IMG/VR virus record: IMGVR_UViG_3300033155_001835
Span: 2,603 to 66,602 of that record
DNA from: a virus
Length of the DNA stretch: 64,000 nt
Reading direction: 5' to 3' (one strand)
Shown one piece after another: positions 1-64,000 of the stretch (positions are counted from its first letter, which is position 1; each line of letters opens with the position of its first letter). The notes below the pieces were generated by a model that worked only from the letters and a program-made list of their open reading frames with translations, searched no databases and was not told where the DNA came from. The position numbers were made by a program, and so were the translations under genes.

Positions 1-1
1 T

Positions 2-226
2 GGTGGTGTAAGTATTAAAGGTGTCTTCTCTAAACCTTCAGTTGTTCCTGTCTTTACCAAGAAGGTCTGGGACGCAGTTGGTAATATCATCCCCATTGTA
101 GAAGTCTTCTCTATGCCTACTGATGACAAGGGTGATCTTGGAGAAATGGTGTCCTACAAGAAGGATATTTACGTGAAACTAGAAGGTGGTTGGCATATTG
201 CTCAGGGAGAGTCTGATGCAACTTGA
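2..226 (+). CDS. 5'-truncated small ORF carrying tail-tube-like and decoration-protein-like peptides
   Basis: Frame 2 is open from the window edge to TGA 224-226 (GGVSIKGVFSKPSVVPVFTKKVWDAVGNIIPIVEVFS...GESDAT*). Not in the ORF track. Its 3' end overlaps the next ATG at 216. Confidence 0.75.
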   Translation, partial: GGVSIKGVFSKPSVVPVFTKKVWDAVGNIIPIVEVFSMPTDDKGDLGEMVSYKKDIYVKLEGGWHIAQGESDAT

Positions 227-509
227 ATTTAGCTTTGTTAGAGATGAGAAACCCTATAGAACTCGTGTATATGGCCGTCGCTGCGCGGCTCCTCTTTACG
301 ATATGACTGCTGATAATGAAGGATCTCTACCAAAGGTACACTCTATGAAGAAGGACATTTGTTCTGTTTGTGGTCACGAAGGCACAGACGGTCCTTGCAA
401 ACATCTCTATCCTTCTGTGCCTTCGTTTGCTCAACTAAAGAAGTGGATGCTAGAAACAATTCCTCAATTCCTGACACCTGATGGCAAACTGCAGGATGGT
501 AATATCTAA
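216..509 (+). CDS. Small QLEF-tag protein with prohead-protease-like ICSVC..G.C.H peptide
   Basis: Start reassigned to ATG 216 (GGGAGA upstream), giving MQLEFSFV like its neighbours. TAATG-coupled to the next ORF. Confidence 0.8.
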   Translation: MQLEFSFVRDEKPYRTRVYGRRCAAPLYDMTADNEGSLPKVHSMKKDICSVCGHEGTDGPCKHLYPSVPSFAQLKKWMLETIPQFLTPDGKLQDGNI

Positions 510-751
510 TGCAGACTGAGTTTTCTTTCGTGTTAGACGAGTCTGAGTGGTCTTGTCATCTTCATTCATTTGAATGTCATCCATACGCAATGTTCAAGAT
601 TGGTGACATTGTGCAGATCAGTTGTAACAATACGTTGCTTGGTCCTCATGATGCAGGTGACTATCGTTGGGCTGGCCGCGTTGTTTCTATTCAACATAAC
701 TTTCCTGGACCCTCTACAGCAATAGTTGATACGAGATTTAGATGCAATTAG
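509..751 (+). CDS. Small QLEF-tag protein (MQTEFSFV), possible hub-like peptide
   Basis: ORF track; shared N-terminal tag; overlapping start and stop codons. Confidence 0.8.
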   Translation: MQTEFSFVLDESEWSCHLHSFECHPYAMFKIGDIVQISCNNTLLGPHDAGDYRWAGRVVSIQHNFPGPSTAIVDTRFRCN

Positions 752-942
752 AACTAGGTTTTATAAGACAAGACTTACCTTGGGCTCTTAACGGACGCAT
801 TGCAGAACTGCAACGTGCAGGCTATACGCAGGCTTTTGTTGACAGATGGCTAGATGAATATTTTGAGTACCACCAAAGAATGATTTTTTCTGCCCTTGGC
901 TTCAGTGAAAAAGATATCCCTTTGGCAAAGAGGAAAGTCTGA
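742..942 (+). CDS. Small QLEF-tag protein (MQLELGFI) with portal-like peptide
   Basis: ORF track; tag; DEYFEYHQRMIFSALGFSEKDI aligns to the portal. Confidence 0.8.
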   Translation: MQLELGFIRQDLPWALNGRIAELQRAGYTQAFVDRWLDEYFEYHQRMIFSALGFSEKDIPLAKRKV

Positions 943-943
943 G

Positions 944-1219
944 ATGCAAATGGAATTTTCTTTTGTAAAGAAGTTAGAGCTACCACAACAAGTCGACCCG
1001 CCCTATCTTCCTTCTTCTATCCTTCAAGGAACTCCTACTATATGTACCTTCTCCACTAGTCTTATCTTTGAGGATACAATTGAAATAGGCAGTCCTGTAG
1101 CTCTGGACGAACAAGGTCGTGCTTACCAGGCAACATCTCACCAAATTCAAGATGTGATTGGTGTGGCAGCAGGTAAACCATGCCCTGGTATGATCAATGT
1201 GGTGATGAATGCAGACTGA
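944..1219 (+). CDS. Small QLEF-tag protein (MQMEFSFV) with capsid-decoration/cement-like segment
   Basis: Start reassigned from 896 to ATG 944 (GAGGAAAG upstream, follows the stop at 942). Contains IGSPVALDEQG...DVIGVA. Confidence 0.78.
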   Translation: MQMEFSFVKKLELPQQVDPPYLPSSILQGTPTICTFSTSLIFEDTIEIGSPVALDEQGRAYQATSHQIQDVIGVAAGKPCPGMINVVMNAD

Positions 1220-1403
1220 ATTTAACTTTGTACAACTAGAAAAACCTTACACGCCTAAAATACGCCTGTGGAAACATATGGACAAAATCCCTGAATACGA
1301 TGTAATAGGTATGTACAATGAAATGGCAGAAGACATGAAGAATTTTCATGGGATCGATATTAAAGCATACAAGCAGGAGTACTTGGGAGAATTCATCAAA
1401 TGA
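1209..1403 (+). CDS. Small QLEF-tag protein (MQTEFNFV) with capsid-like peptides
   Basis: ORF track; tag; YDVIGM and EMAEDMKNFHGID; ATGA-coupled to the next ORF. Confidence 0.8.
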   Translation: MQTEFNFVQLEKPYTPKIRLWKHMDKIPEYDVIGMYNEMAEDMKNFHGIDIKAYKQEYLGEFIK

Positions 1404-1690
1404 CAGACAAGCCACGAGCGCCCGCTACCCTTCTTATTCATTCTCTCATGGACACCCTTTGGGATCTTCAAGACAGAATGACCCACACAGGAGACTCCAA
1501 AGAAGGAATGAATGTACTAGAGGCACACGACTATTTCAGTCGAGAAAGTGACCAGGGGAGAGAATGCTCTTATGCTCTTAAAGCAAGATCCCTTTTTGCC
1601 AAACAAGACTACACAGAAATTAAAAAGCTATTTCTGGCTGCCCTTGACGCTTATCGCGCTTGTGAAGGAGACGACTTTGGCACTCCTTAA
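1400..1690 (+). CDS. Hypothetical protein (96 aa, no tag)
   Basis: GGGAGA RBS and ATGA overlap with the previous ORF. No recognisable motif. Confidence 0.7.
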   Translation: MTDKPRAPATLLIHSLMDTLWDLQDRMTHTGDSKEGMNVLEAHDYFSRESDQGRECSYALKARSLFAKQDYTEIKKLFLAALDAYRACEGDDFGTP

Positions 1691-2036
1691 ACCACCAGGT
1701 GAAAACCTAACTAAAGAAAACCCAGCATGGGTCACAGAGTACTATGCCACTAAAAACCAAGTCGGCGATGCTATAGACTGGCCTTCATTCAAACAGATGA
1801 AAGAAGACCAGCAACAGCAAATGCAGAACTGGAAAACAAAACTAAGCTCAGTCAAGATGGATGACATATTCGACGCTTTCTCTAATATAATGAACGCACC
1901 TCTAGCTTCTCCCACCATGGTAATGCACCCTGATACCTGGCAACTCATCTTGAAACACGAAGCATATATACGTATTCTAGAACTATCTACACAACTAGAG
2001 TTTCCTTTTGTAGAGGATGAACTAAAAAGGCCGTGA
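1677..2036 (+). CDS. Small protein with major-capsid-derived segment and C-terminal QLEFPFV tag
   Basis: Start probably TTG 1677 (AAGGAG 6 nt upstream) rather than 1548. SVKMDDIFDAF...TMVMHPDTW matches the MCP. Confidence 0.8.
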   Translation: MALLKPPGENLTKENPAWVTEYYATKNQVGDAIDWPSFKQMKEDQQQQMQNWKTKLSSVKMDDIFDAFSNIMNAPLASPTMVMHPDTWQLILKHEAYIRILELSTQLEFPFVEDELKRP

Positions 2037-2224
2037 TCGGTATCACTCTTTGTGATTTTGACTCTGTCCCTGGGGGCAAGGCAGCAACCTGGAAAGGTAA
2101 AGACCCCAAGGTATGCTATACTGTTGATGATTTGTATAATTTTTTGTACGATGAGTTTGCTGGCGCAGGTCAACTAGAGTTCAAGTTTGTAATATATGAG
2201 GAGTGCCCATGGCTGATGATGTAA
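2033..2224 (+). CDS. Small protein with C-terminal QLEFKFV tag
   Basis: GTGA overlap with the previous stop; tag at 2171-2191. Confidence 0.75.
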   Translation: MIGITLCDFDSVPGGKAATWKGKDPKVCYTVDDLYNFLYDEFAGAGQLEFKFVIYEECPWLMM

Positions 2225-3093
2225 ACATCTCTGAAAATAATAATCCCAAAACTGCTCTAGTAAAGCTTTCTGGGCAGATCATCAAGACAGACGGCTCTTC
2301 CTACGATTCCAACTTCTTTAAGTGTCTAGACCTACATCCTGATGACTATTCTGACATTTCCTACACTCCCAAAGAAGCAGCTAGTATTAGGTCACATCTC
2401 TTGCATCTTTCTACCGGAGCTTCTGCTGCTATTCCTCTGATCTGCGGAGGTACTGCCCATTGTCCATTTGCAGAGAGATGCCCATTTGTTCGGACGGACA
2501 ATATTCGCCGAGCAGCAGATCCGAAAGCAAAGCTTTGTACTCCGATTGGACGCCAGTGTCAGGTAGAAGTTAATCTACTGAGTCAGTGGACCAGAATGTT
2601 CATACACGAATACGAGATCGATGAAAAGAGCTTTTCTCAATTCACCATGGTCAGATTGCTTGCAGAGTGTGAGTTGATGTTGTGGAGGCTGAATAACAAC
2701 CTGGCAAAGCCTGAGAACGCAGAGTTGGTTGTAGATCAGGTAATAGGTGTGGACAAGGAAGGGAATGTCCTGACTCGCCAAGAGGTCTCAGCCTTCGTAG
2801 AGGCCAAAGAGAAGTATGAGAACAAGAAACTCAAATTGATCAAATTAATGGTTGGAGATCCACAGGAACAGTACAAGCGTGCCGCCGCCCTGCGTCAACG
2901 TGGGAAAGAGGATCCGTCTACCAATGCAGCGCAACTCCGCGCATCTCTTGATAGATTACAGAGAGAGGCTAAGGCCTTGGATTTAATGGTGAAAGAGGTA
3001 GAGGGAAACGTAATTGACGCGGAGGCTCTCCCAATAGAGGCAGAAGAAGTAAAGGATGATACCCTGTCCCCAGAGGACCTGCTCAAGGAGTAG
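2209..3093 (+). CDS. Cys-rich helical protein, candidate terminase small subunit
   Basis: GAGGAG RBS before ATG 2209. C..CPF..CPF..C..C cluster, helical core and charged C-terminal coiled coil, upstream of TerL. Function inferred from position only. Confidence 0.45.
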   Translation: MADDVNISENNNPKTALVKLSGQIIKTDGSSYDSNFFKCLDLHPDDYSDISYTPKEAASIRSHLLHLSTGASAAIPLICGGTAHCPFAERCPFVRTDNIRRAADPKAKLCTPIGRQCQVEVNLLSQWTRMFIHEYEIDEKSFSQFTMVRLLAECELMLWRLNNNLAKPENAELVVDQVIGVDKEGNVLTRQEVSAFVEAKEKYENKKLKLIKLMVGDPQEQYKRAAALRQRGKEDPSTNAAQLRASLDRLQREAKALDLMVKEVEGNVIDAEALPIEAEEVKDDTLSPEDLLKE

Positions 3094-3103
3094 TGGTATC
3101 AGT

Positions 3104-6100
3104 TTGGCTAACGCATTCATCCAACAGCTATATGCAGAAGGTATAGTTTCAGGAGAGTTATCAGCTCCTGAGTCTATTCGTGCGCGTGCAGCACATGTTG
3201 CGAAGCAGTCTGGATTCACCTTCGTTACAGAAGGGAAACCTCTTTTTCGAAAAGGGGAGAGATGGAAAGTAGGGTCTGTTAAATATAAGACTCATACTCG
3301 CTTCTATGCTCAGACACAAGCCATCAGAGAGAACTGGGAAGCCAGAGCTTCTTCTGTTTTTGGGAGACCTCTATCTACAGAACGTCTAGAGAACCTTACA
3401 GCAGTGATACAAGCCCACGAGGGCGCAGAAGCTTTCTATCTTGGCAAGACAGGACACCAGCGCTTTGGTAGTCATGCATCAGAGTCAGTCATCCAGAGTG
3501 AGCTAGAAGTAGCACGCAGGATGGGTCCACAGACAGCAGCAGATACTGTTAGATACAGAAGGTGGGAAAGTGAACAGCTAGTTGGTATGGCAACACATCA
3601 GACTCCATACTGGAACACATATAGACAAAGAATGGGATCTATTCTGGACGAGTTCGAAAGCCAAGGTGCTGTAGTAGGTTCAGGTTGGCAAAAGAGAGGA
3701 GGTCGAAGGTACCGTTCTGTTGCTGAACAGTTTAAGCTTGACCCAAATAAAAATGTAACACTTTTCCATGGTACTAACGAACTGTCTGCACAGAGAATTG
3801 CAAAGGGTGTGTTTGAACAAGGTGCAGATAGAAACTATGTTGAGTATCATCGTTTGGCTAAAGCTCAAGCAATTGAATCTTGGGCTGCTCCCCGTGGCCC
3901 TGTTGCCGGTGGGCTTATAGGTGACAGGCCACTATCTGCACTAGAGCAAAAACAGTTTCATACTCCAGCATTACTTGTCACCGAAATACCTTCTAAGTAT
4001 GTAGGAATACAGTCTGGCACCGGACAGTTTGATGAAAATATTGTATGGTCAGAGGGCTTGAAACAAGCAAAGCATAGAGTGGTTACTGGAGAAGAAGCCT
4101 TGCAGAGAATCTCTGAACAGAACTTAACTGTTCAGGAATACTTTGAGGAAGAGAGTTTCAAAAAGCAGGCGGCTGCGAAGTCTTCGGCTATGGCCCGTAC
4201 TGAAACTGCAATGGCCAAGGCAGGCAAAGCTACTGCATTAAACCCTGACGAGGCCTGGGCAGCCTTTCTTGACGAGAAGACTCCGGGTACTCCACGAGGC
4301 CTACCTCCTCCTGTAGAAGCTACTAGAGGCTTCAAACGTATATCTCGTTGGAAGATAGGACTAGGTGTAGGAGCAGCGGCCCTAGCGGGGTACGGAATTA
4401 CTAAACTACTCCCAGATGAGAACAGAGGTTACTACTCCTTTGATGGTTTCCAGCATGCTGGTACTGCACCAGGCATCCGTAGAGATATGACTCCATTTGG
4501 TTCCAAATATGACAGAGTGCGTAAGCTTGCAGGTATGATGGAAGAGACCTTTGAGATGATGACATCACGTAAGGGTTTCAAGCAGGCCTTACAGAGTGCA
4601 AAGCTAGTCAAGACATTTGAAGAGGGTTCCTTTGCTACAGCAGGTCTATATAGAGCTTCCTACAAGGGTAAGTCTTTTAGGTTTGTCAAGAAGGAGATCT
4701 CTCAGGAAGCAAAAGAAGAGCTGATGCGGAATGCAGCTAATCCAGAGAAGTATGCACGTGGTCTTGATCTGGAGCATGAAGCTAAGTTCCTTCGTGAGTT
4801 AGGAGAAACACCAGCGGCTCCTTCTCTTTATGGTCACTTCGATGATGCATTATATATGGAGTACATGCCAGGAGAGAGAATGGGTGACTGGGCAGTCAAT
4901 AACCCAGCTGCTGTTATGACTAGACAAGCCAAAGAAGATATAGAAGAGACAATCTACCAGGCAGCAAAGAAGGGTTTTACAAACCTAGATATCCATGGCG
5001 GTAATATTCTATTTGATCCAAAGACAGGCAGAGGTTCTTGGATTGACTGGGGCCTAGCTACACGAGAAGCGTCAGGTGTTGTAGGTCAGTCTTCTGAAAT
5101 GAGTGGTAAGTTTCTTGGTACCACTGGTGTCGCTGTACCGCTCCTTGAGCAGAAGGCTCATATGATGCAGGGCTCTATAAGAAAGGTATCCAGCTCTTTT
5201 GCTTCTGTACCAGCTGGTCCCCGCGCAAAGCTTTTAGCAGAACAGAACGCTTCAGAAGGTATGAAGCATGGTGGAATGGCTCAAAGAAAGCGTTCCTCTA
5301 TTACAGAGTTTGGTTCTAAATGGAAAGGTATGTTTGGTAGACTTTTTGGTGGCAAGTCAAAGGCAGCTTGGAAAGGAGGAGCCCGTCAGCTTCCAGAAAG
5401 ATTGCAAGTGGTAGCTAGAGATTGGCAGGGTGTTACTGCACGTCCAGAACGATTACAACAGTTTCTACATGCAGATATTGAGGCAAGTGGTCTCAGTAAT
5501 GCACTCCAAAAAAATCTTAAGAAAGAAGCAAGTCAGTTTCTAAAGGGAGCTAAAGCACAAGAACACTATGTCATTGCCAACCCAAGAGCGATCAAAGAAG
5601 GCGCGGCAGAAGAAGGTGTTTCTTACCTAGCTCGATATAAGGGTGTTATGCGCCATGAACGTTTTCACCAATCTATTGCTAAACATAAAGTTAGAGACTC
5701 TTTGAGACTTCTAAATGATTCTTCTTTTATCCCTGAGCATTTCCATAAATTTGCAGGCAAGAATGCTGCTGAAGAGTATTTTGCATATGCTATGGAACAA
5801 CCTTTAGTTCGTCGTCAGTCAGGATACAAACACGCTATGGCTCTCTTCAAGGGTAATGATGCTGCCTATACTCGTATTGAAGCGTTACACGGAAAAAATG
5901 TAGCATCGCAGTTGCGTAAGGTTTTAACAGATTTTGGTTCTGGCTATAGAGGATTGCAAGCTTCTTTTAGCAAGACAGTTGCTCAAGCTGCTAGACCAAG
6001 AGCAGGCATCAAATTGACCAATTCAGCTAAGGACCTTAAACTAGCACAAGAAAACATATGGGAATGGGCAAGAGGCGGCGGTCAACGTCACACTCGTCCA

Positions 6101-6148
6101 ACAGGCAGTCACGTACAACAACTATCTAACTTTGGAGGTATTCTATAA
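3104..6148 (+). CDS. Polyvalent protein: zincin-like, ADP-ribosyltransferase-like, Ser/Thr kinase, zincin
   Basis: Frame is open from 3056; likely start is TTG 3104 (TTGGCTAAC, as at 20003 and 37774). Motifs: AHEGAE; LFHGT..I..GVF; EGSFA..VKK..E..LYMEY..DIHGGNIL..IDWGLA; RHERFH..EEYFA. Confidence 0.75.
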   Translation: MANAFIQQLYAEGIVSGELSAPESIRARAAHVAKQSGFTFVTEGKPLFRKGERWKVGSVKYKTHTRFYAQTQAIRENWEARASSVFGRPLSTERLENLTAVIQAHEGAEAFYLGKTGHQRFGSHASESVIQSELEVARRMGPQTAADTVRYRRWESEQLVGMATHQTPYWNTYRQRMGSILDEFESQGAVVGSGWQKRGGRRYRSVAEQFKLDPNKNVTLFHGTNELSAQRIAKGVFEQGADRNYVEYHRLAKAQAIESWAAPRGPVAGGLIGDRPLSALEQKQFHTPALLVTEIPSKYVGIQSGTGQFDENIVWSEGLKQAKHRVVTGEEALQRISEQNLTVQEYFEEESFKKQAAAKSSAMARTETAMAKAGKATALNPDEAWAAFLDEKTPGTPRGLPPPVEATRGFKRISRWKIGLGVGAAALAGYGITKLLPDENRGYYSFDGFQHAGTAPGIRRDMTPFGSKYDRVRKLAGMMEETFEMMTSRKGFKQALQSAKLVKTFEEGSFATAGLYRASYKGKSFRFVKKEISQEAKEELMRNAANPEKYARGLDLEHEAKFLRELGETPAAPSLYGHFDDALYMEYMPGERMGDWAVNNPAAVMTRQAKEDIEETIYQAAKKGFTNLDIHGGNILFDPKTGRGSWIDWGLATREASGVVGQSSEMSGKFLGTTGVAVPLLEQKAHMMQGSIRKVSSSFASVPAGPRAKLLAEQNASEGMKHGGMAQRKRSSITEFGSKWKGMFGRLFGGKSKAAWKGGARQLPERLQVVARDWQGVTARPERLQQFLHADIEASGLSNALQKNLKKEASQFLKGAKAQEHYVIANPRAIKEGAAEEGVSYLARYKGVMRHERFHQSIAKHKVRDSLRLLNDSSFIPEHFHKFAGKNAAEEYFAYAMEQPLVRRQSGYKHAMALFKGNDAAYTRIEALHGKNVASQLRKVLTDFGSGYRGLQASFSKTVAQAARPRAGIKLTNSAKDLKLAQENIWEWARGGGQRHTRPTGSHVQQLSNFGGIL

Positions 6149-6543
6149 TGACAGTAGCTCGTGGTCTTTCAAGTGGTGTCAGTTGGTGGCGAAGTCGTTG
6201 GGCTGGTGCAATGGCTCAGGGTGTGGGTAAGTTTGCATATGGTGCTGGCAAGGCAGGATATCATGGCGCTGGCGGTATGGCTCAATGGGCTATGCGTAAA
6301 CCTAGTCATGCTATTGGTTTAGCAGGTGTTGGCGCGGGCCTTTATGGTGCATCTGCTGCTGTTGGTACAGGAGAGTCAGGTATGGATGCTGCTGAAGCAT
6401 CAGCTATTATGCAACAGCATGGTGGACCATCTACAGGGTTTGCACCAGGTATGGGAGCCATGAAGAGACAGAGTGATAGGTCTATGTTTATGGAAAGTAC
6501 ATTCGGCCTTACACAAGGACTACATAGAGGGAGGCATAGATAA
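6148..6543 (+). CDS. Gly/Ala-rich basic protein, possibly virion-internal/ejected
   Basis: GGAGG RBS, TAATG coupling, glycine-zipper-like GLAGVGAGLYGA. Confidence 0.7.
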   Translation: MTVARGLSSGVSWWRSRWAGAMAQGVGKFAYGAGKAGYHGAGGMAQWAMRKPSHAIGLAGVGAGLYGASAAVGTGESGMDAAEASAIMQQHGGPSTGFAPGMGAMKRQSDRSMFMESTFGLTQGLHRGRHR

Positions 6544-7205
6544 TGGCTACTGTTTGGCCTCTAGGACCCACACCTGAGCCGTTGAAGTTTCAATCTCCTG
6601 GTTTTTGGCAACAAAGAGCTAATCGTAAAGCAATGGGTCGGTATGGTGCTGTTACGTCTCCTGGGCGTATAGGGAGGGCTTCTGGTGCTGTACGTAGCTA
6701 TATGGGATCCAAAGTACATCGTAGTGGTGTAAGATGGGCGAAAGAAGCATACGGTATTGGTTCAAAAGGAGTTGGCCGTGTTGGTGGATACGCATTCGCA
6801 GCCTACATGGCTTACGAAGGTTATCAACAAGACGGAGCATGGGGCGCTGCTAAAGGTTTAGCCCGAGGCGCTGCAGAGACATATGCAATGGGAGCAGTAT
6901 GGGGAGCTATTGGTGCTCCTGTAAAAGCGGTAGGTGCAGTGGCTGCAACCATGCTTGCAGGTCATGCGTTTTACAATATGGCAGCAGGCGGTCCTTCTCC
7001 TCAACAATTCCTTGCTAGACCGTACGTCCGTGAACATCAGCGAAAACATGCTAAACTTGAGATGGGCAGGCCTGTGCTTGACCAGTTTGGCAGTTTATCT
7101 ACTATGAGGTCTAGAAGTGTATCTGCTATACAAAATTCAAAGATTAACGGTAGAACAGGGTTAGGTAATGAGGCAGCTCTCATGTACCGGCCTTACTTTC
7201 GTTAA
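6543..7205 (+). CDS. Gly/Ala-rich basic protein
   Basis: ORF track; hydrophobic Gly/Ala helices; C-terminal TMRSRSVSAIQNS..LGNEA. Confidence 0.75.
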   Translation: MATVWPLGPTPEPLKFQSPGFWQQRANRKAMGRYGAVTSPGRIGRASGAVRSYMGSKVHRSGVRWAKEAYGIGSKGVGRVGGYAFAAYMAYEGYQQDGAWGAAKGLARGAAETYAMGAVWGAIGAPVKAVGAVAATMLAGHAFYNMAAGGPSPQQFLARPYVREHQRKHAKLEMGRPVLDQFGSLSTMRSRSVSAIQNSKINGRTGLGNEAALMYRPYFR

Positions 7206-7216
7206 GGAGTAATCAT

Positions 7217-7732
7217 ATGCCTACAATGTTACAAAGAGGGTTTGGCTGGGGTGCAGATCGCTTATTCGGTCTTACAACGGCTATGGGTAAAGCTGGTGGT
7301 CTGACTTCTGCAGCAGGATCCGTTGGTGCTAGACAAACAGCAATGGCTTATGGTGCCCGTGGTGCCTCTGTAGGTTCTCAAGCATTTGCAGGTATTGCTG
7401 GCGCAAACCGTGCTGGTGCTCGTGCAGTAGTCGGCGGTGTTGCTGGTGGTACATATGGTGCCTTTTCAGAGAATACTAGCATTATGGGTGGCGCTGCAAT
7501 GGGCGCTGGCCTCTTTGCTGGCGCTCCTCTTGCAGTTACCAGAGGTGGATCAAGACTCAGAGCTATGGGCGGCATTTATGGTCAGGCTCGTGGCATGGGA
7601 ATGGGCCGAGGCCAAGCTGCTTGGGGTGTTGCTGCTGGTCAAGGCAGAAATGCAAGTCAATATATTGGTAATACTGCAAACCGTGCTCTGGGCAGAATAA
7701 ACAGCAGTCTTAAAGCTAAAGCTGGATTCTAG
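7217..7732 (+). CDS. Gly/Ala-rich basic protein
   Basis: AAGGAG RBS; GxxxG-rich segments (VGGVAGGTYGA, GGAAMGAGLFAGA). Confidence 0.75.
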   Translation: MPTMLQRGFGWGADRLFGLTTAMGKAGGLTSAAGSVGARQTAMAYGARGASVGSQAFAGIAGANRAGARAVVGGVAGGTYGAFSENTSIMGGAAMGAGLFAGAPLAVTRGGSRLRAMGGIYGQARGMGMGRGQAAWGVAAGQGRNASQYIGNTANRALGRINSSLKAKAGF

Positions 7733-7740
7733 GAGCGAAT

Positions 7741-9741
7741 GTGCTACTTGACCTCAATCAATGTGATCCAACCTGTAAGAGCTGTGTCTCTCTTTATTTT
7801 AAGAAGCACAAAGTAAAGCAAGGTACTGAAAAGCCTTTCAGAATTACTTGTGAAGGTATTCCTCTTAATTATATCCCTGACAGTATATTAGCAGCAATTG
7901 GTGGCGACCCCGAACTGGCTATCTCTACTTATGATCCTGTCGTATGGGCTCGTAAGTTTCTAGACTGGCATTGTGAAGATCCAGATGGTGAAGTTTGGAA
8001 AAGAAAAACGCTTGAGCATAGTCTACCTCCAGAAGCCGCATCCTATGATAAAGAGAGAGCCGAAGCTGGTAAGTCTATTTTCCATAGACCTTATCAGGCT
8101 GACATGCTCCGTTGTGCCGCAAAGTATAAAGCGTTCCGTATTGGCCGTCAGGCTGGCAAGACAGAGACTCTTTGTATTGCTATTTTGTGGGCGCTATATA
8201 CACACGAAAAGTTTAAGGTTGTTTTAATTTGTCCTTATCAAGCACAGGTAGAAATGATCTTTGGTCGTCTAGAAGACCTAATTTCCTCTAGCTCGCTACT
8301 GAGTGATGCTATCGCAAGAAACGCAAAAGCTCCTAACTTTCAGATCAAGCTCTTTAATGGTTCTCGTGTAAATGGCTTCACGGCTGGTACACGTTCTGGC
8401 CAAGATGCTGGTGCTGCACGTGGTCAGCCTGCAAACATGCTAGTGTTCGATGAGGCCGACTATCTTTCTCCTGGTGACATTCAGGCAACTCTAGCTACGA
8501 TTGTTAACTTCGATAAAGCTACTGTATGGATGTCCTCAACACCAACGGGTCGTAGAGAGAAGTTTTACGAATCTTGCAACAATCGAATTTATCGTGAGTT
8601 CTACTACTCCTCTATGGTCAACCCCAACTGGACTCCTGAGAAGGATGAGTTCTTCAAGTCTGAATATACAGACGAACAGTACAGACACGAGATTCTTGCT
8701 GAGTTTGGCGAGCAAGAGGAAGGTGTATATCAGGTTAAGTATGTAGAGGCTGCACAGGCAGAGTATGAATATGCAGAGATGACGCCGCAGCCTACATGGA
8801 CCTATATGATTGGTGTGGACTGGAACGACGTGAAGATTGGTACCACTATTGCAATCGTTGGTCACAACCCTCATGACGGTCTTTTTTATATCGTAGATAA
8901 GCATACTATTAGTCGTGCAGAACGTACTCAGTTGGCAGCATGTAATAAGATTGCAGAGCTGAACCGTCTGTGGCGTCCAGCAGCTATTTATGTAGACCAA
9001 GGTTATGGAGCTACACAGATTGAAGTACTCCAAGGCTTTGGCGCTACTGAGCTGCGCACCAAGGGTCCGAACCATCCTGATGCTCGTCTACGTAATATTG
9101 TTAAGGGTTATGACTTCGGTAGCAGTATCGAAATTCGTGACCTCTTCACCAAGCAGGCTATCAAGAAGCCAGCCAAGCCATTCTTGGTAGAGACTTCTGT
9201 TCGTCGCTTTGAGCAACAGCAAATGCGCTATCCTGCTTCTGATGAGAAGTATACTGCACAGCTTCTTGGTTATGTTATCCAACGTGTTTCTATCACAGGT
9301 CGCCCAGTCTTTGAACAGCAGAACGAGAAGGCTGGAGACCACTTGCTTGATGCTGTCAACTTAGCTCTTGTTGCATTCGCTCTTGAGAAGAGTGAGTTTG
9401 GTAAACCAACTTACATGCAACACATTGCTTTTGGTGGTCAATTTGGAGATAATAAGAAACAGCGACCAATTACCGATGCAAGAGATAATCGTCCGAAACA
9501 AGGAAGGGCAGCGGTGATGACTGATGGTAATCAACCTATTATCCCTTCTGCTCAGGGTGACTTGCCTGCTGCAAACCATTCTGTAGAATCAGGCATAGGT
9601 CTTTGGAATTGGCCTGGATTCGGCCATGATGCTCCAAAGCCAAGAGTACGCACATTAGGTGAAGCGTTTAATCAAGCACAAGAAAGAGTCACAGGGAGAC
9701 CTTCTCGTAGACGCCCCCGCCCACGTCGTGCTAAATTCTAG
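7741..9741 (+). CDS. terL: Terminase large subunit
   Basis: RPYQ Q-motif, Walker A GRQAGKT, Walker B LVFDEAD, coupling motif STPTG, RNase H-like nuclease GVDWN..DQGYG..DHLLDA. Confidence 0.95.
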   Translation: MLLDLNQCDPTCKSCVSLYFKKHKVKQGTEKPFRITCEGIPLNYIPDSILAAIGGDPELAISTYDPVVWARKFLDWHCEDPDGEVWKRKTLEHSLPPEAASYDKERAEAGKSIFHRPYQADMLRCAAKYKAFRIGRQAGKTETLCIAILWALYTHEKFKVVLICPYQAQVEMIFGRLEDLISSSSLLSDAIARNAKAPNFQIKLFNGSRVNGFTAGTRSGQDAGAARGQPANMLVFDEADYLSPGDIQATLATIVNFDKATVWMSSTPTGRREKFYESCNNRIYREFYYSSMVNPNWTPEKDEFFKSEYTDEQYRHEILAEFGEQEEGVYQVKYVEAAQAEYEYAEMTPQPTWTYMIGVDWNDVKIGTTIAIVGHNPHDGLFYIVDKHTISRAERTQLAACNKIAELNRLWRPAAIYVDQGYGATQIEVLQGFGATELRTKGPNHPDARLRNIVKGYDFGSSIEIRDLFTKQAIKKPAKPFLVETSVRRFEQQQMRYPASDEKYTAQLLGYVIQRVSITGRPVFEQQNEKAGDHLLDAVNLALVAFALEKSEFGKPTYMQHIAFGGQFGDNKKQRPITDARDNRPKQGRAAVMTDGNQPIIPSAQGDLPAANHSVESGIGLWNWPGFGHDAPKPRVRTLGEAFNQAQERVTGRPSRRRPRPRRAKF

Positions 9742-9755
9742 TAAGGAGGATCACC

Positions 9756-10193
9756 TTGAGTTTAGACCTCTATAGTGAACCCAATGTAGATAACAAGATT
9801 GAGACGCTATCTCCTTTCACGGTTACGTTTGACGGTCGTGTTGGTGGAAAGCTGGATAGATTAGTTTATGTCCGCAACGATAATATTCTTCGTTACTACA
9901 CCAATATAGCAGTTACACCCTGTACACTAACCGGGGATAGTCTTGTCGACGATTCTACCCCTGGCTATTACTGGAGACTGATGGTTAAAGACATCCGTCC
10001 TACTAACGAAGAATGGAACTTACTTACGTCAGGAGCAACAGTGTCTCTTGGTGCAGACCTTGGCAGCAGTGGTGATGGCGATATTATTACCTTCTTGCCT
10101 TTATGGATTCGTGTAGCTATTCCGCGTGCTCAACGCATCCAAGCAATCACAAATGTAGTAATACGTATCACTGCAACGGAGAACGTAGTCTAA
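9756..10193 (+). CDS. Hypothetical virion protein (beta-rich)
   Basis: AAGGAGG RBS plus TTG start; lies in the head module. Confidence 0.7.
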   Translation: MSLDLYSEPNVDNKIETLSPFTVTFDGRVGGKLDRLVYVRNDNILRYYTNIAVTPCTLTGDSLVDDSTPGYYWRLMVKDIRPTNEEWNLLTSGATVSLGADLGSSGDGDIITFLPLWIRVAIPRAQRIQAITNVVIRITATENVV

Positions 10194-10849
10194 TGGCGAA
10201 CAAAAAAGATGTTACAATCCCTCAGCCTGGCGATATAGGCGGCGACTTTAATGAGTCTGATGAGATTCTTAACTATCGTCCTCGTATTGAATACGTAGAA
10301 CCTGACCCTGAGTATTTCAAACCAGATGTTGAAGAGGTTGTCACTATTGATGATGTACGTGATCGTACACAAAAGCTTATCAATGGTCTAGATGCTGTTG
10401 CGAAGTTGGCTGATATAGCACAAAAACGAATTGACCAAAGAGTAAAGAATAGTGGTGGATTGACAATGAAGCTAGATCCTAAAAGGGATCACCAGACTAT
10501 TGCAGCTATGAAGCGTAGATTCCCAAATGCAGACCCTAGTCAGATTACCTATGATGATTATAAGAAGGCGCTAGACTGTCTGCAAAAGTCTACTGCTCCT
10601 GTACCTCAAGTTACTGCTGCTGATATTAGAGCAGCTAAATCTGACCCTAACAGAACTAACTTTGGTGGTGTAAACAATAAGAGTGGAGAGAATAGAGCTG
10701 AGCTTTCTGCTCCTGGTATGGAACCTATGGATCTTGATAAGTTCCAGAAGAATGCAGTTATTGCGTTACACAAACTTATGGAGCCTTTAATTCGAGGCAC
10801 AGCAAATGGTGCTATTTCAGTACACAAGATAGACACTCCACACAAGTAG
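10193..10849 (+). CDS. Hypothetical protein
   Basis: Start reassigned to ATG 10193 (TAATG coupling, GGAG upstream). Confidence 0.7.
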   Translation: MANKKDVTIPQPGDIGGDFNESDEILNYRPRIEYVEPDPEYFKPDVEEVVTIDDVRDRTQKLINGLDAVAKLADIAQKRIDQRVKNSGGLTMKLDPKRDHQTIAAMKRRFPNADPSQITYDDYKKALDCLQKSTAPVPQVTAADIRAAKSDPNRTNFGGVNNKSGENRAELSAPGMEPMDLDKFQKNAVIALHKLMEPLIRGTANGAISVHKIDTPHK

Positions 10850-10856
10850 GATAACT

Positions 10857-12371
10857 ATGGCAAATGCGACTACACCCTCAAGTGCTAAAAACGTAAAGCC
10901 CCGCTTTGACTTCAGCGGAGTAGATCCTTCTACTGTGAATGTAGACACTCTTGATCTAGGCACTAACCAATCGGATTGTGCTATTATCGCTCAGACGTTC
11001 GAGCGCGGTGCTCATTCTACTCCTTCAGAAGCTGCAGTTTTTGCTACCATTAGTCGCACGTTACAAAACAACAAAGCTTTCGCTATCTCTTCTAGTGCCT
11101 CTTTCAAAACATACTTAGGTGCTCCACAAGAAGATGCAGCTACTGTTGCTCAACAATCAAACCAGTATGCTGCCGCAGGCGCTAGTATCTCTGGTGGCGG
11201 CGGTTCTAGTGCACAGACTCAACAGTTTATGCAGTCCTTAAATATAGGCACTCAACAACAGACAACACATGGAGATTCGTTTGGAGAGAAATTACTAGAT
11301 AAAGCACGCGAATGTATTCCTTGTGGCGTACGTTTGTCTGCATTCTTAGAACTCCAGCCTAATGTTGATTTATTGGGTAGTTTTGAAACTTATTTAAAAA
11401 CAGCTCTTGGGAACTTGCAAAGTGTTGCTGATCTACTAAACAACTTTGACACCTATGGAGACTTGTGCGCCCTGCTCAACCTTTTCTCCTTTATGTGTAT
11501 CCCTGACCTACAACGTATTATTGCTTTGTTTATGGCCCTCTTTATCCTTGAGGTACCAGAGCTGGATGGTCTTATTGGTTTGTTAACCTCTCTAGTCATG
11601 CCTATCTTCGCTCCTATCCTTGTAGGTATCTCTACTCTCTTGGATCAGTTTGTAGTACTTATTACTAATCCACTTGCCTGTGTAGTAGATGCAATCAACC
11701 TACAGATAAAAAAGCTTGGCTTCGAATCTACTCGCGAGGGTAGAAGGTTAAAGAAGGATCTTAAGGACGCTTCGACGAAAAGCAAAGAAGTTACAAAAGA
11801 GATTAACAACGGTATCAAAGAAATGAAAAAGCAGTTGCAGGAGGGTATACAGAAAGTTAAAGCAAGGATGAGTTTCTACACCCAGCAGATTAATGCAATG
11901 TTGGGTGAAATGGGAGGCGGCGATGCTGCCTACCTCCAAGCCAAACTTAAGGTATTGCAATTGGTTCGTCTGATTGCTTTTGTTACTGCTATTATTAACG
12001 CTCTAACCAGAGGCCATGCTGCTTGTTCTAATACAGGCAAGAATGCAGAGGCTCCTGAGATTGAGAACTTTTATCAAAACTTCCTTAATCCACAAGCCCC
12101 TTTCAATATCTATCTCGATAATAATGGTAATTTAAAGATCGATGAAGATTTTGGCGACCTCGGTGATGAACTAGAGGACTTGAATGAAACAGGAAATGTG
12201 TTTCAATTTGAGGGGGAGTCTTTGCTGGACACTACAGTGCTGCAAGCTGTTGAGGAGGTAACTGTCTCGTTGACATCACCTACACAGGTCGCAGTTCCTT
12301 GCAAACTGGAGACAACTGTTTCTGATGTAGGAAAGGTCAATCAGTGGATGGAACAACTTAACCAATCATGA
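10857..12371 (+). CDS. Hypothetical protein with hydrophobic helices and coiled coil
   Basis: 504-aa ORF; CIPC/CIPD motifs, long hydrophobic stretch, K/E coiled coil; immediately upstream of the portal. Confidence 0.75.
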   Translation: MANATTPSSAKNVKPRFDFSGVDPSTVNVDTLDLGTNQSDCAIIAQTFERGAHSTPSEAAVFATISRTLQNNKAFAISSSASFKTYLGAPQEDAATVAQQSNQYAAAGASISGGGGSSAQTQQFMQSLNIGTQQQTTHGDSFGEKLLDKARECIPCGVRLSAFLELQPNVDLLGSFETYLKTALGNLQSVADLLNNFDTYGDLCALLNLFSFMCIPDLQRIIALFMALFILEVPELDGLIGLLTSLVMPIFAPILVGISTLLDQFVVLITNPLACVVDAINLQIKKLGFESTREGRRLKKDLKDASTKSKEVTKEINNGIKEMKKQLQEGIQKVKARMSFYTQQINAMLGEMGGGDAAYLQAKLKVLQLVRLIAFVTAIINALTRGHAACSNTGKNAEAPEIENFYQNFLNPQAPFNIYLDNNGNLKIDEDFGDLGDELEDLNETGNVFQFEGESLLDTTVLQAVEEVTVSLTSPTQVAVPCKLETTVSDVGKVNQWMEQLNQS

Positions 12372-14749
12372 AAATCTTTGGCTTCGATATCAACTGGAAC
12401 AAAGCACCAGCAGATCAGGTAATCGTTCGCACGGTTGCACCTGCAACAATTCCTGTCTCTAAAATCCCTACTGTTAAAATTGGTTCTCTTTCTTATGCAC
12501 AACAGTTTGCGCAAGGACGCGGCCATTTTCAGTCTGCAGAGTATGACTTATCCGAAATTGGTAAGATAGAAGATACTGATGGCTTTGTCCGTCAGGCTTT
12601 CAAAAAGAAAGAAGGCTTGATGTTCAAAGAGGGCGTTGGATGTAAGGGAGCTAACAAACGTACAGTCCGTTATTACAAGACTCGTATGGCTCAAATAGCT
12701 CAGGCATCTAGTGTTCCCACAAGTATTCTATTGAAGCGAGTGGCGCGTAGTCTTATTCGTACCTCAAACGCCTTTCTTGTTAAGGTTCGTGACCCAAACA
12801 AGTCTGGTGGTAGTATGCGTACTACTGCTGATGGTAAGCGTTTAAAGCCAATTGCTGCCTACTTCCCAGCTGCACCAGAAACAATGCGTGTAGATTTGGA
12901 CGCAAATACAGGCAAAATACGTAAATGGCGACAAGTTCTTCCAGATGGACGTTGGAAAGACTATCAACCAGAGAATGTTGTTCATTTCGCAATCGACAAG
13001 CGAGAGGGCTTTTTCTTTGGAGTTCCTTCTATTATTCCTGTTATTGATGATATTCGTGCCCTTCGCCAGATCGAAGAAAATATTGAACTACTTTTATATC
13101 AACATCTCTTTCCTCTTTTCCATTACAAGGTAGGTACTGAAACAGCTCCTGCTGGATATACCGAGGAAGGAGTAAGGGAAGTTGACGCAATAGAGACTCA
13201 GATTAGCATCATGCCTTCTGAGGGCGCTATCGTTACTCCAGAGCGTCATGAGATTAAAGCTATTGGCTCTGAGGGTAGAGCTGTTAGAGCTGAAGGTTAT
13301 CTAACCCACTTCAAGAAACGTGTCTTTGCAGGTCTAGGCGTCTCTTCTGTAGACATGGGCGATGGTGATACAACCAACAGAGCTACTGCTCAAACCCTTT
13401 CTCGTGCAATCATTGATGCTGTTAAGGCTATCCAAGATGATCTTGAAGCACAATGGAACCAGCATGTCATTTCCGAACTACTTCTTGAAGGCGACTTTGG
13501 TGCTCGTGTTCTTGAAGAAGAGGATATGGTCTTCTTACAGTTCACTGAAATTGATATTCAGAACAAGATGGAGATTGAGAAGCATGCTATGGAGCTATGG
13601 AAGGCCAGCTTGTTGACATTTGATGAAGCCAGAGGCGCAATGTCTCATGAGCCTATTCCTCTTCCAGAACATGGTGAAGAGCAGGATCCAAAGAAGTACC
13701 CTGAATGGTTCTCTATTTACTTCAAGCTTATCGAAGAGCCTCTTAACCTTATTCGTGCCGTCGATGAACCTTTCAGTATGGCTGCAAGAGCTATGGCTGA
13801 AGCACGTGGTGCGGCTATGACCGAGAAGGGCAGACAAGAGCAGATTGCAGGTAAGAAAGAAGAGGTTAAAGCTCAAGCAGAAGAGGATAGGAAGACCAAG
13901 ATCGCTGTTGTTAAAGCAAAGCCAGCCTCGCCTCCTTCTACTAAGAAGAAAGATCACTACCTCTCTACTGCTTTCAAGGACCTTGAGTCTGATACTGTTG
14001 ATCGTATCCAAACTAGCATCACCTCCAGAGGAGTTGTTGATGCTGAATACCTTCTATCACTAGCTCGTATATGGGCTGCGGATACTGTAGAGAAACTACA
14101 TTCTCTAGCTGTGGGTCAGTTAATCCTTGGTTTTAATGATCAAACTAACATGCAAGCATCGAACGCTGAAGTCTTACTTTCTGTAGGTCGTCAGATCATT
14201 TTGGACCGTATTGACTACCGTATCAACAAACTGGTTGTTAATACTGTGAACCTTGTCTCCCGCCGAGTTGACGAGAACCTTGGTGATGTTAAACTGGCGG
14301 AAGCATTGCCGGATGTAGCCCGCGAATTGCATATTGCATTTGATGCAGTTAGATATCGTACGGACTTCATCTGGGATGTAGAGATTCGCAAGGCCTACGC
14401 TTTCGGTCGTGTCCTTGGTATGAGACATCTAGGCGAGTATGGTTTTGAATATCATGCCCATTCAGATAGTTGTGAACGTTGTGCTGCAATAGATGGCCGA
14501 GTAATGCCTGCCATGGCTGCGGGGATCGACGACGTACCTCCTCTTCATCCAAACAGTCGGATGAAGTTTAAGATCGTTAGAGAAGACCCAAGCATTGTAG
14601 ATGTAACTGACGCAACAAAAGAAGGTATTGAACAGATCATGGTACCGTGTCCTGAGTGTGGCAAGTCAGCAACCTGGCAATCGAAAGCAGCAAATTACTA
14701 TTGTGCGGCATGTTCACATTCATTTGTTGAAAAGGATATCAAGGAGTAA
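12368..14749 (+). CDS. Portal protein fused to MuF-like domain and Zn ribbon
   Basis: Position between TerL and protease; portal-type segments (NAFLVKVR, VVHF..FFGVP, FAGLGVS, LTFDEAR). C-terminal CERC..DG..PPLHPNSR and CPEC..CAAC. Confidence 0.88.
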   Translation: MKIFGFDINWNKAPADQVIVRTVAPATIPVSKIPTVKIGSLSYAQQFAQGRGHFQSAEYDLSEIGKIEDTDGFVRQAFKKKEGLMFKEGVGCKGANKRTVRYYKTRMAQIAQASSVPTSILLKRVARSLIRTSNAFLVKVRDPNKSGGSMRTTADGKRLKPIAAYFPAAPETMRVDLDANTGKIRKWRQVLPDGRWKDYQPENVVHFAIDKREGFFFGVPSIIPVIDDIRALRQIEENIELLLYQHLFPLFHYKVGTETAPAGYTEEGVREVDAIETQISIMPSEGAIVTPERHEIKAIGSEGRAVRAEGYLTHFKKRVFAGLGVSSVDMGDGDTTNRATAQTLSRAIIDAVKAIQDDLEAQWNQHVISELLLEGDFGARVLEEEDMVFLQFTEIDIQNKMEIEKHAMELWKASLLTFDEARGAMSHEPIPLPEHGEEQDPKKYPEWFSIYFKLIEEPLNLIRAVDEPFSMAARAMAEARGAAMTEKGRQEQIAGKKEEVKAQAEEDRKTKIAVVKAKPASPPSTKKKDHYLSTAFKDLESDTVDRIQTSITSRGVVDAEYLLSLARIWAADTVEKLHSLAVGQLILGFNDQTNMQASNAEVLLSVGRQIILDRIDYRINKLVVNTVNLVSRRVDENLGDVKLAEALPDVARELHIAFDAVRYRTDFIWDVEIRKAYAFGRVLGMRHLGEYGFEYHAHSDSCERCAAIDGRVMPAMAAGIDDVPPLHPNSRMKFKIVREDPSIVDVTDATKEGIEQIMVPCPECGKSATWQSKAANYYCAACSHSFVEKDIKE

Positions 14750-14756
14750 TCGCTGT

Positions 14757-16514
14757 ATGGATAATTTTGTTAGATTTAGAGATGCCTTAAATGTGAAGCC
14801 TCTTGAGATTAGTCAAGATGTGAAAGATTTTTATGCAGGTCTAGGCACTAGCCAAGCTGCTGTTCAGCCTCTGCGTGTACGTATTGCAGCAACTCATGCT
14901 GGCAAGATTACTCGTAACAACGGTTTTTATCTACCACACAAAATGGCCGCAGGCGTTTCTTCTTTTACGGACCAATATGCAAAACCAATTCAGATTCATC
15001 ACCAGGATGATTTAGACCCAATTGGACGTGCAGTTGGAGCAGCATATGTAGACATGAGTAGAGGGTTCCGTGATTCGGTACAAGACTCATACTCTAACTC
15101 TTCATTTAAACAATTGCAGGACTTTGTAGATGGGCGTCTTTCTTACAAGGATGCATGCGCCTTCGCCACTAAGTTCTTCATCAATGATATGGTTGTAAAC
15201 TCAGACCCTGATTATGAAGGTCTTGGCTATATCGAACTAGTTGCTGACATTACAGATCCACTAGCTATCCAAAAGATTATAGATGGACGATACCTCACTG
15301 GTTCTACAGGCGCTACTACTAACAAGGCAATTTGCTCTGTTTGTAAACAAAATTGGGCTGCCGAAGGAAAATGTGAGCACCGACCTGGCAAGGTGTACGA
15401 TTCCGCTAAGTGCGTACTAATTGCTGGAGATTTGACGTATGACGAGTACTCTTTTGTTAACAAACCAGCCGATAGACACTCTCGTGTTATCGAGGTCAAT
15501 GTTAACGGAATTCAAGATTTTGTTACAATGGATGAGCAGGCAGAGTGTAGCATCCCAGAAATCACTCTGGTTGTTGATCGACATCAACACAAACAATCCG
15601 AGGAGGATCAAAACATGTTATTTAAGGATGCCATGGAGCTTGTCCGTAAGAGTGAGAAGTTTGACGAAGTGAAGGACCTAGAAGATAAGGTCAAGAAGTT
15701 TGTTGACGAACACAAAGACCTTGATGAAGCTAAGCTTTTCGAGCTGCTTACACCACAGGATGATAAGCAAGAAGAAAAGAAAGAGGTTAAGGACGACGTG
15801 AAGCAGGAAGACAAGAAGGAAGAAGTTAAGGATGACACTCCTGCGGTCCTCACTGCTGACCTTGTACAGAAGCTTATTGCTGATGCACTTGTTGCTAAGG
15901 AAAAGGCTGATGAAGAGTCAAAGAAGGCTGCTGAAGAGCAGAAGACTGTTGTCGAAGACGCGGTTAAGAAGGCTACTGTTGAGCTGACTGTCGAAAGAGA
16001 TAAGCTCCAGAAGAATCTTGACGTGGCTCGTAAGGAGATCCGCTATCTCCATTCAGACATTGAGAATTTGACTAATAGTATGGCTGACAGTGTAGAAGAA
16101 GTACGCAACGCACGAGTTAAGCATATTGTCGATCTCAAGGTTTTGGCTGATGAGAAGGCTGACGTAGAAGCTCTGACTGTTGAGTTGAAGGATAAAACTA
16201 ACGATGACCTACAGGGAATGCTAGTAGATCTAGGTAGTAAAGTTGACACTCAGAAAATCGCGGATACACTTAACTCTGGATTATCAAATAACCCATCTGG
16301 CACCGTTGATGACCCAACGCTGAAGCAAGATGCTTCTATCGGAACTGAGACTAAAGAGACTGGAGAAATTGTAGTTACTGATGAACTTGCTGCGCAAGTT
16401 AGATTCCAGTGGCTCCAGATTAATAAGGCTCAGGGTAAGAAAGCAGCGGACGCATTCATCGATGATTGTAAGACACAAAAGATTCTACCTGCTGAGTGGC
16501 CAGAAAAGAAATAA
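14757..16514 (+). CDS. Prohead protease-scaffold fusion
   Basis: AAGGAG RBS before ATG 14757. HK97-like protease pattern (THAG..N, H..PIGR, YLTGSTG, ICSVC..CEH, EYSFVNKPAD) followed by an acidic/Lys coiled coil. Confidence 0.85.
   Translation: MDNFVRFRDALNVKPLEISQDVKDFYAGLGTSQAAVQPLRVRIAATHAGKITRNNGFYLPHKMAAGVSSFTDQYAKPIQIHHQDDLDPIGRAVGAAYVDMSRGFRDSVQDSYSNSSFKQLQDFVDGRLSYKDACAFATKFFINDMVVNSDPDYEGLGYIELVADITDPLAIQKIIDGRYLTGSTGATTNKAICSVCKQNWAAEGKCEHRPGKVYDSAKCVLIAGDLTYDEYSFVNKPADRHSRVIEVNVNGIQDFVTMDEQAECSIPEITLVVDRHQHKQSEEDQNMLFKDAMELVRKSEKFDEVKDLEDKVKKFVDEHKDLDEAKLFELLTPQDDKQEEKKEVKDDVKQEDKKEEVKDDTPAVLTADLVQKLIADALVAKEKADEESKKAAEEQKTVVEDAVKKATVELTVERDKLQKNLDVARKEIRYLHSDIENLTNSMADSVEEVRNARVKHIVDLKVLADEKADVEALTVELKDKTNDDLQGMLVDLGSKVDTQKIADTLNSGLSNNPSGTVDDPTLKQDASIGTETKETGEIVVTDELAAQVRFQWLQINKAQGKKAADAFIDDCKTQKILPAEWPEKK
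15615..16514 (+). CDS. Nested in-frame scaffold protein (internal start)
   Basis: AGGAGG at 15601-15606 precedes in-frame ATG 15615, exactly at the protease/coiled-coil boundary. Confidence 0.6.
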   Translation: MLFKDAMELVRKSEKFDEVKDLEDKVKKFVDEHKDLDEAKLFELLTPQDDKQEEKKEVKDDVKQEDKKEEVKDDTPAVLTADLVQKLIADALVAKEKADEESKKAAEEQKTVVEDAVKKATVELTVERDKLQKNLDVARKEIRYLHSDIENLTNSMADSVEEVRNARVKHIVDLKVLADEKADVEALTVELKDKTNDDLQGMLVDLGSKVDTQKIADTLNSGLSNNPSGTVDDPTLKQDASIGTETKETGEIVVTDELAAQVRFQWLQINKAQGKKAADAFIDDCKTQKILPAEWPEKK

Positions 16515-16541
16515 TCGAACTTTTAAGGAGGAAAACCCTAA

Positions 16542-17942
16542 ATGGCTTTCGACGAACTAAATAGGTATTCCCCAACCCATAAGGTTTGGGATCACGTAGG
16601 AAATATCATCCCGGATATCGAGCACTCCGAGGGTGAAAGACCAGCTCATGAATTCCACCCCGCAGCATGGCTGCCAGTACAGTTCTATGATAAGCATTAT
16701 GAGAACTGGATGGTTGTTATGCCAGGTAAGTGCCTTGCCCTAGACCCTGATGGCAATCTAATGTCAGGTGAATATGGTTTGACCGGCGCATCTGTAGTTT
16801 ATTCTGCTAGTGATGTTGGTGCAGGTACTATCGATGTTGCAACTGGTTTGCCAGTTACGACTGCTAAGACTGTTGTTCTTTCAAACCTTTCAGGTACTCT
16901 TGCTGGTACCGCAGCTACCGCAGGTACTGGTGGCGTAACTTCTGGTTTTATGGGTCGCGCAGGAGTAGATTTCGTTGACGGTACACAGAAGTACTTTGTT
17001 GGCGTAGCTCCATATGCATACCTACAGTGGGCTGGTGGAGACGGTTTCAACCCATCTCAGTATCAGCAACACAACTACAACATGCAGCACCAGGTTGCAG
17101 TTCTTTGCGACTATGTCATCAAGCTTCCTTTGATTCCAGCTCAGGCTGCATCAGAGGGTGTCGAAGTGGCTGTTGCAGTGCTTAACCTAGTCTTTGGTAC
17201 AGCTGATACGCATACCAGAGTTCAGGCTCAAGCTAATGCAGAGGGTCGTTACAACCCAACTACTGGTACTGTTCCAGTTTCTCTAACTGCTCCAGTTATT
17301 GCTCTTGCACTAGATAATGAGAACGTTGCTAAGAACACTGCACGTACTACCATTACTTTGCAAAGCACTAGTGCTTCTGATGATTTGTCTAGCATTTTGG
17401 TTACAGAGAAGGGTTCTGTTTCTGCGGTAACGCAGGCTGGCGACTTCTTCGTTGACTACCTTGTTGGTGTTATCTTCATCTACAGTGCAGATGGCGCAAC
17501 CATTCCACCTGTCATCACTGGCGCTGGTGGTACAGTTAGTATCACTTATTATCACACCAATGCTGCTCCTGCTGTTGTGAGCACCTTTGCTTCTGTTCTT
17601 GCTGAGGGTATTGTTCCTGGCGACTTCCTAAAAGTCGGCGCTGACTCTAACCTCGTTGTAGCAGCACCAGCCACCGATAACATCTGTGATATCGTTGGTC
17701 AGGTTCTAGCATTGGACAACAACTTCCCTAAGGACAGTCTTGAGCGTGTTAGGACTGCTTATAGTCCTGCAATCGGTACGAACCCTGCTGGTTCCATGGC
17801 TAATGCAGTTGCAGGTGGCCCAGCTACTAACCTCGGACAGATGGACCAGATGCCTGGTTCCGCAACGGGTGGATACCCAGACTTGCTTCACTATGCCGGT
17901 GGCGCTGATACGCTAGTCATCGTCAACTTGATTAGTCGATAA
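16542..17942 (+). CDS. Capsid decoration / minor head protein
   Basis: Strong AAGGAGG RBS; lies between scaffold and MCP; Ala/Gly/Thr/Val-rich; beta-tulip-like PGKCLALD and PGDFLKV..IVGQV segments. Confidence 0.7.
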   Translation: MAFDELNRYSPTHKVWDHVGNIIPDIEHSEGERPAHEFHPAAWLPVQFYDKHYENWMVVMPGKCLALDPDGNLMSGEYGLTGASVVYSASDVGAGTIDVATGLPVTTAKTVVLSNLSGTLAGTAATAGTGGVTSGFMGRAGVDFVDGTQKYFVGVAPYAYLQWAGGDGFNPSQYQQHNYNMQHQVAVLCDYVIKLPLIPAQAASEGVEVAVAVLNLVFGTADTHTRVQAQANAEGRYNPTTGTVPVSLTAPVIALALDNENVAKNTARTTITLQSTSASDDLSSILVTEKGSVSAVTQAGDFFVDYLVGVIFIYSADGATIPPVITGAGGTVSITYYHTNAAPAVVSTFASVLAEGIVPGDFLKVGADSNLVVAAPATDNICDIVGQVLALDNNFPKDSLERVRTAYSPAIGTNPAGSMANAVAGGPATNLGQMDQMPGSATGGYPDLLHYAGGADTLVIVNLISR

Positions 17943-17969
17943 CAACCAAATATAGGAGGAAAAGGAAAC

Positions 17970-19232
17970 ATGGAATTCAATCTCAAAGACGCTTCCCATG
18001 ACGAGTTTAGGTGGCTATGGGACAACAACGGAAGCTATGGTCCTGACAAGGACAACGTTGTTAAGCTTAAGGATGCTCTAAGCGTACCTAATGCTCCAAT
18101 GCTGTTCCCTAAGGTGATTCAGAATATCGTTAAGGAAGCTGCTGAGCCTCTATTGGTTGCTACTTCTTTGCTACAAAGAATCAACTATAGCTATGGACAG
18201 ACTATTACCTTCCCCGCAGTCGGTGCACTAGTTGCAGCAGACATCGCTGAAGGTCAAGAGTACCCAGAGCGTAGCCTCCAGATGGGAGGAGCAACTGTCA
18301 CGGCAACTATCGGTAAGTCCGGTCTTGCAGTGAAGGTAACGGATGAAATGATTCGTTACAGCCAGTTCGACGTAATTGGCATGCATCTCCGTGCTGCTGG
18401 TAGGGCTCTTGCAAGGCATAAGGAAGTTAAGTGCTTTAACTACATCCGTGCGATGGGTGTTACTGCATTCGATAACCTTGAGCCAAGCAACTCTGTGTTC
18501 GGTGTTACAACTGGACGCGACATGAATGGTGCTCCAAACGGTTCTGTTACTATGGATGATGTCTTCGACGCATTTGCTCAGGTCATTACTCAGGGTTTCA
18601 TGCCTAATACTCTCTTGATGCACCCTCTCACATGGACTATGTGGGTTAAGGACGCACAGCTCAGGGCATTTGTCCAGGCAAACGGTGGCGGAGTCTTCTT
18701 CGCTAACTGGACTGGCAACCCAATGGGTCGCGCTCCATGGGACAACAGTAATCAAGGTGGTCTAGGTACTGCTTCTGGTCAAATGCTTCTGCCAGGACAG
18801 AACTTGAGCGGTGGAGCTACACCTCATGGTCAGTCTGCTAGCCCACTATTGAACTACCCACAAACTCTAAATAGCGGTCCAGTGCTGCCGAGCTACATGA
18901 ACGTTCCGTTCCGTATTATCGTCAGCCCATATGTGCCTTACGATCCACGTCGTAGGCTCACGGACATCTATATGTTTGACGGTTCCGAGCTTGGCGTACT
19001 TATCGTAGATGAGGATGTCACCACGGAAGAGTGGGATGACCCAAAGGTAGATATCAGGAAGATCAAGCTGCGTGAGCGTTACGCAATTGGTATCCTGAAC
19101 GAGGGTCAGGGCATTGCTGTTATGCGCAACGTACATGTTGTACCTAACGACATCGTTCTACCTGCTCAGGCACAGGTTACGGTATCTGGTTCTATTCAGC
19201 CAATTCCACCTTCAACACCACTAAGCCTGTAA
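17970..19232 (+). CDS. Major capsid protein (HK97 fold)
   Basis: IAEGQEYPE, KSGLAVKVTDEMI, LLMHPLTW, IKLRERY; strong RBS; followed by a terminator. Confidence 0.92.
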   Translation: MEFNLKDASHDEFRWLWDNNGSYGPDKDNVVKLKDALSVPNAPMLFPKVIQNIVKEAAEPLLVATSLLQRINYSYGQTITFPAVGALVAADIAEGQEYPERSLQMGGATVTATIGKSGLAVKVTDEMIRYSQFDVIGMHLRAAGRALARHKEVKCFNYIRAMGVTAFDNLEPSNSVFGVTTGRDMNGAPNGSVTMDDVFDAFAQVITQGFMPNTLLMHPLTWTMWVKDAQLRAFVQANGGGVFFANWTGNPMGRAPWDNSNQGGLGTASGQMLLPGQNLSGGATPHGQSASPLLNYPQTLNSGPVLPSYMNVPFRIIVSPYVPYDPRRRLTDIYMFDGSELGVLIVDEDVTTEEWDDPKVDIRKIKLRERYAIGILNEGQGIAVMRNVHVVPNDIVLPAQAQVTVSGSIQPIPPSTPLSL

Positions 19233-19247
19233 TCTGAAGAACATAGA

Positions 19248-19277
19248 TTGACAAAGATAGCTCCAGGGACCTAAAAT
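19248..19277 (+). promoter_or_regulatory. Candidate sigma70-type promoter overlapping the terminator
   Basis: TTGACA (19248-19253), 18-bp spacer, TAAAAT (19272-19277). Confidence 0.5.
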
Positions 19278-19304
19278 GGTCCTTGGGGCTTTTCTTTTCT
19301 TTTT
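19259..19304 (+). terminator. Rho-independent terminator after MCP
   Basis: AGCTCCAGGGACC-TAAAAT-GGTCCTTGGGGCT hairpin followed by TTTCTTTTCTTTTT. Confidence 0.85.
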
Positions 19305-19320
19305 CAAACAGGAGTTATAA

Positions 19321-19998
19321 ATGCAGATCAAACTTAGTATGTTTGGACCACCAATGTGGTTTCTTGGTGATCCCAAGAACCTTACTGTCAACTTAAACTA
19401 TATGAATCCTGGACCAGTTGAACTAAACTTCGGTTCTCTTTCTACAGATGAACAACAGAAGGTTTTACAGAGTGTGCAGAATGGGCAACTGGAATGTGAT
19501 ATTACATATGCTCAACTCTATCAAGAATGGGCAACTAGTGGTCCTGCAATAGAGGTTCCTCAAGATCCACAAGTCGAAGCTATTCGTCAGCGAATAAGCG
19601 GCATGAGAGAACAACTAGAAACTGAGAGAAAAGTTAGAGAGAATAAAGACCAAGAGAAGTGTAGCTATTTGCTTAGCGGTAGTGTTCGTGCAATGAAGGC
19701 TGCTATTACTGGCATGAAAGACATCAAACTAGTACATAGGTTACTTGTTGAAGAGAAGGTGGGCAAGAAGAGAAAAGGAGTTGTTACAGCTCTAGAAAAG
19801 AAACAACATCAATTAGCACTTGCTGTACAAGCACGAGTAGCAAAAAAGATTAACTCAGCCACGAAGCTGCAGAACAAGACACGTATCCCTGGAGAGACAA
19901 TCAAATTCAATGTGGTAGAATCAGAGCAGGAATCTGTGGTTCTTACTCCAAGTGATTTAATTGCCGCAGCTACCGAGGAATCTGCAGGTGGTGAATGA
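19321..19998 (+). CDS. Hypothetical head-associated protein
   Basis: AGGAG RBS; helical; EKVGKKRKGVVTALEKK segment; follows the MCP. Confidence 0.75.
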   Translation: MQIKLSMFGPPMWFLGDPKNLTVNLNYMNPGPVELNFGSLSTDEQQKVLQSVQNGQLECDITYAQLYQEWATSGPAIEVPQDPQVEAIRQRISGMREQLETERKVRENKDQEKCSYLLSGSVRAMKAAITGMKDIKLVHRLLVEEKVGKKRKGVVTALEKKQHQLALAVQARVAKKINSATKLQNKTRIPGETIKFNVVESEQESVVLTPSDLIAAATEESAGGE

Positions 19999-20002
19999 GT
20001 AA

Positions 20003-21784
20003 TTGGCTAACATTGCAAACATTGTTGATCTAGTCCATCCAGCCGTATCTGGCCTTGGTGTCATTGTCACCGACCAGATTTGGGTTCTTTTTGATCGTGA
20101 GATTGATGAAACTACCGTCAATGGCGGTAACTTCTTTGTTTCTGGTCCTGATTTTGATAGTTGGTCTGGGCCTGATCTCCAACTATTCCTTGATGCAGAA
20201 CAGCTAGGTGACGAGGCAGAAGTCCTCCAGTCGCCTGGTTTCCATGGTTTAGTACAAGGTACGATGACCTTCGAGCGTCTTGCGACCGATTCACTCACAG
20301 TTGTGAGCGGTCTTGATACTGCAGGCTCTGGCCTACTTTATCGCTCTAAGGCAATCTTCACTCCGACCAATAGACTACAAGCTAATCACGAATATTCGGT
20401 TTACCTCTCAGGTGACGAGGATGATACTGATGCCTACCAAACCGGCCTCTCTTCTCGTACTGTATTTGACCCTGTTACTAGTGGTAGCAACACTGGTACA
20501 GGAGAGGTAGAGTTCGAAGGTGGTTATATTGGTAACGCTCCACTGGACACTTACCGTATTGAAATTACAACTAGTGGTGAGATAGGAACCTCTCGCTTTA
20601 GCTTTGTAAGAGACTTTGACCCTCTATCTGTCTACGGACCCTTTAGGACTAAAAAGAGCGGTGTGCTCCTGTCTGACGGCGTCACAGTGTACTTTGATGA
20701 TGGAGACTACCATATTGGAGATGCTTGGTCTGTTGTAACCAAAGAGAGAGATGTCTTTGAAGGCAATATGTACTGGCCGTTCCAAACTGGTAGTGGCAGC
20801 ATTACAGAGATTCCAACCACTACAGCTACATCTATTTTAGGTGATCCAGCTCCTGCTGCTTCTTCTAGTTCTTCTACTACATCTTTGAGTGTATCTTCCA
20901 CTGTACCTGCTGATGGTGCAAGCCACCTTACAGTTCCTGTTGGCGAGTACGACATCACTATCTCTTTTAATAACAACATCGATCCGTTAACGGTAGTTAG
21001 TGGAGTAGATTACAGTGTGTATACTGAGTCCGTAACAGGAGAAACTGATCTGCCAGCTTCTGGTACTTGCGTTGCTAGTGCTGCTGTAAGTGGTTCAGAC
21101 CTTACCCTTACTGTTGCTTCCGGCTATCTTCTTCGTAACAATCTCGTTACGGTTACACTGGATAGCACCATCGCTTCGACTGCTGGTACTGCTCTTGGTA
21201 CTGACTACGAATTTACTTTCACTACTGAATACTCTACGATGTATTGCACTCTGCGTAAGCTCAGGCTTATGGTTGGTGCTTACATTGGTAGCGTAGGAGA
21301 TGACACAGTTAATCTTGCTATCTTTGTAGCATCTAGAGAAGCTGACCTACTTACTTGGAACAAGGATACCCCAACTGACGAGTACTATATGTTTGCTCGT
21401 AGTCAGTGGACATGTTGTAGAGCTGCACAGATCCTGTTGATGAACACCATAGGTGGTTCAGGTGCGCTTAAGTCTAAGCGTCTTGGTGATTTAGCAGTTG
21501 AATATGACACCTCTTCAGATGTAAGTAAGCCTTTGAATAACGCAGAAGACTGCTTGCTCAGATGGGAGGGCGCTCTAGCCGCAGGTGGGCGTCAAGTTCA
21601 GACACCAATGATGACAGTCAAAGGTCAATACGATATAGATAGGCATCCGGTTGGTCGTGGTTGGTTGCATACTCGTGATGTTCACAATACTCAGACTCCA
21701 GCAGCTAACAAGAGACTCCGTCTGTGGAATTCTAGACGTTACAGAAACATTCATTCTCGCCGCCGTGGGTGGTGGGAAAGGTAA
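20003..21784 (+). CDS. Head-tail adaptor with N-terminal Ig-like domains
   Basis: Ig-like patterns (VHPA..IWVLFDREIDETTV; STVPADGA..ISFNNNIDPLTV..YEFTFTT). C-terminal YCTL..SKRLGDLAVEY is typical of head-completion proteins. Confidence 0.65.
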   Translation: MANIANIVDLVHPAVSGLGVIVTDQIWVLFDREIDETTVNGGNFFVSGPDFDSWSGPDLQLFLDAEQLGDEAEVLQSPGFHGLVQGTMTFERLATDSLTVVSGLDTAGSGLLYRSKAIFTPTNRLQANHEYSVYLSGDEDDTDAYQTGLSSRTVFDPVTSGSNTGTGEVEFEGGYIGNAPLDTYRIEITTSGEIGTSRFSFVRDFDPLSVYGPFRTKKSGVLLSDGVTVYFDDGDYHIGDAWSVVTKERDVFEGNMYWPFQTGSGSITEIPTTTATSILGDPAPAASSSSSTTSLSVSSTVPADGASHLTVPVGEYDITISFNNNIDPLTVVSGVDYSVYTESVTGETDLPASGTCVASAAVSGSDLTLTVASGYLLRNNLVTVTLDSTIASTAGTALGTDYEFTFTTEYSTMYCTLRKLRLMVGAYIGSVGDDTVNLAIFVASREADLLTWNKDTPTDEYYMFARSQWTCCRAAQILLMNTIGGSGALKSKRLGDLAVEYDTSSDVSKPLNNAEDCLLRWEGALAAGGRQVQTPMMTVKGQYDIDRHPVGRGWLHTRDVHNTQTPAANKRLRLWNSRRYRNIHSRRRGWWER

Positions 21785-22383
21785 TGGCCAATAATTTCTA
21801 CGACACTGCAACCCCTTCAACCTCTTTCTATTCTGGATCCACAGGCACTGAGCCTGACATGCGAGCAGAACTAGCAAAGATGTTTGATGGTACTCATCCT
21901 GAAGTCGCTAAAAAACAATCAGGTATGCTTCGTCGTATGCGCCGTGATACCAATGGGAACAAGATTCTTTGTCCTTGTGTTGACTTTGTTACAAAAGAAC
22001 CTGATAAGGATCGCTTTTGTCCTGTTTGTTATGGAGAGGGGTTCTACTGGGACGAAGAGGCACTAGATATCTACAGGGTTGTAGAAGATTCAGATGTTGA
22101 CAACGCACTACGTGACCAGCTCAAGGAACCGGGCTTGCTGAACATAGCACTCGTGGTATTCTATATCCGTTACAACTCTAATATCACTAGAGATGACAAG
22201 ATAGTACAGTTGGTGCTTGACACAGAAGGGGATGCGGTAGAACCAGAACAACGCAGGGATATTTGGCGTATCAACATAGCATGGGACTTGCGGTGCGATA
22301 ACGGTAAGTTAGAGTACTGGAAAGTATTCACCCATCGTGAAGATGTACGTTACCTAAATGCCCCAAGTTATGGAGATATCTAA
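21784..22383 (+). CDS. Head closure / neck protein
   Basis: Start at ATG 21784 (TAATG coupling); CPC..CPVCYGEG; position in the neck module. Confidence 0.6.
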   Translation: MANNFYDTATPSTSFYSGSTGTEPDMRAELAKMFDGTHPEVAKKQSGMLRRMRRDTNGNKILCPCVDFVTKEPDKDRFCPVCYGEGFYWDEEALDIYRVVEDSDVDNALRDQLKEPGLLNIALVVFYIRYNSNITRDDKIVQLVLDTEGDAVEPEQRRDIWRINIAWDLRCDNGKLEYWKVFTHREDVRYLNAPSYGDI

Positions 22384-23135
22384 TGTCCCTTAAGCCAAAT
22401 ACTAACAATAACTCTGAACTGCGTACTGATCTGTTGCCTGAATCTCTCACTGAGACTCCTGATCAAATCAGAATTATTGCGCAACAAGAGTTCCAACGTG
22501 TTATTGAAGATGCAGAACAGATACCTTTAACTACAACTCCAAGACCTACTAAAAACATTGTAGAGGTTATGGAGCTAATAAGTAAAGCATTTATTGACTA
22601 TGAGACACGTACCAATGCAGCTGCTGAAGTACAAATTAGAGTGACTTATGAGAGACCTGATTTGAACATTGATTTAGAAACGATTTCAATGGAGCTAATC
22701 AAAAGAGATCCAGGAATGTTTGGTCGTGGAAGACCCGGTGGTAATAGTATTCAGAACAGACGACCTATACTACGTGAGATAATTAATGACCCAGACAACC
22801 CAGGATACAAAAGAGCAGTAATGGGGTTTTGGTATGACAATACATTGCAACTAACTTGTTGGGCTCGAACAGCTAAGACAGCAAATGAGCGTGCATTATG
22901 GCTCGAAGATGTAATGGAAGAGTATGCATGGTTCTTTGCTTATAGTGGCATCAACAGGCTCTTGTATGACGGTAGACGTTCTGAAGTTGTACACGATATT
23001 AGCAACAACAGGATCTATGGTAGACCTGTTAATTACTTTGTAAGAACTGAAAAGATTAGAAACGTAAGTCAAAAGACACTTGAACTGATTCAAATCAATA
23101 TGTCCAGCCTCGTTAACGAGGTTAACGTGACTTAA
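22383..23135 (+). CDS. Tail completion / terminator protein
   Basis: Directly precedes the sheath; LTCWART..ANERALWLED pattern. Confidence 0.6.
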   Translation: MSLKPNTNNNSELRTDLLPESLTETPDQIRIIAQQEFQRVIEDAEQIPLTTTPRPTKNIVEVMELISKAFIDYETRTNAAAEVQIRVTYERPDLNIDLETISMELIKRDPGMFGRGRPGGNSIQNRRPILREIINDPDNPGYKRAVMGFWYDNTLQLTCWARTAKTANERALWLEDVMEEYAWFFAYSGINRLLYDGRRSEVVHDISNNRIYGRPVNYFVRTEKIRNVSQKTLELIQINMSSLVNEVNVT

Positions 23136-23154
23136 ATCGAGGAGGCAGAATTTA

Positions 23155-25038
23155 ATGGCCTATGACAATTTGTCTGGAATCTTCCCTCTGTTGGTTGATG
23201 GTAACCTACAGATTTCAGCTGTTAATCAAAATCCAGTAGTTTGTGTAATCGGTACGGCAAGCCGTGGCGATAGTGAGTCTCTATATGCAGTAGCTGGTGT
23301 TTCACAGTCAGCTTCAGACTTCGGTCGTGCTGACGGTAGTCTAATCCGTGGTCTTTATGAGGCCGTTGCAGGTGGAGCACAGAACATCCGTTTGCTCCGT
23401 ATTGGTGCTAAACCAGCCATTTTGTCTGGTTTCGGTGATAGTTTGACTGTCACTACTAACTCTAAGGACGCAGGTGCAGGTGCAGAATTCCTTATTTATT
23501 GGGATGACACTGCACTCAGACTACGCATTTGGCGAGCATCTGATGACCTACTAGTTTACGACAATAACCCAGTTTATCCTTCTGCAGCTATTGATGAGAA
23601 CATCATCTCTGTCACTGGTACAGCAGTTACTGGCAGTGGTGATATTGGTACTCTGCTAGCACCTCTCACTCTTGCAGACGCAGATGGTGTGAGTGCTGCA
23701 GTTTACACTGCTGGCGACGACGGTATCCTTTTGAGCCGTATGGAGCTTTTTGAGGCTCTATTTGTATCCTACAAGCTACTAGAGAATGAAGATCTAGATA
23801 TGATTCTTCCGCAGAACGCTTATGTCGATGACTCTAGTGTCACAGACATGACAACTGCTGAAGTCACTGCCCTAAACGTTGGTGCTCCATGGGCTGCTAG
23901 CTCTGTTTACCCAACTCCAGGTACTTTCTTTGACACTCTTGGCGAGTGTTTTGCTCAAGAGTATCTAGGCGAATGGCACTTTTGGTGGGACCTAGACAGA
24001 GATGGCGTTGCAGAGGTCTTCCCTAATGTTGGTTCTTCTAGTGCAAGTCTAGACGCATTTGGTAATGCTCTTGATGCTTCTGATTTCCATGAGGCTAACT
24101 TCGCTTACCAGCTAGCAGACTTCTGTTTCCGTCAGTCCGAGGACAACGCAGAAATGCTTGGTACTGTTGGCATGCTACCTCCTCTTTCTTGGTCCCTCAA
24201 GGATGTTAGCAATTGGGTCGGTCGCGTTCCAACTCTTACCACAGATAGCGCAGGTAACTCTGTTATCGCACTAGGTGGTAACGGTACTGGTCTACTTGGA
24301 AACAAGTGGATGGCAGGTCGTCTTGGTGTTGGTGGCACTGGTCTCCCAGGTCACACCATTAATGGTATTGATGGTATGGCAGAGGGTGGCTTTATTGCTA
24401 CTGACTCTGGTTGGCCAGATGGTTCTCAGGAGAAGGATGTAAATGATCACCTAGTAGACATCGGTAAGTACATTTCTGTTGTCGGTGGTCAGGCTATCCT
24501 GTCTAACAACAGTAATCCAACTGCATATGCTGCAACAGCAGCTAACGTATATGGCGGCTTTGTTTCTTCATTGCCTGGTAACAGCGCACCAACAAACAAG
24601 GTACAGCCTGGCGTAAGACTGCCTTTCCGTATCAGTGTAGCCAAGCTAGACCTGCTTGCAGGTGCAGGCTACGTCATGCTTCAGCAGAAGCCAAAGGGTA
24701 TCGTTGTAAGTGATGCTCCAACCGCTACTCGTTCTGACAGCGACTATAAGCGTCTAACCACAATGAGAATTGTGAAGGCATCTATTGACGGAGTGCGTGC
24801 CGCAGGTGAACCTTACATTGGTGAACCAATCACCGGACCACGTCTTGCAGCTCTAGAAACTGCTATCCAGCAGATTCTGGTTAAGCTACAGAAGGCAGAG
24901 TTCTTGAACAGGTTTGAGGTTGCTGTTACTTCAACGCCATCTCAACGTGTCCAGGGACAGGCTAATGTAGAACTACTGCTTGTACCAGCATTCGAGTTGC
25001 GCCAGATCACGGTCACTGTAGCTCTTGCTGCACAATAA
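23155..25038 (+). CDS. Contractile tail sheath protein
   Basis: VIGTASRG N-terminus, SAPTNK, RLTTMRIV, C-terminal LVPAFELRQITVTV. Confidence 0.9.
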   Translation: MAYDNLSGIFPLLVDGNLQISAVNQNPVVCVIGTASRGDSESLYAVAGVSQSASDFGRADGSLIRGLYEAVAGGAQNIRLLRIGAKPAILSGFGDSLTVTTNSKDAGAGAEFLIYWDDTALRLRIWRASDDLLVYDNNPVYPSAAIDENIISVTGTAVTGSGDIGTLLAPLTLADADGVSAAVYTAGDDGILLSRMELFEALFVSYKLLENEDLDMILPQNAYVDDSSVTDMTTAEVTALNVGAPWAASSVYPTPGTFFDTLGECFAQEYLGEWHFWWDLDRDGVAEVFPNVGSSSASLDAFGNALDASDFHEANFAYQLADFCFRQSEDNAEMLGTVGMLPPLSWSLKDVSNWVGRVPTLTTDSAGNSVIALGGNGTGLLGNKWMAGRLGVGGTGLPGHTINGIDGMAEGGFIATDSGWPDGSQEKDVNDHLVDIGKYISVVGGQAILSNNSNPTAYAATAANVYGGFVSSLPGNSAPTNKVQPGVRLPFRISVAKLDLLAGAGYVMLQQKPKGIVVSDAPTATRSDSDYKRLTTMRIVKASIDGVRAAGEPYIGEPITGPRLAALETAIQQILVKLQKAEFLNRFEVAVTSTPSQRVQGQANVELLLVPAFELRQITVTVALAAQ

Positions 25039-25055
25039 TAGGAGGATTGAACTAA

Positions 25056-25736
25056 ATGGCCCCCGTTTCAAGTCCATATTCTAGGAGCTACAATAGCTTC
25101 AGCGGAGTCGATATTAAAGGCGTCTTCGCAAACAAAGTCATCGCGTCTCTGCAGGCTATCAGCTACAGTATCACGCGCGAAAAGGCACCTATTTACACAA
25201 TGGGTTCTGCTGATCCTCGTTCTTTCTCAAGAGGTAAGCGTGGTATCGCTGGCACACTAGTGTTTGTCGTGTTTGATCGTCATGTATTGCTATCAGAACT
25301 TGGTGGCTATGCTACAGGCGGGGGACTTCGTTTCCAGTCTGACATCGACGACATTCGTCCTGAGTTTAAGGTGAAGGCGTCCCTACAGTCTAACCTTACC
25401 TCTACCAGCGGCGTAACACCTGCTGATACTGTAGACTCGCAAGAGAGCAACATTGCTACTGTTGGTGGCGATCAAGAGGTTGCTGGAGCCTGGTATACTG
25501 ACCAGATTCCTCCTTTTGATGTCACTCTAGCAGCAGCTAATGAGTATGGCGCTCTTGCAGTTATGAGGATCTTCGGCGTGGAACTGCTTAACGAAGGCTA
25601 CGGTGTTTCTATTGATGATATCGTGTCTGAGCAACAGCATACCTATGTTGCACGTCAGATCATCGGTTGGCAGCCAGTTGCTAGTAAGAATGCAGATCTG
25701 ATTGCTAATCAGGGTGGAGTTTCTACTGGCGCGTAA
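25056..25736 (+). CDS. Tail tube protein
   Basis: Follows the sheath; SFSGVDI, ISYSITREKAPIYTMG..RGKRGIAGTLVF, DQIPPFDV; followed by a terminator. Confidence 0.85.
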   Translation: MAPVSSPYSRSYNSFSGVDIKGVFANKVIASLQAISYSITREKAPIYTMGSADPRSFSRGKRGIAGTLVFVVFDRHVLLSELGGYATGGGLRFQSDIDDIRPEFKVKASLQSNLTSTSGVTPADTVDSQESNIATVGGDQEVAGAWYTDQIPPFDVTLAAANEYGALAVMRIFGVELLNEGYGVSIDDIVSEQQHTYVARQIIGWQPVASKNADLIANQGGVSTGA

Positions 25737-25785
25737 TCACTAGTTGCGCTACACTAGTTATGACATCAGCACAAGTATTGGGCAC

Positions 25786-25816
25786 AAGCCGTCCTTCGGG
25801 GCGGCTTTTGCTTTAC
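25786..25816 (+). terminator. Rho-independent terminator with UUCG tetraloop
   Basis: AAGCCGTCC-TTCG-GGGCGGCTT followed by TTGCTTTAC. Confidence 0.85.
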
Positions 25817-25844
25817 TTGACAGCGAATTCTTGACCGTTACCCT
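25817..25844 (+). promoter_or_regulatory. Candidate sigma70-type promoter
   Basis: TTGACA 25817-25822, 16-bp spacer, TACCCT 25839-25844, directly after the terminator. Confidence 0.35.
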
Positions 25845-25861
25845 ATGGGTAGGTGATTTGA

Positions 25862-26800
25862 ATGGCAGACCCACTACTCTATCCATGGCCAGAAGATGCT
25901 AATGCTCCCCAGCTTGCTGGGTCAGTCTTTGTGAATAACACAAGCTATTCTGGTTGTGACATTAAAGTAGTAGTCAATCTGTATGACCAGGGTGTTGGGA
26001 TCCAAAAGCAGATAACAGATTTGAGAGATCAGCTGAAGTCAGACCAGACAGAGCTAGATAAGGTAGAGACTAATATAAGAAAGCGTGAGATCACGGCATT
26101 CAGTTCTAAACCTGGTACACAGGGCTTTCATCGAGCAATGTCTTCAAGAGCATCCTTAGTTGCTCGTCAGGCTCGCTTAAAGGATTCGATTGTTTCAACA
26201 GAAGACCGTCTGAAGACGCTTAATCTACAAGCCCCTAATTTATCTACTAAAACTCTTGCTGAGGCACAGACCCTTGCCATCTCTATCTACCGTGATAAAC
26301 AGGCTGTGCGTGCTTGTGGTACTGTATATCCCAAGGCTTTTACACGTGGACCTCGTGAGATTGCAGGCTCTATTATCTTCACGGTTTTCAATGAGCACGT
26401 CATGCACCGCTTCCTAGAAGCACACGCTACAGACTTTGATGCTGTACGATTCACTACTGCTATTCTAGACCAGCTTCCTCCAGTCGATATCACTGTTTCG
26501 TTTGCTAATGAGTTCGGCGCTGTATCCCGCATGGCTCTGTATGGTGTTGAATTTTTGACAGAAGGACAGACAATGTCTATCGAAGACTTGTTAACTGAAA
26601 ACGTGGTTAGCTTTGTAGCTAGAGACTTCGACCCAATGAGAGCTGTTGGACAGCGTAAGATAGACGAAAGCAGTTATATGTTACAACAGCAGATGGGTAA
26701 GAAGGCAAGTGATCTCATTCTAGAGGAAGATCACCAGGCATTTACTCAAGCGCTAGACCCATTTGAACGTTTCAGCCGTAGACGTAATCCATTTGTATAG
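25862..26800 (+). CDS. Tail tube paralog (tube initiator-like) with coiled-coil insertion
   Basis: SYSGCDI, RGPREIAGSIIF, DQLPPVDI, ANEFG match the tube; about 80-aa helical insertion. Confidence 0.75.
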   Translation: MADPLLYPWPEDANAPQLAGSVFVNNTSYSGCDIKVVVNLYDQGVGIQKQITDLRDQLKSDQTELDKVETNIRKREITAFSSKPGTQGFHRAMSSRASLVARQARLKDSIVSTEDRLKTLNLQAPNLSTKTLAEAQTLAISIYRDKQAVRACGTVYPKAFTRGPREIAGSIIFTVFNEHVMHRFLEAHATDFDAVRFTTAILDQLPPVDITVSFANEFGAVSRMALYGVEFLTEGQTMSIEDLLTENVVSFVARDFDPMRAVGQRKIDESSYMLQQQMGKKASDLILEEDHQAFTQALDPFERFSRRRNPFV

Positions 26801-26810
26801 GAGTGACTAA

Positions 26811-27578
26811 ATGAGTAGAAGCCAAGTACAAACCAGTATTTACGATCTAGACTACTTCAGTGGCGCACAGATGTTTCTTTACATTGGAGATGTATGGGTG
26901 GACGAAGTAACTGGTCTCCAATATTCAACCAGTCAAGTAAAAACTCCTATCTATGGATATGCTTCACAACTATATGATGATTGTGCAGCTGGTCATGTTA
27001 TCACCCAAGGTAGCTTTAGTATCAACTTTAAAGAGGCAGGATACTTGTGGGCAGTGTTAAGGCGTTGGCACAATCTTGGAGCTAAAGCTGCGAATTTTCC
27101 CGTGGCTAAAGCTGACCAAAGATTGTTGGCTGGCAGAAACGCTAGTCTTGATAACAAACCTGTAGCAGGTCCTAATACACGTAAAGTAAAGAGAAGAAGT
27201 ATTGAAAGCATCACACAAGGTAATGCTACTAAGGGTGAGACTTACAAGTTTTACCAAAATCTAGCAGGCTATGCTACCACACAGGTTAAGAATCCTAGAG
27301 ACAGAGCTTTTGAAGATGTTGTTGAAGCATTTGAAGATCAGATTTGGGCTCCTAAAATTAGCAACAACACGCTCAACTCACAACTAAGACGTACTGACTC
27401 TAATGAGTTTGATGGTTTTGATATCTTTGTAGTCTTCGGCAACTATGCTACTCCAGGTGCAAACCACACTGTCCAAAAGATTACAGATGTTCGCTTGCAG
27501 TCCCAAAGTAAAATGATTAAAATTGACGGTGAACCTATTCAGGAGTCTTATAATTTCATCGCTCGATCAGTCGTCTAA
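26811..27578 (+). CDS. Tail tube paralog
   Basis: YFSGAQ, KTPIYGYAS, QGSFSINF, ESYNFIAR resemble the tube. Confidence 0.7.
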   Translation: MSRSQVQTSIYDLDYFSGAQMFLYIGDVWVDEVTGLQYSTSQVKTPIYGYASQLYDDCAAGHVITQGSFSINFKEAGYLWAVLRRWHNLGAKAANFPVAKADQRLLAGRNASLDNKPVAGPNTRKVKRRSIESITQGNATKGETYKFYQNLAGYATTQVKNPRDRAFEDVVEAFEDQIWAPKISNNTLNSQLRRTDSNEFDGFDIFVVFGNYATPGANHTVQKITDVRLQSQSKMIKIDGEPIQESYNFIARSVV

Positions 27579-27586
27579 GGTAATCT

Positions 27587-27928
27587 ATGGAAGTCCAACT
27601 CGCACATCTTCATATCAAAAGCAAAGGTCCCGATGGTGAAGCCCTTGACACAGTTTACATCCTAGAGAACATTACTATTACACAGTCAAGAGCAACTATG
27701 CCTGTCTATGAGATAGGCCTGGCCCAACCGCATCACATTGCACTGGGTAGATCAACAGCAGAGATCAAGGCAACAGGCTACCAGTTTCATCATGGTCCTG
27801 TTGATCCTAAAGCTACTATGCCCATTAGGTGCGTAGATTGTAATAGACCTGTGACTATCACTGGAGAGATACTTGATCCAGATTATGATGAGAACTTTAG
27901 TCACTTGGATAGTATCGAAATCGAATAG
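27587..27928 (+). CDS. Small protein with partial tube-like segment and CxxC
   Basis: ITITQSRATMPVYEIG..HIALGRS resembles tube ISYSITREKAPIYTMG..FSRGKR. Confidence 0.6.
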   Translation: MEVQLAHLHIKSKGPDGEALDTVYILENITITQSRATMPVYEIGLAQPHHIALGRSTAEIKATGYQFHHGPVDPKATMPIRCVDCNRPVTITGEILDPDYDENFSHLDSIEIE

Positions 27929-27937
27929 GAGTATATA

Positions 27938-28357
27938 ATGTCTGAACAAGAACAACAGGAACAACAAGAAGAGAAGAAGGAAGAGGAGCAGCCAGGACTA
28001 AAGGATCAAATGTTTGGTCTTGAGGGCTCTCCATCACCAGAACAGGTAGAAGCCTGGAAGGGCGAGTTTGGCGATGTTTATGTCTCAGGGTTCTCCCCCA
28101 CAGAAATATTTGTTTGGCGTTCTATCACACGTCCTGAATGGGTACAGCTACAAGAATTTGCTGGTGATCCAAAGAACCAGATAGACCAGTACAAGTTTGA
28201 AGAACTAGTGTGTGATACTTGCATTCTTTGGAAGTCTGTACAAGGTAGTTGGGATATTGGTAAGGCTGGTACTCCAAGCTCTCTTCAGGAACAGATTCTG
28301 CAGAACTCTAACTTTGTGTCTCCTCAGCATGCGAGTATGCTAGTTCAGAAGCTGTAA
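27938..28357 (+). CDS. Tail assembly chaperone
   Basis: Acidic 139-aa ORF; WK.EFGDVY, FVWRSITRPEW, ILQNSNF; lies between tube genes and tape-measure-position genes. Confidence 0.7.
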   Translation: MSEQEQQEQQEEKKEEEQPGLKDQMFGLEGSPSPEQVEAWKGEFGDVYVSGFSPTEIFVWRSITRPEWVQLQEFAGDPKNQIDQYKFEELVCDTCILWKSVQGSWDIGKAGTPSSLQEQILQNSNFVSPQHASMLVQKL

Positions 28358-29277
28358 TGAAACAGCTTTACGAAGTCCGAGAAAAACATGGCGGTGTCTT
28401 CGTGACCTGCTTCGATGACGGACTTCTTGTCCCATGGAAACCTCTATCTATGGGTGACTTTATTCGTTACACCCTTGACCACAATCGCAAGCTACATTTA
28501 CCTGTGTGGCTTGAGGATGAAATATTCCGCAAGTGTGTAGTGGATAAGTCTATTCTACGTCAGATGGACTTTCTGAAGGCAGGTGTAGTTTCAACTGTCG
28601 TGTTGAATATCTGGCAATACTCTGGCCCAGCGAGCATTGATGGTTTTAACAATGACCTTCATGCTGCAAGGTCAGTACTGAATGCAGATGGGGTGAAAGC
28701 AATCCATGATCTTGTACAAGTAATCTCAATGGCTTTTCCTTATAAGCCTGAAGAGATATATGACATGGACTATGAAACCTTTTTGTTTCGCCTTGCTCAA
28801 TCAGAAAAGAAGCTTATGGATTTGAATGCTCTCAAAGAGCCTATTGCTATGCAAAATACTAGCCAGCCTAATATGGCTCAGTCAGCTTTAGAAGAGTTTG
28901 CTCAGGAGCAAGCAATACGTCAGGGAGGAGCACCACCTGAACCTGCTGTGAATGCTAAACGTTTGTGGGATGAACAACAGGGTCATGGAGCTGCTGAAGA
29001 ATTATGGAAACAACACCTCAAGAAGGTTCAACGGGCTCCTAAGAAGAAGGTGCCTGTGCAACGAACAGATGAGAAGTGGTGGAAGAAGTCTCCTGTGTTA
29101 GAAGCAAAGGAGCGCCACAACATCGACTTCAATACAGAAGCGGCTGAAATGACTGCGTTTGGATCAACAGGACATGAAAAGCAAGACGCCTTTCTTGATC
29201 ATGCTAAGATGATAGAAGATGCTCAATGGATCTATGCAGATCTGATTAAGGAGCTTGAGAAGAAAAACGCCAGGTAG
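28357..29277 (+). CDS. Second tail assembly chaperone-like protein
   Basis: TAATG coupling; N-terminus resembles the preceding chaperone (HGGVFV..WKPLSMGDF..CVV..IWQYSG). Confidence 0.6.
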   Translation: MKQLYEVREKHGGVFVTCFDDGLLVPWKPLSMGDFIRYTLDHNRKLHLPVWLEDEIFRKCVVDKSILRQMDFLKAGVVSTVVLNIWQYSGPASIDGFNNDLHAARSVLNADGVKAIHDLVQVISMAFPYKPEEIYDMDYETFLFRLAQSEKKLMDLNALKEPIAMQNTSQPNMAQSALEEFAQEQAIRQGGAPPEPAVNAKRLWDEQQGHGAAEELWKQHLKKVQRAPKKKVPVQRTDEKWWKKSPVLEAKERHNIDFNTEAAEMTAFGSTGHEKQDAFLDHAKMIEDAQWIYADLIKELEKKNAR

Positions 29278-29287
29278 GTGCTAACCT

Positions 29288-32200
29288 TTGCCTATGTATC
29301 CATACACCCATAATATAGGTAACATGTCTTTTGAAGACATGAGGGCCGTCTCTACCCCCTCGTCTACTCCTTCATGGACTTCTGGTGCACAACCTGTACC
29401 TATCACAACAGCAGAACAAGCATGGGGCTGGACTAAGTTTGGTCTCGGTGTAGGTGCAATAGCTCTCCTCGGTAGATACCAAGTAACACCACAAAAGCGC
29501 GGCTTTGATTATATGCTCGGAGCTATTCGTGCAGTTGAAGAGTATTCCCCTGGCCGAGTTTTCCGTACATTTCAAGTAAGTCATATGATGTCAGCACTGG
29601 AGACACCTTCTCTCCAGATGCGCTATTTCTCTCCTGAGCACATCTCGACTTTACGTAAAACCGTTCCTGGGCGTGCTTGGTTAGAACATCTGTCTAAACT
29701 AACTGGACGTTCAATTACTGGTCAAGACATCATGGCCGAGGGCGTAGGTTTCCGTTATGAGGCAGGTCAACTACGCACAGGTCGTTATGGTGGAGAAACA
29801 CTTCTTCGTCACGCTGGTGTTATCCGTGCTCCTACTGGAGCAGGCGGTCGATTCCAAGAAGCGTATGCTCGTTCTTTATCAGGTGGCCCTCTTACTCGCG
29901 GTCTTGATGCACCTACTACTATGGGTGCTACTCGCTTCGAGACCCAGTTTGCTGATGACGCTTTTAGACAACGTATTAAATACAGAAATGCTGCTGGGGT
30001 ATTACAGCGTGAAGCCTTCATGTTTACTGGTGGACACACACGTATCCAGGCAGGAAAGCGTTTTGTCTCTGGTTACGGAACTGCCTTAGCAGAACGTATT
30101 AACCAGCTTGCAAGAGCACCTTTCGAGCTTCCTGGAATCTCTGCAGTGATGAAGAAGGTTCCAATTGTTAATCGACTGAAGTTCGGCGTTATCCCATCTA
30201 GTGGTCTAAGAACTGTAAGTAAGATTACAGCTAAGTTAGGTATCCTTGGTACGGCTACATACATGGCTTATAACGAGCTTGATTACCAAGCTCGTGAAGC
30301 AGAGGTTCTAGATGAAACAGTCCTAGGCGAAGGTATTTCAGCTGGTGTAGCAAAGTTGTGGACAGGAGTTCAAGTAGGCCTCTCTAGAGCTGCAGAGTGG
30401 ACTGGTGCACATTCTTACAAGGATTGGCAAGAAGACACTGCACCTGGTAGTACAGAACTATCTCGTCTCCTAGCTTTCCCTTTGATTGGCGCTGCTGCTG
30501 GCTTAACTGTTGGCTACTCTCAACGAGTACTTCGTCAACGTGCTCTTTCCAAAGCAGGTCTATCTCTTGGACAAGCTTCTGCTGCTGCTGGCGCACGTGA
30601 TGCTTTCTTCAAAACTTCTATCTATGGTGGCCAGGTCCCAGAAGAGATCATGGGCGCTCTGGACAAAAGGTCTATTGCGCTTGTTGAAGCAGAGACTGCC
30701 AAAAGAGCAGCAGGTTGGGAAGGCCGCTTTGTTAGCAAGATAGCTAAGACTCAACAGCGTAGAACTGCAATGGGTGCTCTTACGAGAGGCCTTGGCAAAG
30801 TTACACCTGGCAGGCTTCGTTGGCTACTCGGTGCAGCAGCTGGTGCTAGTCTCGTAGTACCTTTCCTCCCTGGTGCCATGGCTCCTAGTGAAAGACCAGA
30901 AGAGTTGGAGGCACTATATGGTGGTCAGAAGAGAGTAGCTATCCGAAAGGGTAGATGGTGGGAGTTTGGTAGAACACCATTTGAAGGTAAGCGTATTGAT
31001 AGATTCCAGCAGCATTGGTATCCAGCTATGTTAGCTAGAGCAAAAGAGAAGGCGATTTGGGGAGACGATGCACCTAGTCCACTAGAGCGTTGGTGGATTG
31101 AGAACATGACCTACGAGCTGGAGAAGAAGCATTACAAAGAGCGCCCTTATCCTATCACAGGTCAGGCCTTTGAAGATGTTCCGTTCATCGGACCTATCCT
31201 AAGCAACACCATTGGTCGTCTTGTTAAGCCCTCTATCCGTATGCACGAAGAAGAGTGGACACGCCAAGGAGAGGAAGGCGAAGAAGTAAAGCGTATGCCT
31301 CTCAAATATAATGAGACCACTTTACCAGGAGAAAAGACACCAGGCGCACCTGTGTCTCCTTACGACACTAAAGGCATGATGGGTGAGCAGATCTATCGCA
31401 TGACGGAAATGGTAGGTTTGCCTGGCTTCACCATGACCGCTATCAAAGAAGCTATCACAGGAAGATCAGATACCTTCGATCAGGAGCAACAGTTAGAATC
31501 AGCTGTAAGAATGTATGGAGCTGAGAGGGAGTATTGGGATAAAGAACTAGGTGGCGGCTTAGGTACTACTGAGCTTATTCGTCGTCTCTACCCTCACCGT
31601 AGGCGTCAAATAGATCTATACAATCCTATTCGTAACCAGATGCCTGCTTGGATGCCTGGCCCAGGCCAAAGAGCACCTGACTTTCTTCATGGTGATCCTT
31701 ACGTTAAGATTCCTGAGGGAGAGTCTAGACTTCCAGGCCCTGGTTATCAGGCTTTGCATCCAGAGTTAAAAGGGATCGGCCCTGATGACTATCCTGCAAT
31801 CCATCGTTTTGCTATCCTTGCTGACGTTGCTCCATACACAGATAAGTTCAGAGCATCTATTGGCCATGTCCGAGCAGCTATCAAACGTAAGCAGCTTACT
31901 GCTGAAGAGATCGCTTTGTATAAAGAAAGGATGGGAGAGGTATCAGCCCGCAAGGTACGTCGTCAATTTACTCCTTACAAATACAAGGAAAGAGCTAGCA
32001 CACCAATAGAGAAGATGCTTGCTGCTGCTAATAAGGATCAAGCTGCTGTAGGAGACCAGGTTGACCCTTCTTGGTTCCAACAAGCTGTAGGTACATACTG
32101 GGAGACTCTTACTCATAATGCTGATACACCTCTGGAAAGTCTTACACCAGTCTCACCTACTGCCAAGCTGGTTCACCAACGTACTGCTGTTGAGGACTAT

Positions 32201-33220
32201 GAAAAGTTTCAGGTATGGGGCACAGAGAATGCATTCTGGGGTCATCCAATCAGAGACTTCTTTGGACCTTTCTTTAATCAGACAGCACACAACGCAGGCT
32301 GGGAAGGTATCCCACAACATGTCGAAGAGCGTAGAGACTTGGAAGAGTATTTTGACATTCTAGAATACGTCAAGTACACACGCCTCAAGACCGCTGCTCG
32401 TGTGTCTGGTAATAGTCGAGCTGTAGCTGAGTACGAGGATAAGCGTAGAGAAACTTTGTTTGGTATCAATCCATACACTTTCAACTTCTCTCACATCTTT
32501 AGATCACTACCTCGCCGAGAGAGAGACTATTTTAATGCTTTCTCAGAGGCTGACATGGAAGAGCGTGTACAGATTATGAAGATGGTCCCTGAGAATGAGC
32601 AGGCTTTGCTTCTAGCTAGATGGCGTCTTAAAGACAACACAGATTTACAGAAAGCAATGAAGAAAGGCTTGTTGAGTGAAGAACAAGTAGAGAAAGCTGA
32701 CGCGATCCAGGAACAACTGTTCGAGGATAAGGGGACAGAAGGTTTTCCAAAGACTCAGGACCTGTGGGCAGAATACATTGCTACTCGACTACCTGAAGAG
32801 AGTTATCCCGATTGGTACAGACGTATGAAGCTGCTAGAAAAGAAACTAGATGGCAAACCTCTTCCAGGACCAGACTGGGTTGGTTGGCATCCTGCTGTTG
32901 ACTTAGATGACATAAAGCTCAAGATAGTGCAAAATGAAGGTGAAAACGCTTACGATTACGACTTGTGGCCTGACCGTATCAGAGCAGTAGCTCGAAGGCC
33001 AGTTATCACTGAGGCAGCCGAAGCACTAGATGAGGATGTAGGAGATGCATCAGACTTGCGTGCTCGTATCATAGATGTGCTTTCTGCTAACAACATTTCT
33101 GCATCGCATATTAGCTTAACCAGAGTTGTGGAGAATGGACAAACAGAGATCAATCTAGATCTTGCAGAAGATCGTCTTCAGTCTAATCGGGCTGACATTA
33201 GGAGGATGTTGAATGGCTAA
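29288..33220 (+). CDS. Large tape-measure-position / ejected protein (1310 aa)
   Basis: Follows the chaperones; several Gly/Ala hydrophobic helices; Trp/Pro-rich blocks. No classical TMP repeat seen. Confidence 0.55.
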   Translation: MPMYPYTHNIGNMSFEDMRAVSTPSSTPSWTSGAQPVPITTAEQAWGWTKFGLGVGAIALLGRYQVTPQKRGFDYMLGAIRAVEEYSPGRVFRTFQVSHMMSALETPSLQMRYFSPEHISTLRKTVPGRAWLEHLSKLTGRSITGQDIMAEGVGFRYEAGQLRTGRYGGETLLRHAGVIRAPTGAGGRFQEAYARSLSGGPLTRGLDAPTTMGATRFETQFADDAFRQRIKYRNAAGVLQREAFMFTGGHTRIQAGKRFVSGYGTALAERINQLARAPFELPGISAVMKKVPIVNRLKFGVIPSSGLRTVSKITAKLGILGTATYMAYNELDYQAREAEVLDETVLGEGISAGVAKLWTGVQVGLSRAAEWTGAHSYKDWQEDTAPGSTELSRLLAFPLIGAAAGLTVGYSQRVLRQRALSKAGLSLGQASAAAGARDAFFKTSIYGGQVPEEIMGALDKRSIALVEAETAKRAAGWEGRFVSKIAKTQQRRTAMGALTRGLGKVTPGRLRWLLGAAAGASLVVPFLPGAMAPSERPEELEALYGGQKRVAIRKGRWWEFGRTPFEGKRIDRFQQHWYPAMLARAKEKAIWGDDAPSPLERWWIENMTYELEKKHYKERPYPITGQAFEDVPFIGPILSNTIGRLVKPSIRMHEEEWTRQGEEGEEVKRMPLKYNETTLPGEKTPGAPVSPYDTKGMMGEQIYRMTEMVGLPGFTMTAIKEAITGRSDTFDQEQQLESAVRMYGAEREYWDKELGGGLGTTELIRRLYPHRRRQIDLYNPIRNQMPAWMPGPGQRAPDFLHGDPYVKIPEGESRLPGPGYQALHPELKGIGPDDYPAIHRFAILADVAPYTDKFRASIGHVRAAIKRKQLTAEEIALYKERMGEVSARKVRRQFTPYKYKERASTPIEKMLAAANKDQAAVGDQVDPSWFQQAVGTYWETLTHNADTPLESLTPVSPTAKLVHQRTAVEDYEKFQVWGTENAFWGHPIRDFFGPFFNQTAHNAGWEGIPQHVEERRDLEEYFDILEYVKYTRLKTAARVSGNSRAVAEYEDKRRETLFGINPYTFNFSHIFRSLPRRERDYFNAFSEADMEERVQIMKMVPENEQALLLARWRLKDNTDLQKAMKKGLLSEEQVEKADAIQEQLFEDKGTEGFPKTQDLWAEYIATRLPEESYPDWYRRMKLLEKKLDGKPLPGPDWVGWHPAVDLDDIKLKIVQNEGENAYDYDLWPDRIRAVARRPVITEAAEALDEDVGDASDLRARIIDVLSANNISASHISLTRVVENGQTEINLDLAEDRLQSNRADIRRMLNG

Positions 33221-36200
33221 CGAAGAAGGCAGTGGAGTTCTACAGAAAGCAGCTTTTATTGTTCCTACTGCTGTCGGGGTCAGAGCGTCTTATCTTTCAG
33301 CTAAGAACGCTGGCGCATTCTCCTCTTTTGGTCAACCTGTTGTCCCTATCCAGCAAGCTAATGCTGCTGTGCAAGAGTTTGCAAGTAAGTATCTAGCAGA
33401 CGATCCTGCCCTTACTCGTTCTATCAACAAGTGGCACCTTGATGCTATTCAAGATATGTCAACAGGTACAAAGCTTTCTGCAGATGAAGTACGTAGCTCT
33501 ATACTGCGAGCCTCTAGGCTTTCGGATCCCACGGGTGGTCTTACTAATTTCTTCCAAGCTCGTCTAGCTTATGGTGCTACTGGAGAAGAAGTACTATCTG
33601 ACTTAACACGTGCCCTTCGAGAGAACAATTCTATCTATGCTCAAAGAGCAACAAACATCTTTCTTGAAGATCTCAATGTGATGGAAGAGATGGTAGATAG
33701 AGGAGTGCCTACGCAGACCACTGCATTCACTGAACGTGTGAATCAAAGCAAAGTCAGAGTAAATGTAAGTTCTCTCGATGACATAATGAGGGCTGACATT
33801 GCACGTATCGAAGAGCTTACTGGTGCTAGTGTGAGTATAAAACAAGTCTCACGACCAGGTACCGTGCTTGGTGCCGAGCTGCACATGAAGCTTTCAGGTC
33901 TTACTTTCGCAGGTCAAGAAAAGCCAGGTTCACTTACTTTAAGAATCCCTCGGCCTCTGCCTGATCAGCCAGGTATGATTGTTAGGGGTACAACTCAGCA
34001 GTCACGCTACATCGCAGGTACTTACGGACTTGTTGATGAGGGAATGTTGATACAGTCATTTAACCATGAGCAGTGGAACCTTCGTAGAGCAGCAGAAGAT
34101 CTTATTCCATCCATGATGAGAGAGAAGAGGTTGACGCAGAGAGCAGCATGGGGAATGGTTGGTGAGTTCGAGAAGCGTATGATGGAAGCACCTGAATGGA
34201 TTCCTTCAATAGACCCAGGTGTGCATGCTGGTGTAGAAGAGTATGTGAATATGCGTTCTCAGGTCCAGCGTCTATGGGCTGTAGGAGATGAACCTAATAC
34301 TGTAAGGGCTCTTACAGAGTTTGAGTATGCTGGCTTAATGGAGCGGGGAGGAGTGAACCTTCCTGACGGCGGGCTTAAGCCTCTTTATCCTGGTCATTCT
34401 CCAGCACAAATAGCTAAGGGTGTAGCTTCAACAGTAGATGTGCGAGGAGCGCTATCAATGGTACCCGAGGCTGTTCCTTATGGTAGGCGTCCACTTCAGT
34501 TTCTCCGTTCTGGTTTTACTCCTACAGATGCAGCTTTGGAAGCTATAGAGTCTAGTAAGACACATCAGTATTTTAGCTGGGCAGCAGCAGATACAGGTAT
34601 TAGTGCTCCTATGATGAGAGCAGCTTATGTCTCTGCTGACCTTGACCCACGTCTTGCAGGTACTGGCGTAACTTCTGAAGGTCAGTTACTCATCTCTAAT
34701 CGCATGCGTGATCAGAGAGCTGTTAATCAGTGGCAACAGTTTGATGTAGCTTCAGACCAGTTACAAGAGTTAGGTGATCTTATCAAAGGTCAGACTGGTA
34801 GTAAATGGGATATCAATCAAACCCTCCCAGGTGGCACAGTATTAGGACGAGGGCCAGATGGACGACCTGTTGTACTTCCACAGGATATGCATATCAGTAC
34901 AGCTACAGCTTTTGCCAAGGATAAAGCTAAAGGCGACTTCATTCGCGTGATGGGGATGAAAGAAATAGAACGTATGCGTTATTCGAAGGTCTTTGGTGGT
35001 GCGAAGGGAATGGCGGTTTCTGTTCCTCAACAGTATATCGAAGATGTTTTGACTCAGCATGCTGGTATGGCTCAGTCCAGAGGTGATATTTTCAGTGGTA
35101 TCGACACTATTATCACGATGGATGAACTGAAAAAGAATCGGGGTCTGCATTACAACCAGATGTTTACATCCTTGTGGGATTTTAATCAACAGAACATGAA
35201 AAGTGGTATGGCAAAGGGTTCTAGGTTTGCTAAGACACCACAGGCCGTTATTGCTGAGATCAGACGTGCAGTCCTCGATGCTGACAAGTTCGATCACGAA
35301 AAAGCATTAGGTCGTATTATGGGACTCGCTAGAAAAGCTAATCTTACACCTCACCAAATGGGTCGTGTCTTTGGCGCTGTGCCAGATATCTTTGACGACC
35401 TTTCTGCTCTAGGTCCTCTTTCTGCTGCTGAAGCTGCAGAGATTAAGTCTGGAGTTGCTACAGGTGCGACTCAGCTTTACTTCGAGGGTCTAGGTGGTCC
35501 AGGAGCAGGACGTACTGCTACTATCGAACCACGTATGTTTGAACTCCTCGGCTCTCCTCATTTCGGTTCTGCTGGACTAGGTTTACAATCCGAAGTGGCA
35601 GAGCGCATGATTGCTACTTATCCAGAACGATTTATGGAGCAGAGAGAGATTACTAAGTCACTTCGTAGCGTTATGAAGCCTGGCAAGGGAACCCTCGGAG
35701 AAGCTGCTGGAGATTTACTTTTAAAGATGGATGAAGAGATTTTACCTCTTAAGTCAACTACCTTAGGTATCTCTGGTGTAGGCAACATCTACATTCCTGG
35801 TGCTGCAGAAGTATCACAACTTTCTGAGTATCAAACGGCTGCGGGCAAGGGCGTTCTTTCTCCTCTTGGACATTCCTATCGTGATGTTATTGAAACAGCA
35901 GCAGCATATGAATCTAAAGATGTAACAGCTGATGTTATGCAACGCAAGCTTGGGTCATTACAAAACGCTCTTGTTGGCGCACGTGTTGCTACTGTTACTG
36001 GCACAAAGGGTGCTTTACGCAATCGTCTTCCAGGTAGTGTTTTCCTAACAGCGGTCCAGCCTACTCTTACTGAGAAGCTTGCTCCGAACGTTGTAGGTAT
36101 CACAGCGCCTTATGCTGAGCAGGTTTTCACAGAAATGGAGAAGTTGAATCTCTATGATGACTTTGAGCTGAAGCGAATGAGACTTAAGTTCCTCAAAGGT

Positions 36201-37757
36201 GAAATGATTGCAGGAGTATTAGGACGACATCCATACATTGGTCCATATAGTTCTCAGGCTGTAAAGTTCCAGATGGTTGCTGGTAGTGATCCAATTGCTA
36301 TGATTAATGAACGTTTACAAAATGCAGTCGCTTTCCAAGGGGAATTAGATGACGCTTCTGTAAATAAGTTTTTGGAGCATTCAAAGCGTGCATATCGGGG
36401 AAGCAAACTGACCCATCGTAGAGCACTTGAGATGGGAGCAGAGAAGCTTGGTAGTCCTATCCGCCTCTCTCCTTTCGTTGGTATAGCTGGTGATGTTGAT
36501 GGCGACGTTATCTCTGCTATGTTTGCTGGTCCACAACTAGAGAAGTCGTTGACTAGCCATATAGATAGCGATGCCGCTTTGCGTGCTTACGAAGAATATT
36601 CAATTAGAAGTCAGGTCTTAAAAGCAAAAGCTGGTCCAGCTGATATCACATTGCGTAAGGCAATGGCTGGAGATGCTATCAAGTTAGGCATCACTGAGGG
36701 CGGCAGACTAGGTAGACTTTCTGTCAGCTTACAGCAGCATCGTGCTGCCTTGTTAGCAGGAGCTGGCGGTTTAACTGATCAAGCTCGTATGGATGCTCTT
36801 GGTTTGCTGGAATGGATGGAGCAAACACCTATTTCTGGTAAACACATCAAGACTGGTTCAGAAGCACAAATGATTCACTTGTTAGATGATATTCAAGAAT
36901 CACTTGATAAGAAGTCGGCGAATGGTATATCTGATGCAGCTAATAGAGTGATGACTGAAGCTAAGATGACAGGTAAGCGAGCTTTGAGACAAGGTTTTAC
37001 AATCGCAATGGAAGATATCGATACAGGTGAAGTCACTACGCGTTTTATTCGTGGTACAGATATCGACAAAACAGCTAAGAACATTATGAAAGCTAGTGGT
37101 GCTTTCGAAGCTTCTGCTTCAGGTCGCGCTTCAGCAGCTAGATTGCGTGAGATGATTATGGGCAGAGGTGGATTCTCTACAGGACAAGAAGCCGCCCAAG
37201 TGATGGACCCTCGTGTATTAGAGCAGTCGCCAATGGGAGGCTTGTTCTCTCGTGTGACTGAAGAGACCAGCACTTTTTCTAACCTAGCTAATCGAGGTCA
37301 GGCACTTTCAAACAAGGTGGGAGCCGCTGGACGTTCTATGTTAAAGCATGCTCGCCCTCTTGCAATTGGTACTGGCTTAGGATTAGGTCTTGCAGCAGTA
37401 TTGAGTGAGCCTCCTCGCATTCTGCCACCAGGTGCTAATGTTGCACCTACTGGTATAATCAACGCTAATACAGGTGGCTCAAACATGGGTACAGATATAC
37501 ATCCTGAGGGTCATGTACAAGGAGCACCTACAGCCCCATCGCCTATGGGACAAGGCAGTGCACCAGTTGCTCCTGGTTCAGGTTCAGGTTATCGTGTTAA
37601 TATACGTGGCAATACGAATACGAGTATAGATCAGAGGTCGTTAGCACAACAACTACGTGGAGCGGGTGGCGGCAGAGCAAGAGTCAACTCAATAGTCCAT
37701 GATCAGCGTAGTACTATGACCCCTCAAAGACTTTCCTCTATGCTTCGTGGCGATTAA
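33213..37757 (+). CDS. Large virion protein with two-barrel RNA polymerase-like motifs (1514 aa)
   Basis: AGGAGG RBS; EGQLLIS, KVFGGAKG, GRHP, GDVDGD (36489-36506), LGRL..QTPISGKHIKTG in RNAP order; C-terminal glycine-rich hydrophobic helix. Confidence 0.6.
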   Translation: MANEEGSGVLQKAAFIVPTAVGVRASYLSAKNAGAFSSFGQPVVPIQQANAAVQEFASKYLADDPALTRSINKWHLDAIQDMSTGTKLSADEVRSSILRASRLSDPTGGLTNFFQARLAYGATGEEVLSDLTRALRENNSIYAQRATNIFLEDLNVMEEMVDRGVPTQTTAFTERVNQSKVRVNVSSLDDIMRADIARIEELTGASVSIKQVSRPGTVLGAELHMKLSGLTFAGQEKPGSLTLRIPRPLPDQPGMIVRGTTQQSRYIAGTYGLVDEGMLIQSFNHEQWNLRRAAEDLIPSMMREKRLTQRAAWGMVGEFEKRMMEAPEWIPSIDPGVHAGVEEYVNMRSQVQRLWAVGDEPNTVRALTEFEYAGLMERGGVNLPDGGLKPLYPGHSPAQIAKGVASTVDVRGALSMVPEAVPYGRRPLQFLRSGFTPTDAALEAIESSKTHQYFSWAAADTGISAPMMRAAYVSADLDPRLAGTGVTSEGQLLISNRMRDQRAVNQWQQFDVASDQLQELGDLIKGQTGSKWDINQTLPGGTVLGRGPDGRPVVLPQDMHISTATAFAKDKAKGDFIRVMGMKEIERMRYSKVFGGAKGMAVSVPQQYIEDVLTQHAGMAQSRGDIFSGIDTIITMDELKKNRGLHYNQMFTSLWDFNQQNMKSGMAKGSRFAKTPQAVIAEIRRAVLDADKFDHEKALGRIMGLARKANLTPHQMGRVFGAVPDIFDDLSALGPLSAAEAAEIKSGVATGATQLYFEGLGGPGAGRTATIEPRMFELLGSPHFGSAGLGLQSEVAERMIATYPERFMEQREITKSLRSVMKPGKGTLGEAAGDLLLKMDEEILPLKSTTLGISGVGNIYIPGAAEVSQLSEYQTAAGKGVLSPLGHSYRDVIETAAAYESKDVTADVMQRKLGSLQNALVGARVATVTGTKGALRNRLPGSVFLTAVQPTLTEKLAPNVVGITAPYAEQVFTEMEKLNLYDDFELKRMRLKFLKGEMIAGVLGRHPYIGPYSSQAVKFQMVAGSDPIAMINERLQNAVAFQGELDDASVNKFLEHSKRAYRGSKLTHRRALEMGAEKLGSPIRLSPFVGIAGDVDGDVISAMFAGPQLEKSLTSHIDSDAALRAYEEYSIRSQVLKAKAGPADITLRKAMAGDAIKLGITEGGRLGRLSVSLQQHRAALLAGAGGLTDQARMDALGLLEWMEQTPISGKHIKTGSEAQMIHLLDDIQESLDKKSANGISDAANRVMTEAKMTGKRALRQGFTIAMEDIDTGEVTTRFIRGTDIDKTAKNIMKASGAFEASASGRASAARLREMIMGRGGFSTGQEAAQVMDPRVLEQSPMGGLFSRVTEETSTFSNLANRGQALSNKVGAAGRSMLKHARPLAIGTGLGLGLAAVLSEPPRILPPGANVAPTGIINANTGGSNMGTDIHPEGHVQGAPTAPSPMGQGSAPVAPGSGSGYRVNIRGNTNTSIDQRSLAQQLRGAGGGRARVNSIVHDQRSTMTPQRLSSMLRGD

Positions 37758-37773
37758 TTAAGGAGTTAGGTAA

Positions 37774-40700
37774 TTGGCTAACGCAAAAGCAGCAACCACA
37801 GTAAAATTTAATGGACAACAAACTTTTCCATATCGTCGAGCTGATCCAGGTCGGATCGAAGAAGATGATTTTTACATCAACGATGTTGCTCTTAGTATTC
37901 CTCCAGAAGATATTCATGTTGAAAAACGTGCGTTTAACCATGAATGGCAAACTCTTCGTACACCTATTGCTCGCAAAGCTAAGTCTGGCCATAGTACAGC
38001 GCGTGTAAGTTTTGACATTATTTTCAAAGTTAGTCATCAAGATACAATGCTAAGTTTGATAAACCTTGTAGCAGGCCTACGCGCCGCCCCTTTCTGTGTT
38101 ATCCACAGTCTGTATCTAGAAAGAGTTCTTGGTATACCAGATGCATCTGGACCAATAGCTTCTAACGTGAAACCAACTAACAGAACTATTCAATTTAGAC
38201 CTATCATGCTTGCTCTAGTCAATATGACCTTTTCTACTCTTGGACATGAGAACAAGCCTGACTGTATTCGTGGTTCGTTTGACTTTATGTGGTTTAACTA
38301 TCTACCTTTGACTAAAACTATTGCTTTTAAGGCTGGTCCTTTTCTTGCAACTCCAGGACATGCTTGGGAGTCTCAAATTTGGGCTGAGTTCTATAAGCCA
38401 ATAGCAGCACAATCAAGACCTATCAGTTGGCCTCATGATGAAAATTCTGCAGATCGTTTAACAGAGTTTCAATGGAGAGAGTTTTTAACTGTTCCAAAAG
38501 GAGATCCTACAGGTTCTGAAATAGCAAAGAAACTTGCTGATACTTTGCAAAAGAAACCAAACGCTATTGTTGAAGAGCTGAATATAATTATCGCTGATGC
38601 CCAAAGCAGTGATAGACCAAACCCTGGTTTGCTTACCTCAGGTGTTATGGATGTTCTCGCAAGACGACTTGTTAAGAAGGGCGTTCTTAATCTGAGTGAT
38701 GCTATGCACGCAGCATTAAACGATAAGAAAAAGAAAGGTTTTGTAACAAACACAGCGGGAGATATTCTTTTTCCTCTTTTTCGTGACCTCAATGCTCAAA
38801 AACAAATCACTTCTCGTGATATAGAAAAGATTAAAACAGCTGTTGCTACACTCTCTCAACGTTCAAAGAAGCTTCAAGGTATTGCACAAAGAGGAGACAT
38901 AGGTGCAAGGTTTGCAGGTGAAGGCTCATACAAGAAACTACTTGATAAGGATACAATACTTGGTAAGGGCGGTGCTAAATTTAGCACTGGTGGCCTTCAG
39001 CTTTACGGACGCAAGAAGAACTATTTTGTTAACCATAGTTTGGAACAGAACAATGCGTTCAAAGAACAGCCAGCTACTATCCAGCAGATTGTTGTTAGTT
39101 TTGAAAATGTTCTAGCCTCTATTCCGATGGTTGGTTACAGGTATCCTCTTCTGCAACATGTTGGAAGTATGGATGCCCGCGTTTCGATTTTAATCAACGC
39201 AAGAAACAAAGCTGCTGGCGAGATCAATAGTATGTACGACAGCATTGAGACTATGGCTTTGCGTTACAAGCAGATTCCAGCAGGTTTCACTAACCTTTAT
39301 ATCAGAAATGATTTTCTTGGATTGTTTGGTTTGAGTGAATTTGTCACAGAACAAATCACTACTGAAACTTTACCTGCCCAGCCTGGACGTAGCATAGTAT
39401 CACTTGGATTAACCTTGGCAGGTATCACTTCAAGCACTCGCGTGCAAGACCCTGAAGACCTACAAGAAGAACGTGTAACAGGAGATGTAGGTGTCTTTAA
39501 GGTTGCTTGGAAAATCATCAACAATAATCTTGCTCCAACAGGTGCAGGCGCTGGGAAAATCACTCCTGTTGTGCCTCCTGATAGCACAGCCTATAAGATT
39601 GCCAGTGAAGTATTATTTCCAGGTTTTGGTTCTAGTGTACGACTAGTGTTACGAGGACCGAAGCAAGGTTTTGGTAGCAGAAGGAACAAACCAATTGAAG
39701 CAGAATACTACATGAGAAAGGTTAGTAAAACGACAGGAGCTAAAAGGAGTGCTGCTTATTACAGTGTTGTTGCAGAAGCACGAGAAGCTTACAACGAGTT
39801 TGTAAATCAAATACATAGCAGGATTTGGAAGAATGATTCTACAGATGGCAATAAGTATTATCATGCTTTGTTGCAACTAAAAGAAGAAACCAAGGGTTGG
39901 GGATATGTCCCTGGCATTAATCAAATTGTGAAAGACGTTAATGCTCGTGCTAGTGCTTATCGAGCTGATGGCAGTTCGAGAACAAGTCTTCGTAGTGCTG
40001 GCGCAAAGCAAGACAAACAAGCTTTGAAACAGCAAATAGCTGCGCTTCGAATTGCATCTAAAATCAAAGGTAAGAAATATGTTGATAACGGTGACTCAAG
40101 AGGCATGACTAGAGGACCTGCACTTACTCCTTTTGCAAGCGGACAAGTAGGTCATTTGAAAGATACTTTGAATCAGCAACAGCAACGCATTACAGAGTTA
40201 GGTTTGAATAAATACCTGCTTAAGATGCGCAAGATTTTTGCTAAGGTCACTGGTGAACTACGTACTCTAGATGAGTTCAAGGATGTATCTGAAATTGTTC
40301 ATTCTAAAGGTTTAGGCAAAGGTTTGATGGCCTATCCAGATTTCAAATCTCAGCTCTCTTCTGTTGCTGGCCATTACGAAGGCAAAACCAGTAACGGTAT
40401 CCTTATGAAGTACGAGCCTGATTGTTATTTCTGGGATCCTGTAACTAACGGAGGAGCTAGTAGTCCACTCAACGGCATCATCGACGACTATACTCTTGTA
40501 GAAGCTAAGCGTTATAGTTTAGAAATTTGGAAGAACGCACAACAATCAGTAGATGGTTTCTTCAAAACTAAATATTTAGATGCTCTTCGTGACCCAACAC
40601 ATCTTGGTCCATACGATGTCTTAACAAAAGACTTCTCTGGCACTGAACTAGCTAAGCCTTTCTATGAAAATACAGACATAGTTAATGCTACTAGAGGCGA

Positions 40701-43700
40701 AGGTGTGTCTATTTCTAAGAGTGTGGTCTGTGATCCAAACGCTAAGTTTCCTGTGAACTGGTACCCTTCTGATGCTTCAGAACGAGTAATCAAAAGTGAT
40801 CAGATGCAACTACACACGACAAATATGAACCAACTGTGGACAGGAGTAAGCCAGTCTGCAGGTGGGGCTGGCCAGGGCGGCTCTCCTGGACCTACTTCTG
40901 GTCAAGTTACTCAGGCCCCTGCTGGTGGAAAGACACCTGCTGCTGGTCCTGCACAACAAAATGTTCCTGCATTGCCAGCTACCTCTGGAGCACTTGCCAA
41001 GAAAAATAAATGGCCAAAACTCAATGAGTTGAGAACAGAAGTGCAACCTTTGTTTGAAAGTTTGTTAGATCAGTTGAAAGCTCTTGGTTACTATCCAAAA
41101 ATCAAGGAAGCGTATCGATCTGGTAGAAGGCAAAAACAGTTAGCTGAGACAACAGAGTATGCAGGTAAAGGCAAGAATGCAGGCCGAGCAGGCGCACACA
41201 CATGGGGTCTTGCTGCTGATATTATCAACAATGTCAAAGGGTATGCTTACAGTCCAAATCCAGCTAATGCAAAGTTCTTTTTAGCTATGCGTAAGATTGC
41301 TAACTCACTAGGTCTTGTCGGTGTTAGTAGAATAGCAAAGAAAGGTCAGCATGGTTATGGCTTTGCTAAGTTCGGTGTAGTCTGGGATCCTGCACACATA
41401 CAAGTTCCTTGGAACCAGACTCAAAAAGGATGGAAACGAGACGTAATGAAAGAGCATGGTAGCAACCGTGTTCCTAATGCTCAGAGTCGCAGATACCGTC
41501 CAAAGGCAAAACAACGTACTGATGCTTACAAGAAAGAACAATTAAACACTAATGTTACCTCTACTCTTTCTTCTCCGATGAGAGAGTCAATCCGTGCATT
41601 TGAAGATGACTTGTTGAACGGCCAAGCTCAATCTATGATGCGAGCTTATCCTACTTTCAAACTCTACTTCATTGAAGATGACTCTAATGCTCGTAGACGT
41701 TTAGCTTTCGACGACTTCTTCTCTTATGGAGCAGTACAGTCTATCCGTGTAGTCCGTAGTAGAAAGATTGCTGCTGACTATTGTGAATTAATGCTTACCA
41801 ACATCTCTGGTGTATTAAGTAATCGCAAGTTTAGACAAGATCGAAAGGGCCAGGATCAACCTCATGCTCCTAGTGGCCAAGTAACTACAGAAGCTAAGAG
41901 TGCAATGAAAGCTGATACCAGGCAAGAGAACCCTATTGCATCTTTGTTGTTACAGGAAGGTATTGATATTCATCTTAGAATGGGATACACATCAGACCCT
42001 GATAGATTAGCTGTAGTTTTCAACGGCACTATTGTTGAAGTTCAGTTCTCTGAAACTGAAGACCTGGTACGTGTGGTAGCTCAGAGTCATGCTATTGAGC
42101 TTGTCCAGGATATCAAAGGTATTGAAAAGCCAAAAACTAAAAGTTCGTTTCATTCGTTTGGTTGGGACTTCTGGGGTTTCTCTAATGATGCATCTACAGG
42201 ACGTATTTTAGAGGAGATGTTAGCTGAGCCTGAAGTTCTCCATTTTGGACGTTGGACACCGTTTGGTGCTGGTGGTGGGTTTGGAGGTACAGCAGCCAGA
42301 GATTTGTTGACTCAACGTTGGACATGGAATCCTCGTCCTGCTGATGACAATATTTTTGCACCTGGGCCAAAGCAAGATATGAAACAGCTTGGTACAAAAG
42401 GAATATCACATACTGGGTTCTTTACTTTCTTTGAAAAGATGCAGTACATTATCTATCGTACTACCATTTGGGACATCTTCCAGGAGATGACTTTACGTCA
42501 TCCTAATTTTATTACCTCTCCTGTTCCTTATAGTGACAAGGGTAGTGAACGTATGACGATGTTCTTTGGTTTACCAAACCAGCTTTATTTTGCTCGTCAT
42601 CCAACTGCCGATGAAGAAAGGAAAGATGCAAAACTAACAAGACTTCAGGATAAAGTAATTGCTAATGTGATGGACAACGCTAGTAGGCAGTTCCAAAAGA
42701 AGTCTCTTTTTGGTAAGGTTCCTGGTGCTATCTCTTGGTTCGGTACTGTTCTTGCTCCTAGTGTTTCTACTAAGCTTGCTAAACCATTAGCAGACTATAC
42801 TGTTAGTACTGCAATACGCCATAGCCCAGCAGGCAAGGTTATTCAGAATGTAGTATCCAACTTTTATCGTCAAGCACGACTTGAAGCTGCAAAGCAAGCT
42901 GGATATATCAAGCCGTTCAGACAGTACCATTTGGTCACAAGTAGTAACCATATCATTTCGAACAATATCCGTGCTAGCAAACGTGATGTAGCTAACACTA
43001 TTGTAATCAAATATGGTAAAGAAGTTAAGATTCAGAAAGCAAGCGGCGACAAGATCGATGGTGTTTCTATCAAGGGTGAGGAGCAAGAGTTCACACTTAA
43101 GCTTGATTGTGCATTGCCTACAGAAGAGATCCGTACCCAAATGGGACAGTTCATCAACGTTACCAATGAAGAGTTAGCTAAGCGTTATGCTCTCGGCCTA
43201 CTTATACGTAATCTGAAAGACATTTACAAAGGTGAATTGATTATTGTAGGTAACCCAAGTATCAAACCATACGATGTGTGTTATATTTTTGATGAATATA
43301 CAGACATGATTGGTGCTGTCGAGGTTGAAGAAGTACAGCATGTGTTTGACCAACATCATGGTTTCCGTACTGAGATTAAACCAGACATGTTGGTACAAGC
43401 AGCCGAGTGGTCTTTGATGAGCACTAACGAAGCAGCAGGTGTTGTTATGGAAGGAGCCCTTCGCAACGTATTTGGTACAACTGGCGCTAGCATAGGCAAG
43501 CAGGTAACCAAGGGTCTTGTTGGTGGCCGCGACAGTGGGTTAGCTGGAGCTGCTGCTTCTATTCTTTCTTTCGGTACTGGCCTTACTACGTTAGGTGGGT
43601 TCTTGGGTAAAAAGATTGTGAATTATACTCAGCTAGCACATCCTGTCGTAATGTCTCCTCTTAAGCATCATGGTAGAATATTTGCAGGTGGCGTACCAAC

Positions 43701-43881
43701 ACGTAAGATTCCTACTTCTGTCTGGGATACTATGTTCGGCAAATGGGATTCTGCTATCGATATTGGATACGAAGATTGGACAGAAGATTGGTGGGATAGT
43801 ATCAGTGGTTGGACAAGAGACAAGGTTGGAGCTAATTCAGTAGGAAGCTTCTTCCACAACGGTGGAGAAACATTGGAGTAA
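37774..43881 (+). CDS. Baseplate hub-like protein with M15 peptidoglycan peptidase domain (2035 aa)
   Basis: EAYRS..Q..HTWGLAADI..DPAHIQ (about 41100-41410). C-terminal GELIIVGNPSIKPYD..VQHVF is gp27/hub-like. Confidence 0.75.
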   Translation: MANAKAATTVKFNGQQTFPYRRADPGRIEEDDFYINDVALSIPPEDIHVEKRAFNHEWQTLRTPIARKAKSGHSTARVSFDIIFKVSHQDTMLSLINLVAGLRAAPFCVIHSLYLERVLGIPDASGPIASNVKPTNRTIQFRPIMLALVNMTFSTLGHENKPDCIRGSFDFMWFNYLPLTKTIAFKAGPFLATPGHAWESQIWAEFYKPIAAQSRPISWPHDENSADRLTEFQWREFLTVPKGDPTGSEIAKKLADTLQKKPNAIVEELNIIIADAQSSDRPNPGLLTSGVMDVLARRLVKKGVLNLSDAMHAALNDKKKKGFVTNTAGDILFPLFRDLNAQKQITSRDIEKIKTAVATLSQRSKKLQGIAQRGDIGARFAGEGSYKKLLDKDTILGKGGAKFSTGGLQLYGRKKNYFVNHSLEQNNAFKEQPATIQQIVVSFENVLASIPMVGYRYPLLQHVGSMDARVSILINARNKAAGEINSMYDSIETMALRYKQIPAGFTNLYIRNDFLGLFGLSEFVTEQITTETLPAQPGRSIVSLGLTLAGITSSTRVQDPEDLQEERVTGDVGVFKVAWKIINNNLAPTGAGAGKITPVVPPDSTAYKIASEVLFPGFGSSVRLVLRGPKQGFGSRRNKPIEAEYYMRKVSKTTGAKRSAAYYSVVAEAREAYNEFVNQIHSRIWKNDSTDGNKYYHALLQLKEETKGWGYVPGINQIVKDVNARASAYRADGSSRTSLRSAGAKQDKQALKQQIAALRIASKIKGKKYVDNGDSRGMTRGPALTPFASGQVGHLKDTLNQQQQRITELGLNKYLLKMRKIFAKVTGELRTLDEFKDVSEIVHSKGLGKGLMAYPDFKSQLSSVAGHYEGKTSNGILMKYEPDCYFWDPVTNGGASSPLNGIIDDYTLVEAKRYSLEIWKNAQQSVDGFFKTKYLDALRDPTHLGPYDVLTKDFSGTELAKPFYENTDIVNATRGEGVSISKSVVCDPNAKFPVNWYPSDASERVIKSDQMQLHTTNMNQLWTGVSQSAGGAGQGGSPGPTSGQVTQAPAGGKTPAAGPAQQNVPALPATSGALAKKNKWPKLNELRTEVQPLFESLLDQLKALGYYPKIKEAYRSGRRQKQLAETTEYAGKGKNAGRAGAHTWGLAADIINNVKGYAYSPNPANAKFFLAMRKIANSLGLVGVSRIAKKGQHGYGFAKFGVVWDPAHIQVPWNQTQKGWKRDVMKEHGSNRVPNAQSRRYRPKAKQRTDAYKKEQLNTNVTSTLSSPMRESIRAFEDDLLNGQAQSMMRAYPTFKLYFIEDDSNARRRLAFDDFFSYGAVQSIRVVRSRKIAADYCELMLTNISGVLSNRKFRQDRKGQDQPHAPSGQVTTEAKSAMKADTRQENPIASLLLQEGIDIHLRMGYTSDPDRLAVVFNGTIVEVQFSETEDLVRVVAQSHAIELVQDIKGIEKPKTKSSFHSFGWDFWGFSNDASTGRILEEMLAEPEVLHFGRWTPFGAGGGFGGTAARDLLTQRWTWNPRPADDNIFAPGPKQDMKQLGTKGISHTGFFTFFEKMQYIIYRTTIWDIFQEMTLRHPNFITSPVPYSDKGSERMTMFFGLPNQLYFARHPTADEERKDAKLTRLQDKVIANVMDNASRQFQKKSLFGKVPGAISWFGTVLAPSVSTKLAKPLADYTVSTAIRHSPAGKVIQNVVSNFYRQARLEAAKQAGYIKPFRQYHLVTSSNHIISNNIRASKRDVANTIVIKYGKEVKIQKASGDKIDGVSIKGEEQEFTLKLDCALPTEEIRTQMGQFINVTNEELAKRYALGLLIRNLKDIYKGELIIVGNPSIKPYDVCYIFDEYTDMIGAVEVEEVQHVFDQHHGFRTEIKPDMLVQAAEWSLMSTNEAAGVVMEGALRNVFGTTGASIGKQVTKGLVGGRDSGLAGAAASILSFGTGLTTLGGFLGKKIVNYTQLAHPVVMSPLKHHGRIFAGGVPTRKIPTSVWDTMFGKWDSAIDIGYEDWTEDWWDSISGWTRDKVGANSVGSFFHNGGETLE

Positions 43882-43883
43882 TT

Positions 43884-44306
43884 ATGTCAAGTACAGGAAC
43901 CGTATTTCAAACTAGAGCAAGTGTGTCTGAATTTGGTGAGTCAAGTCGTCGTACAGAAAGCGATATTGGCGCTGCGCCAGGTATAGAAGGTACTCCACAT
44001 CGCACATCTGGAACAGTTAACAAAGTGCATGATACAAAACCTCGACTTGTAAAAGCTAACGATGAAGATGGTTCTCCTTTAGCTAATGGTAGATGGATTC
44101 ATTTAGATCACAGTGCTGGAGAGATTGCAGAAAGATGGGGTACTGTCAGGGTAGGCTTTAAGGTTCGAGTTACTTCAACTGGTCCAGCAGGTGGTTCAGC
44201 TGATGCGAAAGTTATTGGTGCAGAAAATGAAGACGTAGAAGAGTCCCATGTTCCTAATGATGCTGCAACTGGTTTGTGGGCTATCTTTCATGGTCATTTC
44301 GCATAG
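43884..44306 (+). CDS. Putative baseplate spike N-terminal OB-fold-like protein
   Basis: Follows the hub; GTVNKVH..RWIHL..VGFKVRV pattern. Confidence 0.45.
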   Translation: MSSTGTVFQTRASVSEFGESSRRTESDIGAAPGIEGTPHRTSGTVNKVHDTKPRLVKANDEDGSPLANGRWIHLDHSAGEIAERWGTVRVGFKVRVTSTGPAGGSADAKVIGAENEDVEESHVPNDAATGLWAIFHGHFA

Positions 44307-44314
44307 AGGTTAAA

Positions 44315-44644
44315 ATGGCAAATCCAAAAACTAGAGTGTTTCGTGTAAGCAGTTCTTCCAAGGCGGCTATCGTTATTGAAGACGAACAGGTTCGTATGAT
44401 TGGAAACAAGGATCACTTCATTGTATGTGATGGTAAGGGTATTTCAATGAAGGGTCCAGTAAGTTTCATTAGCGACTCTATGTCTAGACGTACACTCGGA
44501 GTCTTTGCTGGTATCAATGATTTTTTAGAACAGATTCCTCAAACAATCATTACACCTATTCCATCTAAGATACCTTTTCCGCCTGTCTTTATTTTGAAGA
44601 ACGTAGTTCAGGATATAGCTTTCTTTCTAGCTCTACTCGTATAG
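44315..44644 (+). CDS. Putative spike-associated protein
   Basis: Start reassigned to ATG 44315 (GAGG RBS); short beta repeats followed by a Pro-rich tail. Confidence 0.45.
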   Translation: MANPKTRVFRVSSSSKAAIVIEDEQVRMIGNKDHFIVCDGKGISMKGPVSFISDSMSRRTLGVFAGINDFLEQIPQTIITPIPSKIPFPPVFILKNVVQDIAFFLALLV

Positions 44645-44654
44645 GAGGAGTACA

Positions 44655-45125
44655 TTGCCAGGATTTTATGATGACATAGATGTTGCTTTTGGATGGAACG
44701 GAGATCTCAATCTTGGTCATGATGGAGATATTGAAAGCACAAAGAGTAATGGTTTACAATCATTACTGGATCAAATCCATTCTATTTCAGCATCAACCTT
44801 GTTGGATTGGAAAGTATACCCTAACAGAGGTCTTGGTTTGGATGACTTTATAGGTGAACCAAATACACGTTATCAAGCTGACCGCATTCATGACAGAGTT
44901 CGTTTAGGACTTACTAGTGCGGGTCTTGTGGCTGAAGAAGATTTGCAGGTTCGGGTAGTTCCGGTTCATATTCACAAGGTGCTTATTCTTATCAAAATCA
45001 ATGCTATTTCAACCGCTTATAATCAGTTGCAGGATGGAGAGTTTTTACAAACTGCAATTGTTTTTGACTCAATGGAACAACAAGTCTTTTTCTTAGATAA
45101 GACGCCTGAACTTATTTCACAGTAG
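44655..45125 (+). CDS. Baseplate wedge protein, gp25-like
   Basis: GDL..GDI, YPNRGLGLDDFIGEPN; precedes the J-like gene. Confidence 0.75.
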   Translation: MPGFYDDIDVAFGWNGDLNLGHDGDIESTKSNGLQSLLDQIHSISASTLLDWKVYPNRGLGLDDFIGEPNTRYQADRIHDRVRLGLTSAGLVAEEDLQVRVVPVHIHKVLILIKINAISTAYNQLQDGEFLQTAIVFDSMEQQVFFLDKTPELISQ

Positions 45126-45136
45126 GAGTGGATTAA

Positions 45137-46363
45137 ATGCCTTTGTTTGCTAGAAGTTACCAAGAGTTGATGGCTGATTCTCTAGAAGATTTAGCTAACA
45201 ATACAAACATTACCAAGTTATCGGCTGGTGGTATCGCTAGAGCTTTACTCGAAGCTATGAATACAAGACTAGCTGAAGCGTATGAGATCTTTGATCTTAA
45301 CATGGCTCGTGCTTTTGTTTCTTCTGCTCCAGGTCAGTTCCTAGAGTTGATTGGTACTCTTCTCGGTGTAGAAAGAGAGCCATCTTTTGCTGCTAATGCA
45401 GATGCAGATACACAGGTTATCAAGTTCTATGTTAACACTGGAACCTTTGGTGCATTGAATGGTGGCAACGATATCACTCTTTTGCAGGGTACTGTAATTT
45501 CTACACTAGCAAGCAATGGTGGTATCTTATATAAAACTACAGAGACAGTCACTTTAAATGTTGCTGATACAGATCAGTGGGTTGGTGCAATAGCTGTACA
45601 ACCAGGTGAGGATGCTAATGTGGGTACTAGCGTTCTTGTTTATCACGACTTCACTAATTATACCGACAGTGACAATAGCACATTGTTGGTAACGAATGTA
45701 CACCAAATTGCTAATGGCAAGAATTTCGAATCTGATGCTAATTATCGTTACCGTATTGTGAACAAAGCCCTTGAGGCTGAAGCAGCTAACAATACTGCGA
45801 TTAGGTTGGCTGTGCTTTCCACCCCAGGAGTCGCTGACGCCGTGCTCCTGCCGCGTTACAGAGGTATTGGTACCGTGGGTGTCATTATTCAGTCTGTCCT
45901 TCCTACAGTCTCTGATAGCCTTATAGACGCAGTTACTGCTAACGTGTTTAAGGTACAAGCACTAGGTGACCTTACTTTTATTCGTAAGCCATTTGAGACA
46001 GGGGTTACCATGAAGGTGACTGTACATTATGACCAGCAACTAACTGAAGAGGAGCTTCAGGAAATAGAAAATCTTTTGGAAGATGCAATCATCGAGTATA
46101 TTAATGAACTTGATATTGGTGAAGACTTTTTTATTAATCGTTTAGCTGCCGACCTTTTTGCTGTCTCAGACCACATCGCTAATCTGGGTGAGCCAGGTAT
46201 TCCTTTCGACGAAGTATATGTGTGGACAGAGTCTAAACTAGAAGACAATAGAATGCGTCAAAAGCTTTTGGCAGACTATGAATCAGAAGATGATGAGAGG
46301 GTTATTGTAGAACCTACTGTAGCAACACCATTTACATTTATTCGTTCTTTCGTGAGGCGGTAA
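45137..46363 (+). CDS. Baseplate J-like protein
   Basis: GGIARALLE, APGQFLELIG, ESDANYRYRI, PGVADA. Confidence 0.88.
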   Translation: MPLFARSYQELMADSLEDLANNTNITKLSAGGIARALLEAMNTRLAEAYEIFDLNMARAFVSSAPGQFLELIGTLLGVEREPSFAANADADTQVIKFYVNTGTFGALNGGNDITLLQGTVISTLASNGGILYKTTETVTLNVADTDQWVGAIAVQPGEDANVGTSVLVYHDFTNYTDSDNSTLLVTNVHQIANGKNFESDANYRYRIVNKALEAEAANNTAIRLAVLSTPGVADAVLLPRYRGIGTVGVIIQSVLPTVSDSLIDAVTANVFKVQALGDLTFIRKPFETGVTMKVTVHYDQQLTEEELQEIENLLEDAIIEYINELDIGEDFFINRLAADLFAVSDHIANLGEPGIPFDEVYVWTESKLEDNRMRQKLLADYESEDDERVIVEPTVATPFTFIRSFVRR

Positions 46364-46366
46364 TCA

Positions 46367-48013
46367 GTGGCTGAAAAAGGTAGATCGACCCAGAGCTTAG
46401 CTAATACTTTTCCTCCATGGTCTAACGTCCGTGCAGATGAGCAGAGCCTTGGCTTTCAGTTGTTGAATGCAGCTGGTAAGCACATGGATGATCTGCACAA
46501 ACAGCGTTCTCATATTGAGGACAATCTTTATCTGACCACCTCTATCATTTCGGATATTGATGTCTACTATCGTTACAAACTACCTGGCACTTGGGACTTC
46601 AGTAAAGAGGATGATGATGATACCGAATTCACCTTCACCCCTCCTGTTGTTAGTGGTTACTATGACACCACAGCTGTTAGGGTCGAGGTCGCAGACGATA
46701 ATGATATCGAATCCTTCTGGTACAACCTCCAGCCGAATCGTCTTTCTCTTAACACCACTGCAAGTGGAGAGCATGTATTAGCTAGTGGTCATTTTGGTGA
46801 AGTCAGATTTAAGCTACCTGCTGACACATCAGATATCTCTGGTGTTCTGTACGCGCCTAACCAACTCACTATCACTGTAGATAACGGTACTGACTTTGTA
46901 GGTTTAGATGATCACAATAACGTACGTAGAATGCTAATTCAGGTGGAAGGTGAAACGAGAGAAGGTGCCGCAGTAACAGAAGAAATAGCTTTTGTACATA
47001 ATGAAACTATACAGACAGACCATGATTTTAGGTCAATCAGTGATTACGGTTTGAGAGCTTTTGGGGCTAATGAACCAGTAAGTACCTCTATTATTTTTAA
47101 GTCTGCCAACTTCAATGCTGAAGACTATCAAATCAATTACGAACTAGACTCTACAATTTATGATGACGATATGCCTCTATTTTGGGCTCTAGGTTCTGGC
47201 GTCACCTCAAGTACACCTACGCTAGATTTGAACAAGTACGATATTGATGACTTAGAATTACGTATGGAAGGCTTCACAACGAAGCATTCAATTCTGCAAC
47301 AGGAGTTGCAGAGTACTGTTGGTGACAGTATCACACCCCTGGACCTTGCGGTTGAACCACACTCTGACAGAATTTGGGTTGTAACTTCTGGTATGTTGTA
47401 TGTGTATAATGCGCGTATGCCTTATCCTGATACTAGTCAACTTTCTGATAAGGATTATAGTGCAGCATCAGTGATTGAACCTAATACGTACTATGTTGTT
47501 ATAAACGAAGAAGTAGAATTGAACTATGTATGGCGTAGGCCTACTACAGGTATGGTTGCTCACAGAGCATGGGTAGTTAAGCCTGATGGAACTCAAAAGA
47601 GTCTAGAAGAGGGCTCTGAAGTTGTCTATCACACAGACAGATCTTCCTGGGTCTTTGATGAGCCAGTAAAGCGTATAATGCGCGCCACTGAATTCTACAC
47701 ACTAGACCAGTATGGCGATTGGGTATTTTATTTAGAAACTACTTACACAGATGAAACTACCTCTATCGATAAGCGCATTGTTTCTGTTTTGTCTCAACAA
47801 GCACTAGCTGAATACAACCTTACTACTCTCGGACTAACCACTTCTGTTATGGGTGTAGATTTTGATAGTGAAGATAAACTTTGGGTGTTAGATACTGATG
47901 GATTTAAACACCAACTAGATAGACATTGGGACCGTATGTTAGTAGATTTTAACAAAAAAATTCTCTATTTCCATGAGAATTATGACAAGGTCCGTATATT
48001 TGGAGGAGACTAA
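46367..48013 (+). CDS. Baseplate wedge-associated structural protein
   Basis: Follows J; acidic and beta-rich; N-terminal FPPWS..LLNAAG. Confidence 0.55.
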   Translation: MAEKGRSTQSLANTFPPWSNVRADEQSLGFQLLNAAGKHMDDLHKQRSHIEDNLYLTTSIISDIDVYYRYKLPGTWDFSKEDDDDTEFTFTPPVVSGYYDTTAVRVEVADDNDIESFWYNLQPNRLSLNTTASGEHVLASGHFGEVRFKLPADTSDISGVLYAPNQLTITVDNGTDFVGLDDHNNVRRMLIQVEGETREGAAVTEEIAFVHNETIQTDHDFRSISDYGLRAFGANEPVSTSIIFKSANFNAEDYQINYELDSTIYDDDMPLFWALGSGVTSSTPTLDLNKYDIDDLELRMEGFTTKHSILQQELQSTVGDSITPLDLAVEPHSDRIWVVTSGMLYVYNARMPYPDTSQLSDKDYSAASVIEPNTYYVVINEEVELNYVWRRPTTGMVAHRAWVVKPDGTQKSLEEGSEVVYHTDRSSWVFDEPVKRIMRATEFYTLDQYGDWVFYLETTYTDETTSIDKRIVSVLSQQALAEYNLTTLGLTTSVMGVDFDSEDKLWVLDTDGFKHQLDRHWDRMLVDFNKKILYFHENYDKVRIFGGD

Positions 48014-48783
48014 TGAGCCAGACTTGGAACTATTTGCAACCAACTGCGCCTACAGGATTTAGCCAATCTGATATAAAGGCTTGCTACCAGTTCGACGGGC
48101 CTACGTTAGGGTTAACAGACCGGACGGCTAACGGGCACGATCTGATTGACGTTAGTCCAACAACTGGTTTAGCATGGGTTGCCATGCAGGCGGCACTCGG
48201 ATGCAATGGTCGCTTCCATGCTTGGGATGCTAATTTCATGTACACGGCAGAAGACGTTGCTTTGATGACGTTGGGTGCGTGTACAGGAGAGTTAGTGTGG
48301 ATGCCTTGCGGTAGTGGTTCTCTAGCGCAGCCAACTAACGGAATGCTGACTATCACATCTTACCCCGCAGATGTTGGATCTGTTGGTAACACTACGTTCA
48401 GTTTTGGCCGAACTGACCAAAGGAACCTAGCAGAACGTGGGATGCTGTTTATCGGTTATGACTCAGGACTTGGAGTGTGGACGGAGGTGTTTTCGCCTAA
48501 TGGTGTCTGTCCAGGTATTCATGGGCAGATGACTTATACTGCGATAACCCGTGCTGCTGATGGTAAGACTTATAAGATTTATCATGATGGTGTGCATGTA
48601 GACACAATTGCCGCTCCTGCTGCACCCGATGGTGGCACAGACTCGGCTTTAATCATAGGCGCGATAGATACTACTGCTAATGAATACGGGCGTGGTGTCA
48701 TCTGGCAATCAGTGAGGTGGAGTCACGGAGAAATGACTGAAGGTCAGATTGATGAAACGTACCTCCAACTGAGGACCGCCTAA
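48013..48783 (+). CDS. LamG/concanavalin-like domain protein 1
   Basis: YQFDG..DRTANGHDL, TRAADGKTYKIYHDG, LIIGA. Confidence 0.7.
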   Translation: MSQTWNYLQPTAPTGFSQSDIKACYQFDGPTLGLTDRTANGHDLIDVSPTTGLAWVAMQAALGCNGRFHAWDANFMYTAEDVALMTLGACTGELVWMPCGSGSLAQPTNGMLTITSYPADVGSVGNTTFSFGRTDQRNLAERGMLFIGYDSGLGVWTEVFSPNGVCPGIHGQMTYTAITRAADGKTYKIYHDGVHVDTIAAPAAPDGGTDSALIIGAIDTTANEYGRGVIWQSVRWSHGEMTEGQIDETYLQLRTA

Positions 48784-49550
48784 TGGCCTTCAACTTTCTG
48801 GACGACGTGTTACCTGTGGGTGCAAGTAATCTAAAGCTGTTGTATAACTTTGATGGTTCGCTTGAAGCTTACCCACCAACGCAACCAGCAAATACCTTGC
48901 AAGACCTAAGTGGAAACACAGTCAACCTAACACTGAATAACTATGGTTATCCAGTGTACATCGAGCCGTTTTCAGTGACAGCGCAGGGTGAGTCTGTGCT
49001 AATGTCGCTGCACAATCGCTACCTGCATTCCGTTACCACACACTCCGGGGTTTTTAACACACTCGGCGAGATCACTGTTGAGTGGATCGGATATTCTCAT
49101 GTGTGCGATATAGACTATGAGCGTTGGCTTTGTTGCCTCGGCGACTATAGTAGTTCCGTTGAGGCTGAGAATTGTGTGTTCGGATTGTTCATGCATGATA
49201 CGAATAGTGCCGATCTCGCTGGGCTCAACGCATTCCACGAATACGGTGCTGGTCTAAACGAGATCATCCCGTTTGATTGGGTTATACCGCCTGTAATGCA
49301 TTATGGGTGTGTGACTCGCGCCGCTGACGGTAAAACTTATAAGCTGTATATGGATGGTATCCATCTTCAGACATCGGTTGCCGTCAATGCTCCAACGGGT
49401 GGAACAGGCTCTGTCACTCTATGGGTGCAAGCTGGTGGTACTACTAAGGGGTATGCTAAGCTAGCTCTCAACTCCTTTCGTTGCTGTCATGATGAATTTG
49501 ACGCCGCTCAAGTTGCGGAGAGTTATGCAAGGGTCTTGGTGGCGGCATGA
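48783..49550 (+). CDS. LamG/concanavalin-like domain protein 2
   Basis: YNFDG..DLSGN, ITVEW, TRAADGKTYKLYMDG. Confidence 0.7.
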   Translation: MAFNFLDDVLPVGASNLKLLYNFDGSLEAYPPTQPANTLQDLSGNTVNLTLNNYGYPVYIEPFSVTAQGESVLMSLHNRYLHSVTTHSGVFNTLGEITVEWIGYSHVCDIDYERWLCCLGDYSSSVEAENCVFGLFMHDTNSADLAGLNAFHEYGAGLNEIIPFDWVIPPVMHYGCVTRAADGKTYKLYMDGIHLQTSVAVNAPTGGTGSVTLWVQAGGTTKGYAKLALNSFRCCHDEFDAAQVAESYARVLVAA

Positions 49551-51559
49551 CAATCACTAAAGACTATTGTAGATGGGCGTATATTGACTTGCTGCCAGCA
49601 GGCGCAGATTCTGATCTAGTTGAATGTCATTACAAGTTTGATGGGCCAACAAATGGACTAACAGATTTATCAGGTAAGGGCCACCACCTGACTGAATACA
49701 ACGGTGAAGCAGAGGTATGGGTTAACACTGAAAGGTCGCTGGGTGTTGGTGGTCTTCAGATTCATCGGTACAGCGATTTTAGGGGGCCAACTGGGCTTTA
49801 CCCTTCAACGTTGGGTGCCTGTACTTTTGAAGCCATTATCACGCAACAAGAAATGAGTGGGTATAATGAGGTGTTGTTTGTTGTTAGCGGCGTACCTGGT
49901 ACTACAGAGATTGAGAATTTTTGTCTGAAGGTCTACTTTTGGACGGGTTATGGTTATTTAAGAATTGGGCACGAATCCGGCAACGGTAGTGACAAGATTG
50001 TTAATTTTCTTACGTTCCTACCCACTCTTGGGCTAACAACACATATCGCTGTCACACGCGCTGCTGATGGTGTAACAACTAAGTTGTACATCAATGGTCA
50101 GTACATTAATACGGAAACCAACTCGCTTGCCCCGACAGGTAGCAGCTCGGCTAATGTCACCATTCGCGTCGGTGATACTGATTACACCAGAGCTATGTAT
50201 GGCATTGTCCATTCTCTTCGTTGGACACATGAGGAGTGGTCTGCTGCCCAGATCTTGGAGTCGTATGAAGCGACTCGTGTCGAGCCGTGCAGTGATGTAC
50301 CGCCAGTTTTCACACCTACTCCTGCTGATACGGCTACAGATATTGCTGTAGATACAAATCTAACAGTTGATGTCACGTCTATTCAAGGAGTTGATGATAG
50401 TACTGTAGAATTTACTGTTGGTGCGACTACTGTTTGGACAGGTGATGCAGCTACGAATAGCTGGACGGGTGTTAAATCTGTTATCGCTGATGGTTTTAAT
50501 TATGTATTAACCCCTCCTGAACCATTTGTAAATGATGAAGTAGTCAGCTGGGGTGCTTATGCAGAAGATCCAACTGGCAACAGTGCTCTTGGACTTTGGT
50601 CATTTACGATAGTTTCTGCTGTTACATTAGAGGTTAGCTATCAAGTAAATGTAGATCCAATACATCTTGTTGGTTTCCCAGAACCACGTAACGTATGGAA
50701 TCAGTTTGATGAACATGGAGCTACGGTAGCTCTCAAAAGAAATACTGGTGAAACTAACTGGTCTTACAGAAGGCGTATTCTAGATACTTTTATACATATA
50801 GCTAATTGCAGTTACCAGGGTTTAGTACATGGCATCACTAGAGAGACGAGCCTATCTCTTAGTATGCCTATTGTTATTAACCCAAAGGTTAGTCTAGTAA
50901 CCACTGGTTTCTTTGCTTCTGACCCTTATGTAAAGATTGACGGTGCCTGGATCTACCTTTATTCTGACTATACTAACGGTGTGTTGGACCACAAAATTGA
51001 TCGCTTTATTGCTGGAGATAACTACGAGCACCTTACTCGTCTTGTAGATTTCATTAACACAACTACATACTTTGAGGCTTCTCTGGTAGCTACTGCTGAT
51101 CCATACATGTCTTCTATGTGTTTGTTAAACCAATCCAATAGACAGGAAGTGAAGAGTGAAGAAATAGCGGTATCTACTAGGTTCAAGTTGGACAACACAA
51201 AGCTAGTGAACGGCTCTCTTATTTTCTCGGACTACGATACGTTTGCTATTGAACAAACAACAGAAGCAAGCGTAAACGCAACAGGTAAATACTGGATAGA
51301 TTATCCAAAAGGTATAGTAAGAACATATCGTCCACCTCAGTCTGGTAGTGCTATTGGATATCATTACACAGCCTATCCATTTAAACCTATTGCTAGTCCT
51401 GTTGTTTTACACGACATCAACAGTGAGGCATTTAGAGTGAAAATGTTTGAACAGGTATTGTTGGACGATGGGACTTACACACATGGTATTCCCACTGAGT
51501 TAGGTACTGATATTATTAACGAACTTCTATCGGTAAGACCGATGTATTGGGGTGTATAA
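49547..51559 (+). CDS. LamG + Ig-like + baseplate-associated domain protein
   Basis: Third LamG copy (HIAVTRAADGVTTKLYING), Ig-like linker, C-terminal domain paralogous to the next gene. Confidence 0.7.
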   Translation: MTITKDYCRWAYIDLLPAGADSDLVECHYKFDGPTNGLTDLSGKGHHLTEYNGEAEVWVNTERSLGVGGLQIHRYSDFRGPTGLYPSTLGACTFEAIITQQEMSGYNEVLFVVSGVPGTTEIENFCLKVYFWTGYGYLRIGHESGNGSDKIVNFLTFLPTLGLTTHIAVTRAADGVTTKLYINGQYINTETNSLAPTGSSSANVTIRVGDTDYTRAMYGIVHSLRWTHEEWSAAQILESYEATRVEPCSDVPPVFTPTPADTATDIAVDTNLTVDVTSIQGVDDSTVEFTVGATTVWTGDAATNSWTGVKSVIADGFNYVLTPPEPFVNDEVVSWGAYAEDPTGNSALGLWSFTIVSAVTLEVSYQVNVDPIHLVGFPEPRNVWNQFDEHGATVALKRNTGETNWSYRRRILDTFIHIANCSYQGLVHGITRETSLSLSMPIVINPKVSLVTTGFFASDPYVKIDGAWIYLYSDYTNGVLDHKIDRFIAGDNYEHLTRLVDFINTTTYFEASLVATADPYMSSMCLLNQSNRQEVKSEEIAVSTRFKLDNTKLVNGSLIFSDYDTFAIEQTTEASVNATGKYWIDYPKGIVRTYRPPQSGSAIGYHYTAYPFKPIASPVVLHDINSEAFRVKMFEQVLLDDGTYTHGIPTELGTDIINELLSVRPMYWGV

Positions 51560-51562
51560 CTA

Positions 51563-52501
51563 GTGGCTGAAAGTACTGCTGGATATCAAGTCAATATCTC
51601 TTTTACCCAAGAGGTTGGAACACCTGATCTGATACATCGTTTAAACCAGTTTGATGAGCACGGTTCCATACTTAGTCTTGATAGATTAAGAGGAGAGAAG
51701 AACTGGCAGTACAAGAGACGCATTCTGGATACCTTTGTTCATATGGCCAACTGTAGTTATCAGGGTTTGATGTATGGCATCACACGTGAGTTAGGATTGT
51801 CACTCTTCAACGCAATAGAGATCAGTCCAGTGCTAGATGTAGACGGTCAATACATTACTGCTGATCCTTACATCAAGTTTGACGGCGCTTACCTTCTTCT
51901 TTATTCCGACTTCACTAATGACGCACTAGACTGGGCCGTTGATAGATATCAATCTGGTGGTAACTATGAACACATTGGTGCGCTTGTTGATATGGTTAAC
52001 TCTACTTCAAGGTTCCAAGCTACTCTACGTGCAGGTATTGATCCTTACACACGTTCAATGTCTATCCTTAATCAGTCTAACCGAGAGATAGTAAGGCTGG
52101 AGTTCTTGCCTGAGAGCACTCGTTTCAAGCTAAAGAATGATCGGCTAGTCGAGGGAAGTGTTTTCTTTGCTAACAAAAAGACCTTCAAGACTGAGGTTAC
52201 AACTACTGCTAACATATCTACAAGAGGCGAATATCATGTAGACTATTCAAAAGGTATAGTGACAGTGTATACTACTCCTAATCCTCAGGAGTCTGTAAGG
52301 TATCAATATAGTAAGGTTCCTTTGGTTGCTACAGCCAGTCCTGTAATTTTGAATGATATCAATAACGAAACCTTTAGGGTAAAGATGTTCGAACAATTTC
52401 TACAAGACAATGGTAATGAAGCTCATGGATTACCAACTGAACTTGGTGTAGATATCATCAATGAACTTATGAGTGTAAATCCTATGTACTGGGGAGTGTA
52501 A
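51563..52501 (+). CDS. Baseplate-associated protein, paralog of the preceding C-terminal domain
   Basis: Shares NQFDEHG..GE.NW.Y.RRILDTF.H.ANCSYQGL..PMYWGV with the 670-aa protein. Confidence 0.75.
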   Translation: MAESTAGYQVNISFTQEVGTPDLIHRLNQFDEHGSILSLDRLRGEKNWQYKRRILDTFVHMANCSYQGLMYGITRELGLSLFNAIEISPVLDVDGQYITADPYIKFDGAYLLLYSDFTNDALDWAVDRYQSGGNYEHIGALVDMVNSTSRFQATLRAGIDPYTRSMSILNQSNREIVRLEFLPESTRFKLKNDRLVEGSVFFANKKTFKTEVTTTANISTRGEYHVDYSKGIVTVYTTPNPQESVRYQYSKVPLVATASPVILNDINNETFRVKMFEQFLQDNGNEAHGLPTELGVDIINELMSVNPMYWGV

Positions 52502-52504
52502 GTA

Positions 52505-55500
52505 ATGACTGTCACAGGCATCAGATATCTCTGCGATGGCGCAGGCTGGGGTTACTCCGTTTGTTCCAATGGTCGTTATATTGTTGTTTGTTCCAACGCC
52601 CCTCGTTTAGCGATCTGGGTGTGGCGAAGGAATGATGCGGGAATTCCACAACTCCTCTTGCAGACATATACTCCAGTCACCCCCTCAGTCGAGGCTTACA
52701 TTACTACGTGCGCTTGCTGGTACAATGAAGTCGAAGCCCGACTTGAGATTGCTCTCGGTACGCCTGGTGATTCAAACCCTACGCGAAAGTGTGGATCGGT
52801 TCTTTTCATGGATTGGCCTGACTCTGGCACCGTTGCTGGAGATATGAACGAGCTAGGTTTGGTATCGGCGGATCTGGTTGACCAATTTGACCCACAAGGC
52901 ATCGGCCAAGGCGTGGCCATGTGCAACGGACGCTGCATTGCTCTCGGATTAAGTGCCGGCAAAAGTGCATTATTTATTTCTAGGACAGGTGATGTCTGGT
53001 CAGTAGACAAGTTGGACACTACCACTTATGACAGGTGGTGGAATTTTGACTCACCTGGGGTTGAGCTTACTCAACATCCAACGGAGCCAGGCTCTGTAGT
53101 CGGTGTTATCAGCTGTGCCTATTACGGCACCTATGGTGCACATTTTGTGGTCAAAAGCACGGGGCCTGGCGATACCTGGAGCGATCTGGCGCGTTTGGAT
53201 GGCAACGAGGGGGGCGGAACGTGGTACACGGGTAGAACAGGCTGTATTGGTCCCGGCGCAAACGGTAACCTAACGGTTGTCGGTGAGTGGCGGCAAAACC
53301 CCGAGGGTTTTGCCATCTGGAATCGTGACCCAGCCGACCCAACCGATATGACCTGGATTTATGAAGGCGCGGTGAAGTGCAACAATCGCCAGCTTCCCTA
53401 TGGGTTGGTAGTTGGCTACAACTTTATCGCTGGCGGCGAGAACTACACCTACTTAGGCGTGGGGCGTGTAGGGCCAATCAACGCTACTGTGTTCGATGGC
53501 CCAGTGCCTGGCGCATGGGCTATTAACGAATTTGCAGAGTTTTACACTGCTGGCCCTGGGTATCATGTCAATGAGGACTCCATTCTCCACCCGAATGGTA
53601 TGGCGATCTCGTACCAGGAAGGTGGGATCGTCCGTGTGATCGCGGGTTGCTACAATTTCAATCCGACGTACCCTGCGGGTACCGTAACAGGTGGATTCAC
53701 TGAATACAATGGTGATGATGACTGGCCTTCTCCTCCTACAACACCTCCTGTTGCAGTGCCAACACCTGTTGATGGTGCTACAGATGTTTCTGTTGAAGCA
53801 TCTTTAATAGTTGATCTTACAGATGAAGAATCAGACATTGATGCATCTACTGTGATCATTACTGTAGATGGTACTATAGTTTGGACTAATGATGCTGAAG
53901 CTAACGGTTGGACAGGTGTCAAGTCTGTCATTGCTACTGGTTATAGTTATCTTCTTACACCGCCTATTTTCTTCTCAGGTGAGTCAACAATCGTTTGGTC
54001 TGTATATGCAGAAGATGGTGACAGTAACTCCCTAAGTGATTCTTGGACTTTTGTGACAGCAATACGAAGCCTTGCTATTCTAGGGTATCAAATGGAGGTT
54101 GGTCCTGTGATTGGATCTGGAGTCTTAACATACACAGCTCCTGTTAATTCAGCTCGCGCTGAAGCAGGAGAAGAAGCATATCCAACAGCAATTGGATCAT
54201 TCTCTGCATATACAACAACTATCCATCCTGCTACTCAAGAGCTTATCAAGGGTTGGCAATGGGATAAGCGTACCTGGTCCGATGACGATAACGACAATGT
54301 TGTCATGACAGTGCCTGCGAACTATGATCCAAGTATATCTGGCATAACCCAAACCTATTTCCAATCTGGTATTGGTAGCAATAGAGATCTTGAGTTGATG
54401 GATATAGACTCGCTTCCTTCTTCTGGGATTAACGAAACAAACATCTTCCATGTATGGGCACCAGAGATTAACCACGGTTACTACTACGACTATGAAGAGG
54501 AAGGTTATCTTTTTAGTGATGACTCTGAAATTGAAAACATTTCTTACAGTGGTGTTGCAACAGGTATTGGTTATGATGTAACTAGCGGCTTTAATACAGT
54601 TACTCTTTCTAGTCAACTTAAGGTTGGCGTACCTGTGCATGTTACTCAGTACACATGGAACAGCGAAGAGGGTAAGTATGACTATGCCCTTCAACTAAGA
54701 AAGCGTGTAGAGTTTAGTGGTACAAGAGATGTCGATCTTGCTCGTCAAGATACTTACGACACTACAGCTAACAGAATTTCTTGGGACTTAATCGACCGTG
54801 ATGAACAAGAGTTTATGATTACTCGTAGTGGTGAGACACCACAAATTCTTCTGAACAATCAGTATGTTGAACAAGTAGGCGACGGACCAGAGGCTAGTGG
54901 GCTTGAGTTTGTTGATTGGTCAACAGGTGAAGCTGGTCAACAATTCCATACTGTATTTGCTCCTATCGACGATACGATGGGTGCAGAAGTTTGGTCTTAC
55001 GCCACTGTCGGTTCTGGACAGCAATGGGAATGTATTGATGCTAGTCTCACTCCTTCTGGCTATCAAGTTAAGATTGATTATGATCTTGGTATTGTTGAGT
55101 TCGGAGACCCAAGTATCTCAGGTCAGTACGCCCCACCTGCTGGTGAAACAATAGGAGCCCGCTACTGGAAGACATTGCGTGTCGAATATGAGCCAGAGCA
55201 ATCGTGTGATACTGTAATCGCATCTGAAGCTAGTGTTAATCCAATCTACCGTCAGAGCGCGCGTGGTTTTGTCTATCTTAGTACTCGTCTAGCAGATCCT
55301 GTATCTATTGAACTAGCTGCTAATTTGACAAGGATTCAAACCAACATCTATGGTCCTTTGTATATTGGTAATACTTATGCTCCTATTATAGCTACTGTAA
55401 AAGATTCTAAAGGATTAGAGCTTGAAGGACAAACTGTTACTTTCTTTATCACCAGTTCTCCTGAAGCAGGTTCTTTTGGTGGGACCAATATATCCACTAC

Positions 55501-56494
55501 AGCTGTTACAGATTCTGAAGGAGAATCAAAGGCTTACTACAACCCACCACGTGGAGTAAGTGACATTGGAACCTATGTTGAAGCAGATGGCTGGACAGCT
55601 GAGGATAACCCAATAGATCCAACTTACTCTGGTCTTGGACAGATCACCACATTGCGTACTAACGGTCTTTTGATTGAGGGTGGCATCAACGATATTTTCT
55701 TGTATCAAATACATGTAGATGATCCACTGCAAGGTTATTTTGATCCTACACTGAGTGATAACTTTGAGACACAGGTCTCTGGTTACTATACTCAGTTCTT
55801 CCAGGAGGAAGGTATCTATGGCTACACAGGTATGGATCCAACTTCTTCTGGCGCTCTAAGTAATTCTGTAGATTGGGAAGATAATCGTCGTCTCTTGTGG
55901 GACTTGTCGAGACCTAGTATTTTCACTGCTAGTGCAGGGTCTGGTCGTAAGCAGCTAGTTTCTGCTTATGATGCTACAATGTTGAATCCTCATACGTTCC
56001 AAGAAGGAGCGGTAGGTCCTATTCAACCAGTGAATGTGAGTAGCGTTAGTGCAACAGAATATGATGTAGTGTTCGATACTACAGCAGTAAGTATTCCGCA
56101 GCCAACAGCTAGTCAAGATACAACACCAAGCGGCACCCTTCATTCCTATTTCTTGGTTGCTCCTACTACAGTAAGTATGCAGGCCCAGGTCTTTAACCAA
56201 CGTCTAAATAGGAATATACTAAGCAATGAGATCTCAGTGAAATTGAGTATTCCTTCATATATGAATGGCCTATGGATTTTAGATGCTATCAACCAAAGCC
56301 ATATTGATGAGGTTTCAGATCTTTTAGCTAGCGGTATTACGGCTAGTGGACAAAGAGTTCCTCTAGGTTTTAGACTGAGATCTTCTAGAGTGACTCTTGC
56401 AGCAGCACTAGACGGTGTTACATTCCTGGATGTGAATGAACCAACAAGTTCAGGGTTAGGATATCAGGTACAAGTAGGACATATTTTCAGTTAG
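52505..56494 (+). CDS. Large virion appendage protein (variable N-terminal beta domain, Ig-like linker, acidic core)
   Basis: 1329 aa; Trp/Cys/Gly-rich N-terminus; Ig-like linker; IDYDLGIVEFG; Big-1-like ATVKDSKG..GQTVTF..TDSEG. Confidence 0.7.
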   Translation: MTVTGIRYLCDGAGWGYSVCSNGRYIVVCSNAPRLAIWVWRRNDAGIPQLLLQTYTPVTPSVEAYITTCACWYNEVEARLEIALGTPGDSNPTRKCGSVLFMDWPDSGTVAGDMNELGLVSADLVDQFDPQGIGQGVAMCNGRCIALGLSAGKSALFISRTGDVWSVDKLDTTTYDRWWNFDSPGVELTQHPTEPGSVVGVISCAYYGTYGAHFVVKSTGPGDTWSDLARLDGNEGGGTWYTGRTGCIGPGANGNLTVVGEWRQNPEGFAIWNRDPADPTDMTWIYEGAVKCNNRQLPYGLVVGYNFIAGGENYTYLGVGRVGPINATVFDGPVPGAWAINEFAEFYTAGPGYHVNEDSILHPNGMAISYQEGGIVRVIAGCYNFNPTYPAGTVTGGFTEYNGDDDWPSPPTTPPVAVPTPVDGATDVSVEASLIVDLTDEESDIDASTVIITVDGTIVWTNDAEANGWTGVKSVIATGYSYLLTPPIFFSGESTIVWSVYAEDGDSNSLSDSWTFVTAIRSLAILGYQMEVGPVIGSGVLTYTAPVNSARAEAGEEAYPTAIGSFSAYTTTIHPATQELIKGWQWDKRTWSDDDNDNVVMTVPANYDPSISGITQTYFQSGIGSNRDLELMDIDSLPSSGINETNIFHVWAPEINHGYYYDYEEEGYLFSDDSEIENISYSGVATGIGYDVTSGFNTVTLSSQLKVGVPVHVTQYTWNSEEGKYDYALQLRKRVEFSGTRDVDLARQDTYDTTANRISWDLIDRDEQEFMITRSGETPQILLNNQYVEQVGDGPEASGLEFVDWSTGEAGQQFHTVFAPIDDTMGAEVWSYATVGSGQQWECIDASLTPSGYQVKIDYDLGIVEFGDPSISGQYAPPAGETIGARYWKTLRVEYEPEQSCDTVIASEASVNPIYRQSARGFVYLSTRLADPVSIELAANLTRIQTNIYGPLYIGNTYAPIIATVKDSKGLELEGQTVTFFITSSPEAGSFGGTNISTTAVTDSEGESKAYYNPPRGVSDIGTYVEADGWTAEDNPIDPTYSGLGQITTLRTNGLLIEGGINDIFLYQIHVDDPLQGYFDPTLSDNFETQVSGYYTQFFQEEGIYGYTGMDPTSSGALSNSVDWEDNRRLLWDLSRPSIFTASAGSGRKQLVSAYDATMLNPHTFQEGAVGPIQPVNVSSVSATEYDVVFDTTAVSIPQPTASQDTTPSGTLHSYFLVAPTTVSMQAQVFNQRLNRNILSNEISVKLSIPSYMNGLWILDAINQSHIDEVSDLLASGITASGQRVPLGFRLRSSRVTLAAALDGVTFLDVNEPTSSGLGYQVQVGHIFS

Positions 56495-56506
56495 AGGTGA
56501 CTACCA

Positions 56507-59149
56507 TTGAGTGACAAACTAAGAACCACATTCCCAATTTCCGTAACCTTCACCGAAGGTGAGCTACCTTCTTCAGCCAAAATGAATGGACTGGCAAGGC
56601 AAGCAAAAAATGGTTTGGGTATTATAGAATATGTTGTTGGTGATGTATGGAACCAGGCTGGAGATCCTATCATTGGTTCTGATGCTGATGCAATGTTAAT
56701 GATTCCTAGTCTTGGAAGGTATGCAGGTCCAACTCGCTACACTAATCCACGCATTCCTTACTTGCCTGATATTGAGGAATATACATACGTTGCAGGTCTT
56801 GCAGACAATGGTAAGTTTTGGTTTCGTTTACCATACCCACCAGCAGGTAGTACTACTTATTCATGGTCTAATGGTAACAATGCTGTTCCAGAAATTCATT
56901 TGGGAGATGTGACTAGCGCTGGCAAATGGTTTATAAATGTCGATGCGGGAGGGCAAATTTGGACTTACCTTCCTTTGACCACAGGAGATCGTCTTACATA
57001 CAAGCCAAACATAGCAGGAGACTTAGGGGCTGCAACTTGGAATGTAATTCCAGATCCAGATACTGATTCCGGTTATGGTTTTCGTGGTGTGAAGCTTGTA
57101 TACAAAAATGGTTTAGATGATTCTGAAGGTTATGAAGTTTATTTACCACCTAGACAACCATTAAATACAAGACGTATTAACAACTCTCCTCAAGACCTTG
57201 TACATAGTGGTCACTCTTATAATATCTCTACAACGCCAGCTTCTGAACGTCTTGTTTGGCAAGCTGATAGTGTAGATGGCGAAACTGGCACAAATGCTGA
57301 ACATTACAGATATACATTACCAACGATTGTAACTAACAATTGGAGTTCTGGTTCTAATATTCCAGCTGGATTAGTATATTTGTGGGATCCATACACGTCT
57401 GAGACGATTATAGATGGTCTTGCCTTTGCGGCGGAAGCAGCAGGTACTCCTCGCAAATGGATGTTGATGGTAGTTGGTGCGAACCTTAGTACTTGGATTG
57501 CTGGTGCTGGGTCAACAGCTTATCCTGAAGCTCGTTTAAAAAGTCCTGCGAATGGTGGTACCAGTGATAGTCATGCAGCTTCTCATTATCCTAACGATGG
57601 TCTTCGTCTCATAACTGTCGGTAGTGATTTGTCTTCCGTCGTTTCATCTTTGCAAACAACGTTACTTAATCATTCCCATGCAGCTACAGGATCGGTTGTT
57701 AATCATACTATTTTAGGAGATGTTTTTGATAAGACTTATTGGCCTTATTTTTATCCTTCTCCATGGATGTTTGATGATCATCCACAATATTTACATAGAC
57801 ATGGTACAGGTATGCATAGTGGTGATTATCGTGATGAGAATCATGGTGCAATGCTTGGCGATCTTCTTATGGGAGCTACCTCGCCCTGGGCTGGTCATAA
57901 TACATTAGTAGCTGATTCTTTTGGTATTATTTTTGGAGAAGATAACAATGGAGCTAAGCTTTACTTTGACTGGTCTGCTACATCTCTTGCTGTAGAACTT
58001 AATAGTAGTGTTCCTTCCTTTCGTATTCAAAGTAATGTGACTGGTTCATATATGAACATGGCACCAAGTCATGCTGATCAGGCTTTCTTTTTTGAATCTA
58101 CTGGTGATATCTATTTTGATTCTCCATACAAGATTGTTCACACTACAGCAGATGCCGCGCTTGGTCGTCACGAAACACGTACACCTGATGGTAGTCATGC
58201 GACTTTGCAAACTGGTGGTGGCATTAGTCTTGCTTACTTGAGCCATCTTTCTTTACTTAATCCTGCTGGCAATTTCGACAACAACCTTGCTGCCGAACCT
58301 ATCATTGATGGACAGAATGTTATCTTCGGCATGATGGGTGATGGTGATGGTAACTGGGGCGGTTGGGCTGAACCTATTGGTATGCAGGTCACACGTGTTA
58401 CTACCAGATCTCCAGAGAGAACAAGTGAACATAGAATTGATTTTGGTAATGTAAATAGTACTGGTCTTTTGTTCCCAGCTTCTGATCCAGCAATGTCGTT
58501 AAAGGTTGATGTTAATGGCGCTGACACAGCTAGCGCAGGTGTAACATTAGGTAATGCTTATGCTAATTATTATACTCAGTCACATTCAAGATGGATTGTT
58601 GTAGGACTTATGAATCCAGCCGGTGGAGATGCTAGTAATACATATGCTGAAGATGAGTTAGACCTTAGCGGTGGATGGGCTAACTATCTAGGTATGGAAC
58701 AGGGAGAAGAAGGTTGGTGGGAAGGCAATGTTGTTGGTCAGGATTATTACATTAGATTTACAGCAACTGATCTTCCTGATGGCTGTATCATCAGCCAAAT
58801 CGCTGTACGCTGGGTACACTACCATGAAGATGCATGTCAGTTGTTGCTTTCTAAAGAGTCTGTCTATGCAGCTAAAAGCGCAACAGGCGGTACTCCATTA
58901 CATAGTGGCATATTAGAACCAGGTGCTGACCATACAACTGGCGCTGGGAACTGGGATGAAAGTACTTCAATTTTCAATGCAACGGATTTGGATGCTTCAG
59001 AGGCTGTGCGTACTATCGATAACTCACATGAATATTTGGCTTTTAGATTTACCTCACAAGCATCTGCTAGTCAACCATGGCAGATTAAGCCTGTTGTAAC
59101 TATGGAAATTACACATAACACTGCTTCTAAGTGGCCTGTTGTAGATTAA
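56507..59149 (+). CDS. Putative tail fibre / receptor-binding protein
   Basis: FTEGELPSSAKMN N-terminus; HSH and DDHPQYLHR fibre-type motifs; beta-rich C-terminus. Confidence 0.6.
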   Translation: MSDKLRTTFPISVTFTEGELPSSAKMNGLARQAKNGLGIIEYVVGDVWNQAGDPIIGSDADAMLMIPSLGRYAGPTRYTNPRIPYLPDIEEYTYVAGLADNGKFWFRLPYPPAGSTTYSWSNGNNAVPEIHLGDVTSAGKWFINVDAGGQIWTYLPLTTGDRLTYKPNIAGDLGAATWNVIPDPDTDSGYGFRGVKLVYKNGLDDSEGYEVYLPPRQPLNTRRINNSPQDLVHSGHSYNISTTPASERLVWQADSVDGETGTNAEHYRYTLPTIVTNNWSSGSNIPAGLVYLWDPYTSETIIDGLAFAAEAAGTPRKWMLMVVGANLSTWIAGAGSTAYPEARLKSPANGGTSDSHAASHYPNDGLRLITVGSDLSSVVSSLQTTLLNHSHAATGSVVNHTILGDVFDKTYWPYFYPSPWMFDDHPQYLHRHGTGMHSGDYRDENHGAMLGDLLMGATSPWAGHNTLVADSFGIIFGEDNNGAKLYFDWSATSLAVELNSSVPSFRIQSNVTGSYMNMAPSHADQAFFFESTGDIYFDSPYKIVHTTADAALGRHETRTPDGSHATLQTGGGISLAYLSHLSLLNPAGNFDNNLAAEPIIDGQNVIFGMMGDGDGNWGGWAEPIGMQVTRVTTRSPERTSEHRIDFGNVNSTGLLFPASDPAMSLKVDVNGADTASAGVTLGNAYANYYTQSHSRWIVVGLMNPAGGDASNTYAEDELDLSGGWANYLGMEQGEEGWWEGNVVGQDYYIRFTATDLPDGCIISQIAVRWVHYHEDACQLLLSKESVYAAKSATGGTPLHSGILEPGADHTTGAGNWDESTSIFNATDLDASEAVRTIDNSHEYLAFRFTSQASASQPWQIKPVVTMEITHNTASKWPVVD

Positions 59150-59157
59150 GGTAAATT

Positions 59158-61449
59158 ATGACTCTAGCTTCTCAAGGTTTTCAAACACAAGTTAGTTCGG
59201 TTCCGTTTTCAACGGACATACCTACTCGTGTAAACATTAAGAAGAGGAGAGAGATTGTTACTTACAGAACGTTGAGTAATAGAGACAACATCAATATTGC
59301 ATATCTGATTGGACAAGAAATAACACCTAGTAACAATTTGTTTGTATCAGACAGAAGCACTTCTCTTACACAGAATCGTATTCCTAGCACACAAGATGTC
59401 ACAGTAGCTGTTACAAAGGTGCTTAACCTTAACGTAGATAAGTTTCTTGTTACAGATCAGTTTACAACAGAAACGGCTACCAAGCCCGAGGTGCCTCTTT
59501 TCTATACACATACGCTTGAAAACTTCAATGAAAATGTAGATGACTTCAATGAGTTAACCCTGCTTTCTATTGAGTTTGCCGATGAGACTCTTCAGCCTAT
59601 TAGTTTTACCGAATACCTTTTGGAACCTGCTACTGGCCTTCTCTACAATAATATTGAAAACTCATACAATGATGCAGATGGGTCTTTCGATGTGACGTTC
59701 GTTAAATATACAGTGAAGCAAGTTGTTGGTAGTGAAACAACAATTTCTATCTATCACGAACTAGTAAGTAATACTCCAATTTATAGTCTTGCTGATTTCG
59801 ATGATGTTGATATCTCTGGTAATATTCTTGCTGGTCGAAAGAAGTACTTGGTTGAAGAGCTTCCTGGTAGACAATACTTTGTTATCACGTTGCCTATAAC
59901 TGACAGGTATGCTTACAAAGAAACACCTGAGTCGCGCATCAAGGTTCTCAACCCTACAGCTATTGATACTGATGCACCTTGGAATTTGCGTGTCAGCAAT
60001 GGTGAGTTTGTTACTTCGTTACGTAAGACAGAAACTTCATCTGTCAACCATAAGTATCACATTCCTGAGTTTAACAGTCAGACTTTCTTCCCTTACCCTC
60101 CTTACAAACTACAGGTGGAACAGAAGGCTACCTGGCTATATGACACCTTAATCAAGGTGCCTAAGAATGTTGCTTACAATGAACCACTTGACTTACATAT
60201 CGACATCATTGTTATCGATGTAGATAATGAAGTGAAGTATGCCTACAGTACCAACAGCGCTAAACAGGGCATTCTCTATCAAGGATCCACTAGATATACA
60301 GATGGTGTCTTGAGTGTAGATGCTCTGGGTGGTTTTATTGAACTTACAGATAAGGTTCGTGATGATGACGAAATTCTTGTTTCCTATTACACAGAAGAGA
60401 ACGAATACGAATTTACCACTATTGATTTCAATCCAGTCAACAATTTGGACATTCTTAATCAACGTGTCATTCTTTATGTCAATCCAGAAGTGGTTGGTAT
60501 CACTGGTGCTCTAGATAGAACTCTGTATTACTTGATAGTCAATTCTCTAGGTGAGATTACATACTCTAGTCAGGTTGCAGAACATCTTGGTAGTATTTTA
60601 GATCCTGCTACAGCCAAGATGGTTTCTGAAGACTTCAATGCTGATGGTACTCCTAGTCGTACCTTCTACTATGATGTACCTACCGAGGAAGCTGCCTCTG
60701 GAGTTCATGTCCGCGTGACCAGTGGTATTCTTACAGACCAGCTTGAAAGCTTTTCGTTTGTCGATAAGTACACTGTTGAAAGTGTATTGTTAGCTTCTAC
60801 CATCTTCCCATCTGGTGCAGCTGGTTTGAACTATCAAGAAAACCCACGCTACTTGGTGCTTGCTGATGTATATGTAGGTGAGTCTGAGACTCCAGATGGT
60901 CTGTCCCGCCTTGATGTCAGAGTACAGGGTGGCGGTATCAAGAATGAGTATGTCGAAACAGCTATGCAACAAAACGCTGAGGTTGCCTGGTATAACGATT
61001 TTAATGCTCGCAGACCATATCCTGGTGCTGGTGCATTCATGGCTGAACTACCTCAGACGTTACTCACAGAGCATGGTGGTACTTTTACCCAAGACCAGCT
61101 TAATGATATCGTCGGTAGACACATGAAAATGGGTGGTTATCCTATTGTCAAGACTTACGGTATTGATCCAACCATTACAGAGGAGACAGTAGGTTCTGGA
61201 TATGTTACAGTGAATTGGCCAAGTTATGGCTCTGCTGTAACATACAATGTTTATATTTCGACTTCACTTAATGTTGGTTTGATCGCAGACAATAACGCTC
61301 CAATTGCCGATGTTGCTTCTGGCAATCAATACACAGCGAGCGGCTTAACTCCTTCTACCAAATACTACCTTAAGGTAGGAGGCATAGATGATGACGATGA
61401 ATCGTTCGGTCCAGTTGTGTCAGCTACAACTACTGCCGTAGTCGCATAA
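59158..61449 (+). CDS. Virion structural protein with C-terminal FN3-like domain
   Basis: DVRVQGGGI; VTVNW..YNVY..SGLTPSTKYYLKV FN3 signature. Confidence 0.7.
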   Translation: MTLASQGFQTQVSSVPFSTDIPTRVNIKKRREIVTYRTLSNRDNINIAYLIGQEITPSNNLFVSDRSTSLTQNRIPSTQDVTVAVTKVLNLNVDKFLVTDQFTTETATKPEVPLFYTHTLENFNENVDDFNELTLLSIEFADETLQPISFTEYLLEPATGLLYNNIENSYNDADGSFDVTFVKYTVKQVVGSETTISIYHELVSNTPIYSLADFDDVDISGNILAGRKKYLVEELPGRQYFVITLPITDRYAYKETPESRIKVLNPTAIDTDAPWNLRVSNGEFVTSLRKTETSSVNHKYHIPEFNSQTFFPYPPYKLQVEQKATWLYDTLIKVPKNVAYNEPLDLHIDIIVIDVDNEVKYAYSTNSAKQGILYQGSTRYTDGVLSVDALGGFIELTDKVRDDDEILVSYYTEENEYEFTTIDFNPVNNLDILNQRVILYVNPEVVGITGALDRTLYYLIVNSLGEITYSSQVAEHLGSILDPATAKMVSEDFNADGTPSRTFYYDVPTEEAASGVHVRVTSGILTDQLESFSFVDKYTVESVLLASTIFPSGAAGLNYQENPRYLVLADVYVGESETPDGLSRLDVRVQGGGIKNEYVETAMQQNAEVAWYNDFNARRPYPGAGAFMAELPQTLLTEHGGTFTQDQLNDIVGRHMKMGGYPIVKTYGIDPTITEETVGSGYVTVNWPSYGSAVTYNVYISTSLNVGLIADNNAPIADVASGNQYTASGLTPSTKYYLKVGGIDDDDESFGPVVSATTTAVVA

Positions 61450-61460
61450 GGAGTTACAGA

Positions 61461-62006
61461 ATGAGTGTTAGCATAATTTGGTCCTTAACAAACGGAGGAG
61501 ACGCTATAGGAGCTGTAGTCGATCTTGGCAACAGCCCTAATGGTGCTAACTCAGGCGACCAAGAAATCTTTGTTCGTCATGATGCTGTCAACGAGATCAC
61601 TAGTGTTGGTCTTTTCATGCGTGCATACTCTGGTCCATATGGTGGAGGAGCTACAGCTATTGCTGATGAAGCTGAGCTGATTAGTTGGGGAGACGATAGT
61701 ACAGCAGCAGGCTTTGGTGGCTTCCAAGCAAATCTACTTGCTACTACTGCATACCCATCTAGTGCTTGGCCTGTCTACAGTAGCAAGAGCCCCACAGGTG
61801 GTTTTGTCCACAGAACAGGAGTGGGCGATAGTGAAGGTAATGCTTTCACTCTTCCAACCACCACAGGTGCTGACATTGCAGGAGAGCTTCAGGCTGGATC
61901 TTCTCCTAATGTACGTTTTAAAGTACGTTGCCAAATCCCTGCCGATGAAGACACAGCTGGTGTTCGTCAGTGGGATCATGTACTTGCTTTTTCATTTACT
62001 AGCTAG
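61461..62006 (+). CDS. Hypothetical virion protein (beta-rich)
   Basis: AAGGAG RBS; 181 aa. Confidence 0.7.
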   Translation: MSVSIIWSLTNGGDAIGAVVDLGNSPNGANSGDQEIFVRHDAVNEITSVGLFMRAYSGPYGGGATAIADEAELISWGDDSTAAGFGGFQANLLATTAYPSSAWPVYSSKSPTGGFVHRTGVGDSEGNAFTLPTTTGADIAGELQAGSSPNVRFKVRCQIPADEDTAGVRQWDHVLAFSFTS

Positions 62007-62015
62007 GAGAAAAAC

Positions 62016-62465
62016 ATGGATGCAAGAGGCGAAGATCGTTGGGTCAAATACTATGCAGACCTAAGTGTGATGGTTGGTACTGATGCAGAGATAGCAGCTA
62101 AAACTGCTAGTTGGCGTAACACTCAATTAACTGATATGGTTGGTGCAGCTATCTACAAGGATAGTTACAAGTGTGAAATTCGTGGTGCAGGTGAGTACTG
62201 GCAATCAGATCAGATGGAATCTGTTTTCCCAGTATCTGGAGCAAGTGTGGTTAAGCGTAGAATCATGCGTTTGATTACTTCAGACGATACTCATTTCCGT
62301 GTAGCTGTCGGCATAGATACTGCCAGGGTTGAATTCAATAGCGGTATGTTTGAGGGTGGTATCTTTTTCCCTGTCAACAAAAACCTTCATGATAGATGGT
62401 TGGTTTTGGAATACGATGTACGCAGCAAGACCGCTAGATATTACTTCAAGGATCACAGAGTGTAA
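62016..62465 (+). CDS. Hypothetical protein
   Basis: AGGAG RBS; 149 aa. Confidence 0.7.
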   Translation: MDARGEDRWVKYYADLSVMVGTDAEIAAKTASWRNTQLTDMVGAAIYKDSYKCEIRGAGEYWQSDQMESVFPVSGASVVKRRIMRLITSDDTHFRVAVGIDTARVEFNSGMFEGGIFFPVNKNLHDRWLVLEYDVRSKTARYYFKDHRV

Positions 62466-64000
62466 TGAGTCAATCATATTTGGACAAGTTTAGAAGTGCG
62501 TTGCCATTAAGGCAGGGTAATCAGATCCTTAAGCTATTAATTAGCAAGAAGGATTCTGGTGAAATTCGTACTGTTGATGAGTTCAAAATCCAGTTGCAGA
62601 AATTAACTGCAGAGATTTTAGCAGAACGTATTACTCCTACACTCAAACTATTCGATGCTGTTGCAGGTATTGACACCAGCTCTGCACAGTTCAACGAAAT
62701 GCTGGATAGAATTCAAGATGATCTAGAAACAGCATTTGCAGAAGCAGATAACATTGATGAGATTGTTGCAGCCCATCACCAATTGGTTAATGGCGTAGCT
62801 CTCAAGGCACTTCGTTTTGGTGTCAATGAGCTTGAATCTAAAATCAGTCTGTATGAGTTCCTTAATAGAAGCAAGAAGGGTTTTGATGACGCACTGTTTA
62901 ATACCTTTCGTGAGTCACTTAACCTTATCACTTCACGGTCTGACACCGCAGCTAGTCTGGTATTTGTAGACCCAAAGAAGCATGACACGATTTTTTCAGA
63001 TGAGGATGCACAACTGGACCTCATTGGAGAGCGTCTTATCCTGGGTGCAGATCAGAACAACTATCTATCAATTCAGAAAGCTGTATGGCTTTCGAATACG
63101 AATAGTATTCGTAGTGAATTAGATGCTACATTCAGAAACTCAAAGACCTCCAACATTGTAGACAACACCAACAACACCTTCTGGGTCGTGCCTATTCTTC
63201 TAAGCTCTATCCGTACCAGTGGTGTACCTATGGAAGTCAATCTACAACTACCAGCAGCTCAAGATGTCAACTTCATTGAAATTGAACCTGCTACAAGCTT
63301 CCCTATGGTACTGACAGGTGTCGATTATTACGATACCAGCAATACACGACAGTCAGCTGGTACCTCTGCTGTTACTCTCACAGGCCCTACAAGGATCAAT
63401 TTTAGACGTATTACGACTAGCAATTTGATACTTAGATTCTGTCAGGATAACTATCAAGAGGTACAGTTTGTACAGAAAGTAGGAGAGTCTAACTTTCATA
63501 AGGCTGTACTAGGTGAGTCTTCCAGTACAGTTGATATGAATTCTGTTAGTGAAGATTTGCAAGAGATGCTAACCTCAGATTTTATTCTTTCTACTGTAAT
63601 GAATGTACCTACTACCTCGGGAGACCAAAAGAAGTATTATGAATACCAACTTGGGTTTGATAATATCCGTGCAGGCTTTGCTACATTCAATGAACGTAGT
63701 ATTCACGTAAGTGAGAAAAAAACGATTAAGAAGCCTGGTCAGGTTTCTATCCGTGTACAAGAAACCCGCCCGACGCAAGCTACTGACTCATTTGATGTAG
63801 TGTTAGGAGACTATAATTATCCTCCAGGTTCAACTGTAGAGAATGCAAAGTTCCACCATGGTGTTGTTGAGTACTGGTTAGTTATGCAGTCTTACACACA
63901 GGATGACTTTTTAATTGCTACTGATACGATTCCTCTTTTTCCATTAGGGGCTACTCGTGTACATCATGAGCAGGTTTATTTTGAAGATAGTACAGATGGG
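62465..64000 (+). CDS. 3'-truncated large structural protein
   Basis: TAATG-coupled ATG 62465 (MSQSYLDKFRSALPLRQGNQILKLL...). Appears open to the window end, which would explain its absence from the track. Helical N-terminus, then beta-rich. Confidence 0.75.
   Translation, partial: MSQSYLDKFRSALPLRQGNQILKLLISKKDSGEIRTVDEFKIQLQKLTAEILAERITPTLKLFDAVAGIDTSSAQFNEMLDRIQDDLETAFAEADNIDEIVAAHHQLVNGVALKALRFGVNELESKISLYEFLNRSKKGFDDALFNTFRESLNLITSRSDTAASLVFVDPKKHDTIFSDEDAQLDLIGERLILGADQNNYLSIQKAVWLSNTNSIRSELDATFRNSKTSNIVDNTNNTFWVVPILLSSIRTSGVPMEVNLQLPAAQDVNFIEIEPATSFPMVLTGVDYYDTSNTRQSAGTSAVTLTGPTRINFRRITTSNLILRFCQDNYQEVQFVQKVGESNFHKAVLGESSSTVDMNSVSEDLQEMLTSDFILSTVMNVPTTSGDQKKYYEYQLGFDNIRAGFATFNERSIHVSEKKTIKKPGQVSIRVQETRPTQATDSFDVVLGDYNYPPGSTVENAKFHHGVVEYWLVMQSYTQDDFLIATDTIPLFPLGATRVHHEQVYFEDSTDG

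What the first reader, a model, noticed from the sequence alone, without database searches (positions are those of the whole stretch)
2..2224. Array of tagged mini-genes carrying fragments of the phage's own virion proteins: candidate decoy/mimic system
Seen: nine tiny coupled ORFs. Seven carry a shared Q[LTM]E[FL]xF[VI] tag. At least five contain a short peptide that aligns by eye to a different structural gene further along this window: MCP (15/31 identical, ungapped), decoration N-terminus (11/14), tail tube (7/9), prohead protease (ICSVC..G.C.H) and portal (6/22 plus AGYT). Weaker matches point to the hub and the decoration beta-tulip. Codons differ synonymously from the source genes, so the peptide rather than the DNA is conserved. 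Established: portal (Avs4), major capsid (CapRel, Lit), tail tube (DSR2) and prohead protease (some CBASS) are known triggers of bacterial anti-phage sensors. Inference: a modular epitope-plus-tag library that titrates or redirects host pattern-recognition receptors, or poisons assembly of competing related phages. I know of no described system with this architecture. The array probably continues left of the window.
Basis: partly seen in the sequence, partly recalled or inferred. Interest (0 to 1): 0.93.

Follow-up and report, generated by a model that had tools for sequence, protein, structure and literature searches.

The report
Tagged mini-gene array in a phage
An uncultured large phage carries a row of tiny genes that all bear the same short address peptide, and two of them hold conserved snippets of the phage's own capsid and tail proteins; what the address docks to is still unknown.

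Summary
Nine packed, co-oriented small genes (g0-g8) lie just upstream of a probable small-terminase gene in an uncultured relative of Bacillus jumbo phage 0305phi8-36. Eight carry one peptide, M-Q-L-E-F-x-F-[VI]-x-x-E. It sits at residue 1 in six genes and 7-10 residues before the stop in two. One copy lies left of the window.

Selection acts on the peptide, not the DNA. The tag recurs in relatives (5 copies in L153; variants in L154, L151, L158 and G001) on different payloads and at swapped ends. It therefore behaves as a portable docking tag.

Of the five claimed virion-protein matches, three beat shuffled controls:
- MCP helix-strand in g7: p about 2e-6; profile-profile probability 95%.
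- Probable tube N-terminus in g0: p about 2e-4.
- "Decoration" N-terminus in g0: p about 2e-3.

The protease (p 0.18) and portal (p 0.73) matches do not. Payloads of relatives show no such matches apart from the MCP-like family, so this is not a systematic epitope library.

The tag's partner is unknown. The best fit is a sliding-clamp-binding-type motif, as on phage Mu MuC (about 35-40%). A T4-like capsid-targeting peptide is the main rival. The decoy reading is untested. This scan has found shared terminal tags on other phages' mini-proteins before.

The parts
1..226 (+). g0, 98 aa. The full gene is record 2532..2828 (window -70..226), and its tag MQREFDFIWKE lies left of the window. It carries a tube-like peptide (residues 15-34, window -25..31) and a 'decoration'-like peptide (residues 42-58, window 56..103).
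   Evidence: no relative among 5.8 billion clusters of similar length
216..509 (+). g1, 97 aa, N-terminal tag MQLEFSFVRDE (216..248). It shares a 22-residue module with g0. Its CSVC..C.H motif resembles the protease/scaffold Zn-ribbon only at chance level.
   Evidence: p 0.175; z 7.7
509..751 (+). g2, 80 aa, N-terminal tag MQTEFSFVLDE (509..541). The payload looks like a generic small beta-barrel.
   Evidence: p 0.065 vs 16542..17942; scores under 0.9, a lead only
742..942 (+). g3, 66 aa, N-terminal tag MQLELGFIRQD (742..774). The claimed portal match is not supported.
   Evidence: p 0.73
944..1219 (+). g4, 91 aa, N-terminal tag MQMEFSFVKKLE (944..979). The payload resembles small phage cement/decoration proteins.
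   Evidence: Atlas look-alikes PF22758, PF09956, PF02924; score 0.94; no Pfam hit at E<=1
1209..1403 (+). g5, 64 aa, N-terminal tag MQTEFNFVQLE (1209..1241).
1400..1690 (+). g6, 96 aa, untagged. This conserved helical small protein is present in all nine relatives examined. It separates the N-terminally tagged genes from the C-terminally tagged ones.
   Evidence: no relation to MCP (probability 0.3%)
1677..2036 (+). g7, 119 aa, C-terminal tag QLEFPFVEDE (1992..2021). It holds an MCP-like helix-strand segment at 1848..1973.
2033..2224 (+). g8, 63 aa, C-terminal tag QLEFKFVIYE (2171..2200). The Pro-Trp codons after the tag overlap the start codon of the next gene, as in L153.
2209..3093 (+). Conserved 294-aa protein with four invariant Cys, a probable small terminase. 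It served as the anchor for finding relatives.
   Evidence: no PDB fold match; BFVD: uncharacterised relatives first, then terminase small subunits at E 2.6e-3 and weaker
18543..18668 (+). Source-like segment in the MCP (17970..19232), residues 191-232, matched by g7.
25074..25130 (+). Source-like segment at the N-terminus (residues 6-25) of protein 25056..25736, the probable tail tube, matched by g0.
16575..16622 (+). Source-like segment at the N-terminus (residues 11-27) of protein 16542..17942, which sits at the position of 0305phi8-36 gp124 and is matched by g0.
   Evidence: no significant similarity to gp124 itself

Best explanation
SHOWN. The stretch is a real, fast-turnover array of small genes at the head of the packaging and virion gene block of an uncultured 0305phi8-36-like myovirus. 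Eight genes carry one portable short linear motif: M-Q-L-E-F-x-F-[VI]-x-x-E in this phage and L153, with the core Q-x-x-hydrophobic-x-hydrophobic across the clade. The motif is kept at the peptide level. It sits at either protein end. It is attached to unrelated payloads, and it changes ends on the same payload family in relatives. That is the behaviour of a docking (address) tag that plugs different small payloads into one common partner.

INFERRED, about 35-40%. The partner is a sliding clamp: the host beta clamp or a divergent phage beta homologue such as the one reported for 0305phi8-36. The invariant Gln with hydrophobic residues three and five positions later, an acidic residue between them, and the placement at Met1-Gln2 or near the C-terminus resemble bacterial clamp-binding motifs, including the experimentally tested N- and C-terminal motifs of phage Mu MuC.

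SHOWN. The payloads are a mosaic. The g7 family holds a 38-residue homologue of an MCP helix-strand. g0 holds copies of the most conserved N-terminal peptides of the probable tube protein and of the protein between protease and MCP. All three are old and under purifying selection.

INFERRED. g0 and g7 therefore bind what those segments bind in the virion proteins, and act on or near virion assembly as a cap, competitor or tether. They are not part of a systematic epitope library.
For: Tag is real and peptide-level. There are 8 copies within 2.3 kb and none of that form elsewhere in a real ORF. Across 13 aligned copies, mean information in the seven core codons is 1.26 and 1.59 bits at codon positions 1 and 2 against 0.87 bits at position 3.

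Tag is portable.
- L153 (neighbouring gene 60% identical) has 5 copies. Three are N-terminal (one with a TTG start, one cut by the contig end). Two are C-terminal, at the same two positions as g7 and g8.
- L154, L151 and L158 have one each next to the same gene.
- G001 has three C-terminal variants, QLVFAF, QLRLYL and QIPFLF. They are the only such endings in real ORFs of its 94.5 kb, apart from one doubtful case.
- The MCP-like payload carries the tag C-terminally here, N-terminally in L153, and has tag-like peptides at both ends in G001.
- Payloads are otherwise unrelated: of 91 pairs, only g0/g1 and g7/r1 stand out.

Genes are coding.

Virion-derived segments. hhalign of the g7 family against the MCP family gives probability 95.1%, E 3e-8 over 38 columns. 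The g6 control gives 0.3%. The g0 peptides match this phage's own two proteins best, and the score mostly falls with distance over seven orthologues each.

Clamp reading.
[quoted passage not shown] They also give a Mor/C family N-terminal consensus Qx[D/E][L/M]F and the general consensus QL[SD]LF.
- Passages read in PMC2988020 say the hydrophobic-acidic C-termini of T4 gp43, gp55 and gp33 bind the clamp and are interchangeable.
- Complete relatives encode a Pol III alpha-type polymerase in 3 of 3 cases.
- Passages read in PMC3201878 report a C-family polymerase and a divergent beta homologue in 0305phi8-36.
Against: No binding partner was shown.

The motif is not the canonical pentapeptide. 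Its hydrophobic residues sit at positions 4 and 6, a variant I know only from recall. The conserved [VI]-x-x-E that follows has no role in clamp binding.

The tagged genes sit in the packaging/virion block, not among replication genes. No replication protein of this clade could be inspected, because the record (66.6 kb) and G001 (50% complete) lack that part of the genome.

No beta-clamp C-terminal domain (PF02768) was found in 0 of 5 related records; only that one Pfam model was tried. Complete but more distant relatives lack the tag: at most scattered single hits of the loose pattern in the other 60 of 66 loci.

g0 has no relative anywhere, so selection on its peptides rests on one genome's codon pattern.

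The names 'tube' and 'decoration' are positional.
Confidence: 0.4

Rival explanations
1. Capsid-targeting tag. The peptide works like the T4 capsid targeting sequence. It carries a varied set of small proteins into the prohead, where the prohead protease may remove it. The payloads are then injected with the DNA, as T4 internal proteins are.
For: Six tags start at Met1 and span about 11 residues ending in a conserved acidic residue: Glu nine positions after the Gln in 11 of the 13 aligned copies, Asp in one, Glu shifted by one position in one. The payloads are small and diverse, and the genes adjoin the head genes. Passages read in PMC9026906 and PMC3012670 say T4 internal proteins share only a 10-19-residue N-terminal propeptide, that positions 4 and 7 target and 8 and 10 direct cleavage, that Alt is processed at both ends, and that the payloads are diverse defence inhibitors. 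The phage has a gp123-type protease/scaffold (E 3e-27).
Against: Two tags here, and all three in G001, are C-terminal, and the G001 tags lack the acidic residue. The three Gly-rich proteins before TerL have no tag; their positional counterparts in 0305phi8-36 are virion proteins by mass spectrometry according to the record's annotation. No cleavage motif is known for this phage group. The invariant Gln is not explained.
Confidence: 0.2
2. Capsid-surface anchor. The tag is a shared beta-strand arm that fixes alternative small decoration/cement-type proteins to the capsid lattice, giving a mixed display of small domains.
For: g4 resembles small cement/decoration proteins (PF22758, PF09956, PF02924 clusters; score 0.94). 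The tag lies outside most of the aligned cement core in those rows. L-E-F-S-F-V alternates hydrophobic and polar residues like an edge strand (sequence). g0 copies the N-terminal peptide of the protein at the decoration-protein position.
Against: Only one payload looks cement-like, and by a lead-level method; Pfam found nothing. The abundant protein at the decoration position does not itself carry the tag. That decoration proteins anchor by an N-terminal arm is recalled, not taken from a call.
Confidence: 0.1
3. First reader's reading. This is a tagged library of virion-protein epitopes that titrates or diverts host sensors of structural proteins, or poisons the assembly of competing phages.
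For: Three virion-derived peptides are real and under purifying selection. They copy the most conserved parts of their source proteins. Passages read in PMC13728456 confirm that MCP, portal, tube and other structural proteins trigger CapRel, Avs and CBASS.
Against: Only 2 of 9 proteins carry such peptides, and the portal and protease matches are at chance level. In relatives only the MCP-like family recurs: 1 of 11 mini-ORFs. No defence-related family or context was seen. No phage-encoded structural-protein decoy appears in the passages read from PMC13728456, the one paper I opened of the three listed.
Confidence: 0.1
4. Gene nursery without a common partner. The array is a recombination hotspot near the genome end where new ORFs arise from scraps of the phage's own genes. 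The shared N-terminus is a relic of duplication or an expression aid, and the virion-like pieces have no function of their own.
For: Composition is mosaic: g0 and g1 share a 22-residue module, and G001 s2429 resembles the N-terminal region of the large polyvalent protein. Turnover between relatives is high, and g0 is an orphan. Many related contigs break 1-5 kb upstream, and two complete relatives have terminal repeats.
Against: Third codon positions are near random while the peptides are 44-75% identical, which points to purifying selection. The tag is kept across phages on different payloads and at both ends, which neither a duplication relic nor an initiation-region effect explains.
Confidence: 0.1

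Closest known systems
Clamp-binding motifs of phage Mu MuC and the Mor/C family (PMC12867686, passages read)
   Same: Small phage proteins carry a short motif that begins at Met1-Gln2 (Q-x-[D/E]-hydrophobic) plus a second copy near the C-terminus. That motif docks the protein to a hub, the beta clamp.
   Different: MuC has the pentapeptide form (QHDLF, QPDLF). The array here has hydrophobic residues at positions 4 and 6 and a conserved [VI]-x-x-E extension. MuC is one DNA-binding regulator, whereas here eight unrelated payloads carry the motif. Binding is untested here.
T4 gp43, gp55 and gp33 clamp-binding C-termini (PMC2988020, passages read)
   Same: Highly similar hydrophobic-acidic terminal peptides sit on unrelated phage proteins, are interchangeable, and dock to one ring-shaped hub.
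   Different: They are C-terminal only, number three proteins of known function, and their partner gp45 is encoded by the phage. No clamp gene lies in this record.
T4 internal proteins with the capsid targeting sequence (PMC9026906, PMC3012670, PMC5694885, passages read)
   Same: Diverse small proteins share only a terminal peptide of about ten residues, with rapid turnover of payloads between related phages.
   Different: Packaging and cleavage are unknown here. Some tags are C-terminal. The sequences are not alike in any tested way.
Shared terminal tags on phage mini-proteins found earlier in this scan on other phages (e1-3422449, e1-1044338, e1-5345930, e1-4105502)
   Same: Many small, unrelated phage proteins carry one conserved short terminal peptide whose partner is unknown, and relatives have lineage-specific versions.
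   Different: Those tags are C-terminal. This one is mostly N-terminal, starts at Met1, occurs at both ends, and is joined to payload pieces derived from virion proteins.
HK97-fold major capsid proteins (for the g7 family only)
   Same: A 38-column profile match to an MCP helix-strand segment.
   Different: g7-family proteins are 66-119 aa and cover about a tenth of the fold, so they cannot be capsid proteins.

Membership tests
Bacterial beta-clamp-binding motif clients | Motif of the QL[SD]LF type: Gln, then hydrophobic residues that fill the clamp cleft | tested here: inconclusive
   Gln is invariant in the 13 aligned copies and in the variants of G001, L151 and L158. Hydrophobic residues sit at +3 and +5, not +3 and +4. 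The pattern agrees with the Mor/C consensus Qx[D/E][L/M]F in its first four positions only (PMC12867686).
Bacterial beta-clamp-binding motif clients | Motif lies in an exposed terminal or linker segment | tested here: met
   The motif is at residues 2-8 in six proteins, and 7 and 10 residues before the stop in two.
Bacterial beta-clamp-binding motif clients | [quoted passage not shown] | not testable with these tools
   The host is unknown and no clamp gene lies in the record. One modelling job gave no verdict (see Tried and rejected).
Bacterial beta-clamp-binding motif clients | A clamp-dependent replisome in the system | tested here: inconclusive
   A Pol III alpha-type polymerase is present in 3 of 3 complete relatives. 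PF02768 was found in 0 of 5 records. The part of this phage's genome that would hold replication genes is missing.
T4-type capsid targeting sequence / internal proteins | Short N-terminal propeptide shared by otherwise unrelated small proteins | tested here: met
   Six of the eight tags are N-terminal. Payloads are unrelated, apart from a 22-residue module shared by g0 and g1.
T4-type capsid targeting sequence / internal proteins | Removal by the prohead protease at a defined site, and presence of the payload in the head | not testable with these tools
   This needs virion mass spectrometry. A conserved acidic residue after the tag is compatible with cleavage but proves nothing.
T4-type capsid targeting sequence / internal proteins | Tag is N-terminal | tested here: not met
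   This fails for g7 and g8, for two genes of L153, and for all three G001 tags, which are C-terminal. T4 Alt does have a C-terminal propeptide (PMC9026906).
HK97-fold major capsid protein (g7 family) | Homology over the fold | tested here: not met
   Only 38 columns match (probability 95.1%). phmmer with g7 found no MCP among its 3 hits at E<=1e-3.
Phage cement / decoration proteins PF22758, PF09956, PF02924 (g4) | Match to the family model | tested here: inconclusive
   No Pfam hit at E<=1 and no annotated PHROG. Atlas feature score 0.94, with structure rows at TM 0.53-0.58.

The most novel reading that the evidence does not exclude
The array is a tethering system for virion-protein mimics. 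One address peptide docks small proteins to a hub (a clamp on replicated phage DNA, or the prohead). Payloads such as g0 and g7 present copies of the tube N-terminal strand, the 'decoration' N-terminal arm and an MCP helix-strand. They could cap or recruit the phage's own structural proteins, timing or placing assembly. Alternatively they could occupy host sensors that read those same conserved surfaces.
Probability: 0.12. Interest if true: 0.9.

Novelty: new variant of a known kind. Interest (0 to 1): 0.6.

Why it matters
Short terminal peptides that plug many small phage proteins into one partner keep turning up in uncultured phages, and almost none has a known partner. This case offers three things.

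- The tag works at either end of a protein, and its core resembles a motif with a well-studied receptor, the sliding clamp. That gives a direct binding test.
- There is a clean evolutionary series: the same tag on swapped payloads.
- Purifying selection acts on short copies of capsid and tail interface peptides inside mini-proteins.

A small-protein family derived from an internal segment of the major capsid protein appears to be undescribed. I base that on my own knowledge; no literature search was made on this point. If the mimic reading holds, it would show a new way for a virus to regulate its own assembly or to blunt immune sensors that read structural proteins.

Tried and rejected
- Pfam on the nine mini-proteins and the neighbouring gene: nothing above the curated cut-offs. 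PHROGs on five mini-proteins (g0, g2, g4, g6, g7): nothing annotated.
- Close-relative scan of viral contigs with the single 294-aa protein: 0 relatives.
A peptide re-scan of those 118 loci found two with a second hit, L070 and L127. There the pattern lies out of frame at the 3' end of a capsid-like gene, so it is chance.
- The tag-like stretch in the 1030-aa protein (window 3206..3247) is not kept in L151 or G001, so I do not count it as a ninth copy. The C-terminal QESYNFI of tube paralogue 26811..27578 is treated as chance.
- g6 against MCP: rejected.
- Promoter and terminator scan of the first 5.4 kb: no more sites than in shuffles.
- AlphaFold2 of the MCP with 7 sequences failed (pLDDT 31.9). 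The position of the copied segment in the fold therefore rests on low-confidence secondary structure.
- MCP profile against PDB sequences: 0 hits.
- Fold of the 294-aa protein: no PDB match at E<=1e-3. BFVD gave weak small-terminase matches.
- Complex modelling of g3 with two copies of E. coli DnaN as a stand-in for the unknown host clamp: no verdict, score 0.01 against a mark of 0.34, controls not run. This is not evidence either way.
- Sequencing runs holding window 1-3000: none was listed.
- Pol III alpha loci of distant relatives were cut short, and those relatives lack the tag, so their clamp motifs could not be compared.
- 0305phi8-36 (first 24 kb) and MTATph1 (first 12 kb) show no tag.
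- Supplementary files were not opened. Those of PMC12867686 (Mor/C motif alignment) may bear on the motif comparison.
- PMC2171028 (0305phi8-36 proteome) is not held, so I could not check processing sites.


Full report
CONTEXT. The window is bases 2603-66602 of a single 66,602-bp virus record. PHROGs identify a large terminase (7741..9741), portal (12368..14749), major capsid protein (MCP, 17970..19232) and tail sheath (23155..25038), so this is a myovirus. The MCP is 31-37% identical to those of Moorella phage MTATph1, Bacillus phage 0305phi8-36, Acinetobacter phage ME3 and three further Bacillus phages: 8 records matched, all of 177-235 kb.

The left end is laid out as in 0305phi8-36. Leftward genes come first, then a rightward block of small genes, virion proteins, TerL, portal, protease/scaffold, an abundant structural protein and MCP. 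Related complete records are 188-191 kb, and two have terminal repeats. The record is therefore about a third of a large genome. Protein 14757..16511 is homologous to 0305phi8-36 gp123 protease/scaffold (E 3e-27).

The names 'tube' (25056..25736) and 'decoration' (16542..17942) are positional. Homologues of the former are annotated as tail tube in 1 of 8 records and as 'major structural' or 'major head' protein in most of the others. The latter shows no significant similarity to gp124. Pfam and PHROGs do not settle either name.

THE ARRAY. From record position 1961 the + strand carries two untagged small genes. Nine more follow, which I call g0-g8. They are packed with overlapping stop and start codons. 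All nine use codons like the phage's large genes in the called frame and unlike them in shifted frames.

A six-frame scan of the whole record finds the tag eight times, all in this array. It starts at Met1 of g0-g5. It lies 7 and 10 residues before the stops of g7 and g8. g6 has no tag. A degenerate DNA form occurs 4 times against 0.01 expected.

I aligned 13 copies: 8 from this phage, 4 from L153 and 1 from L154. Codon positions 1 and 2 of the core carry 1.26 and 1.59 bits, and position 3 carries 0.87 bits. The consensus is M-Q-L-E-F-x-F-[VI]-x-x-E. Selection therefore acts on the peptide.

RELATIVES. The gene right of the array (2209..3093, 294 aa, four invariant Cys) has 106 homologues. Its fold has no PDB match, but it weakly resembles small terminases in BFVD. 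Using it as an anchor I obtained 29 viral and 49 metagenome loci.

- L153 (anchor 60% identical, 2.2 kb) has five tags. Three are N-terminal: one with a TTG start, and one cut by the contig end. Two are C-terminal, on the two genes between the g6 homologue and the anchor, exactly as in the window. Even the overlap of the anchor's start codon with the Pro-Trp codons after the last tag is the same.
- L154, L151 and L158 each have one tag next to the anchor.
- G001 (anchor 53%, MCP 79% identical, 94.5 kb) has three C-terminal variants that lack the Glu residues: QLVFAF, QLRLYL and QIPFLF, each after a basic stretch. These are the only such endings in real ORFs of that record, apart from one doubtful case.
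- More distant relatives keep g6 but show no tag. With a loose pattern, hits upstream of the anchor are four times denser than downstream: 0.125 against 0.032 per kb over 66 loci.

Payloads at equivalent positions are unrelated. Only g0/g1 and g7/r1 stand out among 91 pairs. The MCP-like payload has its tag at the C-terminus here, at the N-terminus in L153, and has tag-like peptides at both ends in G001. This is the signature of a portable module.

THE VIRION-PROTEIN MATCHES. I ran Smith-Waterman comparisons of the nine mini-proteins against 42 large proteins with shuffled controls. Three matches are supported.

- g7 residues 52-94 against MCP 191-232: score 92; 0 of 1000 shuffles reach it; Gumbel p 1.7e-6.
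- g0 residues 15-34 against residues 6-25 of the probable tube: score 73; 0 of 1000; p 2e-4.
- g0 residues 42-58 against residues 11-27 of protein 16542..17942: score 64; 2 of 1000; p 2.4e-3.

The protease match (p 0.175) and the portal match (p 0.73) are not better than chance. g2 (p 0.065) and g5 (p 0.035) are marginal before correction for nine tests.

At the DNA level, third codon positions agree in only 7/19, 7/16 and 11/36 codons, while amino-acid identity is 13/19, 12/16 and 16/36. The copies are therefore old, and the peptides have been kept by selection.

The MCP-like segment defines a small-protein family of four members: g7, L153 r1, G001 s3361 and a 77-aa protein, P0110. Its profile matches the MCP profile with probability 95.1%, E 3e-8, over 38 columns. 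The g6 family, used as a control, gives 0.3%.

g0 has no relative in the large protein collection. Its two peptides score highest against this phage's own proteins and mostly lower against more distant orthologues: tube 73, 67, 62, 60, 55, 51, 43; the other protein 64, 60, 60, 59, 49, 46, 37. They copy the most conserved parts of those proteins.

The principle does not generalise. Of 11 mini-ORFs from L153, L154, L151, L158, L152 and L155, only r1 (MCP-like) matches a virion protein of this phage. In G001, 2 of 7 small ORFs reach p<=0.05: the g7 homologue against MCP, and s2429 against the N-terminal region of the large polyvalent protein.

g4 looks like a whole small cement/decoration-type domain. 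g2 looks like a generic small beta-barrel. g0 and g1 share a 22-residue module. The payloads are thus a mosaic of small domains and scraps, some taken from the phage's own late genes.

WHAT THE TAG DOES. Shown: one short peptide, conserved at the protein level, is portable between payloads and between ends, and is confined to this array in two phages. Inferred: it docks the payloads to one partner.

The best sequence analogy is the bacterial clamp-binding motif. The general consensus is QL[SD]LF. Phage Mu MuC has QHDLF at residues 2-6 and QPDLF at its C-terminus, both needed for clamp binding and late transcription. The Mor/C family N-terminal consensus is Qx[D/E][L/M]F (PMC12867686, passages read). 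T4 offers a parallel with the interchangeable hydrophobic-acidic C-termini of gp43, gp55 and gp33 (PMC2988020, passages read).

Relatives of this phage encode a Pol III alpha-type polymerase (3 of 3 complete records). 0305phi8-36 is reported to have a divergent beta homologue (PMC3201878, passages read).

Against this reading: the spacing of the hydrophobic residues differs from the pentapeptide. A hexapeptide form with that spacing is something I recall but did not see in a call. The [VI]-x-x-E extension is unexplained. The genes sit with packaging and head genes. No replication protein of this clade could be inspected.

The main rival is a T4-like capsid targeting peptide (PMC9026906, PMC3012670, PMC5694885, passages read). 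It fits the Met1 position, the length, the acidic end and the diverse payloads. It does not fit the C-terminal tags or the G001 variants. A capsid-surface anchor and a pure gene-nursery reading are kept at about 10% each.

The tag-plus-payload architecture and three of the five peptide matches stand. The idea of a systematic epitope library does not. No result here touches host sensors. A recent review confirms that structural proteins are common triggers. It shows no phage-encoded decoy of them in the passages I read (PMC13728456; search). The decoy or assembly-poison idea remains possible but untested.

NOVELTY. Terminal docking peptides on phage proteins are known (Mu, T4). This scan has already met shared C-terminal tags on mini-proteins of other uncultured phages. 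New here are a tag used mostly at Met1 but also at C-termini, its tight confinement to one array beside the terminase gene, and payload segments derived from MCP, tube and a head protein under purifying selection. I know of no description of the MCP-fragment family. I ran no literature search aimed at it.

Noticed in passing
window 3056..6148: The 1030-aa protein after the probable small terminase has a stretch near its N-terminus (3206..3247) that matches the extended tag at seven positions, but the stretch is not kept in L151 or G001. The likely true N-terminus (TTG at 3104) carries a motif N-[AF]-F-[IT]-Q-x-L-Y that is shared with L151 and L157.
   Followed up: partly
L153 1381..1405: A run A-AAA-AAG lies in the zero frame of the last tagged gene, just inside its overlap with the 294-aa gene. 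A -1 slip there would read into the 294-aa frame. The window has no such run.
   Followed up: no
L151 169..669, L157 169..633, L005 1641..2174: Relatives carry a gene with an HC-x-x-G-x-S-R-S motif (dual-specificity phosphatase-like by eye) in the same upstream array. This window has none.
   Followed up: no
window 25056..27578: Three consecutive paralogues of the probable tube protein match PHROG 9206, which is annotated 'major head protein'. Public records annotate the homologues inconsistently as tube, major structural or major head protein.
   Followed up: partly
L004, L006, L023, L028, L029 and the window's own record: Many related contigs begin 1-5 kb upstream of the 294-aa gene. This fits a genome end or terminal repeat close to the array.
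   Followed up: no
L201 2429..2872: In G001, a 147-aa tagged mini-protein resembles residues 47-150 of that phage's large polyvalent protein (score 73, 0 of 100 shuffles). This is another payload built from a late gene.
   Followed up: partly
window 15420..15480: The CSVC..C.H motif of the protease/scaffold protein is conserved in 0305phi8-36 gp123. It looks like a zinc ribbon inserted in the protease domain.
   Followed up: no

Follow-up and report, generated by a model that had tools for sequence, protein, structure and literature searches.

The window analysed here, a stretch of 64,000 nt, belongs to a contig of 66,602 nt that covers about 35% of a 0305phi8-36-like jumbo myovirus. At its left end lie eight small genes whose products carry the same short terminal peptide (Table 1). 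These are the first genes of a rightward structural operon for head and packaging functions, which continues with genes for the large terminase, the portal, a homologue of the 0305phi8-36 protease/scaffold protein ORF123, a protein in the decoration slot and the major capsid protein. The tagged ORFs tile with overlaps of 1-14 nt or a 1-nt gap, have SD-like sites and score positively throughout for in-frame codon usage, and the pI values of the eight proteins range from 4.2 to 7.7. The 294-aa Cys-rich protein encoded next to them served as the anchor for finding related loci.

Table 1. Tagged genes, their neighbours and the virion protein genes referred to in the text (window coordinates unless stated otherwise).
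Feature	Position	Strand	Remarks
Tagged ORF 1, 3' part	2..226	+	98 aa; ATG and tag MQREFDFIWKELPW at contig 2532-2573 (window -70 to -29)
Tagged ORF 2	216..509	+	97 aa; N-terminal tag MQLEFSFVRDEKPY at 216-257; GGGAGAG 5' of ATG; start overlaps ORF 1 stop
Tagged ORF 3	509..751	+	80 aa; N-terminal tag MQTEFSFVLDESEW at 509-550; TAATG stop-start overlap
Tagged ORF 4	742..942	+	66 aa; N-terminal tag MQLELGFIRQDLPW at 742-783
Tagged ORF 5	944..1219	+	91 aa; N-terminal tag MQMEFSFVKKLELPQQVDPPY at 944-1006; insertion ahead of P-Y
Tagged ORF 6	1209..1403	+	64 aa; N-terminal tag MQTEFNFVQLEKPY at 1209-1250
Untagged ORF within cluster	1400..1690	+	96 aa; alignment A2; homologues in loci L001, L003, L043, L044, L045
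Tagged ORF 7	1677..2036	+	119 aa; TTG start at 1677, AAGGAG 6 nt upstream; C-terminal tag QLEFPFVEDELKRP at 1992-2033
Tagged ORF 8	2033..2224	+	63 aa; GTG start overlaps preceding TGA; C-terminal tag QLEFKFVIYEECPW at 2171-2212
Conserved Cys-rich protein	2209..3093	+	294 aa; directly downstream of cluster; alignment A1; loci L043-L047
466-aa protein	16542..17942	+	slot of 0305phi8-36 putative head decoration protein; N-terminal motif conserved
Major capsid protein	17970..19232	+	Pfam Phage_capsid_4, E 3.8e-19
Tube-like paralogue	25056..25736	+	directly after tail sheath gene

The first-pass annotation had listed seven copies of the peptide, all of which were found in place when the sequence was re-read. 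Five directly follow the start methionine of tightly tiled plus-strand ORFs (ATG at 216, 509, 742, 944 and 1209), and two lie near the C-termini of ORFs 7 and 8, the Q codon being at 1992 in the former and at 2171 in the latter. An eighth copy begins at contig base 2532, 70 nt to the left of the window, in the ORF that runs into it. The motif is also longer than had been noted, QxEFxF[VI]xx[ED]xP[WY], and occupies a terminal stretch of 14 residues. Position 1 is Q in all eight copies and in the orthologue from a related metagenome contig described below; position 2 is L in four copies, M in one and T, T and R in the others; position 3 is acidic throughout, invariably E; position 4 is F in seven copies and L in one; position 5 is variable (S, S, S, G, N, D, P, K); and position 6 is always F. 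Conservation extends past this hexamer to four further positions, namely V/I at 7, E at 10-11, P, and W/Y.

The regular expression Q.E[FL].F[VI] has eight matches in the six-frame translation of the whole contig, all on the plus strand and inside 2.3 kb, with none in the remainder of the 66.6 kb. Between about 0.03 and 0.13 matches would be expected: 200 mononucleotide shuffles gave a mean of 0.125 and a maximum of 2, and the residue frequencies of 20,088 aa in long ORFs give 0.028. The tag stands straight after the methionine in six proteins and 0-5 residues from the C-terminus in the other two, and its placement at an extreme terminus in 8/8 cases, together with selection on its residues, bears out the earlier reading of a short linear motif that can occupy either end of a protein.

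Selection on the residues is apparent from the codons. Across the eight copies, pairwise identity at the five conserved codons is 0.86 for the first base, 1.00 for the second and 0.54 for the third, in agreement with the synonymous variation reported in the first-pass annotation. The third-position value equals the expectation from the roughly 50:50 two-fold codon usage of this phage, and two of the x codons are identical at chance level (0.25-0.32). As the conserved codons are 100% alike at position 2 and 54% alike at position 3, with x codons at chance, the constraint is on residues. The tags constitute a real family, clustered, always located at a protein end and selected as a peptide. The same values make it exceedingly improbable that the repeat is a nucleic-acid signal at gene junctions, serving coupling, processing or recombination and translated only incidentally, even though no copy is more than about 40 nt from a junction and the DNA copies are 63-81% identical; a search of the first 5 kb also gave no Rfam match at E <= 0.1. 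A tRNA scan of these 5 kb returned no match, and a scan for promoters and terminators remained at chance level. Separately, a -1 frameshift fusing ORF 7 to ORF 8 at CTAAAAAGG was considered and dropped, the site being no canonical slippery heptamer and nothing else supporting it.

Homologue searches with three of the eight tagged ORFs, ORF 3 among them, against 5.8 billion proteins found only the query itself in each case, and searches of Pfam and PHROGs at E <= 1 revealed no credible family for any of the eight, so that none has a recognisable DNA-related domain. Orphan status of this kind could be taken as a sign of spurious ORFs in a non-coding region or an assembly artefact. Such an explanation is scarcely credible in view of the perfect tiling, the SD-like sites, in-frame codon scores comparable to those of conserved neighbours, the two conserved genes interleaved with the tagged ORFs (alignments A1 and A2), the record of the ORF 8 protein on three contigs, and one confident structure model.

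Beyond the tag, the first-pass annotation regarded the ORFs as unrelated to one another, which holds only in part, since the bodies of ORFs 1 and 7 contain pieces resembling virion proteins of the phage itself. In ORF 1, residues 16-34 resemble residues 7-25 of the tube-like paralogue (13/19 identical, E 4e-5) and residues 43-58 resemble the conserved N-terminal motif of the 466-aa decoration-slot protein. In ORF 7, residues 58-99 resemble residues 192-232 of the major capsid protein (18/42 identical, E 6e-8), a score exceeding those of all 150 shuffles, and its closest Atlas clusters consist of fragments of capsid proteins (score 0.88, to be read as a lead only). A weak similarity links ORF 6 residues 18-36 to residues 121-139 of the major capsid protein (E 0.02 in a single comparison). 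Members of the cluster also resemble one another: 14 of 32 N-terminal positions match between ORFs 2 and 6, residues 59-80 of ORF 1 resemble residues 27-48 of ORF 2, and residues 3-21 of ORF 8 resemble the C-terminus of the untagged ORF upstream, each similarity being individually weak (E within 0.001-0.33).

An AlphaFold2 model of ORF 4 predicts a helical hairpin with a mean pLDDT of 78, in which the sole long stretch below 50 consists of tag residues 1-8 and the tag is not packed on the body; a fold search with this model against the PDB gave no match at E <= 0.001. The second structure model, of ORF 3, reached a pLDDT of 44, too low to be informative.

The similarities between members, weak as each is, and the restriction of the cluster to this lineage would suit a mosaic family of paralogues, arising by repeated local duplication and recombination, in which the tag is a conserved structural element, first or last in the protein, that is retained for the sake of folding or of a function particular to each protein, with no shared partner. 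This appears improbable: the tag occupies opposite ends of different proteins and lies beside helical and beta-rich bodies alike, its x positions are randomised with five positions fixed, and it is predicted to be unpacked from the body in the one confident model. Even less probable, in our estimation, is a reading of the mosaic cluster in which short pieces of virion proteins (the helix-strand of the capsid A-domain, the N-terminal arm of the decoration protein and the N-terminus of the tube) are joined to a single docking tag that would deliver them to a hub, such as a clamp bound to DNA in replication, a protease or else the procapsid. Such addressed mimics might soak up or misdirect host immune sensors of those structural proteins, or might time assembly against replication. 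We know of no earlier description of a tagged self-fragment system.

Tagged genes are absent from related phages, with the exception of a positional orthologue of ORF 8 on metagenome contig L043, which keeps QLYFSFIYDE and ends in QLYFSFIYDEMIKNDKNNSS; the neighbouring protein is 57% identical. On L043, just as in the contig studied here, translation of this gene is coupled to that of the 294-aa gene, and four other loci (L001, L003, L044 and L045) have retained the 96-aa and 294-aa proteins but no tagged gene. A looser tag pattern, run on the complete records of the related fragments G001-G003, had no matches, and the tag pattern had one match in 0305phi8-36, equal to the control-pattern count. 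A degenerate DNA pattern of the N-terminal tag retrieved 35 loci from IMG/VR with one match each; the peptide regular expression recovered the match in 33 of these 35, none of which had a second copy. At least 120 loci were retrieved from GTDB genome contigs, with no second copy and no extended tag among the matches listed. A profile of the tag (alignment A3) searched at E <= 0.001 against 1.84 billion representative proteins recovered nothing but five proteins from the window itself, which is weak evidence of absence, as a match to the tag alone could hardly reach that threshold. The same profile had one chance match in the PDB, to a zinc-finger linker (E 0.73). A QSGFTFVTE stretch in a 1030-aa protein was considered as a prepilin-like leader and dropped, as no hydrophobic helix follows it.

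The peptide is probably a docking tag through which all eight proteins bind one shared partner. It would act as a short linear motif with the core QxEFxF[VI] and the extension xx[ED]xP[WY], borne by eight small accessory proteins, a set that has expanded locally and opens the structural operon. For the partner itself, a ring-shaped sliding clamp is the leading, though tentative, candidate, either the beta clamp of the host or a DnaN-like clamp of the phage that may be encoded on the other two thirds of its genome. The Q and the two aromatic residues would then enter the clamp's hydrophobic cleft as in hexameric QLxLxL-type motifs, and the diverse bodies would be held on replicating DNA loaded with the clamp or would rival its other clients. 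Of the hub-docking proposal in the first-pass annotation, the terminal peptide tag and the resemblance to clamp ligands stand, the clamp itself being a putative partner. The resemblance is stronger than was first noted, taking in hexameric spacing, MuC/Mor-like placement and a core like that of the T4 tails, with Q at position 1 in 8/8 copies, L or M at position 2 in 5/8, an acidic residue at position 3 in 8/8, F or L at position 4 in 8/8 and F at position 6 in 8/8.

A 365-aa DnaN-type clamp is encoded by 0305phi8-36. No clamp gene matching PF00712 was found in this contig or in the three related fragments (0/4), a DnaN-type gene was recognisable in only one of five complete cultivated relatives, and the gp45-type clamp family PF02916 had no match in these five relatives, nor in the control genomes. 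Co-folding of residues 1-32 of ORF 2 with two copies of E. coli DnaN, a Swiss-Prot stand-in, gave scores of 0.00 and 0.01 against a mark of 0.34, in an alignment-free prediction of a small interface, and these scores bear on binding in neither direction. Several observations weigh against a clamp. Clamp motifs contain nothing that corresponds to the conserved V/I, E, P and W/Y, which hint at a larger footprint; the tagged genes lie in the head and packaging operon and not in a replication module; the virion-protein pieces in two of the bodies are left unexplained; and the clamp regular expression is short, its match having been noticed after the fact.

A docking tag may also serve a different partner, such as a protease or unfoldase recognising a terminal degron, an adaptor, the 96-aa or 294-aa neighbour, or the fellow tags in a hetero-oligomer. 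Peptide-level selection and strictly terminal placement fit such partners equally well, the 14-residue footprint exceeds a clamp motif, and the only tagged gene retained on L043 is the one coupled to the 294-aa gene. The neighbours are disfavoured by the four loci that keep both proteins with no tagged gene, and a partner of this general kind seems to us rather unlikely.

The main rival to the clamp, to which we give a similarly low likelihood, is a capsid- or procapsid-targeting tag that would anchor the small proteins to the assembling head. It could bind the protease/scaffold core, like the internal proteins of T4, or join the capsid lattice by strand addition in the way that the arms of decoration proteins do; the small proteins would be packaged or displayed, and a processing site could lie at the conserved acidic residue. 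T4 internal proteins are diverse and have in common only an N-terminal capsid targeting sequence of 10-19 residues (PMC3012670, PMC9026906, PMC5694885). The tagged proteins are likewise small, diverse and fast-evolving, with a short Met-initial peptide and an acidic residue near position 10-11, and the tag, with its hydrophobic V/I at position 8 and its acid at 11, recalls the T4 processing determinants at 8 and 10. The position of the tagged genes at the head of an operon of terminase, portal, protease/scaffold homologue, decoration-slot and major capsid genes is consistent with capsid targeting, as are the virion proteins encoded immediately 5' of the terminase in 0305phi8-36 and the pieces resembling the capsid protein and the decoration-slot N-terminus in two bodies. 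However, a shared N-terminal peptide is found in six of the eight proteins, the other two tags being C-terminal, and the [VI]-x-x-[ED] spacing, with one residue more in ORF 5, differs from the L/I-x-E of the T4 prohead protease site. The protease homologue of this phage is moreover of the 0305phi8-36 ORF123 type and not T4 gp21, being of HK97/P2 gpO type by the 0305phi8-36 annotation. The tagged proteins are not basic (pI 4.2-7.7), in contrast to T4 internal proteins. None of the contig's recognised virion proteins was seen to bear the tag.

Through shared terminal tags, phages connect unrelated proteins to a single machine, as with the clamp tails of T4, the MuC motifs of Mu and the capsid targeting of T4, and such tags have provided mechanistic insight as well as practical handles, including the packaging of foreign proteins into capsids and clamp inhibition. 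The family described here adds a statistically unambiguous case with eight carriers from an uncultured jumbo-phage lineage, in which the tag can occupy either protein end. Were the clamp the partner, clamp-tethering would extend to a whole battery of small accessory proteins, and were it the capsid, the tag would be a new capsid-addressing signal in 0305phi8-36-like phages; the partner, once identified, would gain a portable 14-residue tag. The mosaic bodies, with their capsid, tube and decoration pieces, also give an insight into the way in which new small genes of phages are put together.

Known clamp ligands provide the closest points of comparison for a docking tag. Bacterial beta-clamp ligands use the hexamer QLxLxL (PMC4564189) or the motif QL[SD]LF (PMC9690074), with QLxLF as a further form, and they share with the tag the Q at position 1, a hydrophobic residue at both position 4 and position 6, a position 5 that is small or polar, and terminal placement. 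The tag departs from them in a position 2 that is not hydrophobic in three of eight copies, a position 3 that is always E and four extra conserved positions. MuC of phage Mu, a DNA-binding late activator reportedly tethered to the beta clamp by its motif, binds the clamp through QHDLF directly after the methionine and through QPDLF at its C-terminal end, and the Mor/C family has the consensus Qx[D/E][L/M]F (PMC12867686). That system resembles the present one in its small phage proteins with a terminal Q-x-acidic-hydrophobic-F peptide, an acidic position 3 and a variable position 2, at which MuC deviates (H, P) as do 3/8 tags here. The MuC motif is a pentamer, whereas the tags are one residue longer between the hydrophobic positions (QxEFxF) and match hexamer spacing only, and eight proteins in a row carry them here without a known family, Pfam Mor being unmatched at E <= 1. 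In T4, the tails of gp43, gp55 and gp33 (...SLDFLFG, ...SLDFLYEAND and ...TLDFLL in the T4 record) are described in a review as hydrophobic and acidic ends of unrelated proteins that bind the clamp and can be exchanged for one another (PMC2988020). Unlike the tags, six of eight of which are N-terminal, these tails occur only at C-termini, have no Q and bind a trimer of gp45 type. The cores are similar in their acid-F-x-aromatic pattern, LDFLF, LDFLY and LDFLL in T4 against LEFSF, LEFPF and LEFKF here, and the tags recall the T4 arrangement of one hydrophobic and acidic terminal peptide on otherwise unrelated phage proteins, a peptide that in T4 binds a single hub.

The seven QLEFxF-like peptides listed in the first-pass annotation were all recovered at their positions, and an eighth copy, MQREFDFIWKELPW, opens ORF 1, which extends into the window. 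A genome-wide motif count, proposed in that annotation, returned eight matches to the expression Q.E[FL].F[VI] in a six-frame translation of the 66,602-nt contig, all on the positive strand and inside 2.3 kb, against a mean of 0.125 (maximum 2) in 200 shuffled contigs and 0.028 expected from residue frequencies across the 20,088 aa of the long ORFs. The feature is genuine and far from random. Alignment of the copies extends the motif to QxEFxF[VI]xx[ED]xP[WY]. As originally described, it occurs at either protein end: directly after the start methionine in six of the eight copies, and ending 0-5 residues from the stop in the other two. Wider scans of IMG/VR, GTDB genome contigs (among the matches listed), representative proteins and phage 0305phi8-36 revealed no other clustered tags.

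The tagged ORFs look like real genes: neighbouring frames overlap by 1-14 nt or stand 1 nt apart, at TAATG and GTGA junctions or with stops located within the next tag, and Shine-Dalgarno-like sites are present. In-frame codon-usage scores are positive for all of them (0.14-0.37), compared to 0.10-0.14 for two interleaved conserved genes and 0.36 for long ORFs; that the ORFs are spurious is accordingly among the least probable explanations weighed here. Within the coding region of ORF 216 lies a hairpin (376-426) with 16-nt arms that are 94% complementary; as RNA, 370-432 folds at -25 kcal/mol (z = -4.4), a stability reached by 0 of 200 shuffles.

A repeated nucleic acid signal would be an alternative source of such copies, however the pattern of variation makes this similarly improbable. 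At five conserved codons, identity over the eight copies is 86%, 100% and 54% at codon positions 1, 2 and 3, in line with the synonymous variation noted earlier; the last value is at chance level because the two-fold codons of this phage are used roughly 50:50. Two x codons of the tag are 25-32% identical among copies, and the copies are 63-81% alike as DNA. Together, these observations indicate that constraint acts on the residues, and the tag is selected as a peptide.

The contig is a jumbo myovirus fragment (35% complete by CheckV) with the gene order of the 0305phi8-36 left end, in which minus-strand genes in the terminal repeat are followed by small positive-strand ORFs and virion proteins, then by terminase, portal, protease/scaffold, putative decoration protein and capsid protein. 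The window covers contig bases 2603-66602. To its left, small minus-strand ORFs are found in contig bases 1-1962, ahead of a strand switch near contig base 1960; this left end mirrors the 0305phi8-36 terminal-repeat region, so the contig may start near a genome end. After the switch come two untagged small ORFs, six N-tagged ORFs, the conserved 96-aa ORF, two C-tagged ORFs and the conserved 294-aa Cys-rich protein.

Tagged ORFs and neighbouring features, in window coordinates
Feature	Coordinates	Remark
ORF 1	2-226 (3' part)	N-terminal tag
ORF 216	216-509	N-terminal tag
ORF 509	509-751	N-terminal tag
ORF 742	742-942	N-terminal tag
ORF 944	944-1219	N-terminal tag
ORF 1209	1209-1403	N-terminal tag
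96-aa ORF	1400-1690	untagged
ORF 1677	1677-2036	C-terminal tag
ORF 2033	2033-2224	C-terminal tag
294-aa Cys-rich protein	2209-3093	
1030-aa protein	3056-6148	
Large terminase	7741-9741	best tblastn matches Moorella phage MTATph1 and Bacillus phage 0305phi8-36, 29-33% identity
Portal	12368-14749	
Homologue of 0305phi8-36 ORF123 protease/scaffold	14628-16514	
466-aa decoration-slot protein	16542-17942	
Major capsid protein	17970-19232	
Tail sheath	23155-25038	
Three paralogues	25056-27578	first is the tube-like paralogue, 25056-25736

Several further features of this region were recorded. Directly after the tail sheath gene, three paralogues in a row (226, 312 and 255 aa) all match PHROG 9206, labelled 'major head protein', but their position makes tail tube proteins the likelier identity. 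Weak similarity to ABC1 atypical kinases (E 1.7e-4, below the Pfam cut-off) is seen in the 1030-aa protein. The relatives lack anything corresponding to its first ~450 residues, and residues 51-64 (3206-3247) form an internal tag-like stretch, QSGFTFVTEGKPLF, whose similarity to the ORF 1209 tag region (9/21 identical, E 1.7) is not significant. The major capsid protein starts (17970-17990) with MEFNLKD, kept as MEF[NK]L[KE]D in three of four lineages, including relatives' loci L001 and L002, and faintly like the tag core EFxF over a very short stretch.

Relatives comprise three IMG/VR fragments with 47-57% terminase identity to this phage and five metagenome contigs carrying the 294-aa protein. 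The 96-aa and 294-aa genes are kept wherever that stretch is present, and N-tagged genes are absent from all of these fragments and contigs. In the closest relative (L043), 57% identical in the 294-aa protein, a small ORF occupies the slot of ORF 2033, with a GTG start likewise overlapping the preceding TGA, and ends in ...DQLYFSFIYDEMIKNDKNNSS; the tag is thus kept in an orthologue, with Y replacing E. Going by these sequence comparisons, the eight-fold expansion is lineage-specific. The 63-aa product of ORF 2033 is recorded on three contigs in a protein collection, so this phage, or one nearly identical to it, has been assembled more than once.

None of the eight tagged proteins has a credible Pfam or PHROGs match, and the three searched against 5.8 billion proteins found no homologue but themselves. 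The annotation's view that the ORFs are otherwise unrelated requires correction, as short stretches of two of them resemble virion genes of this phage: three such local matches score higher than any of 150 residue shuffles (best shuffled scores 26.9-27.3 bits). In ORF 1, residues 16-34 match the tube-like paralogue (residues 7-25; 13/19 identical, 32.7 bits) and residues 43-58 match the N-terminus of the decoration-slot protein (12/16 identical, 29.3 bits), a motif conserved in relatives' loci L001-L003. ORF 1677 residues 58-99 match major capsid protein residues 192-232 (18/42 identical; 36-residue core, 39.7 bits); in the protein Atlas this ORF also lies nearest to capsid-protein-fragment clusters (score 0.88), an independent lead only. 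Third codon positions agree at 7/19, 7/16 and 11/36 in the tube-like, decoration-slot and capsid pieces, respectively, so the copied pieces are old or come from diverged relatives. Weaker similarities connect family members to one another, and the family is mosaic.

The tag is most likely a terminal docking peptide, and the original tag proposal holds given the constraint on residues and the copies at either end. AlphaFold2 gives a confident helical hairpin for ORF 742 (mean pLDDT 78) in which low confidence extends over a long segment only at tag residues 1-8, suggesting a free tail; the ORF 509 model (pLDDT 44) is uninformative on the tag. That the proteins have no shared partner is less probable than either partner discussed below, and a partner other than these two is less probable than the clamp.

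The main rival, a capsid or procapsid-targeting signal, is rather unlikely, although the head operon setting, the protease/scaffold homologue within it and the capsid- and decoration-like pieces in the bodies speak for it. Against it, two of the tags are C-terminal, the spacing is [VI]-x-x-[ED], and the tagged proteins are not basic (pI 4.2-7.7). C-terminal capsid-targeting tails are known in the HK97 protease and scaffold proteins, and N-terminal anchoring arms in decoration proteins, so a tag at either end is compatible with capsid targeting. The T4 internal proteins are described as differing widely, with nothing in common but an N-terminal capsid targeting sequence of 10-19 residues that is cut off by the prohead protease (PMC3012670, PMC9026906, PMC5694885, as excerpted).

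For the docking peptide, a sliding clamp is the best single candidate partner, tentatively proposed from motif likeness. Against it stand the operon setting and virion-protein pieces just described, conserved tag residues (V/I, E, P and W/Y) without an equivalent in clamp motifs, and a short motif whose likeness was spotted after the fact. Phage 0305phi8-36 encodes its own DnaN-type clamp, no such gene is recognisable in the other four of five cultivated relatives, and this contig carries no clamp gene. Clamp-binding motifs are given as pentameric QL[SD]LF (in part of PMC9690074) and hexameric QLxLxL (in part of PMC4564189), the latter fitted by the tag core. A variable position 2 and an invariably acidic position 3 looked atypical for a clamp motif, however both recur in phage Mu: in the portion of PMC12867686 (2026) consulted, MuC bears one such motif just behind its start Met (QHDLF) and another at the C-terminus (QPDLF), both required for clamp binding and late transcription, and the Mor/C family follows the consensus Qx[D/E][L/M]F. 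The clamp-binding tails in the T4 record (gp43 SLDFLFG, gp55 SLDFLYEAND, gp33 TLDFLL) have an acid-F-x-aromatic core also found in the tag's LEFSF, LEFPF and LEFKF, and are described as interchangeable hydrophobic and acidic termini on unrelated proteins (PMC2988020, in excerpt). Terminal addressing tags shared by unrelated phage proteins are a known sort of device, of which the tag described here is a variant.

Follow-up and report, generated by a model that had tools for sequence, protein, structure and literature searches.

A small gene of an uncultured jumbo phage with a capsid protein-like segment and a short tag shared with its neighbours

The locus and its genomic context

The window analysed in this work, that is, the whole stretch of 64,000 nucleotides, corresponds to bases 2603-66602 of the 66.6-kb IMG/VR record IMGVR_UViG_3300033155_001835. 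The completeness of the record is 35% (CheckV), about two thirds of the genome being absent from the contig, and every large ORF of the window is located on the + strand. The left end of the window is occupied by an array of short ORFs, which is followed by the genes for the head and the tail; the features considered below are the following (coordinates are those of the window):

1-226, + strand: 3' part of the first array ORF (98 aa), the first 70 nt of which, with the start and the tag MQREFDFI, precede the window
216-509, + strand: array ORF with the N-terminal tag MQLEFSFVRDEKPY; codon usage +0.37 in frame
509-751, + strand: array ORF with the tag MQTEFSFVLDESEW
742-942, + strand: array ORF with the tag MQLELGFIRQDLPW
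944-1219, + strand: array ORF with the tag MQMEFSFVKKLELP
1209-1403, + strand: array ORF with the tag MQTEFNFVQLEKPY
1400-1690, + strand: untagged, clade-conserved gene (96 aa), left border of a variable slot
1677-2036, + strand: small gene with a segment similar to the major capsid protein (MCP), 119 aa, probable start TTG at 1677
1845-1955, + strand: MCP-like core (37 aa, BLASTP), containing the 31-aa segment 1848-1940
1992-2012, + strand: C-terminal tag QLEFPFV of the small gene, followed by EDELKRP and the stop codon; one of eight matches to Q.E[FL].F[VI]
2033-2224, + strand: 63-aa ORF with the tag near its C-terminus (GQLEFKFVIYEECPWLMM, then stop)
2209-3093, + strand: conserved 296-aa gene, function not assigned, right border of the variable slot
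3056-6148, + strand: ORF of a 1030-aa protein, head module, with a weak ABC1 kinase-like match
3206-3247, + strand: tag-like element KQSGFTFVTEGKPL, residues 51-64 of the 1030-aa protein (regular expression match)
7741-9741, + strand: large terminase (Pfam/PHROG annotation)
12368-14749, + strand: portal (Pfam/PHROG annotation)
17970-19232, + strand: MCP gene, 420 aa, Pfam Phage_capsid_4 (PF25209)
23155-25038, + strand: tail sheath (Pfam/PHROG annotation)

We infer from its position, directly after the sheath, that a 226-aa protein is tube-like. The resident MCP matches Phage_capsid_4 with an E value of 3.8e-19 (70.4 bits) as well as the PHROG major head protein families. Its identity to the major head proteins of three jumbo phages, Bacillus 0305phi8-36, Moorella MTATph1 and Acinetobacter ME3, amounts to 31-37% (36% for the first two), and it has numerous relatives sharing 70-89% identity in the JGI, ENA, Logan and Tara metagenome data. 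These relatives, together with the gene content, indicate that the record is a fragment of an uncultured jumbo myovirus belonging to a widespread environmental clade.

Concerning the genes bordering the slot, homologues of the 96-aa gene are found directly upstream of the 296-aa gene in most related loci; its product gave a weak match to TPR_12, under the cut-off (E 0.012). The 296-aa protein matched no Pfam or PHROG family and has homologues with 27-53% identity in 32 IMG/VR loci. The match of the 1030-aa protein to ABC1 (E 1.7e-4, 21.3 bits) likewise falls under the cut-off of 22.9.

The array ORFs are co-directional and tightly packed with the head genes, and neighbouring ones abut or overlap by a few bases, stop and start codons overlapping each other. 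This organization suggests that they are probably co-transcribed with the head module. Four promoter-like sites (5.8 expected) and three terminator-like sites (2.6 expected) were counted in positions 1-3200, so that neither kind is enriched. A look-up of sequencing runs covering positions 1-3100 of the window listed none, of RNA or otherwise.

Gene model of the small gene

The frame containing the MCP-like segment is open from a GTG codon at 1548 to 2036, and its first part is unlikely to be translated because it overlaps the preceding conserved gene. An AAGGAG sequence at 1665-1670 lies 6 nt before the in-frame TTG at 1677, and the public gene call for the record gives a product (P0001) of 119 aa, the length expected from this start; an alternative in-frame ATG at 1797 would yield a 79-aa product. 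According to a log-odds codon score trained on 17 long genes of the window, the codon usage of the small gene is +0.31 bits/codon in frame and negative in the other five frames, the 93-nt MCP-like core scoring +0.35; as references, held-out real genes scored 0.47-0.58 and the conserved 296-aa gene 0.26. All nine array ORFs have a phage-like codon usage in their own frame only. As far as codon usage and gene signals go, these data show the stretch 1677-2036 to be a genuine small gene of the phage. A minus-strand ORF spanning 1742-2173 was discarded as a true gene on the grounds of its negative codon usage and of the + strand reading of the conserved motif.

Relationship between the small gene and the MCP gene

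The sequence-only reading of this DNA had reported a 31-residue, ungapped copy of the MCP inside a small ORF. Both the position (1848-1940, in the frame of the ORF 1548-2036) and the letters of the segment, SVKMDDIFDAFSNIMNAPLASPTMVMHPDTW, were found to be correct, as was its counterpart in the MCP, SVTMDDVFDAFAQVITQGFMPNTLLMHPLTW (residues 192-222, nt 18543-18635); a hand count returned the same 15 identical residues out of 31, with no gaps. The tag QLEFPFV starts at nt 1992, 51 nt (17 residues) past the W codon at 1938-1940, as had been stated.

Pairwise alignment statistics, which had been proposed as a check, place this similarity well outside what chance would give. BLASTP, run as a single comparison, aligned 37 residues without gaps (16 identical and 24 positive, E 2e-8), and the Smith-Waterman score of 92 was reached by none of 2000 shuffled versions of the ORF (mean 30.6, sd 4.7, maximum 66). 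A six-frame search of the whole 66.6-kb record with the ORF retrieved the ORF itself and the MCP only (E 1.5e-7 for the latter), and the alignment to some related MCPs extends to 47 residues (20 identical, one gap).

The small ORF matched all 120 clade MCPs, always in the same place and with 25-50% identity. The resident MCP ranks only 86th out of these 120 by score, and thus the fragment is no recent copy of the neighbouring MCP gene. The word "copy" therefore has to be replaced: we are dealing rather with an old paralogue, about equally far from the 120 clade MCPs. Moreover, the segment and the MCP gene share 53 of 93 nucleotides (57%), with 18, 24 and 11 identities out of 31 at the first, second and third codon positions, respectively, a pattern pointing to an old duplicate held at the protein level. 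With this nucleotide identity and third positions near chance, the two sequences are too diverged for homologous recombination, so that the segment was rejected as a silent cassette for MCP gene conversion.

The matched stretch is the most invariant part of the clade MCPs, many of the 33 core columns being identical in 102 out of 102 sequences (those found by an anchor pattern among 122 proteins longer than 300 aa). The small ORF matched no Pfam family, even at E <= 10, the capsid family profile included. Judging by its sequence, it is a fragment paralogue of the MCP and is itself no capsid protein. Full-length MCP paralogues, deriving from capsid gene duplication within the genome, occur in large phages; the small gene likewise goes back to a capsid gene duplication, of which only about 37-47 of 420 residues were kept.

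Distribution of the small gene family

A HMMER search over 1.84 billion representatives retrieved one small relative, the 77-aa metagenome protein P0124, which shares 22 of 49 residues with the ORF of the window (pairwise E 1e-14). A subsequent profile search added P0125 (129 aa). Probing 34 related IMG/VR records with the resulting three-member profile, the MCP gene was matched in 32; a second match, different from the MCP, was found in two of the 34, G006 and G007, which are near-identical to each other, and corresponds to an open frame of 161 aa. In both, the 296-aa gene homologue (53% identity) comes right after this frame, a placement that corresponds to that in the window. A scan with the alignment of the 296-aa protein gave 32 loci, the six-frame ORFs of which were then searched with the profile: the family was found again only in G006 and G007, both of which are part of the profile, with a weak hit in G002 (E 0.33) ranking next. 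The latter is an 83-aa ORF that follows the 96-aa gene, has a recognisable core and ends with GQQEFCFG.

The scores of the own ORF against the G006 and the G002 ORFs were each reached by none of 1000 shuffles. Two links are weak, i.e., that between G006 and G002 (23 of 1000 shuffles) and that between P0125 and G002 (14 of 1000). The G002 ORF is thus an uncertain member, whose membership comes mainly from the match to the own ORF, the position and the tag. The family thereby consists of the own ORF, the syntenic ORFs of G006/G007 and G002, and the metagenome proteins P0124 and P0125.

Other searches were less productive. A tblastn search of 50,697 GenBank phage records with the ORF gave no match at E <= 1, a word-indexed protein search retrieved the ORF itself only, and a scan of IMG/VR with P0124 found nothing; a metagenome scan with the family profile confirmed four of 361 candidates, all of which were MCPs. 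The single match obtained by scanning IMG/VR with the ORF was spurious, lying on the wrong strand of a T4-like locus.

As for the origin of the family, four of the five members have a proline at a site where all 102 MCPs have a glycine. Within the core, 18 of 33 residues are identical between the own ORF and P0124, 20 of 33 between P0124 and P0125, and 14 of 33 between G006 and P0125, versus 10-16 of 33 between the members and the MCP consensus; the G002 member is at least as similar to the MCPs as to the rest of the family. The shared proline and the closer similarity of the members to each other than to the MCP consensus speak for one old capture followed by divergence, with some residual probability left for an independent capture of MCP pieces in different lineages.

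The gene is missing from 29 of the 32 loci holding the flanking 296-aa gene. It is therefore an accessory gene. In most of 24 listed loci a gene of the 96-aa type directly adjoins the 296-aa gene (the list leaves aside L187 and L191, which are duplicates, and L211-L216, which are the most distant or are cut). On the whole, these data show that the family is rare and evolves fast. It comprises at least five members, from four or five lineages, which, where the context is known, sit in a variable slot between the 96-aa and the 296-aa genes, heading the structural module. The members keep an MCP-like core and a short hydrophobic tag, Q-x-x-F/L-x-F/L-V/I, at one end of the protein.

Selection acting on the segment

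The sequence-only reading had also maintained that the virion-derived segments remain under selection. The comparison between the window and G006 is informative in this respect: the MCPs are 79% identical and the 296-aa proteins 54% identical, and identical four-fold sites amount to 38.7% for the MCP gene (168 sites) and 24.1% for the 296-aa gene (54 sites), the chance level being about 0.23, a rough figure, since the frame of one sequence was wrongly set in its calculation. The synonymous divergence between the two phages would thus be near the chance level, that is, close to saturation. The flanks of the small ORF are no longer alignable between them; the core still shares 10 of 22 residues, a score reached by none of 1000 shuffles. 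Since the core is conserved despite near-saturated synonymous sites, where a neutral sequence would have lost the motif, the data argue for selection at the protein level. Hence, the claim is supported for the core motif, in view of the intact syntenic orthologues in G006/G007 and G002 and of the codon-position pattern described above. Wherever the gene exists in relatives, it is neither frameshifted nor decaying.

The shared tag

The pattern Q.E[FL].F[VI] has eight matches, all on the + strand and all within 2.3 kb (nt 2535-4773 of the record), and none elsewhere in the six frames. With a looser pattern at the DNA level, five matches were obtained versus 0.03 expected. Six copies of the tag follow an ATG that abuts or overlaps the previous stop codon, and in these N-terminal copies the conserved stretch covers about 14 residues (M-Q-x-E-F-x-F-V-x-x-E/D-x-P-W/Y). 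The remaining two copies, including that of the MCP-like ORF, are near the C-terminus, so that the idea of the tag as a leader does not apply to the gene under study. Within the family, the tag is C-terminal in the own, G006 and G002 members, and P0124 and P0125 begin with MEQLE[IF]D.

Three ORFs in a row in G006 terminate in a basic run that precedes GRQLVFAFIREL, GRQLRLYLGEESA or GKQIPFLFITRP; their tags read QLVFAF, QLRLYL and QIPFLF, and the Glu at tag position 4 is not kept. The G006 homologue of the 1030-aa protein aligns QALSVQFSEEFEPEW with the element KQSGFTFVTEGKPL of the window. Furthermore, the alignment of a tagged 147-aa ORF of G006 with residues 48-150 of the large protein of the same phage (E 6e-4) takes in the tag.

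The differences among the tags fall on third codon positions and on the codons of the x residues. This codon-like variation, together with the conservation of the peptide between phages in spite of different codons, indicates that the tag works as a peptide, and an action at the DNA or RNA level was rejected on the same grounds.

Scanning IMG/VR for the DNA pattern of the tag returned 109 stretches with a single match each, and a recount at the protein level on the stored loci revealed no second tag array. The DNA pattern is missing from five large related records, tags of the G006 type being such that they would escape it.

Payloads of the other array genes

The first array ORF turned out to be a patchwork, in which a piece similar to the tube-like protein is followed by one similar to a 466-aa head-module protein encoded beside the MCP. 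The former, PWGRSYNKFGGVSIKGVFS, ends at about nt 31 and shares 13 of 19 residues with positions 7-25 of the 226-aa protein; the latter, TKKVWDAVGNIIPIVE (56-103), shares 12 of 16 residues with positions 12-27 of the 466-aa protein. Neither of the two scores was reached in 2000 shuffles. In addition, residues 32-77 of the ORF 509-751 weakly match residues 360-407 of the 466-aa protein (13/48, E 0.003, one of 300 shuffles). The other six array ORFs retrieved no virion-protein match on the contig, which holds 35% of the genome, and none in Pfam. A match of the ORF 1400-1690 to residues 221-234 of the MCP (10 of 2000 shuffles) was discounted because this ORF belongs to a separate conserved family.

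Thus, the statement that the array payloads derive from virion genes stands for the MCP-like ORF and for two others, and finds no counterpart in the remaining six. The payloads are unrelated to each other. Taken as sequences, these ORFs suggest a family of tagged mini-proteins built from pieces of virion proteins. No homing-endonuclease or intron domain was detected in the region, and a remnant of such an element was therefore discarded as an explanation.

Structure predictions

The AF2 model of the 79-aa form, obtained with the five-row family alignment, has a mean pLDDT of 71.5 and consists of a helix (residues 2-32), a loop (33-44), a second helix (45-66) and an unstructured tail of low confidence, into which the tag QLEFPFV falls. 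The model of the MCP is poor (mean pLDDT 38.7), too poor for a fold search; it includes a long helix at 136-162, a helix at 195-207, a strand at 214-217 and helices at 219-225 and 229-237. A profile search of the PDB sequences found no solved relative of the MCP, and the leads offered by the ESM Atlas, to short "phage capsid" clusters, all stayed below the threshold (0.88). The sequence-only reading had anticipated an A-domain helix-strand-helix. On the MCP model, the segment does correspond to a helix-strand-helix at the level of secondary structure; given the poor model and the lack of a solved relative, its assignment to the A-domain follows the usual order of the elements of the HK97 fold and is to be taken as putative.

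Possible roles of the tagged mini-proteins

The descriptive part of our interpretation, i.e., a family of tagged mini-genes derived in part from the capsid gene, appears very probable to us. The best explanation as a whole joins this description with a docking tag directed to the head, and we put it forward tentatively, as a reasonable possibility. The head-targeting mechanism in itself is a guess by analogy, which we consider doubtful. According to it, the unstructured tag would act as a docking peptide that gathers the mini-proteins at one hub, most probably the prohead under assembly or the prohead core, where the MCP-like helix-loop-helix might, as a mimic, make contact with the MCP or with one of its partners. 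The variable position of the tag (N-terminal, C-terminal or about 50 residues inside the large protein) counts against this mechanism. No prohead protease was identified on the contig, the best hint being a match with E 0.096 in a 628-aa ORF, and no cleavage motif is common to the own and the G006 tags.

We favour docking to the assembling head because the internal proteins of T4 represent the nearest known arrangement. These proteins (IPI-III and Alt) are diverse and have as their only common feature a capsid-targeting sequence (CTS), an N-terminal propeptide of 10-20 aa that loads them into the scaffolding core (PMC3012670, PMC7411985). Like the mini-proteins described here, they are small, fast-evolving and otherwise unrelated products of a large myovirus, which vary from one relative to another and share a short terminal peptide (PMC3012670, PMC7411985). 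Head proteins of the giant phage SPN3US have N-terminal propeptides for which prohead targeting was proposed, and a C-terminal propeptide was proposed to target the SPN3US protease into the prohead (PMC7411985). Together with the N-terminal CTS of T4, this provides a precedent for a targeting peptide at either end of a protein. A further likeness to SPN3US, whose large head proteins have long N-terminal propeptides (PMC7411985), is the location of the tag-like element of the window, within the first approximately 65 residues of the 1030-aa protein.

The differences are also clear. Unlike in T4, the tag is N-terminal in six ORFs, C-terminal in the ORFs of this phage, G006 and G002 described above, and internal in the large protein; unlike in SPN3US, the mini-ORFs seem to have borrowed the short element only. 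In proteins of the T4 type, the prohead protease cuts the leader at a defined motif and the protein is packaged in the head and ejected; the mini-proteins are likened to these proteins, and to those of SPN3US, by their arrangement. Lastly, the payloads contain pieces of the phage's own virion proteins, a feature that, to our knowledge, has not been described for the T4 internal proteins.

Small accessory genes account for much of the unexplained coding capacity of jumbo phages, and in this case one of them could be traced to a defined piece of the capsid protein. The tag of about 14 residues and the capsid mimic of about 40 residues offer a handle for experiments. Should the tag direct cargo to the head, environmental phages of a widespread group would have a capsid-loading signal of a new kind; should the mimic act on host sensors or on assembly, a phage would be putting fragments of its own structural proteins to a new use.

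In a bolder scenario, which we regard as unlikely, the array would be a "self-mimic" cassette, whose mini-proteins combine short pieces of the phage's own virion (the helix-strand-helix of the capsid core, the N-terminus of the tail tube, both ends of a head-module protein) with a common docking tag, and would function as molecular mimics of virion subunits, either antagonizing the host sensors of capsid and tail proteins or regulating or poisoning the assembly of capsids and tails. If true, this would be a modular system not described for any phage. The literature on capsid fragments, capsid decoys, clamp motifs, capsid-targeting sequences and the protease of 0305phi8-36, as far as the available texts go, contains no tagged mini-genes made from own virion pieces.

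The tag may be read differently, as a sliding-clamp-binding motif tethering the mini-proteins and the large protein to the beta clamp of the host, for instance to block host replication or to link late functions with replication, the MCP-like part being incidental or having a separate role. We deem this quite improbable. The bacterial clamp-binding consensus is a pentamer, QLxLF, or a hexamer, QLxLxL (PMC4564189). All eight own tags, Q[LTMR]E[FL]xF, have a Q at position 1 and F/L at positions 4 and 6, the G006 tags fit the shape of this consensus (PMC4564189), and proteins carrying such motifs likewise have a short, Q-led hydrophobic peptide at one end (PMC4564189). The tags, for their part, occupy the very ends of proteins or a tail without predicted structure. 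Phage proteins using clamps for late transcription are also on record (T4 gp45, phage Mu). However, an L is present at position 2 in only four of the eight own tags, the genes are located in the head module, and the conserved stretch is longer than the hexapeptide, with V/I at position 8, an acidic residue at 11 and P-W/Y at 13-14, none of which a clamp motif needs. Moreover, the beta-clamp domain PF02768 was found in none of five related records, one of them a complete genome, which leaves the clamp of the host as the necessary target. When the 79-aa form was co-folded, without controls, with E. coli DnaN (DPO3B_ECOLI) as a stand-in, the scores were 0.26, 0.47 and 0.00, with a median below the 0.34 mark, and speak neither for nor against clamp binding.

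MCP, tube and head proteins are the kinds of proteins that abortive-infection sensors detect. The mini-proteins, whose pieces come from the MCP core, a tube-like N-terminus and a head-module protein, might then be decoys or antagonists occupying host immune sensors of virion proteins without activating them; their genes are accessory, fast-evolving and lineage-specific, as anti-defence genes often are. We assign a low probability to this possibility too. A fragment with the sensed epitope would be expected to trigger the sensor rather than to block it, and, to judge from their location and orientation, the genes would be expressed late, along with those of the virion, at a time when true triggers abound; besides, there is no link to any defence system, and the accessible part of the literature yielded no precedent for a capsid decoy.

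It may also be supposed that the array is recombination debris, that is, pieces of late genes copied by illegitimate recombination into hyperplastic DNA and open by chance, with the tag as a functionless remnant of a duplicated junction. The patchwork structure of the first array ORF, the partial duplication of the N-terminal region of the large protein in G006, the absence of the family from most relatives and the lack of homologues for most array ORFs would fit such an origin, and yet the signals of selection make it very unlikely: lineages with nearly saturated synonymous sites still have the core motif and the tag in common, the identities by codon position (18, 24 and 11 of 31) are those of a protein-level duplicate, the tags vary on third positions and x codons, all nine ORFs show a phage-like codon usage confined to their own frame, and stop and start codons overlap where ORFs abut.

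Finally, an assembly poison directed against co-infecting related phages, which would co-fold or co-assemble with the competitor's MCP through the helix-strand element, could act broadly, as the segment is the most invariant part of the clade MCPs, and would recall the redirection of capsids by assembly-protein mimicry in SaPI1 CpmB (PMC5644958), but is highly improbable, since the binding to the MCP is putative and the sparing of the own MCP, which has the same invariant residues, has no explanation.

Leaving this scenario aside, CpmB is also one of the nearest parallels to the small gene. It is a small protein competing with the scaffold of the helper phage for a site on the capsid protein (PMC5644958), and its likeness to the small gene, putative on our side, consists in a small accessory protein with an action on capsid assembly, exerted by CpmB through competition with an assembly protein of the virion for a binding site (PMC5644958). 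CpmB belongs to a satellite and competes with a scaffold, whereas the gene described here is the phage's own and its piece comes from the core of the MCP.

End-Tagged Mini-ORFs in Related Phages and the Upstream Edge of the Array

Runs of small ORFs sharing an end tag are also found in related IMG/VR phage records. In the first 5000 bases of G006 (G006:1-5000, stretch L182), a basic run followed by a QLxFxF-type tag ends three consecutive ORFs (positions 2429-3693 of the stretch), the first of which partially duplicates the N-terminal region of the large kinase-like protein of the same phage (E 6e-4). In G001, a complete relative of 194.6 kb, three out of four consecutive small ORFs (G001:60000-69000, stretch L184, positions 1307-3135) share another C-terminal motif, [GN]RF[GK]xL[LV]. 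Runs of end-tagged mini-ORFs may be a general feature of the clade, with the tag itself differing between lineages.

In the record itself, bases 1-2530, located 5' of the window, harbor mostly minus-strand ORFs and the tag is absent from them; this, in turn, implies that the array begins at a strand switch.

The first array ORF (window 1-226, plus 70 nt upstream in the record) is a patchwork in which the tag is followed by a 19-residue piece resembling the N-terminal end of the 226-aa tube-like protein and then by a 16-residue piece resembling that of the 466-aa head-module protein. After each of the two pieces comes a short VFS-x-P repeat (at the DNA level, repeat 14-44 / 95-125).

Other Genes in and around the Array and in Related Phages

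The other genes considered here are the following:

Window 1400-1690: 96-aa gene, conserved clade-wide
Window 3056-6148: 1030-aa protein, downstream of the 296-aa gene and upstream of the terminase
Window 6148-7732: three ORFs of 131-220 aa rich in Gly, Arg and Ala, following the large protein and preceding the terminase
L183 (G007:60000-67196) 1641-2174, reverse strand, and L182 25-285: ORF with an HCxxGxxRS-type motif

The 96-aa gene, which the 296-aa gene usually directly adjoins, carries the motif G-x-D/E-C-x-Y-x-x-K-A-x-x-x-F and gave only a weak TPR-like match; its product is a possible partner of the tagged proteins. The 1030-aa protein has a weak ABC1 atypical-kinase-like match that falls slightly short of the Pfam cut-off. 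Its residues 51-64 form a tag-like element, and the protein could represent a head-internal or ejected enzyme. None of the three Gly/Arg/Ala-rich ORFs of the window has a family match; similar Gly-rich ORFs occupy the corresponding place in G001.

The near-identical G006 and G007 harbor, upstream of their small-ORF region, the HCxxGxxRS-type ORF, which, judging by eye, we take to resemble a Cys-based protein phosphatase.
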